32,000 bases of DNA, taken from positions 600,001 to 632,000 of the forward strand of contig NZ_JAGIOS010000003.1 of the NCBI RefSeq assembly GCF_017876815.1, read 5' to 3'. This document shows, one piece after another, positions 1 to 32,000 of this stretch. The stretch comes from Sinorhizobium meliloti. Its GTDB lineage: Bacteria; Pseudomonadota; Alphaproteobacteria; Rhizobiales; Rhizobiaceae. The notes below the pieces were generated by a model. The model was not told the origin of the DNA, did not search any database, and was given only the letters and a program-made list of their open reading frames with translations. Every line of letters starts with the position of its first letter. Positions within the stretch are counted from its first letter, which is position 1. The translations under genes were made by a program, and so were the position numbers.

Positions 1-1250
1 TGTGCATCATTGCCCAGGGGCGAGGATGCGAGCAGCTTTTTCATCTCAGCTTCCCAGGCTGGGGTGCCGTTGGTTGCGAGGCAGTGGGTTGGCTCCCCTC
101 CAGTCTCCATGATGAATCGCGCTACGGCGTATACGAAGTCGGGGTCGCCGTAGATCGCGTATTTCTTACCGTGCAGCCAAGACTGGCTGTCCGCCATCGC
201 GTCGACAAGCCGGCCACGCTCCAGGCGGATTGCCTCGGGGATTTCCCTGCCGGAGATCTCCGATACTTTCACCAGGAACTCGTCTGTCGCCTTGACACCG
301 AGAGGATAGTGAAAGGACACCGTCGACTGTCCGGCCGCTTTGCAATATTCCAGGGTTCTGCGAGTATTGTATTGCTGCAGTGACACTGTCGCCTCGGCAT
401 TCAGTGCCGCTCTCACGTCCTCGATCTTGGTGCCTCCGTCATACATGCGGAACTCACCATCCGAGGGCGTATCAAATTGGTCGGAGGCATCTTGGATGAA
501 CGTATAGGAAACTCCCATCAAATTGAGCAGGCGCTTCAACTCGCGATTGTTCCCGACGCAGAATCCATCGAAACCCGGGATGATGTTGATCGAGCCAGGG
601 TTTACAGTGCGCTGCTCGCCCTTCCAGAAATTCTCCAGCACGCCTTTAACCATGCTGTCATAGCCATCGACATGGCTGCCGACGAATGCCGGTGTGTGCG
701 CAAAAGGGACATCGAAATCATGGGGGACGGCGCCTTCGTCCTTGGCATTTTCAATGAAGCCGTGCAAGTCGTCACCAATGACCTCCGCCATGCACGTGGT
801 CGACACGGCGATCATCTTCGGTTCGTAGAGCTTATAAGTATTGGCTAAGCCATCGACCATGTTCTTCAAGCCGCCAAATACCGCAGCGTCTTCTGTCATC
901 GAAGATGAGACCGCCGACGACGGCTCCTTGAAATGGCGCGACAGGTGCGAACGGTAATAGGCAACGCACCCTTGACTGCCATGCACAAACGACATTGTTC
1001 GCTCAAACCCGGCCGCCGCAAAAACCGCGCCAAGCGGCTGACAGGCCTTGGCCGGGTTCACGACGAGCGCTTCGCGGGCAAGATTTATTTCGCGATAATG
1101 CCAGGTTTTGGTGAATTCGCGTTGATCAGTGACGGTCCGATCCGGGTATGGTCGTTCGAAGTTTCGCTTCTTTTCGGCCAACATTTTCCTATATTCCGGC
1201 TCGCGGAAAAGGGGAGCATGGTCGAGCACTTTCTCGGCGGATTGCGGCAT
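1..1250 (-). CDS. nifK: Nitrogenase MoFe protein beta chain NifK, 5' part (about 416 codons); the 3' end runs off the left window edge
   Basis: Minus-strand frame is open from ATG at 1250..1248 to position 2. It is absent from the ORF track because there is no stop in the window. SD-like GGAAGAGG lies upstream. My translation reads [57 protein letters not shown]... and ends ...[20 protein letters not shown] at the edge. It sits directly downstream of nifD. Confidence 0.92.
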
Positions 1251-1310
1251 GTGGTAACCTCTTCCATATCGGCATCGTCTTGCGGCGGCACAGAGACGTT
1301 CGAGACGTTG

Positions 1311-1336
1311 CTGATCTCTCGCGGGGGAGAGATCAG
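1311..1336 (-). other. Intercistronic stem-loop between nifD and nifK (perfect 10-bp stem, 6-nt loop)
   Basis: CTGATCTCTC-GCGGGG-GAGAGATCAG read directly. On the mRNA strand it starts 4 nt after the nifD stop. No U-tract follows it, so it is not a classical terminator. Confidence 0.6.
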
Positions 1337-1340
1337 ACTC

Positions 1341-2843
1341 TCATTCAGCGGCACCTGATGCCGCAGGCATTGTCACCTTCTGCCAGGGCGCGTCGTAGAG
1401 GTCCCAGACCGGATTATTGACCGCAAGGTCCATGTCGCGGGCGAAGATCGCGAAGCCGTCATAGCCGTGATACGGTCCGGAATAATCCCAGGAGTGCATC
1501 TGGCGGAATGGGATGCCCATCTTTTGCACCGAGTATTTTTCTTTGATGCCGGAGCCGACGAGATCGGGGCGAATCCTCTCGATGAACTTTTCGAGTTCAT
1601 AGCCGGTGACATCGTCATAGATCAGCGTGCCCTCCTTCACGTAGTGGCCAGTGCGCTGATAATCGTCGTTGTGGGCGAATTCGTAACCGGTCCCTACGAT
1701 CTCCATGCCGAGGTCCTCATAGGCAGTAATAACGTGACGTGGTCGCAAGCCGCCGACGTAAAGCATTACCCTTTTGCCGTGAAGGCGCGGCCAGTACTTG
1801 TCGATCACAGCATCGGTCAAGCCACTGTACTTCCCGATTACCCTCTCCGCCCTTTCCTCGATTTCCGGTCCAAAATGTTTCGCTATCTGGCGCAACGAGG
1901 CTTCGATCTGGGATGGCCCGAAAAAATTGTACTCCATCCAAGGAACACCATACTTTTCCTCCATGTGCCGGCAGATGTAATTCATCGACCGGTAGCAGTG
2001 GATAAGATTTAGCTTTGCGGTCGGCGCGCGCTCTATCTCCGCGAGTGTGGCGTCCCCCGACCAGTTGCCGACCACGTGCAGCCCGATCTCCTCTAGCAGG
2101 ATGCGCGATGCCCAGGCGTCACCGCCGATATTGTAGTCACCGATCACGTTAACGTCGTATCGACCAGCTTCGTACGCGACCTCGGTCGTGTCGAAAACCC
2201 AATCACGTATCGCGTCGTTAGCAATGTGATGTCCGAGGGACTGCGATACACCGCGGAAGCCTTCGCAACGCACCGGCACGATTGTTGTTTTGTACTCCTC
2301 AGCCTTCTTTCGCGAAACCGCCTCGATGTCGTCACCAATCAAGCCGATGGGACATTCCGACTGCACGGTAACACCGTTGTTCAGCGGAAACAGTTCCTCG
2401 ATCTCGTCGATGATCTTTTCTAGCTTCTTGTCACCACCGAAGACGATATCCTTCTCCTGAAAGTCGGAGGTAAACTGCATCGTCACGAAGGCGTCGATGC
2501 CCGTCGTACCGACGTAATAGTTGCGGCGCTGTGACCAGGAATATTGGCCGCAACCGACCGGGCCGTGCGAAATGTGCACCATGTCCTTTATCGGACCCCA
2601 AACAACGCCTTTGGAACCGGCATAGGCGCAGCCGCGGATCGTCATTACGCCCGGGATCGACTTGATGTTCGACTTTACGTCGCACTCGGAAACCACCTGT
2701 CCTTCCTCGGCGGTCTCCTGCTTGTTCCTTGCGACACTCAGGTGCTTTTTACGGCGCTTCGCCGCCTTGTCTGGATAGTGCGATAGCACTTCTTCGATAA
2801 GCTTCTCGTGCGAAGCATCGTCATTCTCATAGTCGAGGCTCAT
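1341..2843 (-). CDS. nifD: Nitrogenase MoFe protein alpha chain NifD
   Basis: 500-aa [40 protein letters not shown]... with typical NifD segments [10 protein letters not shown] and [11 protein letters not shown]. It lies between nifH and nifK. Confidence 0.97.
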
Positions 2844-2942
2844 TTGGGCCTGCCCATTTCACGATCTAGGTGACACCTCATCAATGGCGCCGTTTGTGGA
2901 ATGGCACGCCGCGTCCAGCTGCGCCACCCTCTCGGCGGCGAT

Positions 2943-4073
<1,131 letters not shown>

Positions 4074-4384
4074 TCAGAAATCGCTCAACGAATTGCCGCC
4101 GTGCGTGGAAGCCCTTGTGACTGGGCGACGACACGCCGAGTGGCCGCTGGAGAGGCAATGACGCTGTACGGGCTGCTCTGGGTAGCGGCTCTTTTTGCGC
4201 CATCCTCGTGATCGGGAACGACTGAATTTCTGCCGCATACGCTTAGCTGCTGTGAACGCGAGTGCCTTCCCGCCGCGGGGGAACAAAAGAGAGCGGCCCA
4301 AAAAACCGGGCGGCTGATGTCGCAATCTCGCTCCAGGAGCCACCGGACCCGCCTGCTCGAGCGTACTTGCGGGTTGCCGGCATC

Positions 4385-4656
4385 CCTCCGAGTCCGGTGG
4401 CCCTCGCCAGTGCACGCTTCTCGCGGCGGCCTTGGACAGAGGATGGATGTTCATCGTTTCGCGATATTTTGCGACCGTGCGCCTGGCGATATCGACACCT
4501 GTCTTCTTGAGGACGTCGACGATGTCGTCGTCCGAGAGCACCGCTGAGCTCCAGATGATCTATCTGAAGCAGCTGGATTGCCTGCATCAGCTGCGGCGTC
4601 ATAGTCAGCGAATGCGACTGCGACTGTCTTAAATGAAGGCTGAGGGAAGAGGCCAT
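4385..4656 (-). pseudogene. rpoN (sigma-54)-derived remnant: region I fused to an RpoN-box fragment, with the central ~400 residues missing and frameshifts
   Basis: ORF 4243..4656 begins MASSLSLHLRQSQSHSLTMTPQLMQAIQLLQIDHLELS (sigma-54 region I). The overlapping frame (ORF 4074..4541) reads LSDDDIVDVLKKTGVDIARRTVAKYRETMNI (C-terminal RpoN box ARRTVAKYRE). The first frame then resumes PSSVQGRREKRALA (sigma-54 C-terminal tail). The lower boundary is approximate. Confidence 0.7.
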
Positions 4657-4703
4657 GCTAACGCGATGCTCCCGTCAACATTGCCGAAGCCGTGCCCGGT
4701 TAG

Positions 4704-4771
4704 GGCGAGTGCATTTTGGAGATTGTGGACATCCCCTTACCGTCGAACGCGATCTGACGCAGAGCTGCCAT
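4704..4771 (-). pseudogene. nifH 5' fragment (about 23 codons) with a 9-nt deletion inside the Walker A motif
   Basis: ATG 4771..4769 translates [23 protein letters not shown], with the stop at 4702..4700. Nucleotide homology to nifH codons 1-26 ends near 4704. Confidence 0.85.
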
Positions 4772-4850
4772 CTGCTTCCTTTGTTGTTTAAACTAGTTCG
4801 GTTGTTCGGGACAAATGAATGCGCACAGCAGGGGCACCACTGGGTGATCT

Positions 4851-4866
4851 TGCAAAAGTCGTGCCA
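4851..4866 (-). promoter_or_regulatory. Sigma-54 (-24/-12) promoter, orphan copy
   Basis: Reverse complement reads TGGCACGACTTTTGCA, identical core to PnifH. Confidence 0.75.
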
Positions 4867-4949
4867 GGCCGAGTGACCAAATAAAGTTTAGAGCCTTTTT
4901 TCAGATAGTTAGGTCTGGAAATTGACCATATGGTCGAACGAACAACTTG

Positions 4950-4965
4950 TGTCGTTAAGCCGACA
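4950..4965 (-). promoter_or_regulatory. NifA UAS (TGT-N10-ACA) of the orphan promoter copy
   Basis: TGTCGTTAAGCCGACA, at the same relative position as the PnifH UAS. Confidence 0.7.
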
Positions 4966-5439
4966 AAGGTGACGAACATTGTCGTATGCGTGTCGTCACG
5001 CGTCCGGTCGGTAAAGGTCCAAACGATAGAAGGGGCCTGCAATAAGGCCAAGCTCGTGCATTCGCACCAATCACACCCGCGGCAAAATATAAAACGTCCC
5101 ATCACCGAAGTCTCTCTCCAAGCGATCAACACCTGCTGCGCCAGAACCGTGCAGCGGGTTGGCTATTCCGATGGTCTTCAGCCAGCGATAATGAGGAGCG
5201 ACTTGCCCGTCTGGACGACGGCGTTGAGGATCGGGAGGAAGCATCGCCGGCAGGTTGGAGAGCTTCTTCTCGAGCAGGCGCGCATGATGCACGTCCGAAC
5301 AGACGCAGGGGTGTCCCCCAAACATAGCAGCCGCAGACAAAATGTCCGGTTCCACAGGCCGTGTTGGGAGGTGACAATGGGCCGACACGACAAAGACTAA
5401 AACACGCCGGAATCTCCAAGAACGAAATACGTCGATCAC

Positions 5440-5640
5440 ATCAATGCTTTGTGATGACGTCAGTGGTTGGCACGGTTGATGCTGGAAGAGACAGAAACGC
5501 TGGCACACATATGATTGGAGCCTGGAGCGATACCATGCACCTCGTAGTCTGTATAAAGCAGGTGCCGGATTTCTGCGCGAATTCACGTCGCTTCAGTGAC
5601 GAGCACGATCATGCGCCTTGGGAAGGCGCCGCACGCGCCT
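5440..5640 (+). pseudogene. Duplicated fixA leader plus 5' coding fragment, frameshifted after codon 12
   Basis: 5492..5575 aligns with 6013..6097 (GAAACGCTGGCACACAT-TGATTGGAGCCTGGAG...ATGCACCT.GTAGTCTG.AT.AAGCAGGTGCCGGATT). It encodes [12 protein letters not shown], then diverges after a 1-nt insertion. Weaker similarity extends on both sides. Confidence 0.7.
5468..5483 (+). promoter_or_regulatory. Sigma-54-like -24/-12 motif upstream of the fixA fragment; no convincing UAS
   Basis: TGGCACGGTTGATGCT has correct GG-N10-GC spacing. I found no TGT-N10-ACA 80-150 bp upstream. Confidence 0.3.
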
Positions 5641-5804
5641 TGCCTTCCGATCGCGCAGACAATCCCCGTGCGAGTTGACATGCGCTGCCCTCTCAAAAAA
5701 TGCCCGCCATTGCAACTGCGGCATTCATCACCTCCGCGTCCTATACGCAAAGAAACCAGTCGAGCGGATGATTGCCGCAGCCATATGACATTGTCCGTCG
5801 CCTC

Positions 5805-5820
5805 TGTCGGCCCCTCGACA
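5805..5820 (+). promoter_or_regulatory. NifA UAS (TGT-N10-ACA) for PfixA
   Basis: TGTCGGCCCCTCGACA, about 120 bp upstream of the predicted start site. Confidence 0.78.
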
Positions 5821-5908
5821 CAAATTGTTCCTTCAAGCATGCGGCCAATTTCCCGATCTAACTATTTGAAAGAAAGCAATTAGCATTATTTCAGTCACGT
5901 CTGCGACC

Positions 5909-5924
5909 TGGCACGACTTTTGCA
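5909..5924 (+). promoter_or_regulatory. Sigma-54 (-24/-12) promoter of fixABCX
   Basis: TGGCACGACTTTTGCA on the plus strand, 132 nt upstream of the fixA ATG. Confidence 0.9.
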
Positions 5925-6055
5925 CGATCATCCCCCTAGGAAGCGGTAAGAAGACACAATATCGAGCAAGACAGTGAGGACCATTCCGGTTGCTGCTAAC
6001 GCTTGCCAGCAACGGAAACGCTGGCACACATGTGATTGGAGCCTGGAGAGACACC

Positions 6056-6913
6056 ATGCACCTTGTAGTCTGCATCAAGCAGGTGCCGGATTCCGCGCAA
6101 ATACGCGTCCATCCGGTGACCAACACGATCATGCGACAGGGCGTGCCGACCATTATCAACCCCCATGATCTGGCCGCCCTAGAAGAAGCACTGAAGTTGT
6201 GCGACACGTATGGAGGCGAGGTTACCGTGGTGACCATGGGCCCTAAGATGGCCGAGGACGCCCTGCGCAAGGCACTCACGTTTGGCGCACACCGCGCCGT
6301 TCTCTTAACCGACCGCCATTTTGCAGGCTCGGATACGCTCGCGACCTCCTTCGCCCTTGCTCAAGCAATCGCGGAGATCGGCGAGACCTTCGGCACGCCT
6401 GATGTTGTGTTCACCGGCAAGCAGACGATCGACGGCGACACTGCCCAAGTTGGACCTGGAATTGCCAAGCGCCTCGACCTACAGCAGCTCACTTACGTGG
6501 CGAAGATTCTCTCCATTGATGCCGCTTCGCGCGAGATCACTGTTGAGCGGCGCGCGGAAGGCGGCTCGCAGATCCTGAGAACCGGACTACCATGCCTTGT
6601 CACTATGCTGGACGGCGCCGACGCCATCCGTCGCGGGCGTCTCGACGACGCCCTTCGCGCCGCGCGCACCAAGGTCGTCAAGTGGAGTGCGGCGGACGCC
6701 GGCATTGCAGAACCGGCCAACTGTGGCTTGCGAGGATCTCCGACGGTCGTAAAGCGCGTGTTTGCCCCAACTTCCCGCGAACAAAAGGCAAGGCAGATCG
6801 ACACCACAAATAAGCCACTGCGTGAGATCGCGGACGGTCTGATCGCGGCAATCTTTGCCGACCAGCCGGCCTTGAAACACGATCTCGGCTTCCCAGGCAG
6901 CACGGGACAGTAA
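6056..6913 (+). CDS. fixA: Electron transfer flavoprotein beta-subunit-like FixA
   Basis: [48 protein letters not shown]... is the ETF-beta family. I chose ATG 6056 (GGAGAG SD 5 nt upstream) rather than the track start 5990, which has no SD. Confidence 0.93.
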
Positions 6914-6923
6914 GGAGCACCAG

Positions 6924-8036
6924 ATGTCGACCGAGAATCGTGAAGCCAGTTCCCAACCCTCCGGACGCGCCGCCATGAAGAAGGAGCTACCCAAGCAATT
7001 CCAGGACTATCGGAACGTATGGGTCTTCATCGAACTGGAGCACGGTCAGGTGCATCCCGTCTCCATCGAACTACTCGGTGAAGGCCGCAAGCTCGCCGAC
7101 AAGCTGGGTGTCCATCTTGCGGGCGTGGTCATTGGGCCGCCGGGAGGACAGGGCACGGCAAATGCTATTGCGGACGCCTTCTCTTACGGCGCCGACCTCA
7201 GCTACCTCGTCGAGTCGCCGCTACTCGCCCACTATCGCAACGAGCCTTTCACCAAAGCCCTGACGGATCTCGTCTTGGCAAACAAGCCGGAAATCCTGCT
7301 TCTCGGCGCGACTACGCTCGGCCGCGATCTCGCCGGATCGGTGGCAACGACATTGAAGACAGGACTCACGGCCGACTGCACTGAGCTAAATGTTGATTCA
7401 GATGGTTCCCTCGCTGCGACCAGGCCAACCTTCGGAGGTTCCTTGCTCTGCACGATCTATACACTCAAGTGTCGACCGCAGATGGCAACCGTACGGCCGA
7501 ATGTAATGGCCACGCCGCAACGCGTGAATAGACCAACTGGAAGCATCATCCGGCACGATCTGAAAATGCTTGAGGAGGAGATCGCGACCAAAGTCCTTGC
7601 CTTTTTTTCCGATTGCGACTCGACCATAGCCAATCTCGCCTACGCCGACGTCGTGGTTGCCGGGGGACTCGGTCTTGGAGCAGTGCAGAACCTTCAGCTC
7701 TTGAAGGATCTCGCACGAACGCTCGGCGGGGATTTTGGGTGTTCGCGGCCGCTAGTCCAAAAGGGGTGGATGCCGTTTGACCGGCAGATCGGCCAAACGG
7801 GCAACACGATCCGGCCAAAGCTCTATATAGCGGCTGGGATCTCGGGCGCCGTTCAGCACCGCGTTGGCGTCGAAGGATCTGACCTCATTGTTGCTATCAA
7901 CACCGATCCGAACGCGCCCATCTTCGATTTCGCCCACCTCGGCGTTGTGGCCGATGCGATCAGTTTTCTGCCTGCCCTGACGGAAGTCTTCACTAAACGG
8001 TTGGAGCCACGCAATCTTGAGAAGTTTGTGCAGTGA
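6924..8036 (+). CDS. fixB: Electron transfer flavoprotein alpha-subunit-like FixB
   Basis: 370-aa ORF with an ETF-alpha C-terminal FAD domain ([12 protein letters not shown]). A strong AAGGAG SD lies 7 nt before ATG 6924. The alternative start ATG 6975 (MKKELPKQF...) would give 353 aa. Confidence 0.92.
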
Positions 8037-8047
8037 GACAAGGACCA

Positions 8048-9355
8048 ATGACAAAGGAAAAATTTGACGCCATCGTCGTTGGTGCCGGTATGTCCGGGAA
8101 TGCGGCGGCTTACGCGATGGCTAGCCGTGGGCTAAAGGTGCTGCAGTTGGAGCGCGGAGAGTATCCGGGTTCAAAGAACGTCCAAGGCGCTATAATGTAC
8201 GCCAACATGCTGGAGGCAATCATTCCAGATTTCCGGAATGACGCACCGCTCGAGCGGCATCTCGTCGAGCAGCGATTCTGGATAATGGACGATACGTCTC
8301 ACACCGGGATGCACTACCGGTCAGACGACTTCAATGAGGTGACGCCAAACCGCTACACGATCATTCGCGCTCAATTCGATAAATGGTTATCGCGCAAGGT
8401 GTGCGAGGCTGGCGGCACGGTCCTGTGTGAAACAACGGCTACAGGACTGGAATGGGACAGTGCCGGGAAGGCGATAGGCGTCCGCACTGACCGCGCTGGC
8501 GACGTCGTTCTTGCAGATGTGGTCGTGCTCGCTGAAGGGGTCAACGGACTCCTTGGCACGCGCGCCGGCTTACGTGAGATGCCGAAGTCGAAAAACGTAG
8601 CCCTCGCGGTAAAGGAATTGCATTTCCTCCCCGAAGAGGTGATCGCAGAGCGCTTCGGACTGACAGGCGATGAAGGATGCGTGATTGAGGCGGGCGGTAC
8701 AATTTCGCGCGGAATGGCAGGATTGGGCTTCCTCTACACCAATAAGGAGTCAATCTCACTCGGCATCGGCTGCCTCATCTCGAACTTCGCCGAGACCATG
8801 GAGAGACCTTACGCGCTTCTCGACGCCTTTAAACGCCACCCTTCAATCCAGCCGCTAATAGCAGGGTCGGAAGTAAAGGAATATGCGGCCCATCTCATTC
8901 CGGAGGGCGGTTTCAACGCAATACCGCGGCTCTGCGGTAACGGCTGGGTCGTCGTTGGAGACGCGGCGCAACTTAACAATGCCGTGCACCGCGAAGGGTC
9001 TAACCTTGCCATGGCATCTGGGAGGATGGCGGGAGAGGCGATTTCAATCATAAAGAGCCGCGGGGGGGTAATGGATAAGGCGAGCCTCTCTCTCTACAAA
9101 ACGATGCTAGACAAGTCCTTCGTTGTTGAGGACCTGAGCAAACAAAAGGACATGCCTTCCCTGCTCCATACCAATTCCCCAAACTTCTTCACGACGTACC
9201 CGCAGCTGATATCGCATGCCGCGCAGAACTTCGTGCGCGTGGACGGCACGCCTAAGATTGAGAGGGAAATTGCGACCACCGCCGCCTTTCTCAGGGCACG
9301 ATCCCGATGGGGTCTCGTCAGTGACGCGGTTCGCCTTGCCTCCGCCTGGCGCTAA
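8048..9355 (+). CDS. fixC: FixC, ETF-quinone oxidoreductase-like flavoprotein (435 aa)
   Basis: [25 protein letters not shown] carries the FAD dinucleotide fold GxGxxG. ATG 8048 is preceded by AAGGA. The track start 8033 overlaps the fixB stop and has no SD. Confidence 0.93.
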
Positions 9356-9367
9356 AGGAGAAATGAG

Positions 9368-9664
9368 ATGAAGACGGCAATCGCGGAGCGTATCGAAGAC
9401 AAGCTTTACCAGAACCGCTATCTGGTCGACGCAGGGCGTCCACACATTACAGTGCGGCCACACCGGTCGCCAAGCTTAAACCTGCTCGCGCTCACGCGAG
9501 TCTGCCCGGCCAAATGCTACGAGTTGAATGAAACTGGGCAAGTGGAAGTCACTGCCGATGGCTGCATGGAGTGCGGCACATGCAGAGTGTTGTGCGAGGC
9601 AAACGGTGACGTCGAGTGGAGCTATCCACGAGGTGGCTTCGGTGTCCTCTTCAAGTTCGGATGA
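9368..9664 (+). CDS. fixX: Ferredoxin-like protein FixX
   Basis: 98 aa with CPAKCY...[20 protein letters not shown] is upstream. It follows fixC directly. Confidence 0.93.
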
Positions 9665-9885
9665 GCCACTCTAAGGTCGATTCACAAGCTAGATCGGCGT
9701 TCAATAGGGGGACGAAGTGCCAGGGATCCTTACAAGGAAACCAACTTACCTTCCGTAACTTTATCGCTCTCCGACTGTCAATACGCATACCTCCTAATAT
9801 TAAGCGGGCGAGAAAATGACTAAGGTGCTCCCATCGCAACTCGTTCAGGGGAGTTAGTGCCCTGTCTGTACCTTCACAAAGAGAC

Positions 9886-11511
9886 ATGCGCAAACAGGAC
9901 AAGCGCTCCGCCGAAATTTACAGCATATCAAAGGCTCTGATGGCCCCCACTCGTCTTGAGACCACGCTTAACAATTTCGTGAATACCCTCTCTTTGATTC
10001 TGCGCATGCGCCGCGGCGGACTCGAGATTCCGGCGTCGGAAGGAGAGAAAAAGATAACAGCGGCTACCCGCAACAGCGGGTCTCCTTCTGCCGCTGATTA
10101 TACTGTACCAAAGGCCGCAATAGACCAAGTCATGACTGCCGGGCGGCTGGTCGTACCAGACGTTTGCAACTCTGAGCTGTTCAAGGATGAGATAAAATGG
10201 CGCGGAATTGGTCCGACTGCCTTCATCGCTGCGGCGGTGGAAGTCGATCACGAAACGGGCGGAATGCTGTGGTTCGAGTGCGCCGAAGAGTCCGATTCTG
10301 ATTATGAGGAGGAGGTACACTTTCTTTCTATGGCCGCCAATCTTGCGGGGAGGGCCATTCGGCTTCATCGCACAATGAGCAGGCGTGAGCGGACATTTGC
10401 CGAAGAGCAGCAAGAACAACAGAATTCACGTGATGAGCAGAGCCAGAGTTCCGCCCGCCAGCGGCTGCTCAAGAATGACGGGATCATCGGGGAAAGTACC
10501 GCCCTCATGACGGCGGTAGATATCGCCAAAGTCATGGCAGAGACCAATTCAATCGTTCTCCTTAGGGGAGAAACAGGAACTGGCAAGGAATGCTTTGCGA
10601 AGCTAATCCACCAGCATTCGACTCGGCAAAAAAAGCCCTTCATCAAGTTCAATTGCCCCGCGCTGTCTGAGAGCCTTCTCGAATCAGAGCTGTTTGGACA
10701 TGAGAAAGGTGCGTTCACCGGGGCTATTGCTCAACGAGTAGGCCGTTTCGAATCGGCGAATGGCGGAACGTTGCTGCTCGATGAAATCGGCGAGATTCCC
10801 CCGGCGTTCCAAGCAAAACTGCTACGCGTAATACAGGAAGGTGAATTTGAGCGAGTCGGCGGCACAAAGACGCTGAAAGTCGACGTCCGGCTCATATTCG
10901 CCACAAATAAGGATCTCGAAATGGCGGTCCAGAATGGGGAGTTCAGGGAAGACCTTTACTACCGCATCAGCGGGGTGCCCCTCATTTTGCCGCCCCTTAG
11001 GCACCGCGACGGTGACATTCCGCTCCTTGCAAGAGCATTCCTTCAGCGGTTCAACGAAGAGAACGGTCGTGATCTCCATTTCGCGCCGTCTGCGCTTGAC
11101 CACTTGTCGAAGTGCAAGTTCCCTGGAAACGTTCGCGAGCTGGAAAACTGTGTGCGGAGGACTGCAACTCTCGCCAGGTCAAAGACGATCACTTCGTCAG
11201 ATTTCGCCTGCCAAACGGACCAGTGTTTTTCTTCTCGCCTCTGGAAAGGCGTTCACTGTTCGCATGGCCACATTGAGATCGATGCGCCCGCGGGTACAAC
11301 ACCGTTGCTCGGAGCGCCAGCCAATGACGTTCCGCCGAAAGAGCCCGGATCCGCAGGAGTGGCATCCAATCTGATCGAGCGCGACCGGTTGATCAGTGCG
11401 CTGGAGGAGGCCGGTTGGAATCAGGCAAAGGCAGCTCGCATCCTCGAAAAAACGCCCCGGCAGGTCGGGTATGCTCTACGTCGGCATGGTGTGGACGTGA
11501 GAAAGCTCTAA
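9886..11511 (+). CDS. nifA: NifA, sigma-54-dependent transcriptional activator (GAF, AAA+ and HTH domains)
   Basis: 541 aa. Walker A GETGTGKE, GAFTGA motif, interdomain Cys motif CQTDQCFSSRLWKGVHC and C-terminal HTH QAKAARILEKTPRQVGYALRRHG. It is close to the S. meliloti NifA sequence as I remember it. Confidence 0.96.
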   Translation: MRKQDKRSAEIYSISKALMAPTRLETTLNNFVNTLSLILRMRRGGLEIPASEGEKKITAATRNSGSPSAADYTVPKAAIDQVMTAGRLVVPDVCNSELFKDEIKWRGIGPTAFIAAAVEVDHETGGMLWFECAEESDSDYEEEVHFLSMAANLAGRAIRLHRTMSRRERTFAEEQQEQQNSRDEQSQSSARQRLLKNDGIIGESTALMTAVDIAKVMAETNSIVLLRGETGTGKECFAKLIHQHSTRQKKPFIKFNCPALSESLLESELFGHEKGAFTGAIAQRVGRFESANGGTLLLDEIGEIPPAFQAKLLRVIQEGEFERVGGTKTLKVDVRLIFATNKDLEMAVQNGEFREDLYYRISGVPLILPPLRHRDGDIPLLARAFLQRFNEENGRDLHFAPSALDHLSKCKFPGNVRELENCVRRTATLARSKTITSSDFACQTDQCFSSRLWKGVHCSHGHIEIDAPAGTTPLLGAPANDVPPKEPGSAGVASNLIERDRLISALEEAGWNQAKAARILEKTPRQVGYALRRHGVDVRKL

Positions 11512-11597
11512 GCTGCCGGTGAGATAAAGGCGTCGCGAGCGTCGCCTCTTTTCTCCGTCCTTTCGAAACACGACCGGATGCAATTCAACTTTGCCCT

Positions 11598-11613
11598 TGT
11601 CGGAAGTCCGACA
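11598..11613 (+). promoter_or_regulatory. NifA UAS (TGT-N10-ACA) for PnifB
   Basis: TGTCGGAAGTCCGACA, a perfect dyad about 95 bp upstream of the predicted start site. Confidence 0.75.
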
Positions 11614-11674
11614 AGCCTGTGAGCAAAGAGACAGGACCGAATCCAAAGACGCCAATCCATTGACGAAAAGGATT

Positions 11675-11690
11675 TGGCATAGCTGTTGCT
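11675..11690 (+). promoter_or_regulatory. Sigma-54 (-24/-12) promoter of nifB-fdxN
   Basis: TGGCATAGCTGTTGCT (TGGCAT-N5-TTGCT), 38 nt upstream of the nifB ATG. Confidence 0.8.
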
Positions 11691-11727
11691 GGTTGAATTG
11701 CAAAATCACCCTCCACTGGAGTTGTTC

Positions 11728-13200
11728 ATGTCCACACCCATGATTTTGCGTGAGAGCCGGACCAGCACTACATTCTCTGACCAGTTGCTGGAGAACGCTA
11801 AATCGGTTGGCTGCTCACCCCCATCGACGGCGCCGGGCGACATAGATCCTGGAACTTGGGACAAGATTAAGAATCACCCCTGTTTTTCAGAGGAGGCGCA
11901 TCACTATTTCGCGCGCATGCACGTGGCGGTCGCGCCTGCCTGCAACATCCAATGTAACTATTGCAATCGCAAATACGATTGCGCCAACGAAAGTCGGCCC
12001 GGTGTTGCCTCGGAAAAGCTCACACCTGACCAGGCGGTGCGAAAGGTGATTGCCGTTGCCAACGAAGTGCCTCAGCTGTCAGTGCTTGGCATCGCTGGGC
12101 CCGGCGATGCCTGTTACGACTGGAAGAAAACAAGGGCGACGTTCGAACGAGTGGCTAGGGAAATTCCCGACATAAGACTCTGCATCTCCACGAACGGGCT
12201 CTCGTTGCCGGACCATGTCGATGAGCTTGCCGAAATGAACGTCGATCACGTGACGATCACCATCAACATGGTCGATCCGCGTGTCGGCGTAAAGATCTAC
12301 CCCTGGATTTACTATGGTCAGCGCCGCCACACTGGTATCGACGCTGCGAGAATCCTGCACGAACGGCAGATGTTGGGCCTGGAGATGCTAGCCGAACGCG
12401 GCATCCTCACCAAGGTCAACTCGGTAATGATCCCCGGCGTCAATGATGAGCACCTGATCGAAGTCAACAAAGTTGTGAAAGGAAGAGGCGCGTTGCTGCA
12501 CAACGTAATGCCGCTAATTTCAAACCGCATACACGGGACCTATTACGGACTGACAGGGCAGCGCGGCCCGGAGGCCTTCGAACTGCAGGCCCTTCAGGAC
12601 CGTCTAGAAGGAACCAAACTGATGCGTCATTGTCGACATTGCCGGGCCGATGCCATAGGCTTGCTCGGCGATGATCGTGGTCACGAGTTCACGCTCGCTG
12701 AAATCCCCGACGAGATAACCTACGATGCCAGCAAGCGACAGGCCTATCGCCAGTTGGTCGCGCGCGAACGCGGGGACCACCTAGTGGCCAAGAACGAGGC
12801 GAACAGAACGGTAATGTCGGTGGAATATGGCGGATCGCTTCTCATTGCCGTGGCGACCAAAGGCGGGGGCCGGATCAACGAACATTTTGGACACGCGAAA
12901 GAATTTCACGTTTATACCGTCTCCCAGAGAGGGATCAAGCTGGCAGGCCGCCGCAGGGTTGAGCAGTATTGCCTCGGCGGCTGGGGCGAGGTCGCCACCC
13001 TCGATCACATCGTCGTTGCGCTTGAAGGAATAGACATCCTGCTCTGCGTCAAAATCGGAGATTACCCAAGGAAACAGCTGACACAGGCCGGGCTTCGAGC
13101 GACGGAAGCTTATGGCCATGACTACATCGAGAGTGCGCTCGGCGCGCTCTACGCCGCCGAGTTTGGCATCGAACCACCGGTAAAGACGGCGACAGCTTGA
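11728..13200 (+). CDS. nifB: FeMo-cofactor biosynthesis radical-SAM protein NifB (490 aa) with a C-terminal NifX-like domain
   Basis: CNIQCNYCNRKY radical-SAM motif. C-terminal LLIAVATKGGGRINEHFGHAKEFHVY. I chose ATG 11728 (TGGAG SD) because the track start 11686 lies inside the -12 promoter element. Confidence 0.95.
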   Translation: MSTPMILRESRTSTTFSDQLLENAKSVGCSPPSTAPGDIDPGTWDKIKNHPCFSEEAHHYFARMHVAVAPACNIQCNYCNRKYDCANESRPGVASEKLTPDQAVRKVIAVANEVPQLSVLGIAGPGDACYDWKKTRATFERVAREIPDIRLCISTNGLSLPDHVDELAEMNVDHVTITINMVDPRVGVKIYPWIYYGQRRHTGIDAARILHERQMLGLEMLAERGILTKVNSVMIPGVNDEHLIEVNKVVKGRGALLHNVMPLISNRIHGTYYGLTGQRGPEAFELQALQDRLEGTKLMRHCRHCRADAIGLLGDDRGHEFTLAEIPDEITYDASKRQAYRQLVARERGDHLVAKNEANRTVMSVEYGGSLLIAVATKGGGRINEHFGHAKEFHVYTVSQRGIKLAGRRRVEQYCLGGWGEVATLDHIVVALEGIDILLCVKIGDYPRKQLTQAGLRATEAYGHDYIESALGALYAAEFGIEPPVKTATA

Positions 13201-13231
13201 GCTGCCCTCCGACTGAATAAGGAGTTTTAAA

Positions 13232-13426
13232 ATGGCCTTCAAGATTATTGCATCTCAATGCACTCAGTGCGGCGCCTGCGAGTTTGAATGTCCGCGGGGG
13301 GCGGTCAATTTCAAAGGCGAGAAATACGTGATTGACCCGACCAAATGCAACGAATGCAAGGGAGGATTCGACACACAGCAATGCGCATCGGTCTGTCCGG
13401 TGTCGAACACCTGCGTCCCTGCCTGA
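13232..13426 (+). CDS. fdxN: 2[4Fe-4S] ferredoxin FdxN
   Basis: 64 aa with [12 protein letters not shown] and CNECKG...CASVCP. AAGGAG SD is upstream. It lies immediately after nifB. Confidence 0.93.
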
Positions 13427-13613
13427 GCTCCTACCAATATGTTCCGACAGAACTTCGATTTTAAGGTCCTGCAGCACAAAGAACGTGAGGAACCGCAAGA
13501 GGTTGTAGGAGAACAGGGTCGAAATTTGCGAGGCTCCACCAAACTATGTGTAGAAATAGCCTCCACTCGCGGGATGACTGAAACTGCCACCAGTCTTGCA
13601 GAACGGACAGATC

Positions 13614-13820
13614 ATGAAAGTCACAATCCGCATAACCGGCGACGCCTTGTCGGCGTATATCCCTAAGAAGGACCTCGAGGAGCCGATCATTTCGGTGGCG
13701 AATGAAGACCTATGGGGCGGCTCGATACTGCTGAGGAACGGGTGGCGCCTGGCCCTGCCCCACCTTCCGCAGGACACTCGCCTGCCGGTTACAGTCGAGG
13801 CAAATATCCGGCGACACTGA
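13614..13820 (+). CDS. fixU: NifT/FixU family small protein (68 aa)
   Basis: MKVTIRITGDALSAYIPKKDLEEPIISVANEDLWGGSILLRNGWRLALPHLP matches the NifT/FixU family pattern. ATG 13614 lies within track ORF 13596..13820. Confidence 0.85.
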   Translation: MKVTIRITGDALSAYIPKKDLEEPIISVANEDLWGGSILLRNGWRLALPHLPQDTRLPVTVEANIRRH

Positions 13821-14166
13821 CCGGACATGAGTTGCGACATGGATGAGATTATTTGCCTGGAGCGGGATCAGGGGTTCCCATCATCGAGCGACCGCGCTCA
13901 GGTTCCTTCACGCGGTTGCATTTGCCGAGTTTTTTGATTGTTGATATTAATGAGTTCCCAAGGATCCCCGGGTGCAGCGGGTTCGTGACGCTGGTGCGAT
14001 CGCGATGATACACATCGCCGCCGACACCATACGCGGGCCTAGTATCGATCCGATTGCAGCAGGGTCGAAGCAAGTGGAACGCTAGAGCACGTGCTGCGAT
14101 CGATGAATCGATTGTGAAGTGACGACGCAGGCCGAAGCTGATTCAACATCCACAGCGAAGAGGTGG

Positions 14167-14553
14167 ATGATGGGCCAGGCACTGAGCGACGATCTTCGAA
14201 TACGGGTTTTGAAAGCGTCTGCAGCGGGCATGTCAGCTCGACAGGCTGCAGCCCGGTTCGGAGTTGGGATCTCGACAGCGATCCGCTGGATCGCGAGAGC
14301 GAAAGAGGGCGAGCTGACCCCTCGGCCGCAGGGCTGGAGGCGGCCATCGGCGGTAGACGCACACGAGGAATTTGTTGTCGCCCTGATCGAAGAGCGGAAG
14401 GACGTGACGCTCGATGAAATGGTCCAGCGCTTGTCCGTCGAACGGCAGGTGAAGATCAGCCGTAGCGCACTTGGCGCCTGGCTTCGAGGCCGAGGATGGA
14501 CCTTTAAAAAAAGACCGCACACGCACTGGAGCAAGACCGGCCGGATGTCCTGA
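14167..14553 (+). CDS. IS630-family transposase, upstream frame (HTH DNA-binding part)
   Basis: [57 protein letters not shown] lies before ATG 14167/14170. The track ORF begins at GTG 14119. Confidence 0.8.
14506..14513 (+). promoter_or_regulatory. Probable -1 programmed ribosomal frameshift site (A AAA AAA G)
   Basis: An A7 run lies in the 0-frame codons AAA AAA A. A slip of -1 gives ...[53 protein letters not shown]..., continuous with the downstream ORF. Confidence 0.65.
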
Positions 14554-15113
14554 AGCGCCGGCGCGTCTGGTTTGATGGTCAGCTCGATCTCGATCCGGAG
14601 AAGCTGATCTTCATCGATGAAACCGGCCTTTCCACGAAGATGGCACGTCTGCGCGGGCGTGCACTGCGAGGCGAACGTTGCCGGGCCGGCGTACCGCACG
14701 GGCACTGGAAGACAACGACCTTCACCGGCGCCTTGCGCCTAACCGGAATGACCGCACCGTTTGTCTACGACGGCGCGATGAACGGCAACGTCTTCCTGGC
14801 CTATGTCGAACAGGTACTTCTGCCGACCCTTCAGGCCGGGGACGTCGTAGTCATGGACAACTTGCCAGCACACAAGACATCCGGTGTGCGGGATGCCATC
14901 GAGCGCGCCGGGGCCAAGCTTATGTTCCTCCCGCCCTATAGCCCAGACTTCAATCCCATCGAGAATGCATTCTCGAAACTGAAAGCCATGCTGCGAGGCC
15001 GCGCGGAGCGAAAGATCGATGCCCTGTGGGACGCAGTCGGCGCCTTGATACCCCGCTTCACTCCTGACGAGTGTGCCAACTACTTCAGGGCTGCCGGGTA
15101 TGACCCGGATTGA
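14511..15113 (+). CDS. IS630-family transposase, downstream (-1) frame with the DDE catalytic domain
   Basis: FIDETG ... [10 protein letters not shown] ... [17 protein letters not shown] is the DD(35)E signature. The track lists only the part from 14640. Confidence 0.8.
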
Positions 15114-15481
15114 ACAGGATCTGCTCTAGTATTGAAATGTATGCCGGGGCCTTCCGGCGCTTGAGCTATTCGACGGGCCGACCCAGTCGCCGATAATCAG
15201 AACGATAGCGTGGCAACAGCGCGCTCCTGACCGAGCTGCCCGAGCATCCACTCAAGCGGCCGAACTCGATCTGCGCGAAGGCTGACTCCGCGCAACAATC
15301 GCCACACCGTTGTTCGGTTGCAAGCATCCGCACGATCAGCTTGAAGTGGCAGAGAATTTCGAGAGCGTTGCATCCCCCGCAGGTAGTCCTCGCCAACTTA
15401 GCAATGTCGGATTCTCATTTCCATCAGACACGTCGTCGAGATCCGAAAGGCGACATCAAGGTAGGGCAGCCTCTCCCGGGG

Positions 15482-16120
15482 CTATCCGCGAAACTCGGGC
15501 TCACGGGCTTTCCTGCCCGACGCTAGTGGCGCCACATCGCGTTCGGCATCAAATCGTTCGAGCATCTTCTTGAGCCAGAGGTTCTGTGCAAGAAGCAGTT
15601 CAGCTAGCAACCTCTTGAGGAGCTTGTTGTCCGCACCCAGAGCGGCAAGCTCGTCGAGGGAGATCGGATCGTCGACAGTCCTGGTCTGCGCTTTTCGACC
15701 CTCGTGCCCGACCTTCAAGTCGTGCAGGCGCTTCGTGCGATTTCGAGCAGTGCCCGACGTCGATAGACGCTGCGATGGCGTGTGGCGCTCCTTTGTCTGC
15801 GCAACCGCCTCGGTCGGAGTGTCGGCGACGCGATGCTGCGAGATCTCAACCTTCGTGCCGTTGGCACGTTGTATCTCTGGCAGCGCAACCTCGACACGGC
15901 CGTTAAGCGGCTCTGCATTGATCGGATCGACCAGCCTAGTTTCACGCGAGCCAAAGGTTCCACGTCCCTCATTTGAATTGAACGGAAGCGACGCCATATC
16001 TTCCACTTCGCGTGCCAAAGCCTTAAGATCCGTATCTCCCCAGATTGACTTCGTCTGTGCGTTTGGCTGTCGCCGCTTTGTCTTCTTTTCGACAACAAAT
16101 GTCTGTTGTGGCCTCTTCAT
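15482..16120 (-). CDS. Hypothetical protein (212 aa), charged and low-complexity with a C-terminal leucine-rich helix
   Basis: Internal ATG 16120 of track ORF 15482..16627. MKRPQQTFVVEKKTKRRQPNAQTKSIWGDTDLKALAREVEDM...LDELAALGADNKLLKRLLAELLLAQNLWLKKMLERF. The longer version overlaps the SyrB-like gene in another frame. I cannot name a family. Confidence 0.5.
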   Translation of the reverse strand: MKRPQQTFVVEKKTKRRQPNAQTKSIWGDTDLKALAREVEDMASLPFNSNEGRGTFGSRETRLVDPINAEPLNGRVEVALPEIQRANGTKVEISQHRVADTPTEAVAQTKERHTPSQRLSTSGTARNRTKRLHDLKVGHEGRKAQTRTVDDPISLDELAALGADNKLLKRLLAELLLAQNLWLKKMLERFDAERDVAPLASGRKAREPEFRG

Positions 16121-16364
16121 CTCTTTCGACCCCGAGCAAAGTGAAAACAGACGCGACACTGATGGCCCCGCGGGATTTCTGCTGGCGCACCAATATAGCC
16201 CTTCCTCGCGTGTTTCAATTGCTTCGCAACGCGCCACCGGCCCTGGACCCGGCAAGATTTTTGGGACAGCAGGGCTTCGTCTGGGCGAAAATGCCAAATC
16301 GGGAGCCCCTCGCGTAGCGCGGAGAACGACAAAGCAACGTCTTCCCGGGCCTTCCCGCTCCTCG

Positions 16365-16820
16365 TCAGTCCAAACCGAGCCTCTTGCGCAGTTCAGTATT
16401 TTCCGTTCGCAGCTTCTCCGCCAGTTGCTTGCGGAGCCTCTGATTTTCCTCTTCAAGCTGGACAAGCTCCGCGAACTCATCGCCAGCCGATAAGGGTGTA
16501 GTTCTCTCAATGTCCTCTCGCGCGGCTGACTTAGCAGCACTTTTCCAATGATAGTAGGTTTGCTCTGATATACCGGCGCTCTTGATAGCGTCCTTGAGGG
16601 TATTGCCTTCGCTGACTTTTGTCTCAATCAGCCTGAGCTTCTCGCTCCTCTCTTGCTCGCTATATCCCCTGCGTTTAGCGGCCGGCATCTTTGGTTGAGC
16701 TGGTTCGGGGGGCGCCTTCTGGGGCCGTGACGAGCTACGCTTCTTACCCGTTGGTGCTTTCACTTCTGCATCCGCCACTACAGCCGGAGCAACTGGCCCT
16801 GCATTACTTTCGTCAACCAT
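16365..16820 (-). CDS. SyrB-like small regulator (151 aa; IS3-OrfA-type HTH plus leucine zipper)
   Basis: ATG 16820 is preceded by AAGGAGG with 8-nt spacing. MVDESNAGPVAPAVVADAEVKAPTGKKR...RGYSEQERSEKLRLIETKVSEGNTLKDAIKSAGISEQTYYHWK...LEEENQRLRKQLAEKLRTENTELRKRL. It resembles the S. meliloti SyrB family as I recall it. Confidence 0.65.
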   Translation of the reverse strand: MVDESNAGPVAPAVVADAEVKAPTGKKRSSSRPQKAPPEPAQPKMPAAKRRGYSEQERSEKLRLIETKVSEGNTLKDAIKSAGISEQTYYHWKSAAKSAAREDIERTTPLSAGDEFAELVQLEEENQRLRKQLAEKLRTENTELRKRLGLD

Positions 16821-17179
16821 CAGAAATCCCTCCTTTAGCATCCGAATGTTCTCGGCTGAGTGTTCCACAGAGTCAACCCAACTATTAGAATCCTGCTTTA
16901 CGGATAATTGATGTTTGGGTGTTTGATCCAGGCTTTGATGATGCCTTATCATCGCCGCTTGGAGCAGAGGCACTATCGGACACGTCTACATGGCAGACCA
17001 CGCGGACAGAGGCAGTCCTTCGAGCGATACAAAGCAGTCAAGACAGCCTGAGGCTGCTTTAAGCGTTCTGGCGCTGGTCATCCCTCCAATAGATGCGATA
17101 CGCGACATTCGAAGCGTACACCGGGAACATTGCCAGTACGTTGTACCGGACCCTCACCAGCAATTCGCTCGTCGCGCGC

Positions 17180-18652
17180 TCAAATACTGAGGCAAAGATA
17201 CTTGGTTTCCACATAGTCATCGATGCCGTATTTGGAGCCTTCGCGGCCTTGCCCCGACTGCTTGACACCGCCGAAGGGCGCTACTTCCGTAGAGATCAGG
17301 CCTGTATTGATGCCCACCATGCCGTATTCTAGCGCTTCCGCCACGCGGAATACCTTACTCACATCCTTGGAGTAAAAATAGGATGCTAAGCCGAACTCGG
17401 TCTTGTTGGCCATACTGACAACTTCATTCTCGGTCTCGAACTTGAAGAGCGGCGCGACTGGGCCGAACGTCTCCTCGCCAGCAATCTTCATGTCCATGGT
17501 GGCTCCGGTCAGGACGGTCGGCTCGAAAAACAATCCGCCCCGCGCATTGCCGCCCAGAACCAGATCGGCACCCTTCGTCACCGCGTCCCGGATATGTTCC
17601 TCGACCTTGGCGAGAGCCTTTTCGGAGATCAGCGGGCCAGCGTCGACGTCCGGCTCAAACCCGTCGCCGATCGTCATCTCGCTAACCTTGGCAGTCAGCC
17701 TCGCGGCAAAGGCGTCGTAAATTCCGGCCTGCACGAAAATCCTATTGGCGCAGACGCAGGTCTGCCCGTTGTTGCGGTACTTGGCGACCATGGCGCCTTC
17801 GACAGCGGCGTCGAGATCGGCGTCGTCAAAGACGATGAACGGCGCGTTGCCTCCGAGTTCCAGACCCAGCTTCATGATCTGGTCGGCGCCCTGGCGCATC
17901 AGTATTTTGCCGACGTTGGTGGAGCCGGTGAAGGTCAGCTTGCGAACCTTGTCATTGGCACACATTTCCTTGCCAACTTCCGCGGAATCGGTCGACAGGA
18001 TAACGTTGAAGACTCCGGCAGGCAGGCCGGCGCGTTCTGCGAGCAAGGCTAGCGCCAGCGCCGACAGCGGCGTCTCCGCGGCAGGCTTCGAAACCACTGC
18101 GCAGCCTGCGGCAGCGGCAGGCGCCAGTTTTCGGGCGAGCATCGCATTCGGAAAATTCCACGGCGTGATCGCCGCCACGACCCCGATCGGCTGTTTGAGG
18201 ACGATGATGCGCTTGTCCGGCTGGTGGCCCGGAATCGTGTCGCCGTAGACGCGCTTCGCCTCCTCGCCAAACCACTCGACGTAAGACGCGCCGTAGAGAA
18301 TCTCGCCCTTCGCCTCCGTAAGCGGCTTACCCATTTCCATCGTCAGGATGGTGGCGAGGTCGTCGGCATTGGCAACCACGAGGTCGTAGAGGTTGCGCAG
18401 CACCGCGGCGCGTTCCTTGCCCGTCTTCTCCGCCCATGCCCTTTGCGCCGCGTGGGCCGCATCGATCGCACGTGCGGTTTCGGACCGACTCATGTCGGGC
18501 AAGATGGCGATGACCTCGCCGGTCGCCGGATTGCTGACATCGAACGTCTTGCCGCTGTCGCTTCTGTCAAGCCATTCGGCGCCGATCAAACCCTTGTCGA
18601 CAGCGAGGCTGGGATCCTTCAGTTTGACGAGAAGTGTTTCCGAAATCGTCAT
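17180..18652 (-). CDS. gabD: NAD(P)+-dependent succinate-semialdehyde dehydrogenase
   Basis: 490 aa with ALDH motifs ELGGNAPFIV and NNGQTCVCANR. The N-terminal half has a typical GabD/SSADH pattern (PWNFPNAMLARK). Confidence 0.88.
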   Translation of the reverse strand: MTISETLLVKLKDPSLAVDKGLIGAEWLDRSDSGKTFDVSNPATGEVIAILPDMSRSETARAIDAAHAAQRAWAEKTGKERAAVLRNLYDLVVANADDLATILTMEMGKPLTEAKGEILYGASYVEWFGEEAKRVYGDTIPGHQPDKRIIVLKQPIGVVAAITPWNFPNAMLARKLAPAAAAGCAVVSKPAAETPLSALALALLAERAGLPAGVFNVILSTDSAEVGKEMCANDKVRKLTFTGSTNVGKILMRQGADQIMKLGLELGGNAPFIVFDDADLDAAVEGAMVAKYRNNGQTCVCANRIFVQAGIYDAFAARLTAKVSEMTIGDGFEPDVDAGPLISEKALAKVEEHIRDAVTKGADLVLGGNARGGLFFEPTVLTGATMDMKIAGEETFGPVAPLFKFETENEVVSMANKTEFGLASYFYSKDVSKVFRVAEALEYGMVGINTGLISTEVAPFGGVKQSGQGREGSKYGIDDYVETKYLCLSI

Positions 18653-18718
18653 GCGTAGGTCTCCTGGTGCGTCGCCTTGTTTCCGGGCCGCTACTGTTCC
18701 ATCGCCAGGCGTCTCACC

Positions 18719-18735
18719 GAAATAGCGGCTATTTC
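18719..18735. promoter_or_regulatory. Perfect 8-1-8 palindrome GAAATAGC-G-GCTATTTC in the gap before gabD; candidate protein-binding site
   Basis: Read directly. It overlaps the stop codon of the ABC ATPase gene and lies about 70-80 nt upstream of the gabD ATG. A 1-nt spacer is too short for an RNA hairpin loop. Confidence 0.35.
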
Positions 18736-19813
18736 ACTGACCGAAAACGTGCGCCGACCCGGCATCGAATCTGAGCCAAACGGCATCTCCCCGATTGAGT
18801 CCCGAGATCGCTTCATGACCGAAGGGAAGGCGGACGGACAGGTCGTTGCCTTTGCGGGTTTTCGTGGCCACATGGACGTTGTTGCCGAGGAAGGTGATAT
18901 CGCTGACCGTGACCGGCAACCCGATGTCTGACTTCGTCTTTGACAACAGTAGCCGCTCCGGCCTCAGCATAAGCGCCGCTTTGCTCCCCGAAGAAGCAGT
19001 CCCATGAAGCGGAATGTTCGAAAAGGTCATGGAACCGCACACAGCAATCTCGGCTCGGCCATTGACCATAGAGACCACGTCGCAAGGGAGAAAATCGCTG
19101 TCTCCGATAAACTCGGCCACGAACCGAGTGGCCGGGTTGGCGTATAGTTCCGGCCCTGTGCCGATCTGATCGATCACGCCCTTTGAGAAAACGGCGATGC
19201 GATCGGAAAGACGAAGTGCCTCCTCCTGGTCATGCGTGACATACAGGATTGTGACTTCCGTCTGCTGGTGGATCCGGCGGATTTCGTGCTGGATCTCCTC
19301 GCGCAGCTTTTTGTCGAGGGCAGAAAGCGGCTCATCCATCAGCAGCACTGGCGGGTCATAGGCGAGTGCGCGGGCCAAGGCCACACGCTGCTGCTGGCCG
19401 CCGGACATCTGAGCGGGCTTACGGTCCTCAAAGCCTTCCAACCGGACGAGCTTCAGCATCGCGCGCACCTTGGCGTCGATCTCCGCCTTCGGAAGACGCC
19501 TGACCTTTAGCGGAAAGGCGATATTCTCGCCGACGGAAAGATGCGGAAACAGCGTGTAGCGCTGGAACACCATGCCGATATTGCGTTTGTGCGAAGGCGT
19601 CGCCAGCAGCGTTTCGCCATTTAGCAAGATGTCGCCGCGCGTCGGGTTCTCAAAGCCGGCCAGGATGTAAAGCGTCGTGCTTTTTCCGGATCCCGAAGGG
19701 CCAAGAAAGGTCAGGAATTCCCCCTGTGCAACATCGAGAGTAACATCTTGCACGGCCGTCACCGGGCCATACTCCTTGCGGATGCCGCGGATCTGTAGGA
19801 AGGGTCTATTCAT
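18734..19813 (-). CDS. ABC transporter ATP-binding protein (PotA/PotG-like)
   Basis: Walker A GPSGSGKST, signature LSGGQQQRV, Walker B LLMDEP, and a C-terminal TOBE-like domain. Confidence 0.92.
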   Translation of the reverse strand: MNRPFLQIRGIRKEYGPVTAVQDVTLDVAQGEFLTFLGPSGSGKSTTLYILAGFENPTRGDILLNGETLLATPSHKRNIGMVFQRYTLFPHLSVGENIAFPLKVRRLPKAEIDAKVRAMLKLVRLEGFEDRKPAQMSGGQQQRVALARALAYDPPVLLMDEPLSALDKKLREEIQHEIRRIHQQTEVTILYVTHDQEEALRLSDRIAVFSKGVIDQIGTGPELYANPATRFVAEFIGDSDFLPCDVVSMVNGRAEIAVCGSMTFSNIPLHGTASSGSKAALMLRPERLLLSKTKSDIGLPVTVSDITFLGNNVHVATKTRKGNDLSVRLPFGHEAISGLNRGDAVWLRFDAGSAHVFGQ

Positions 19814-20610
19814 GATTTTAATCCTTTACGGACGATGGCGACGAGCACCATCAAAAGTACTGTCAAGAGGATGAGAAGCGTGGAGGCGGCGGCAACGACC
19901 GGCGTTAAATCCTGCCGCAAGGTCGACCAAACCTTGACGGGAAGCGTCTGAAGCGTCGGGCTCGCCATGAAAATTGCGACGACCACTTCGTCCCAAGAGG
20001 TGAGGAAGGAAAATATTGCCGCGGAGAAAACGCCGTGGCTGATGGCCGGCAGCGTCACACGGATTTTGGCTTCGAAAGGCGAAGCGCCGCACAGAACGGC
20101 GGCATCCTCAATCGATTTATCAAAGCCCTCGAGCGCATTTGTGATCGACAGGATTGAGAACGGCAGTGCCAGCACCAGATGGGAAATGACGAAGCCGGTG
20201 AGGGTTCCATTGAGACCTATCTGCAGGAAGAAGGCGTATAGCGCCACGGCTAGCACGACGACGGGCAGGATCATCGGCGTCAGGAATAGCGCCTTCAACG
20301 CTTCCCGAAACAAGAACCGCCCGCGGTTCAGACCAAAAGAAGTGACTAGACCGAGAAGGACCGACAGCACCGTAACGATGAGTGCGATGCGGAAGCTCGT
20401 CCAGGCGGAGTCCAGCCAACGGGGATCTTCGAGTAGCTCCTGGTACCACCTGAGCGTCCAACCGGGCGGCGGGAATATCAGCCATTGCGACGAACCGAAG
20501 GAGAGTGCCGCTATGAATAGGATGGGGAGGAGCAGGAAGGCAGTTGTCAGCAACGTGATGCCGATGAGAACGAGCTTCCACCAGCCCAGACGGTCGAAAT
20601 TCAGGAGCAT
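19810..20610 (-). CDS. ABC transporter permease (PotC-like)
   Basis: 266 aa with multiple hydrophobic spans. Its stop overlaps the ATPase start (ATGA). Confidence 0.88.
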   Translation of the reverse strand: MLLNFDRLGWWKLVLIGITLLTTAFLLLPILFIAALSFGSSQWLIFPPPGWTLRWYQELLEDPRWLDSAWTSFRIALIVTVLSVLLGLVTSFGLNRGRFLFREALKALFLTPMILPVVVLAVALYAFFLQIGLNGTLTGFVISHLVLALPFSILSITNALEGFDKSIEDAAVLCGASPFEAKIRVTLPAISHGVFSAAIFSFLTSWDEVVVAIFMASPTLQTLPVKVWSTLRQDLTPVVAAASTLLILLTVLLMVLVAIVRKGLKS

Positions 20611-20611
20611 G

Positions 20612-21487
20612 TCAGCGCCCTCCCATCCGGTTTTTGCCGAAGAAACGAAGCTGCACGGCGTACAGCGCCAGGGTGACGACCAGAAGCACCAGGGCCGCCG
20701 CGCCGCCCATGCCCCAGTTGACGAGAGACTGCACGAACTGTGCGATGAGCTCCGCGAGCATCATGTTCGAAGTACCGCCGAGCAGCGCCGGCGTAACGAA
20801 GTAGCCGAGCGACATCACGAAGACCATAAGCGCACCTGCCGCCATGCCCGGCATTGCGAGCGGCAGCAGCACGCGCACGAGCGACTGCCAGCGATTGGCG
20901 CCACAAAGAGCAGCCGCCTGCAGGATGGCGGGATCGATCTTCCGGATGACGCCATAGAGCGGCAGGATGATGAAGGGCAACATGATGTAGGTCATGCCGA
21001 TCGTCACTCCCGTCAGGTTGTTGACGAGCGGAAGCGGCGTATCGATGAGCCCCATTCCAAGCAGCATCTTGTTGATGACACCTGTGCGCTGAAGCAACAC
21101 CATCCACGCGTAAGTACGCGCAAGAAGGTTCGTCCACATGGACAGAAGCAGAATGGCGAACACAATGGATGCCGCGCGGCTGGGCATGATGGCCAGTGCC
21201 CAGGCGACAGGAAAGCCGATCAGCAACGAGACAAGTGTGACGAGGCTAGAAACGATGAAGGTGTTTGCGAATATTCGCAGGTAGGTTGATGAGCCCAGCA
21301 ATTCGGCATAGTTGCCGAGACCCGGCACCGGCTCTGTGACGCTGCGCGTTAACAGCATGGCGACCGGCAGGACGAAGAACAGGATCAGCAGTCCTAGGGC
21401 TGGCAATGTCAGGTCAAAGTCGGTCAGCCGCCGGACCTGTGCAGGCGAATACGGTCTCCCACTCCCGGTTTCGGTCTGCGATACCAT
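20612..21487 (-). CDS. ABC transporter permease (PotB-like)
   Basis: 291 aa, hydrophobic. GGAGGAG SD lies before ATG 21487. There is a 1-nt gap to the next permease. Confidence 0.88.
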   Translation of the reverse strand: MVSQTETGSGRPYSPAQVRRLTDFDLTLPALGLLILFFVLPVAMLLTRSVTEPVPGLGNYAELLGSSTYLRIFANTFIVSSLVTLVSLLIGFPVAWALAIMPSRAASIVFAILLLSMWTNLLARTYAWMVLLQRTGVINKMLLGMGLIDTPLPLVNNLTGVTIGMTYIMLPFIILPLYGVIRKIDPAILQAAALCGANRWQSLVRVLLPLAMPGMAAGALMVFVMSLGYFVTPALLGGTSNMMLAELIAQFVQSLVNWGMGGAAALVLLVVTLALYAVQLRFFGKNRMGGR

Positions 21488-21579
21488 TGTTTCTCCTCCC
21501 TAAACGCAAGGCGCGCCGCTTTCCGGCTGCCGGAGCGACCGGAAGAACGCCACAACGTCCTTCCAGCCGTTCCCAATGA

Positions 21580-22590
21580 TTACTTCGCCTGCCAGGCGTA
21601 CCAGCGCTCGCCGATGGCATCGCGATTCTCGGCCCAGTAGTTCATGTCCGCATTCACTTGGCTTGCCGTCTGCGCGTCCGGCAGGGTCTTCGCTAATTCC
21701 GGATCCATCATCTTAGGCGAATCCAAGTTGATCGGCGCGTATCCTGTGATCTTTGCAAGGTCGGCCTGAGCTTCTGGCGATGTGGCGAGCGCTATGAACT
21801 GCATGGCCGCTTCTTTGTTCTTCGAGCCCTTGGGGACTACGAGAGCGTCGGCGGCGGTGATGTTCTGTTCCCAGGAAGTCTCGACATTGATGCCGCTTTG
21901 CGCGAGCGCCGTCATTCGGCCATTCCAGACGCTACCGAAAGGCGCTTCGGCGGAGGCGAGGAGCTGTTGCGACTGCGCGCCGCCTGACCACCAGATGATG
22001 TCGGACTTAATCGTGTCGAGCTTCTTGAAAGCGCGATCCAGATCGAGCGGATAGAGTTTATCGGGCGATACACCGTCGGCAAGCAGGGCGGCCTCGATGA
22101 CACCCGGCGCGGACCACTTGTAGAAGGCGCGCATCCCTGGGAATTTCTGGGCGTCGAAGAGGTCCGCCCAGGTCTTGGGGCAGGCATCGACCGCATCCTT
22201 GTTGCAGCCGATGACGAAGGAATAATAGAAGCTGCCAACCGAATAGTCGGTGACGAAGCGCGGATCGAGCTTGGACTTGTCGATGACAGAGAAGTCGAGT
22301 TTCTCGAGGAGGCCCTTCTTGCCGGCCTGAGCGGCGTAATCGCCCTCGACGTCGACGACGTCCCAGGTGACGGCGTTCGCCTCGACCATAGCCTTCAACT
22401 TGCCGTAATCGGTCGGTCCGTCCTGCAGCACGTTAATGCCCGTCTTTTCGGTAAATTTCTCGGCCCAGGCGATCTTCTGCGCGTCCTGCGTGGTCCCTCC
22501 CCAACTCGTGAAAACGAGATCGGCAGCCGTCGCCGGCATCGCTGTAGCAATCGTCGCGGCAGTGGCCGCCAAAACAAATATCCTATTCAT
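21580..22590 (-). CDS. Periplasmic substrate-binding protein of the ABC importer (PotD/PotF-like, 336 aa)
   Basis: Start moved to ATG 22590, MNRIFVLAATAATIATAMPATAADLVF (Sec signal peptide ending AxA). The remainder is typical family-1 SBP. Confidence 0.88.
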   Translation of the reverse strand: MNRIFVLAATAATIATAMPATAADLVFTSWGGTTQDAQKIAWAEKFTEKTGINVLQDGPTDYGKLKAMVEANAVTWDVVDVEGDYAAQAGKKGLLEKLDFSVIDKSKLDPRFVTDYSVGSFYYSFVIGCNKDAVDACPKTWADLFDAQKFPGMRAFYKWSAPGVIEAALLADGVSPDKLYPLDLDRAFKKLDTIKSDIIWWSGGAQSQQLLASAEAPFGSVWNGRMTALAQSGINVETSWEQNITAADALVVPKGSKNKEAAMQFIALATSPEAQADLAKITGYAPINLDSPKMMDPELAKTLPDAQTASQVNADMNYWAENRDAIGERWYAWQAK

Positions 22591-22627
22591 GTTCCCTTGC
22601 TCCGTGTTCCGGTTTTGCTTGGTTGTT

Positions 22628-22954
22628 CTAAGACGCGACGGCACCTGTCGGCGAAAATCGCGCCGCCTTCATGATCTTATTTTCAGCGACTTCTATCAGG
22701 TCGCGTATCTTGGGAAGAAAATCCCGCCAGGCCGCATCGTTCATGAGTGCGGCTCGCCGACGCTCGCGCTCATCGAGGCTCGGATAAGCCCAGATATGGA
22801 CGATCTCGTTGATCGGCCCGATTTCGGAGAAGAAGTAGCCGACAAGTTCGCCGAGATGCTTCCTCTGGATGGCTATCCCTTCTTCCTCGACCACCTTCAG
22901 GTAGGTAGGGATCGCGCCATTCCTCAGCCGATAGGTGCGGATCTCGTAAAACAT
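22628..22954 (-). CDS. NIPSNAP family protein (about 108 aa)
   Basis: MFYEIRTYRLRNGAIPTYLKVVEEEGIAIQRKHLGELVGYFFSEIGPINEIVHIWAYPSLDERERRR is the typical NIPSNAP dimeric alpha-beta barrel pattern. An alternative GTG start at 22963 overlaps the ALDH stop. Confidence 0.8.
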   Translation of the reverse strand: MFYEIRTYRLRNGAIPTYLKVVEEEGIAIQRKHLGELVGYFFSEIGPINEIVHIWAYPSLDERERRRAALMNDAAWRDFLPKIRDLIEVAENKIMKAARFSPTGAVAS

Positions 22955-22959
22955 CGCTC

Positions 22960-24423
22960 TCACCGCATCACGAAGGGATCAGGAATTGGATCGTCCGACG
23001 TCCTGAGCCAAACGGTCTTGCTCCGGGTATAGTCGAGCGCCGCCTCCAGGCCGCCCTCACGCCCGTGACCCGAGAGCCCGAAGCCGCCGAAGGGCGCGAC
23101 CGGGGAGACCGCCCGATAGGTATTGACCCAGACGATTCCCGCGCGAATTCCCTTCATGAGGCGGTGCGCTCGGGTGAGATTCTGGGTGAAGACCCCGGCT
23201 GCAAGGCCGAAGCGAGAGTCGTTGGCGAGATGGAGAGCTTCAGCTTCTGTCTCGAAAGACAGAACCGAGAGCACAGGACCGAAGAATTCGTTCTCGAGGG
23301 ACGGCGATGCGCTGCCGTCGCAATCGAGAATGGTCGGGCGATAATAGAACCCGGCGCCCTCCGGCGCTGTGCCTCCGGTCACCAGCTTCGCGCCAGCGGC
23401 CAGCGAGCGCGCGACAAGGGTCTTGACGTGGTTGGATTGGCGCTCCGTCGCGAGCGGTCCCACCTCCGTCGACATCTCGAGCGGGCTGCCGATGCGAATT
23501 GTCTCTGCCTTGGCCTTCAGGATCTGCAAGAAGCGGTCCTTGACACTTTTCTCGACGATCAGCCGTGAGCCGGCCACGCAGCTCTGCCCGGTCGCGGCAA
23601 AGATCCCAGCGATCTGGGCATTGGCCGCACTTTCAAGATCAGCGTCGGCAAAGACGATGAAGGGCGATTTGCCGCCGAGCTCGAGCGAGGTCGAGGCGAG
23701 ATTTTCCGCTGAATTGCGTACTATATGGCGCGCCGTCTCCGGCCCGCCAGTGAAGGCTATGTGATCGACCTGCGGATGGCGGCTGAGCGCCGCGCCGCAT
23801 GATGGGCCGAAGCCGGTGACGATGTTGACGACACCGGCGGGAAAACCCGCCGCATGCACCAGCCGGGCAAATTCGAGAAGCGGCGCCGGCCCGTCCTCCG
23901 AGGCCTTCACCACCATGGTGCAGCCGGCCGCCAGTGCCGGACCGATCTTCACGGCCGAAAGGAACAGTTGGCTATTCCACGGCACGACCATGGCCACGAC
24001 GCCGATCGGCTCGCGGCGCAGCCAGACATCCATGTCGGGCTTGTCGATCGGCAGATAGGAGCCCTCAATCTTGTCGGCGATCCCGGCGTAGTAGCGATAG
24101 TAGTCGGCGACATAGGCGATCTGCGACGAGGTCTCGCGGATGATCTTGCCCGTGTCACGGGTCTCCAGCTCGGCAAGTCTTCCGGCATTCTCAGCGACGA
24201 GATCGGCAAGCTTGTAGAGGAGCTTGCCTCTCTGCGTGGCCGTCAGTGTGGACCATGGCTGGTCGTGAAGGGCGATACGTGCAGCCTCGACGGCACGATT
24301 GACGTCCGCTTCCCGTGCCTCTGGCATCTCCGCCCAGGCACGGCCGGTGGTGGGATCGATGCTTTCGAAGCGGGCTTCGCCGTCTGCGAATTCACCGTTG
24401 ATGTAACACTGGAAGCGCTGCAT
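22960..24423 (-). CDS. NAD(P)+-dependent aldehyde dehydrogenase family protein (487 aa)
   Basis: ALDH motifs ELGGKSPFIV and FAATGQSCVAGSR. GGAG SD lies within the end of the upstream gene. Confidence 0.9.
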   Translation of the reverse strand: MQRFQCYINGEFADGEARFESIDPTTGRAWAEMPEAREADVNRAVEAARIALHDQPWSTLTATQRGKLLYKLADLVAENAGRLAELETRDTGKIIRETSSQIAYVADYYRYYAGIADKIEGSYLPIDKPDMDVWLRREPIGVVAMVVPWNSQLFLSAVKIGPALAAGCTMVVKASEDGPAPLLEFARLVHAAGFPAGVVNIVTGFGPSCGAALSRHPQVDHIAFTGGPETARHIVRNSAENLASTSLELGGKSPFIVFADADLESAANAQIAGIFAATGQSCVAGSRLIVEKSVKDRFLQILKAKAETIRIGSPLEMSTEVGPLATERQSNHVKTLVARSLAAGAKLVTGGTAPEGAGFYYRPTILDCDGSASPSLENEFFGPVLSVLSFETEAEALHLANDSRFGLAAGVFTQNLTRAHRLMKGIRAGIVWVNTYRAVSPVAPFGGFGLSGHGREGGLEAALDYTRSKTVWLRTSDDPIPDPFVMR

Positions 24424-24428
24424 GTGCC

Positions 24429-25469
24429 CTACTCCGCAAATGCTGGCATGACATCGGCGATGAAGCGTTCGAGCGAAGCCTTCTTGCGCTCGAAGGTCAT
24501 GCCTGTGTCGATCCAGAAGGAATATTCGTCATACCCCAGTGCCTCGTAGCTCTTGATGCGGGCGATGACCTCGTCGGCTGCGCCGACGACGTTGTTGCGT
24601 CGCATTGCCTCGCCTGAGAGCATGGCATTGGCGGCAATTTCCTCTTCCGGAATCCGATCGATGAGGCCTTGTCTGATCGGTCTTTCGTTCTTGAACCAGG
24701 CGAAGAAGTAATTGTAGTATACGCTCATCTCATGAGCTGCCTGCGCGATATCCGCCTCGTCGGAGCCGACATAGGTGTGCCGCAGCAGCATGATCTTCGG
24801 TCGCGGGAGCTCTGGATCCTTGGCGCAGGCGTCGTTGAACCGTGCCATCAGGCTCCGAACCTCCTCGTCGTCCTGCCAGAGTGGCGTCACCTGCACATTG
24901 CAGCCGTTCGCAACGGCAAACTCGTGCGAGTTGGGATCGCGCGCAGCAACCCATATCGGCGGATGGGGCTTCTGCAGCGGCTTCGGTGACGAGGTCGTGG
25001 CCGGAAACTTGAAGAACTCGCCGTCGTGGGCGTAATCACCCGCCCAGATCCCCTTCACCGCCGGAATGAGTTCGCGCATGCGCTGCCCAGCGCTCCAGGC
25101 GTCGAGGCCCGGCAGCAGCCGCTCGTACTCGAAGGAATAGGCGCCGCGGGCAATTCCGATGTCAAGCCGACCCTCGCAGATCAGATCCGTCATTGCGGCT
25201 TCTCCCGCGAGCTTGATCGGATGCCAGAAGGGCGCGATCACCGTGCCGGTTCCAAGCCGCGCGGTCTTAGTGCGACGGGCAAGGTCCGCAATCGTTACGA
25301 AAGGATTCGGCGCAATGGTGAACTCCATTCCATGGTGTTCACCGGTCCAGATCGCGTGCATGCCGCCTTTGTCGGCGATTTCGCACAGCTTGATGAATTC
25401 TTCGTACAGCGTCTTGTGGTCTTGCGAAGCATCCAGGCGCTCCATGTGAACGAAGAGCGAGAATTTCAT
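24429..25469 (-). CDS. LLM-class (luciferase-like) flavin-dependent oxygenase (346 aa)
   Basis: From ATG 25469: MKFSLFVHMERLDASQDHKTLYEEFIKLCEIADKGGMHAIWTGEHHGMEF... is a typical bacterial luciferase-like TIM-barrel N-terminus. Its start overlaps the upstream stop (ATGA). Confidence 0.88.
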   Translation of the reverse strand: MKFSLFVHMERLDASQDHKTLYEEFIKLCEIADKGGMHAIWTGEHHGMEFTIAPNPFVTIADLARRTKTARLGTGTVIAPFWHPIKLAGEAAMTDLICEGRLDIGIARGAYSFEYERLLPGLDAWSAGQRMRELIPAVKGIWAGDYAHDGEFFKFPATTSSPKPLQKPHPPIWVAARDPNSHEFAVANGCNVQVTPLWQDDEEVRSLMARFNDACAKDPELPRPKIMLLRHTYVGSDEADIAQAAHEMSVYYNYFFAWFKNERPIRQGLIDRIPEEEIAANAMLSGEAMRRNNVVGAADEVIARIKSYEALGYDEYSFWIDTGMTFERKKASLERFIADVMPAFAE

Positions 25470-26401
25470 GAGTGTGCGTCCTTCTTCGCGATCGGATGGA
25501 CCGTGCCGCCGGTCTCGTCGCCGAAATACATGCCGAAATTGCCGATAGAGCTTTCGAGTACGAAACGATTGATGATATCGGCGGTCGCGCTGCTGCTGAA
25601 CTTGGCCGCAGCCAGCTCCGCCGGCCTGACAAACCGGCCTTGTCGTGGTGCACCGTCGCTGGCAAGCGCGTGGTAAACGATGTTTTGACGACCATCGCTC
25701 TTGTCCTCGTAAACCGAGTAGAGAAATCCGATGGTGACGTTCAGCCCGGTCAGTTGTTCGAGAAACGCGGCAAGCGTGCGCGCTGGATCGCCGCCTTCGA
25801 CTGTGCAATTCGGAAGCGACAGGGTTTCATTGCCTGCCAGAAATACAGCGCCCTGCTGTTCGAGCACCGCACCGAGACGAATTTCTCCCTCAACGGCAGC
25901 GGAAACCGCCTTTCCTGCCAACCTCGGCGTGAAGTAGCCGCCCCGGGCGTAACCCAGGCCATTGAGGCCGCTGTTTTCGAAGGCGGTAACGCGACCAATT
26001 ATGATGACATGATCGCCCGCCTCGATGATGTCCTGCATCGAACACTCGAACCAGGCTGCCACATCTGAGAATATCGGGCAGCCGTCCCGGCCAAGCCGCC
26101 AATCGACCGCTGCAAACCGATCCTCCACGGGGCGGGCAAATGTATTCGAGACGTCTTTTTGCGTTTCGGACAAGACGTTGATGGCGAAACGCCCTGCCGA
26201 AGTCATCGATTCATAATTGCGCGAGCTCTTGGCAAGGCAAACGAGCAGCAGCGGCGGATCCAATGAGACGGACGTAAAGGAATTGGCCGTAAAGCCGATT
26301 GGCTTGCCTGCCGCATCGCTCGCCGTCACCACCGTCACTCCGGTTGCGAATGCGCCGAACGCGTCTCGCAAGGCTCTCGGGTCGAAAACTTCCGCAGTCA
26401 T
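25466..26401 (-). CDS. Flavin reductase domain protein with an additional ~150-aa C-terminal domain (311 aa)
   Basis: From ATG 26401: MTAEVFDPRALRDAFGAFATGVTVVTASDAAGKPIGFTANSFTSVSLDPPLLLVCL is the HpaC/NtaB-type flavin reductase family. Residues from about 165 to 311 lie outside that fold. ATGA overlaps occur at both ends. Confidence 0.85.
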   Translation of the reverse strand: MTAEVFDPRALRDAFGAFATGVTVVTASDAAGKPIGFTANSFTSVSLDPPLLLVCLAKSSRNYESMTSAGRFAINVLSETQKDVSNTFARPVEDRFAAVDWRLGRDGCPIFSDVAAWFECSMQDIIEAGDHVIIIGRVTAFENSGLNGLGYARGGYFTPRLAGKAVSAAVEGEIRLGAVLEQQGAVFLAGNETLSLPNCTVEGGDPARTLAAFLEQLTGLNVTIGFLYSVYEDKSDGRQNIVYHALASDGAPRQGRFVRPAELAAAKFSSSATADIINRFVLESSIGNFGMYFGDETGGTVHPIAKKDAHS

Positions 26402-27231
26402 CTCGGTTTCTCCCTGGAAGTCAGCCATTCGGACATCAACGCGTTGACGATCTCGGGGGCGGTTAGATTGACCATATGTCTGTGACCATCGACAATGCGT
26501 GCCCATCCCTTTGGCGTCACAGACGCCATCTGTTTGGCCATTTCCGGTGTCGAATTCGGATCTCCCGAGCCCGTTAGGAAGAGAGCCGGGCATTCGACGG
26601 ACGGCCAGCAGTCTGCATAGATCTCATCGCCCCCCGCAAAGGCGGCATAGGCAATCGCGTATCCTTCCGGATCGACCATCTCCAACCATGTTCGTGTTAG
26701 CTCTCGAGCACGTTGGCTCTCCGGATCCTCGCCGAACCACCGCTCCAAAGGCCCTTCCGCGTCGACCCCGTTTTTACGGATAGCTTCAGCGCGCGCCAGG
26801 ACTGCAGCTTTCGCCGCGGCGTCGCGGCGATAAACGCCGTTGAGATAAGCGACACGAGTGATCCGGTCGGAAAATGTTGCCACCGCGCCTCCGGAAATAA
26901 GTGCACCCATCGAATGTCCGGCGATACTCGCCCGTGCGATGCTCAGGTCTTCCAGGAAGCAGCCAAACCAAGCAACATAGTCCCGCACCGTGCTGCCCGC
27001 TGGGATTTTTTCGCTTGCGCCATGCCCCGGCATGTCTAATGCGAAAACCCGGTGGGTTTTTGCGAAAGCCTCGATTTGTGGCGCCCAAGCCTCTAGGCGC
27101 ATACCAACGCCGTGAATGAGGATTAACGTCTCTCCATCGCCGGCTTCGAAATAGGCGGTGCCGCGCGCAGTGGTCTTGCGCGGAAGGGAGGCGCCGCCCT
27201 CCCCGAATGTGTGTGATGTAACCGTTTGCAT
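26398..27231 (-). CDS. Alpha/beta-fold hydrolase
   Basis: HGVGM oxyanion region and GHSMGA nucleophile elbow. ATG 27231 is preceded by GGTGGA. The alternative GTG start is at 27243. Confidence 0.88.
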   Translation of the reverse strand: MQTVTSHTFGEGGASLPRKTTARGTAYFEAGDGETLILIHGVGMRLEAWAPQIEAFAKTHRVFALDMPGHGASEKIPAGSTVRDYVAWFGCFLEDLSIARASIAGHSMGALISGGAVATFSDRITRVAYLNGVYRRDAAAKAAVLARAEAIRKNGVDAEGPLERWFGEDPESQRARELTRTWLEMVDPEGYAIAYAAFAGGDEIYADCWPSVECPALFLTGSGDPNSTPEMAKQMASVTPKGWARIVDGHRHMVNLTAPEIVNALMSEWLTSREKPR

Positions 27232-27249
27232 CGAGGTGTCCACCGCCGC

Positions 27250-27852
27250 TCAGACGCCGGCCGGATTGGTGACATCTTGCCCAAGCTCCTTCAAATCCTC
27301 GTAACGGTCGCCGATCCGGTGATGAGGACGTCCGCCAGTCGAGGCGCCAAGAGCCACCACGATTTCATCGGCGGCTGGGGCATCGGGTACTGCGGTCTGG
27401 ATCGTCAGGTAGTGCGAACGGCGCCCCTCGTCGTTCTTGTCCATCAGGGGGATCATGATGGGGGCATTGGCAGGGCCGCGCGTATTGCAGAAGGCCAGGT
27501 ATGATTTGGCGCCAACCGCTTGGCGATAATGATTGCCGAAACGCAAGGTATGGATGAGCGCCGAGGCATGCTCGATTTCGCCATCAATCCCGACCACGGC
27601 GGCTTTCCCATAAGCTTCAACCGCCTCGGCGGAACCAACGGCATCGATGATCATCCTAGTTAGAAGCTCGCCCAGTACCGGTGCCGCCCTGTGAATCTCC
27701 GGCCTCAGATCTTCGACGAAGCCGTGCCCAACCCACGGATTTTTCACCACCGCCACCGCCGAAAACAGCTTTAACGGCAGAGGGGCGGCTTTCCCGCCCT
27801 CGATCAGGGTCGTTTCCATCTGGAGAAGCGTCTTGCGGATCTGAACGGGCAT
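27250..27852 (-). CDS. 'Amino acid synthesis' family protein (DUF1185-type conserved hypothetical, 200 aa)
   Basis: MPVQIRKTLLQMETTLIEGGKAAPLPLKLFSAVAVVKNPWVGHGFVEDL... matches my memory of this family. GGAAGGA SD is 7 nt upstream. It is the first gene of the operon. Confidence 0.7.
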   Translation of the reverse strand: MPVQIRKTLLQMETTLIEGGKAAPLPLKLFSAVAVVKNPWVGHGFVEDLRPEIHRAAPVLGELLTRMIIDAVGSAEAVEAYGKAAVVGIDGEIEHASALIHTLRFGNHYRQAVGAKSYLAFCNTRGPANAPIMIPLMDKNDEGRRSHYLTIQTAVPDAPAADEIVVALGASTGGRPHHRIGDRYEDLKELGQDVTNPAGV

Positions 27853-27879
27853 AGGACATCCTTCCTGTGAGCTATTTGA

Positions 27880-27904
27880 TCTTATGGTATGCCATCATAT
27901 AAGA
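27880..27904. promoter_or_regulatory. Candidate operator in the operon promoter region (overlapping imperfect dyads, TTATGGTATGCCAT core)
   Basis: TCTTATGGTATGCCATCATATAAGA lies 28-52 bp upstream of the first ATG. ATGGTA/TGCCAT is an 11/12 palindrome. A related TTATGGCGTACCA is found upstream of the GntR gene. Confidence 0.4.
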
Positions 27905-27991
27905 CAGTCAAGTGGCTCTTCAACGCAAAGCCCGAATTCCGGCCAAGTGCCCGATTTTGGTAGGAAAAAATTTGCGATTGAGGGCGAACGC

Positions 27992-28023
27992 AAACCGAGC
28001 GCTTTGATCGCGGTCGGTTTTTT
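27992..28023. terminator. GC-rich hairpin with flanking A/T runs (terminator-like; orientation ambiguous)
   Basis: AAACCGAGCG-CTTTGAT-CGCGGTCGGTTTTTT. The stem is about 10 bp with a 2-nt bulge, with a T6 run on the plus strand and an A-run preceding it on the minus strand. It lies 7 bp from the IS21 insertion site. Confidence 0.4.
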
Positions 28024-28029
28024 GCAGCG

Positions 28030-28036
28030 GAATGCG
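28030..28036. repeat. Left copy of the 7-bp target-site duplication (GAATGCG) of the IS21-family element
   Basis: Identical GAATGCG at 30635..30641, immediately outside the terminal repeats. Confidence 0.75.
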
Positions 28037-28162
28037 TGCCGATTCCGATGAAGCCGCCCCTTTGTTCCGAGATGATTGCGCCCCCGGTTTCCGGGATGAT
28101 CTCGCCCCCTGTTTAGTGGGGTCTGCAGGCGATGATTGTTGTCAGTTCATTCAGGCGAGGTG

Positions 28163-28900
28163 TCAAGCTTTGCGCGGTAGATTTCGGCGCAGACTATCGC
28201 CGCTCAATTCGATGCGGTGGGCATTGTGGACCAACCTGTCGAGTATGGCATCGGCGTAGGTTGGGTCGCCAATGACGCCGTGCCATGCGGACACGGGAAG
28301 TTGGCTGGTAATGATCGTTGATTTGCGTCCATAGCGATCTTCGAGGATTTCCAGCAGGTCGTGGCGGGCCTGTTCGTTGAGCGGCTCGAGCCCCCAATCA
28401 TCCAGTATCAGGAGCTGAACATGGCCCAAGGTTCGTTGCAGGCGGGCGTAGCGGCCATCACCACGCGCGAGCGCAAGCTGGGCAAACAGCCTTGGGACAC
28501 GCTGATAGAGAACTGAGCGATCGTCTCGGCAAGCCTTGTGGCCGAGAGCGCAAGCCAACCAACTCTTTCCGACACCCGAGGGTCCGCAAATGGCCAGATT
28601 GTCATGGGCGTTGATCCAGTCGCCACCGAGCAGCTTCATGAAGAGAGCACGGTCGAGGCCGCGGTCGGCGCGATAGTCGACATCTTCTGGGGTGGCCTGG
28701 TGGCGAAGCTTGGCAAACCTGAGGCGTGCCGCAAGCTTCCGATCGTAACGGGAGCTCCATTCCCGTTCGAGCAGCAGTCCGAGCCATTCGGCGTGCGAGA
28801 GATGTTCGGCTTCGCCGTTGGCAACAAGTTCGCCAAAGGCCTTTGCCATGCCGGCCAGGCCCATGGCATTCAATTTATCCAGTGTTGGATGGGCAAGCAT
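28163..28900 (-). CDS. istB: IS21-family helper ATPase IstB
   Basis: 245 aa with Walker A GPSGVGKS and Walker B LLILDDWG. AAGGAG SD is upstream. Confidence 0.93.
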   Translation of the reverse strand: MLAHPTLDKLNAMGLAGMAKAFGELVANGEAEHLSHAEWLGLLLEREWSSRYDRKLAARLRFAKLRHQATPEDVDYRADRGLDRALFMKLLGGDWINAHDNLAICGPSGVGKSWLACALGHKACRDDRSVLYQRVPRLFAQLALARGDGRYARLQRTLGHVQLLILDDWGLEPLNEQARHDLLEILEDRYGRKSTIITSQLPVSAWHGVIGDPTYADAILDRLVHNAHRIELSGDSLRRNLPRKA

Positions 28901-28912
28901 CTTTCGTTCTCC

Positions 28913-30463
28913 TTAGTGGTAATAGCGAGGTCCGCGGATGTTGGCGTGATGGATCGGTTCATGCGGCGCCGCTCCATTTGAGGCAGCCGTCCGGTCAAGG
29001 TGATTGTCGAGGATGGATCGCACCGAGCCATAGGTTCGTGCGCCAATCTCCAACGCACGGCCGCAAGCGGCATTGACCCTGTCGCGGCCGAAGCTCTTGT
29101 TGAGGCGGATGATGCCGAGGCAAGCTCGAAAGCCCTGCTCGGGATGAGGCCTGTCGGCAAGAATGCGCTCGCACAACAGCGCAACATCCGGCCCCATCGC
29201 AGAGGCTTCGCGTTGAATCCGTTCAATCGTCCAGTCGGCAAAGCGGCGATGCGCAGAGGGCATATGATCGGGGATCGTCGTGTGCTTGCCGTTGCCGCTG
29301 GAGCGCCGGTGAGCGGCAATTCGCTCGCCCTTGTGGAAGATCTCGATCGTATTGGCGGTGATACGAGCCTCGACCTGCTCGCGGGCAAAGCGATAGGGAA
29401 CGGAATAATAGTGCCGCTCGATCTCGACGTGATAATCCAGCCCGGCGCGCCGGATACGCCATTCGGCAAAGACATAACGTTCGACAGGCAGCGGTCGCAA
29501 AGCCGGACGATCAAGCTCCTCGAACAATTGGCGGCGCGTGGCGCCGACACGGCGCAGAACGCGCTTATCATTGAGATCATGGAGCAATTGGCCAATCGCC
29601 GCATTGACCTCGGCCAAACTATAGAAGATGCGATGGCGCAGCCGGCCCAACAGCCAACGTTCGACGATACGAACCGCAGCTTCCACTTTCGCCTTGTCCC
29701 GCGGGCGTCGCGGCCGCGTCGGCAAGACGGCGCTGCCATAATGGGCCGCCATCCCGCAATACGTCCGGTTGACCTGGGGATCGAAGTGGCAGGCCTTGAT
29801 GATCGCTACCTTGGCATTGTCGGGAACCAGCAAGGCTGGCGCACCGCCAAAGAACTCCAGCGCCAGGATATGGCATTCAATCCAGTCGGGAAGCGTCTCG
29901 CTCCAACGTGCCTGCGCATATGAAAGGCTGGATGCTCCCAGAACCGCCACGAACAGGTGCGCCTGCCGTGTCTTGCCGGACAGCCGATCAACGACAACCG
30001 TGACCGTGTCGCCGGCGTAGTCGACGAACAGCTTGTCGCCGGCCGCGTGATCCTGCCGCATCGTCACAGGCAACTTCATCGCCCAGCCGCGGTAGAGGTC
30101 ACAGAAGCGACTGTAACGATAGCCCTCCGGATAACGGCTGATGTATTCGTCCCAAAGGATCTGCAGCGTCATATGCTTGCGCTTCAGCTCGCGGTGGACC
30201 TGCGTCCAGTCCGGCTCAGGGCTCCGACGATGACCCGTCTTCGTCCCGGCTGCCTTGTAAAGCGCCGCTTCCAGGACTGCATCGCTGATGTCGTCACCCA
30301 ACGGCCACGATAGCTCCGCAATGGCCGCACGCCGAAGCGTCTCGCGCACCGTCGATGGCGCAGCTCCAACCCGAACCGCGATCGACTTGTGGCCAAGTCC
30401 TTGTTCGAAGCGATATCTCAATATCTCGCGGACACGCCGCATCTCCAGTCTCTCCGCAGGCAT
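28913..30463 (-). CDS. istA: IS21-family transposase IstA
   Basis: 516 aa with an N-terminal HTH (MRRVREILRYRFEQGLGHKSIAVRVGAAPSTV) and a DDE core (LFVDYAGDT...). GAGGAAGGA SD is upstream. Confidence 0.93.
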   Translation of the reverse strand: MPAERLEMRRVREILRYRFEQGLGHKSIAVRVGAAPSTVRETLRRAAIAELSWPLGDDISDAVLEAALYKAAGTKTGHRRSPEPDWTQVHRELKRKHMTLQILWDEYISRYPEGYRYSRFCDLYRGWAMKLPVTMRQDHAAGDKLFVDYAGDTVTVVVDRLSGKTRQAHLFVAVLGASSLSYAQARWSETLPDWIECHILALEFFGGAPALLVPDNAKVAIIKACHFDPQVNRTYCGMAAHYGSAVLPTRPRRPRDKAKVEAAVRIVERWLLGRLRHRIFYSLAEVNAAIGQLLHDLNDKRVLRRVGATRRQLFEELDRPALRPLPVERYVFAEWRIRRAGLDYHVEIERHYYSVPYRFAREQVEARITANTIEIFHKGERIAAHRRSSGNGKHTTIPDHMPSAHRRFADWTIERIQREASAMGPDVALLCERILADRPHPEQGFRACLGIIRLNKSFGRDRVNAACGRALEIGARTYGSVRSILDNHLDRTAASNGAAPHEPIHHANIRGPRYYH

Positions 30464-30634
30464 CCCGTTCCTTCCTCGTCACGTCGAAGGAAGAAACTTC
30501 ACACCAGCAGAACACCCACGCCAGATGCTTTCCGATGGGGGCGGCATCATCTCGGAATCAGGGGGCGACTATTTCTCGGAATTGGGGGGCGAGATCATTT
30601 CGGAATCAGGGGGCGGATTGCCTCGGAATTTGCA

Positions 30635-30641
30635 GAATGCG
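30635..30641. repeat. Right copy of the 7-bp target-site duplication (GAATGCG)
   Basis: See 28030..28036. Confidence 0.75.
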
Positions 30642-30922
30642 GGGGATGACGCATCGTGCGCAAACCCGAGCACGTCAGCAGCGGCCACGTTAAGCGGCGA
30701 TTCTCATGCGTTCAGAGGATGGCGTTCAGGCGGCGGCACAACCCGAAGGATGTTCCATAGGGCAATACCCACCACATCATGCTGCACAAACGCTACGGAT
30801 TACCCAACGAGTGCAATCAGAAGAAGGGAGGCGCCAGTCCGCTGGCGGCCAACGAGCAGATCTGAGAGCCAGTGTGAGGTGGGTTGAGGCAGCCTTCGTC
30901 GCGGATCGTAGTCGTAACCTCG

Positions 30923-31618
30923 TCAGTCGCCCGTCTGCTGCGCTGAGAGTACGGCCTCCGCGATGACGGAAGCTCTGGCGACATGATCAAGGGCAGCCTT
31001 GTAAGCCGCTTCACCGTCGCCTTTTCGGATGGCCTCAACGATCTTTTCCATCTGTGCCGGTCCTTCGACGTCACGATTCCTAGTCTTGATCGTCATGGAA
31101 CGGAGATGGTTGATCCGGACGGTCAGCAGGCTGACGACACCCCAGGCAACGTGGCGATCGACCTTGGTAAAAAGCGTCTGGTAGAAAGCGGAGGTGTGAT
31201 TGAGAACCGCGGGCATATCCTTAGCAGCATAGCTCTGGCGGATGCCTTCCAAGGACGCGTCAAGGGCTGCAACAATGGTCGAGTCTTTTCGCTCCGCACA
31301 AAGTCGGGCGGCCATCCCTTCGAGGGCGCCGCGAATTTCGTAGATCTGCTTCGCTTCATTCAGATCTAGACGCGCGACGATCGGCCCTTTGTTAGGCAAG
31401 TTCGCGACGAGGCCCTCGGATTCGAGGTGCCGCAGCACCTCACGGACGATTGTACGACTGACACCGAGTTGCGCACACAGATCGCGCTCGACAAGGCGAT
31501 CACCCGGTCTGAAATAACCGTCTACAATAGCGTCCCGCACCTTGTCGAGCGCCAGTTCCCGCAATGTCTTTGTCGGGCGCTCTACCCGAATGGCATTCCC
31601 TGCCAGTGCATCGTTCAT
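30923..31618 (-). CDS. GntR-family (FadR/FCD subfamily) transcriptional regulator (231 aa)
   Basis: MNDALAGNAIRVERPTKTLRELALDKVRDAIVDGYFRPGDRLVERDLCAQLGVSRTIVREVLRHLESEGLV is a winged HTH, followed by an all-helical FCD-like C-terminal domain. GAGGTGA SD lies before ATG 31618. Confidence 0.88.
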   Translation of the reverse strand: MNDALAGNAIRVERPTKTLRELALDKVRDAIVDGYFRPGDRLVERDLCAQLGVSRTIVREVLRHLESEGLVANLPNKGPIVARLDLNEAKQIYEIRGALEGMAARLCAERKDSTIVAALDASLEGIRQSYAAKDMPAVLNHTSAFYQTLFTKVDRHVAWGVVSLLTVRINHLRSMTIKTRNRDVEGPAQMEKIVEAIRKGDGEAAYKAALDHVARASVIAEAVLSAQQTGD

Positions 31619-31687
31619 CGGCTCACCTCGTCTAAATCCGCCCAATCAGGTATAAGCTCCGCACGAGAACGAATCCGCCCTGCCGTA

Positions 31688-31700
31688 TTATGGCGTACCA
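31688..31700. promoter_or_regulatory. Candidate autoregulatory operator upstream of the GntR gene (TTATGGCGTACCA)
   Basis: About 70-80 bp upstream of the GntR ATG. It shares the TTATGG-N4-CCA pattern with 27882..27894. Confidence 0.3.
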
Positions 31701-32000
31701 GTATATAACCTGGATGCCCCGCTTAAGGCAACTGCCATGACCAGTTGCTCGCGATCACTATCGCGTCGATGTTTCCGATGCGTAGCAACGGGACTCGTGA
31801 AGTCCGAATTGCTGGGCCGTGGCCGCACCTATTTATGATGCTTGATATCACCGCATTGAGCCAGGCTCATGATGTCAAAGTTCCGCCGCGGGGCGTGCTC
31901 ACCATCTCGAGGAGTCGCATTTGACCCCTCGATCACTCCATTATCGCGCCATCGCGTGAACCCTTCGAGCATACAAAAAAATTGAGAAAGGCGAACTACG

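Follow-up and report, generated by a model that had tools for sequence, protein, structure and literature searches.

We propose that the rpoN-like sequence situated upstream of nifH in the Sinorhizobium meliloti DNA analyzed here is a nonfunctional relic of an accessory rpoN gene ("rpoN2") which directly preceded nifH on an ancestral Sinorhizobium/Ensifer symbiosis replicon, a reading to which a probability of approximately 0.87 is assigned. The DNA under study (the window, 32,000 nucleotides [nt] in length) is of the S. meliloti pSymA type and belongs to the SM11 type, positions 4400 to 4660 being 100% identical to the SM11 plasmid pSmeSM11c. Pseudogene status is indicated by homology to rpoN combined with lesions (an out-of-frame deletion of 1.28 kb, the loss of 1 bp, and mutation of the stop codon) and by the intact gene which occupies the corresponding position in Ensifer sp. 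USDA 6670, with another lying within the same cassette on the S. medicae plasmid pMl3. The initial annotation, made from the sequence alone, had interpreted the element as the decayed pseudogene of a plasmid-borne second rpoN gene of the kind found on the symbiosis plasmids of other rhizobia. The former part of that interpretation is reinforced by intact genes in the same cassette, by an intermediate form in S. meliloti RCAM1750, and by the polymorphic nature of the lesions, whereas the implied kinship does not hold, as the ancestor falls outside the prxS-rpoN2 lineage of Rhizobium and Mesorhizobium.

Organization of the nifH-fixA region

Three copies of a nifH-type promoter are present in the window, namely, P1 (nifH), P2 (fixA), and an orphan copy. 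The relic is flanked by a duplicated nifH promoter, which is accompanied by a 23-codon nifH stub, and by the real nifH promoter, in the following arrangement:

1341 to 2843, minus strand: nifD
ATG near 3838, minus strand: nifH
3918 to 3932 (-24/-12) and 4020 to 4035 (NifA UAS), minus strand: real nifH promoter, P1
4036 to 4281, minus strand: spacer separating the real nifH promoter from the 3' end of rpoN, a component of the ancestral cassette
4282 to 4311, minus strand: weakened intrinsic-terminator-like hairpin plus CUCUCUUUUGUU, derived from the accessory rpoN 3' end
4771 to 4700, minus strand: nifH 5' stub ORF of 23 codons (repeat D3)
4772 to 4851, minus strand: second copy of the nifH leader with its ribosome-binding site (direct repeats D5 and D6)
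4852 to 4866, minus strand: -24/-12 sigma-54 element of the orphan promoter, TGGCACGACTTTTGC
4950 to 4965, minus strand: NifA-type UAS (TGT-N10-ACA) of the orphan promoter, TGTCGGCTTAACGACA
5909 to 5923, plus strand: fixA promoter P2, followed by fixABCX-nifA-nifB

The -24/-12 element of the orphan promoter represents an exact match to TGGCAC-N5-TTGC and is identical to the corresponding elements of nifH (P1) and fixA (P2). Its UAS, which conforms to the pattern and distance applied in this analysis (TGT-N10-ACA, about 80 to 150 bp upstream), differs from that of P1 by a single base and is spaced as it is at P1. Both elements were found to be invariant among those aligned S. meliloti and S. 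medicae alleles which cover this part of the promoter, and, judged by its exact -24/-12 element and UAS, the orphan promoter looks fully competent. It belongs to a direct duplication, located approximately 930 to 935 bp away from P1, within which leader repeats D5 and D6 share 81 to 97% identity with the P1 leader and repeat D3 shares 98% identity with the start of nifH. The nifH stub is joined to the rpoN 5' untranslated region near positions 4700 to 4717, and a stub of the identical type precedes the fuller rpoN copies of pMl3, USDA 6670, and RCAM1750. The duplicated leader and stub ORF, lying between the orphan promoter and the rpoN ATG, had gone unmentioned in the initial annotation. If transcription is taken to start approximately 12 nt downstream of the -12 GC, the predicted start site lies near position 4840 and, consequently, approximately 184 nt before the ATG at 4656, in agreement with the distance of about 185 nt given originally. 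At the opposite end of the relic, a terminator scan returned a match at 4311 to 4296, which folding predicted to form a 6-bp stem in the window versus a perfect 8-bp GC stem in pMl3.

Anatomy of the rpoN relic

The rpoN-derived sequence itself comprises the following features:

4243 to 4656, minus strand: originally reported, ATG-initiated ORF of 137 amino acids (aa), composed of 38 region I residues and 99 out-of-frame or post-stop read-through residues
4387 to 4542, minus strand: rpoN C-terminal fragment, corresponding to the last ~50 codons
4461 to 4487, minus strand: RpoN box ARRTVAKYR, in the +1 frame
4536 to 4548, minus strand: deletion junction, CTCAGC/G/GTGCTC
4543 to 4656, minus strand: region I fragment, codons 1 to 38 (36 ancestral codons and a 6-nt insertion)
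4657 to 4699, minus strand: rpoN-derived 5' untranslated region with the ribosome-binding site GGGAG

Assignment of the 38 N-terminal residues of the ORF, MASSLSLHLRQSQSHSLTMTPQLMQAIQLLQIDHLELS, to region I of sigma-54 was upheld by a Pfam profile search, in which residues 9 to 38 matched positions 2 to 31 (of 46) of Sigma54_AID with an E value of 7.9e-9 (35.7 bits, against a cutoff of 23.8). Region I is nonetheless truncated in the relic, being cut at ancestral residue 36, and it harbors a two-residue insertion, the corresponding 6 nt being located in a CAGTCG repeat at positions 4609 to 4626. The stretch that precedes the ATG (4657 to 4699) aligns to the ~42 nt preceding the ATG of the S. 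meliloti chromosomal rpoN gene. The latter gene (L005:1115-2659), which resides in an lptB-rpoN-raiA-ptsN context, served as the reference for the mapping of lesions. Chance similarity to sigma-54 was ruled out by the Pfam matches and by blastn, as the relic DNA to either side of the gap produced significant matches to chromosomal rpoN (E values of about 5e-35 and 2e-53). The chromosomal sequence is represented by nt 1 to 108 and nt 1389 to 1545, together with approximately 25 nt past the stop codon, the intervening 1,280 nt (nt 109 to 1388) being absent through a single internal deletion of ~1.28 kb. The same deletion measures 1,259 nt in pMl3 coordinates, and neither length is divisible by three; microhomology at the junction amounts to at most 2 nt, possibly GC. 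Because only these two segments of the gene are represented, codons 37 to 463 are missing or disrupted, and the loss of the core-binding and most DNA-binding parts, as recognized at the outset, also extends to the remainder of region I and to region II.

Downstream of the junction, the RpoN box does lie in a shifted frame, as had been claimed: (A)VLSDDDIVDVLKKTGVDIARRTVAKYRETMNI is encoded in the +1 frame, within an ORF spanning 4074 to 4541, and VLSDDDIVDVLKKTGVDIARRTVAKYRETMNI matched positions 122 to 154 (of 160) of Sigma54_DBD in Pfam (E = 2.7e-11). A 1-bp loss following the MNI codons, within 4441 to 4454, then places the tail, PSSVQGRREKRALA, in frame 0, bearing out its reported return to the first frame. 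The former stop codon has been changed to GGA at positions 4387 to 4389, and the ORF consequently extends to position 4243. The profile search and the chromosomal rpoN comparison which had been suggested as a check delivered homology blocks and frameshift positions as originally described. No match to Sigma54_CBD was obtained in Pfam for either ORF (4243 to 4656 or 4074 to 4541), and a full in-frame DNA-binding domain with a helix-turn-helix is absent, the DBD match being confined to positions 122 to 154 of 160 in the other frame. Since it is devoid of a core-binding domain and a helix-turn-helix, with the RpoN box out of frame, the predicted present-day product cannot act as a sigma factor.

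Intact and intermediate relatives of the relic

Ensifer sp. USDA 6670 harbors a 501-aa rpoN gene (L038:1133-2638) directly upstream of nifH, while plasmid pMl3 of S. medicae ml49 encodes a 507-aa equivalent (L017:4007-5530). The AID, CBD, and DBD domains are all present in both products, with Sigma54_CBD matched at E values of 5e-54 to 1.5e-55. In each case the gene is preceded by a nifH stub and followed by a terminator hairpin, a spacer of approximately 400 nt, and a nifH-type promoter. Positions 4544 to 3742 of the window aligned to USDA 6670 continuously, starting in the 3' part of rpoN and extending across P1 as far as nifH itself, with 85.7% identity over 832 nt, and positions 4544 to 3809 aligned, likewise continuously, to pMl3 with 84.6% identity over 765 nt. 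By this alignment, the USDA 6670 locus is the locus of the window with its gene intact. S. meliloti RCAM1750, in turn, carries a full-length rpoN copy with several frameshifts, which is an intermediate stage of the decay.

The N-terminal sequence MASSLSL is common to the window and all intact copies, the chromosomal gene starting with MALSASL, and the first 23 nt of the window rpoN sequence are identical to those of pMl3 and RCAM1750 and one base off in USDA 6670. Upstream of the stub, the intact relatives possess a Crp/FixK-like fragment rather than a -24/-12 promoter. Their region I is further from the canonical sequence than is region I of the relic. A scan of the genome collection with a degenerate 18-mer returned mostly chance matches, the only relevant ones being those in S. 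medicae USDA1037 and Ensifer sp. USDA 6670. On pMl3, a thioredoxin-family gene is located approximately 870 bp upstream of rpoN and is separate from it.

Nucleotide identity between the coding parts of the relic and other rpoN genes amounts to 84 to 86% for the chromosomal gene, 78 to 88% for the accessory copies, and 70 to 77% for an R. leguminosarum plasmid-borne rpoN. The intact accessory RpoN proteins share 75 to 77% identity with Sinorhizobium chromosomal RpoN and 57 to 58% with the R. leguminosarum plasmid-encoded protein, which indicates that the accessory gene arose within Sinorhizobium/Ensifer, independently of prxS-rpoN2. In the history that we infer, a Sinorhizobium-type rpoN copy, still attached to ~42 nt of its native 5' untranslated region, would have been fused to a second copy of the nifH promoter and leader plus the initial ~25 codons of nifH, and this fusion would have placed a second sigma-54 under NifA control, thereby forming a positive loop. 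In the line of descent from which the S. meliloti and S. medicae pSymA plasmids stem, the ~1.28-kb out-of-frame deletion would subsequently have killed the gene, to be followed by small indels, repeat expansion, and loss of the stop codon. The former NifA control of the intact gene is, in particular, something that we infer, given that the stub of the intact relatives is preceded by the Crp/FixK-like fragment.

Allelic variation

An alignment of 12 alleles was compiled, nine of which are located upstream of nifH in S. meliloti and S. medicae, while three represent paralogous copies. The deletion junction is identical in all 12, paralogous copies included, and the deletion must therefore be an old one. 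Only the window has retained an open frame behind the original ATG; in each of the remaining 11 alleles, 1 bp of codon 5 has been deleted and a stop is encountered at codon 9, leaving an 8-aa ORF, MAFSPAFI (MAFPPAFI in B554 and B442D). When the 55-nt start region was screened against the plasmid collection, yielding 65 records for this one site, the exact open start was present in 5 of them (SM11, GR4, RU11/001, and two S. kummerowiae assemblies). As the intact genes carry the open start sequence, this form is the ancestral one, the 1-bp deletion being derived. A secondary origin of the SM11-type open start by reinsertion was considered, the AK83 paralogue having the 1-bp deletion, and was refuted by the finding that the intact copies carry TCTTCCCTCAGC.

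Further lesions segregate as well: S. medicae SU277 has lost 5 bp inside region I, and three S. medicae strains lack 8 bp immediately upstream of the RpoN box. The CAGTCG repeat is present in 2 to 7 copies, depending on the allele, and ORFs starting at internal Met codons range from 47 to 207 aa across strains. The two rpoN segments show mean pairwise diversities (0.025 and 0.022) close to those of the noncoding flanks (0.026 to 0.032), and no purifying selection on the reading frame was detected in this small sample (12 alleles, and 65 records at one site); read from these alleles, the pattern of variation is that of a neutrally decaying pseudogene. Segregating sites number 1 in 77 nt in the orphan leader (9 alleles) versus 8 in 114 and 8 in 143 nt in the relic. 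The relic and its promoter have also been copied, as a unit, to other loci, as seen on AK83 pSINME01 and in B554 and B442D. From an internal Met, a 20-residue core, MTPQLMQ(A/S)IQLLQ..., is readable in 11 of the 12 alleles; it is not preceded by a Shine-Dalgarno sequence.

Alternative explanations

A recent partial duplication of the resident chromosomal rpoN gene into pSymA, which never constituted a functional accessory gene, is scarcely credible as the source of the relic. Such an event would account for the region I fragment being slightly nearer to the chromosomal gene (84% nucleotide identity) than to the intact accessory copies (78 to 80%) and for the chromosomal-type 5' untranslated region of ~42 nt, but chromosomal homology ends ~25 nt past the stop codon, whereas homology to the accessory copies runs for more than 400 nt through terminator, spacer, and promoter and includes the upstream nifH stub; an identity of 84 to 86% is, moreover, far too low for a recent copy, and codons 1 to 7 are of the accessory rather than the chromosomal type. 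Direct descent from chromosomal rpoN was ruled out by this flank homology. The initial annotation had further suggested that a region I-containing peptide could be made specifically in symbiosis. Region I serves as the principal module of sigma-54 for activator contact and for inhibition, its functional residues spanning approximately positions 11 to 47 (PMC2715252), and a free region I polypeptide would be the only route to activity for the present ORF. It can be envisaged that, in bacteroids of strains with the SM11-type allele, a NifA-dependent 137-aa product competes with full-length sigma-54 for access to NifA or to the holoenzyme/-12 fork junction, thereby damping or tuning nif expression, a proposal which we consider very improbable. 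It draws on the intact -24/-12 element and UAS ~184 nt upstream, on the retained GGGAG ribosome-binding site and ATG, on a frame which in SM11-type strains is open behind an apparently intact promoter, and on the activator-contact role of region I. An isolated region I peptide is, furthermore, said to act in trans in vitro (work attributed to Gallegos, Cannon and Buck, 1999). That peptide was reportedly engineered to hold residues 1 to 56, whereas the window supplies 36 to 38 residues with an insertion and a nonsense fusion, in a minority of strains. The fragment ends short of the full functional span; the two-residue insertion and the variable QS repeat fall within the 11-to-16 segment, which is important for the activator response; and the other 99 residues are out of frame, Arg rich, and of strain-dependent length. 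The frame is closed at codon 9 in 11 of the 12 alleles, an in-frame start being retained in only 5 of the 65 records, and no exact copy of the 137-aa protein occurs among the ~15 billion predicted proteins of the collection searched. Conservation thus lends no support to the suggested symbiosis-specific peptide, which is unlikely in SM11-type strains, and it is barely conceivable that the pseudogene has been exapted in open-start strains (SM11, GR4, and RU11/001 type) as an anti-sigma-54 microprotein acting as a NifA/sigma-54 decoy. Were this the case, the decoy peptide would provide strain-specific negative feedback on nitrogenase expression.

To a role of the segment as noncoding DNA or RNA, in which the rpoN relic would be a mere spacer, a low yet appreciable probability is accorded. 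The orphan promoter could act as a tandem NifA-dependent promoter reading through the weakened terminator into nifHDK, as an extra UAS raising local NifA occupancy, or as the source of a leader-containing RNA. Consistent with such a role, the UAS and -24/-12 element are invariant and the leader contains the single segregating site in 77 nt mentioned above, the terminator hairpin is degraded relative to that of pMl3, and the whole unit has been copied in AK83 pSINME01, B554, and B442D. Against it, few sites underlie the low diversity, which could also be explained if the three copies of the promoter had undergone gene conversion; a hairpin resembling a terminator is still predicted; and an Rfam scan of positions 3700 to 6200 returned only a chance snoRNA match (E = 0.76). 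A noncoding role would, in any event, leave the rpoN-derived sequence without a function and is compatible with the accessory rpoN pseudogene that we propose. From the orphan NifA-type promoter, the DNA of the relic is probably still transcribed in bacteroids into an RNA of ~550 nt, as predicted from its promoter elements. The transcript would start near 4840, cross the nifH leader, stub ORF, and relic, and either stop near 4285, where the degraded rpoN terminator lies, or continue into nifH; to such transcription the relic itself contributes nothing specific. That the orphan promoter and its leader are so invariant is a hint that it may be of importance for the relic to be transcribed, and if anything in this segment is functional, the promoter and leader are more likely candidates than the rpoN-derived sequence.

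Comparison with known systems

In R. etli and M. loti, rpoN2 is NifA activated, while S. meliloti has been described as possessing a single rpoN gene (PMC3538637). The prxS-rpoN2 genes of these species represent a second rpoN on the symbiosis replicon which is expressed from a NifA/sigma-54 promoter and increases the supply of sigma-54 in bacteroids (PMC3538637). The ancestral element of the window appears to have followed a similar logic. It differs from prxS-rpoN2, however, in that a duplicate of the nifH promoter and a nifH stub lie upstream, that the copy is dead, and that it is of independent origin. No prxS gene was found upstream of the relic, the upstream element being the nifH stub, and, given the absence of prxS and the different lineage, the element is placed outside the prxS-rpoN2 family. 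The rpoN genes of USDA 6670 and pMl3 resemble the relic with respect to the nifH stub, the MASSLSL start, the terminator, the spacer, and the nifH-type promoter, yet they are of full length and have the Crp/FixK-like fragment, rather than a nifH promoter, upstream of the stub.

Fusions to reiterated nifH promoters have reportedly been described in S. meliloti for mos ORF1 (strain L5-30) and the nfe genes (strain GR4), and the homology between P1 and P2 is said to have been reported by Better et al. in 1983. As in the mos and nfe fusions, a duplicated nifH promoter, leader, and first codons were recruited to drive another gene in symbiosis; unlike in those fusions, the driven gene would have been that of a sigma factor, which has since been internally deleted. 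An inactive rpoN-like sequence is likewise reported to occur in pathogenic Neisseria (attributed to Laskos et al., 1998). It resembles the relic in having been inactivated by deletion and in persisting as a recognizable remnant, although in Neisseria it is the sole rpoN gene and has lost its C-terminal DNA-binding part, while in the window an extra copy has suffered a central deletion that left both termini. The "truncated rpoN" of pathogenic Neisseria is mentioned in PMC2784325.

Implications for annotation and for the history of the nif region

A 155-aa ORF in an alternative frame has been called in six NCBI contigs, and in strain R28 a 202-aa "hypothetical protein" has been annotated across the relic from an internal Met; both calls are most reasonably taken as annotation noise, and the relic may already be flagged as a pseudogene by automated pipelines. 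For annotators, the consequence is that the 137-, 155-, and 202-aa ORFs at this locus should not be called proteins. The full-text literature that was searched contained no account of a remnant of rpoN upstream of nifH in S. meliloti. The relic accounts for ~1 kb of unannotated sequence that separates nifH from fixA in a model genome which is in heavy use.

Our understanding of sigma-54 function is unchanged by these findings, whose interest is mainly evolutionary and concerns the history of the nif region in a model organism. The element provides a small but clear example of convergent wiring, in which NifA would have driven an extra sigma-54, and of duplicated nifH promoter cassettes capturing and shedding genes. 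The intact, nifH-linked rpoN genes of USDA 6670 and pMl3 are unstudied and would constitute more rewarding subjects for experiment than the relic. S. meliloti is the textbook single-rpoN rhizobium, and the relic described here, taken with the intact copies of Ensifer sp. USDA 6670 and S. medicae pMl3, shows that the Sinorhizobium/Ensifer symbiosis replicon once possessed a nifH-linked sigma-54 of its own, which was later lost.

Relics of three genes between nifH and fixA

The nifH-fixA intergenic region also contains a duplicated 5′ stub of fixA, so that three genes, nifH, rpoN, and fixA, have left relics within it:

5468-5615, + strand: duplicated fixA 5′ stub with a degenerate -24/-12 element, compared with 6012-6135
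5468-5482, + strand: the degenerate -24/-12 element, TGGCACGGTTGATGC, upstream of the duplicated stub

Compared with the real fixA start, the duplicated stub showed identities of 91% and 78%, and the same stub is present in Ensifer sp. USDA 6670 (L038:3837-4286).

In the orphan nifH promoter copy, the 77-nucleotide leader (4773-4849, - strand) harbors a single segregating site across nine alleles from S. meliloti and S. medicae, fewer than the neighboring rpoN relic or the spacer, and the positions at which it departs from the leader of the real nifH promoter, P1, are conserved. Such low variation, coupled with the conservation of these differences, indicates that the orphan promoter or its transcript may be under constraint. 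Within the rpoN relic, the hexamer CAGTCG (4609-4626, - strand), which reads as QS in the rpoN frame, is present in 2 to 7 copies depending on the allele, representing a small microsatellite which could mark strains.

The S. meliloti chromosomal rpoN used as the alignment reference was taken from CP090106.1, a 3.7-Mb record of strain Ak57 which is labeled “plasmid pSymB” yet carries lptB-rpoN-raiA-ptsN-grpE; it is evidently the Ak57 chromosome, wrongly labeled in the source record.

Surroundings of accessory rpoN copies

In front of each intact accessory rpoN, the nifH stub runs into a Crp/FNR (FixK-like, cNMP_binding) gene represented by its N-terminal half, and the same fusion precedes the full-length, frameshifted copy of S. 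meliloti RCAM1750:

L038:2611-3592: nifH stub-Crp/FNR fusion, USDA 6670
L017, approximately 3560-3860: the same fusion, S. medicae ml49 plasmid pMl3
L047:2564-2902: the same fusion, RCAM1750
L047:2956-4450: full-length accessory rpoN split over at least three frames, RCAM1750 pSymA-like plasmid
L017:6001-6015: perfect nifH-type -24/-12 element, pMl3

In USDA 6670, a LuxR/GerE (FixJ-like) fragment is located past the Crp/FNR part. This arrangement suggests an additional rearrangement and that the intact accessory rpoN is possibly regulated differently.

The rpoN relic and its downstream nifH-type promoter are also duplicated elsewhere as one unit, in S. meliloti AK83 pSINME01 (L016, approximately 3280-4460), CCMM B554, and BIM B-442D, where the promoter and approximately 19 nifH codons are joined to another open reading frame (ORF). 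In AK83, genes for aspartate-semialdehyde dehydrogenase and an ATP-grasp protein, along with gltB, lie downstream of the fused ORF, and the relic is less decayed at its 3′ end, retaining the stop codon and the post-MNI frame.

In RCAM1750, the nifH-type promoter located 3′ of the broken rpoN has a mutated -24 element (TGCCAC) and is followed by a Redoxin/AhpC-TSA family gene. On pMl3, the gene downstream of the nifH-type element encodes a member of the necrosis-inducing protein family NPP1 (region L017:6001-7011; Pfam E = 2.6e-57), a surprising cargo for a rhizobium to carry behind a predicted NifA-type promoter.

Follow-up and report, generated by a model that had tools for sequence, protein, structure and literature searches.

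Gene content and organization

The window (the whole stretch of 32,000 nt that was analysed) comes from Sinorhizobium meliloti, with the RU11/001 megaplasmid (NZ_CP021217.1) as its source replicon. As originally predicted, it contains an 11-gene operon on the minus strand between positions 17180 and 27852. The gene families named in that prediction were borne out by Pfam and NCBIfam (the binding protein is treated below). In operon order, the genes are the following:

27250..27852, minus strand: g1, DUF1185/AA_synth protein, SMa0791 (Pfam PF06684, 230 bits), orthologue of ADP1 CAG69311/Q6F9F3
26398..27231, minus strand: g2, alpha/beta hydrolase, SMa0792, TgnD orthologue (50% identical to ADP1 CAG69310)
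25466..26401, minus strand: g3, flavin reductase (Flavin_Reduct), SMa0793, TgnA orthologue
24429..25469, minus strand: g4, luciferase-like monooxygenase (LLM; Bac_luciferase), SMa0794, TgnB orthologue
22960..24423, minus strand: g5, aldehyde dehydrogenase (Aldedh), SMa0796, TgnC orthologue (MFMB dehydrogenase)
22628..22954, minus strand: g6, NIPSNAP protein, SMa0797 (Pfam PF07978)
21580..22590, minus strand: g7, periplasmic binding protein (SBP_bac_8), SMa0799 ("potA2"), Atu4243 orthologue
20612..21487 and 19810..20610, minus strand: g8 and g9, ABC permease ORFs, SMa0800 and SMa0802
18734..19813, minus strand: g10, ABC ATPase (Pfam ABC_tran and TOBE_2), coordinates matching SMa0803
17180..18652, minus strand: g11, succinate-semialdehyde dehydrogenase (SSADH), SMa0805, TgnE counterpart (TIGR01780, 695 bits)

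Four ATGA or GTGA overlaps had been predicted between these genes. Three ATGA overlaps are present (hydrolase/reductase, reductase/LLM and permease/ATPase), with g3 overlapping at both ends; the fourth, a GTGA, exists only if the NIPSNAP gene starts at GTG 22963, whereas the sister-strain annotation places the start at an ATG 9 nt downstream. Most other gaps were correctly described as shorter than 40 nt: five of them measure 18, 5, 5, 37 and 1 nt, and two are wider, with 92 nt upstream of the first permease gene and 81 nt upstream of the SSADH gene. Internal promoters may lie at these two larger gaps.

The operon indeed lies next to nifAB. The stop codon of nifB (13200) and that of the SSADH gene (17180) are 3980 nt apart, with the two genes convergent, and the interval is occupied by fdxN, nifT and insertion sequence debris:

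14640..16973, no strand assigned: insertion sequence debris between nifT and the operon, consisting of a DDE_3 fragment (14640-15113) and an HTH_Tnp_1 ORF (16365-16973; both Pfam)

Strain 1021 lacks the segment 14086-15125, and in strain R28 noeB and nodL flank the operon on the side away from nifB.

Orthology with the Acinetobacter tgn proteins

The trigonelline degradation pathway of Acinetobacter baylyi ADP1 has reportedly been worked out. The locus of A. baylyi DSM 14961 (L011), whose proteins are sequence-identical to ADP1 CAG69303-CAG69311, was used as the reference set; entry names in this series include those of the two trigonelline monooxygenase components (reductase and oxygenase), of MFMB dehydrogenase and of MFMS hydrolase. 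Seven window products paired with A. baylyi tgn proteins as reciprocal best hits, at 40-72% identity and in the same gene order, in a comparison of locus against locus rather than genome-wide, with the S. meliloti chromosome outside the search. A lack of orthology to the Tgn proteins beyond superfamily level had been set beforehand as what would refute the predicted tgn/trc-type pathway; the orthology does go beyond that level, and the assignment is supported. An A. baumannii cluster, in which the NCBI names equal the TgnA-D functions, gave the same orthology result.

The DUF1185 protein g1 is 72% identical to CAG69311/Q6F9F3, its reciprocal best hit, and has relatives in the PDB (2QTP, 3BYQ); we take it to be TgnF, a "conserved hypothetical helper". 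The counterpart of g2, CAG69310, is named (E)-2-((N-methylformamido)methylene)succinate hydrolase (MFMS hydrolase), and g2 keeps the hydrolase catalytic motifs GHSMG, DPNST and RHMVNL. The reductase g3 (311 aa) is 40% identical over its full length to the reductase component CAG69309, and its C-terminal half is an extra domain with no match in Pfam or NCBIfam. The LLM g4 is 72% identical to TgnB (ACIAD2543/CAG69308), matched an A. baumannii chromosome in one place only, and has 80-83% identical relatives that JGI names [quoted passage not shown].

The two aldehyde dehydrogenases were told apart by their identities. While g5 (coordinates matching SMa0796, 434028-435491) is 71% identical to TgnC (CAG69307) and 36% to TgnE, g11 is 57% identical to TgnE (CAG69304), its locus-level reciprocal best hit, and 36% to TgnC. 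The g11 score exceeds the TIGR01780 SSADH cut-off of 646 bits; 57% is ordinary GabD-level similarity, so the SSADH assignment depends on linkage. The enzymes and the regulator agree with the inventory of ADP1, which had been predicted to match exactly. The transporter is not a TgnP homologue, and the NIPSNAP protein lacks an ADP1 counterpart.

Conservation was surveyed in 80 species loci (81 for the palindrome described below) from three proteobacterial classes. The synteny search called for in the original prediction found the genes F-D-A-B-C complete in 73 of the 80, with a GntR gene present in 71 of them. An SSADH gene was linked to the tgn core in 34/80 loci and the ABC genes, with permease copies 64-79% identical to those of the window, in 30/80. 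NIPSNAP genes were confined to Rhizobiaceae and Phyllobacteriaceae clusters (4/80 species loci, and Agrobacterium).

Sequence cannot reveal enzyme specificity, and instead of trigonelline itself the substrate could be a related N-heterocycle from plants or algae (homarine, N-methylnicotinamide or nicotinate). Rhizobia have a class of LLM paralogues that are 41-44% identical; in Mesorhizobium ciceri and Aquabacterium, the genes around a 59-63% identical LLM subgroup are arranged differently, and Paraburkholderia clusters hold a second hydrolase and reductase pair, the latter two observations indicating that the enzymes have diversified. However, identity to characterised TgnB, TgnC and the DUF1185 protein is 71-72% across classes with identical gene order, and the published homarine operon encodes different proteins (the FAD-binding HomA and the peptidase HomC). 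Moreover, growth on trigonelline, which needs pSymA according to published work, is a trait carried on that replicon. We consider another substrate of this kind quite improbable.

The ABC importer and its binding protein

The label "PotD-like" given to g7 in the original prediction needs correcting, and the g7-g10 transporter is not homologous to ADP1 TgnP. The nearest characterised relative of g7 (coordinates matching SMa0799, 435861-436871) is Atu4243 of Agrobacterium tumefaciens C58, a "selective GABA-binding" periplasmic protein involved in GABA import and signalling (Planamente et al. 2012; addendum PMC3656012). Against the Atu4243 structures (PDB 4EQ7/4EUO), g7 scored 613.8 bits with ~86% identity over 313 residues, and the pocket residues R203, D226, Y100, Y101 and W137 are conserved.

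Existing annotation and a symbiosis TnSeq study treat g7-g10 as a spermidine/putrescine importer (potABCD2). We regard this as extremely improbable: g7 does show a general PotD-family likeness (NCBIfam PotD, E = 6.5e-24), but its PotD score is 84 bits against a cut-off of 582 bits, and it matches PotD structures at 88-102 bits versus 614 bits for Atu4243. Atu4243 is GABA-selective, with the planar analogue TACA as sole competitor, and the gene context is one of trigonelline catabolism rather than of polyamines.

A composite locus deserves more weight, although we find it rather unlikely. Here, g1-g5 would degrade trigonelline and g7-g11 would form a GABA uptake and succinate-semialdehyde module, the two being joined by a shared succinate semialdehyde endpoint. 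Atu4243 was crystallised with GABA (Kd ~9 uM), and GABA uptake is impaired in the corresponding mutant; R203 and D226 are the GABA-contact residues, the last gene of the operon encodes an SSADH, and SMa0799, 0800 and 0803 were symbiosis-impaired by TnSeq, in a GABA/polyamine framework (Flores-Tinoco et al., PMC7268258). A GABA reading of the distal half is also assumed in the Atu4243 literature and the CATCH-N model. Yet a GABA transaminase is absent from the operon and from the Agrobacterium locus, and the latter has the ABC system with no SSADH within 10 kb. The C58 system is fully repressed, takes up GABA only after repressor mutation, and has an inducer described as "still unknown". The ABC and tgn genes stand behind the same operator in Agrobacterium and Paraburkholderia. 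Finally, PLSDB record counts per genus are equal for the tgnB-like LLM and the binding protein (Rhizobium 133/133, Sinorhizobium 72/72, Paraburkholderia 5/5), and the two genes lie ~1-3 kb apart in the four records compared.

Many Burkholderiaceae clusters have both an NCS1 TgnP homologue and an Atu4243-type ABC system, so the ABC system need not be the trigonelline importer. For the family of this tgn-linked importer, descriptions to date are confined to GABA or putrescine transport, and the link of the Atu4243-type transporter to tgn is new and testable.

Regulator, candidate operator and IS21 insertion

The features upstream of g1 are the following:

30923..31645, minus strand: GntR/FCD regulator (Pfam GntR and FCD), TgnR orthologue, SMa0789 in strain 1021
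28037..30634, minus strand: IS21-family element, with istA at 28913-30463 and istB at 28163-28900
27884..27895, minus strand: palindrome ATGGCATACCAT, candidate TgnR operator, 32-43 nt ahead of the g1 start codon

The predicted upstream GntR regulator was confirmed; the 2.6-kb IS21 element between it and the operon had been omitted. The regulator is 44% identical to the A. baylyi tgn regulator (reciprocal best hit at locus level) and shares 85% identity with the regulator that occupies the Atu4232 position in Agrobacterium; SMa0789 is listed as a GntR transcription factor. Copies of a 7-bp target duplication (GAATGCG, 28030-28036 and 30635-30641) border the IS21 element, and homology to other pSymA sequences of S. 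meliloti stops at 28036 and returns at ~30632-30635; the separation is found in this strain only. Lying upstream of the promoter and operator, the insertion probably leaves the operon functional in RU11/001.

The palindrome is likely the operator, judging from its conservation. It is the one exact ATGGYATRCCRT match in the window, where no further site was found at one mismatch, and TGGNATRCC occurs no more than 200 nt ahead of the DUF1185 gene in 75/81 loci of alpha-, beta- and gammaproteobacteria. A. baylyi tgn has a variant with one mismatch, and Agrobacterium and Paraburkholderia have two copies, one upstream of each operon. A -10-like hexamer, TACCAT, overlaps the palindrome, and TTGACT stands at 27906-27911; scans for such promoter-like hexamers and for terminators gave nothing above chance.

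Proposed pathway and probable identity with trc

Judging from orthology with ADP1, the g3 reductase would supply reduced flavin to the g4 oxygenase, which would open the pyridinium ring. The lactol product, MFMB, would then be oxidised to MFMS by g5, and g2 would release methylamine, formate, CO2 and succinate semialdehyde, the last of which g11 would convert to succinate; g1 would act as a conserved helper. From its context, the g7-g10 ABC system may be the cluster importer, in place of the Acinetobacter NCS1 permease. The conserved cis-element suggests that the GntR protein would bind the palindrome over the promoter and repress the operon until trigonelline or an intermediate lifts repression.

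The trc genes reportedly lie on the pSym of Rhizobium meliloti near nifAB and the nod genes, and are said to be known from Tn5 and lacZ genetics rather than from sequence, as several trigonelline-inducible transcription units. Those units could be the regulator gene and transcripts that start inside the operon, at the gaps of 92 and 81 nt. The position ~4 kb from nifB fits, and we presume that the operon matches the trc map. Very probably, the operon serves trigonelline (N-methylnicotinate) catabolism in S. meliloti and is the sequence that underlies trc as defined genetically. The core finding of a trigonelline operon has probably already been noted.

Comparison with known systems

The trc region shares species and replicon with the operon. 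The ADP1 tgn cluster (ACIAD2538-2547) shares the GntR regulator, DUF1185 protein, MFMS hydrolase, reductase and LLM oxygenase, MFMB dehydrogenase and SSADH, in the order R / F-D-A-B-C ... E, and has a related palindrome upstream of the first gene. It differs in having an NCS1 purine-cytosine-type permease where S. meliloti has the ABC importer with its Atu4243-type binding protein. S. meliloti adds NIPSNAP, lacks the porin-like and carboxymuconolactone-decarboxylase-family genes, and has a co-directional rather than divergent regulator. Unlike ADP1 tgn, its operon sits on a plasmid and has nif and nod genes as neighbours.

Together with Pf622, the scaffold of iGABASnFR, the Atu4243 system is among the closest known systems. 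The comparison was made with an Agrobacterium relative of C58, which has a 92%-identical binding protein preceded by the GntR gene and 10 genes, an arrangement that fits the numbering Atu4232 to Atu4243. The DUF1185, hydrolase, reductase, LLM, aldehyde dehydrogenase and NIPSNAP genes there are 69-87% identical to those of the window; in addition, this locus carries a further SBP_bac_3 ABC system and an Fe-ADH operon under a second copy of the operator. The other genes of the Atu4232 regulon are "of unknown function" in the published account (Planamente et al. 2012; addendum PMC3656012), and this regulon appears to be the Agrobacterium tgn cluster.

In the CATCH-N model (Flores-Tinoco et al. 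2020, PMC7268258), potABCD2 is SMa0799-0803, gabD8 is SMa0796 and gabD4 is SMa0805, which by coordinates are identical to genes of the operon. Source data of that study show only weak succinate semialdehyde turnover by purified SMa0796. These genes are read there as putrescine uptake and GABA/guanidinobutyraldehyde dehydrogenases for arginine catabolism, whereas we assign them to the trigonelline operon.

Genomic Context of the Operon

The eleven minus-strand genes of the window very probably form the trigonelline catabolic operon of S. meliloti, that is, trc, the trigonelline catabolism region on pSym that has been known genetically for 35 years. The window derives from the symbiotic megaplasmid of S. 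meliloti RU11/001 (NZ_CP021217.1), which it matched with 100% identity.

Features of the operon and its surroundings
9886–11511, plus strand: nifA, in a group with fixABCX, nifB (to 13200), fdxN and nifT, all on the plus strand (annotation of the sister strain)
14086–15125: piece of ~1 kb absent from strain 1021
14640–15113: transposase fragment, DDE_3
16365–16973: transposase fragment, HTH_Tnp_1
27852 down to 17180, minus strand: eleven back-to-back ORFs, g1 to g11
27884–27895: palindrome ATGGCATACCAT, 32–43 nt ahead of the start codon of g1 and the sole such site in the window
28037–30634: complete IS21-family element (istA and istB) of 2598 nt, separating the operon promoter from the GntR regulator gene
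30923–31645: GntR regulator gene

All product families named in the original prediction were borne out by Pfam and NCBIfam. The predicted linkage to nif and nod genes on the symbiotic megaplasmid also held: the operon lies 3980 nt from the nifB stop codon, and noeB and nodL are found 8–11 kb past the regulator in strain R28. Three of the four start/stop overlaps that had been claimed are certain (all ATGA), while the fourth, a GTGA, hinges on the choice of start for the NIPSNAP gene. The remaining junctions comprise five gaps of 1–37 nt and two larger ones of 92 nt (before the first permease gene) and 81 nt (before the succinate-semialdehyde dehydrogenase [SSADH] gene), which leave room for internal starts. 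Promoter and terminator scans gave no excess over shuffled expectation, and an Rfam scan of 13–32 kb of the window returned no match. The 92-nt stretch that follows the binding-protein gene (21488–21579) contains an imperfect hairpin (GGAAGGACG...CGTTCTTCC); hairpins of this kind are often found behind genes for solute-binding proteins (SBPs).

The GntR gene had been placed upstream of the operon, where it is indeed present; direct adjacency is lost in this strain, as the IS21 element lies between. The element ends in matching repeats and is flanked by a 7-bp target duplication (GAATGCG), and homology to other S. meliloti plasmids ends at 28036 and restarts at ~30635. No copy was found at the same site in strain 1021, strain R28 or the other S. 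meliloti plasmids among the matches listed. As 184 nt separate it from the first gene, the promoter and predicted operator remain joined to the operon. On the other side, the interval from nifT to the SSADH gene (within 14086–16973) held transposase fragments only; thus, the operon is flanked by mobile-element scars on both sides.

Orthology with the Trigonelline Cluster of A. baylyi ADP1

NCBIfam holds no Tgn-specific HMM, and all matches to equivalog models fell under the curated cut-offs, with only the general SSADH subfamily TIGR01780 passing. Orthology was therefore established by direct sequence comparison. The best 120 matches to the S. meliloti query were all at least 79% identical, so ADP1 was approached via A. 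baumannii and then by a genome scan. A tblastn search of PLSDB with the LLM oxygenase (g4) returned two classes, 269 records at ≥59% identity and separate paralogues at 41–44%. The paralogues are widespread on rhizobial plasmids (R. etli p42f, A. fabrum pAt, Shinella, Ensifer adhaerens and M. loti), and the ≥59% class includes A. baumannii chromosomes mislabelled as plasmids. One of these chromosomes carried a cluster co-linear with the window operon, and the names given by NCBI to these exact proteins were flavin-dependent trigonelline monooxygenase, reductase component and oxygenase component, (Z)-2-((N-methylformamido)methylene)-5-hydroxybutyrolactone dehydrogenase and (E)-2-((N-methylformamido)methylene)succinate hydrolase. 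Scanning genomes for the A. baumannii oxygenase then gave 80 species loci, including that of A. baylyi DSM 14961, whose products are identical in sequence to the ADP1 entries CAG69303–CAG69311, TgnB being ACIAD2543.

Window products compared with ADP1 proteins
GntR regulator: 44% identity to TgnR
g1, DUF1185 protein, operon head: 72% identity to CAG69311
g2, hydrolase: 50% identity to TgnD
g3, reductase: 40% identity to TgnA along all 311 residues, C-terminal domain included
g4, LLM oxygenase: 72% identity to TgnB
g5, aldehyde dehydrogenase: 71% identity to TgnC, 36% to TgnE (SSADH)
g11, SSADH: 57% identity to TgnE, 36% to TgnC; TIGR01780 above cut-off

Compared locus against locus, these seven window products were reciprocal best hits of ADP1 Tgn proteins, as the original prediction had proposed to check. 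The gene order R / F-D-A-B-C ... E is common to the window and ADP1, and the g1 product is presumably the helper named TgnF. The genes g3 and g4 are adjacent with an ATGA overlap, and the g2 hydrolase retains the GHSMG, DPNST and RHMVNL (H) motifs, a feature of the catalytic triad. For g11, it is linkage to the cluster that supports assignment as the TgnE orthologue. The claim that the operon holds the complete ADP1 inventory stood for the regulator, DUF1185 protein, hydrolase, reductase, oxygenase, dehydrogenase and SSADH, and failed for the type of transporter: no homologue of the NCS1-type permease TgnP was found in the window, which encodes an ABC system instead. Proteins 80–83% identical to g4 carry the JGI name trigonelline monooxygenase oxygenase component, and the RefSeq-style annotation of S. 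meliloti gives generic names to all operon products. A homarine operon was considered as an alternative and rejected, since the protein families differ.

At ~311 aa, the reductase is twice as long as usual. The C-terminal ~150 residues (window 25466–25930) had no Pfam match and align lengthwise with ADP1 TgnA, and the best NCBIfam match of the reductase, the two-domain p-hydroxyphenylacetate hydroxylase reductase, covered the N-terminal half only. The extra C-terminal domain may be an effector-binding module. By analogy, the reaction chemistry of the operon would be that of the ADP1 pathway, the steps transferred here being those reportedly described in the ADP1 work of Perchat.

Distribution of the Cluster and a Conserved Palindrome

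The five core genes were complete in 73 of the 80 species loci, with the GntR gene in 71/80, the DUF1185 gene in 77/80 and a linked SSADH (≥50% identity) in 34/80. The NIPSNAP gene g6 (22628–22954, between the dehydrogenase and binding-protein genes) has no ADP1 counterpart and was present in four loci of the 80, all Rhizobiaceae/Phyllobacteriaceae, as well as in the Agrobacterium cluster. Loci were found in Acinetobacter, Xanthomonas, Luteimonas and Stenotrophomonas; in Burkholderia, Paraburkholderia, Caballeronia and Lampropedia; and in Paracoccus, Gemmobacter, Ruegeria, Shimia, Phyllobacterium, Rhizobium and Shinella. The ADP1 authors are said to have described the cluster as conserved in plant-associated bacteria.

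The motif TGGNATRCC occurred in the 200 nt preceding the DUF1185 gene, mostly 40–60 nt from the start, in 75 of 81 loci over three classes, a count inflated by within-genus relatedness, with flanks that are unalignable between classes. By our own estimate from base frequencies, well under 1% of 200-nt stretches would contain it by chance. The A. baylyi palindrome is a one-mismatch form, TTGTATACCA. The shape of the palindrome, TGGTATACCA, matches FadR/GntR-type operators, and it overlaps a −10-like hexamer (not significant by itself). From these sequence features we infer that the GntR protein would repress the operon at the palindrome, its predicted operator.

Transporter and Binding Protein

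Acinetobacter species, including ADP1, have an NCS1 permease after tgnC, whereas the window has a four-gene ABC system (g7–g10), which would import for the operon. The binding protein g7 was rejected as a PotD/PotF polyamine-binding protein, scoring 84.5 bits on PotD (cut-off 582) and 25 bits on PotF (cut-off 636). Against PDB 4EQ7/4EUO, the structures of Atu4243 of Agrobacterium tumefaciens, it scored 613.8 bits with ~86% identity over 313 residues. [quoted passage not shown] Uptake of GABA via Atu4243 was seen only with a mutated repressor, and the inducer was "still unknown" (PMC3656012). Within the protein, GABA adopts a planar, extended form described as unique and stacks between aromatic residues, and its sole competitor was TACA, a planar GABA analogue (PMC3656012). 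For wild-type Pf622, the Kd for GABA is as high as 130 µM. All tgn-linked SBPs keep the Atu4243 contact residues R203 and D226, together with the aromatic residues Y100, Y101, W137, W8 and W200, which we take as pocket-lining.

An Agrobacterium locus (sp. SORGH_AS 787; SBP 92% identical) connects this protein to the tgn genes. In order, it encodes a GntR regulator; SBP_bac_3, permease, ATPase and Fe-ADH; then DUF1185, hydrolase, reductase, LLM, aldehyde dehydrogenase and NIPSNAP proteins; and then the SBP, two permeases and an ATPase, with proteins 69–87% identical to their window counterparts. Counted from the regulator, the SBP gene comes eleventh, which fits the numbering from Atu4232 to Atu4243 (the locus is from a C58 relative). 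The palindrome occurs twice at this locus, once in front of each operon. In PLSDB, per-genus records for LLM/SBP were 133/133 in Rhizobium, 72/72 in Sinorhizobium, 5/5 in Paraburkholderia and 4/4 in Shinella. The two genes lay ~1–3 kb apart in four records listed for both proteins (Rhizobium sp. Kim5, Sinorhizobium sp. CCBAU 05631, Mesorhizobium ciceri WSM1271 and Aquabacterium olei), a proximity that persists down to 64% SBP identity.

In Paraburkholderia (P. nodosa locus, 300–6240, and similar Burkholderiaceae loci), further copies of the alpha/beta hydrolase and flavin reductase genes are grouped with an Atu4243-type ABC system in a second, opposite-strand operon behind two palindromes. These loci additionally carry, after tgnC, an NCS1 TgnP homologue (57–61% identical). 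The argument of "one transporter per cluster" would favour the ABC system as the route of trigonelline uptake; we rejected it, as many Burkholderiaceae loci have both transporters. Such loci also leave room for the main rival reading, in which the distal half of the operon is a true GABA module, for which the crystal structure and uptake data of Atu4243 speak. We consider this unlikely, since a transaminase gene is lacking, GABA is not an inducer, and the predicted operator is shared with the tgn genes. We lean slightly toward trigonelline as the physiological substrate of the ABC system. Trigonelline is a flat aromatic zwitterion, which, if it is the ligand, would explain both the planar, stacked GABA and the competition by TACA only. 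A full-text literature search did not find trigonelline paired with Atu4243, Atu4232, Pf622 or iGABASnFR.

The Same Genes in the Symbiosis Literature

The pSymA coordinates in the source data of Flores-Tinoco et al. 2020 (PMC7268258) place SMa0796 at 434028–435491, SMa0799 at 435861–436871, SMa0800 at 436964–437839 and SMa0803 at 438638–439717. Combined with the window-to-1021 alignment, these coordinates identify the four genes as exactly g5, g7, g8 and g10. That study named g5 gabD8, the transporter potA2-D2 ("putrescine uptake") and SMa0805 gabD4, and counted the transporter among the genes "essential for symbiosis" (PMC7268258). Purified SMa0796 turned over succinate semialdehyde weakly, at 0.1–0.8 per second vs. 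~5 per second for SM_b21301 (PMC7268258 source data), which fits an enzyme with another real substrate. In Dataset EV2 of the same study, the "length" column gives the CDS length of the next locus tag minus one (326 in the SMa0796 row, the NIPSNAP gene SMa0797 being 327 bp; 1004 in the repC1 row), so that at least this column is off by one row. Because of this shift relative to the locus tags, the TnSeq table was left out of any argument on operon polarity.

Loss of pSymA was published to abolish growth on trigonelline, a result at the level of the replicon. A full-text literature search gave no trigonelline link to SMa07xx/08xx tags. Taken across the Agrobacterium, sensor and symbiosis literatures, it is an even call that the Atu4243/Pf622 family (the iGABASnFR scaffold family) comprises tgn-regulon binding proteins with trigonelline as the natural ligand, that trigonelline or a catabolite is the inducer of the Atu4232 regulon, and that "potABCD2" and "gabD8" are a trigonelline uptake system and the dehydrogenase of the pathway intermediate MFMB.

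Comparison with Known Systems

Gene content, gene order, orthology, the conserved palindrome and the identity of the loci across three literatures are direct observations, and they make the operon a member of a known catabolic cluster, a well-supported and useful result that is also an expected one. The classical trc locus thereby gains a sequence and a pathway. The added value lies in the candidate conserved operator and in tying the locus to the literature on a "GABA sensor" and a "putrescine transporter". If the trigonelline reading of the binding protein is true, the tightly repressed Agrobacterium regulon would gain an inducer and a function, and the iGABASnFR scaffold family may have a natural ligand other than GABA, which would matter for sensor engineering. 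The genes behind the putrescine/GABA model of symbiosis would likewise have to be re-read as trigonelline catabolism, and attention would return to older work in which trc was reportedly expressed in nodules.

Between the regulator and the tgn genes, the Agrobacterium locus has an extra operon (900–4604) with its own palindrome, encoding an SBP_bac_3 amino-acid-type ABC system and an iron-containing alcohol dehydrogenase, for which S. meliloti has no counterpart. Compared with the tgn cluster of ADP1, the S. meliloti operon differs in the type of transporter and in one accessory gene.
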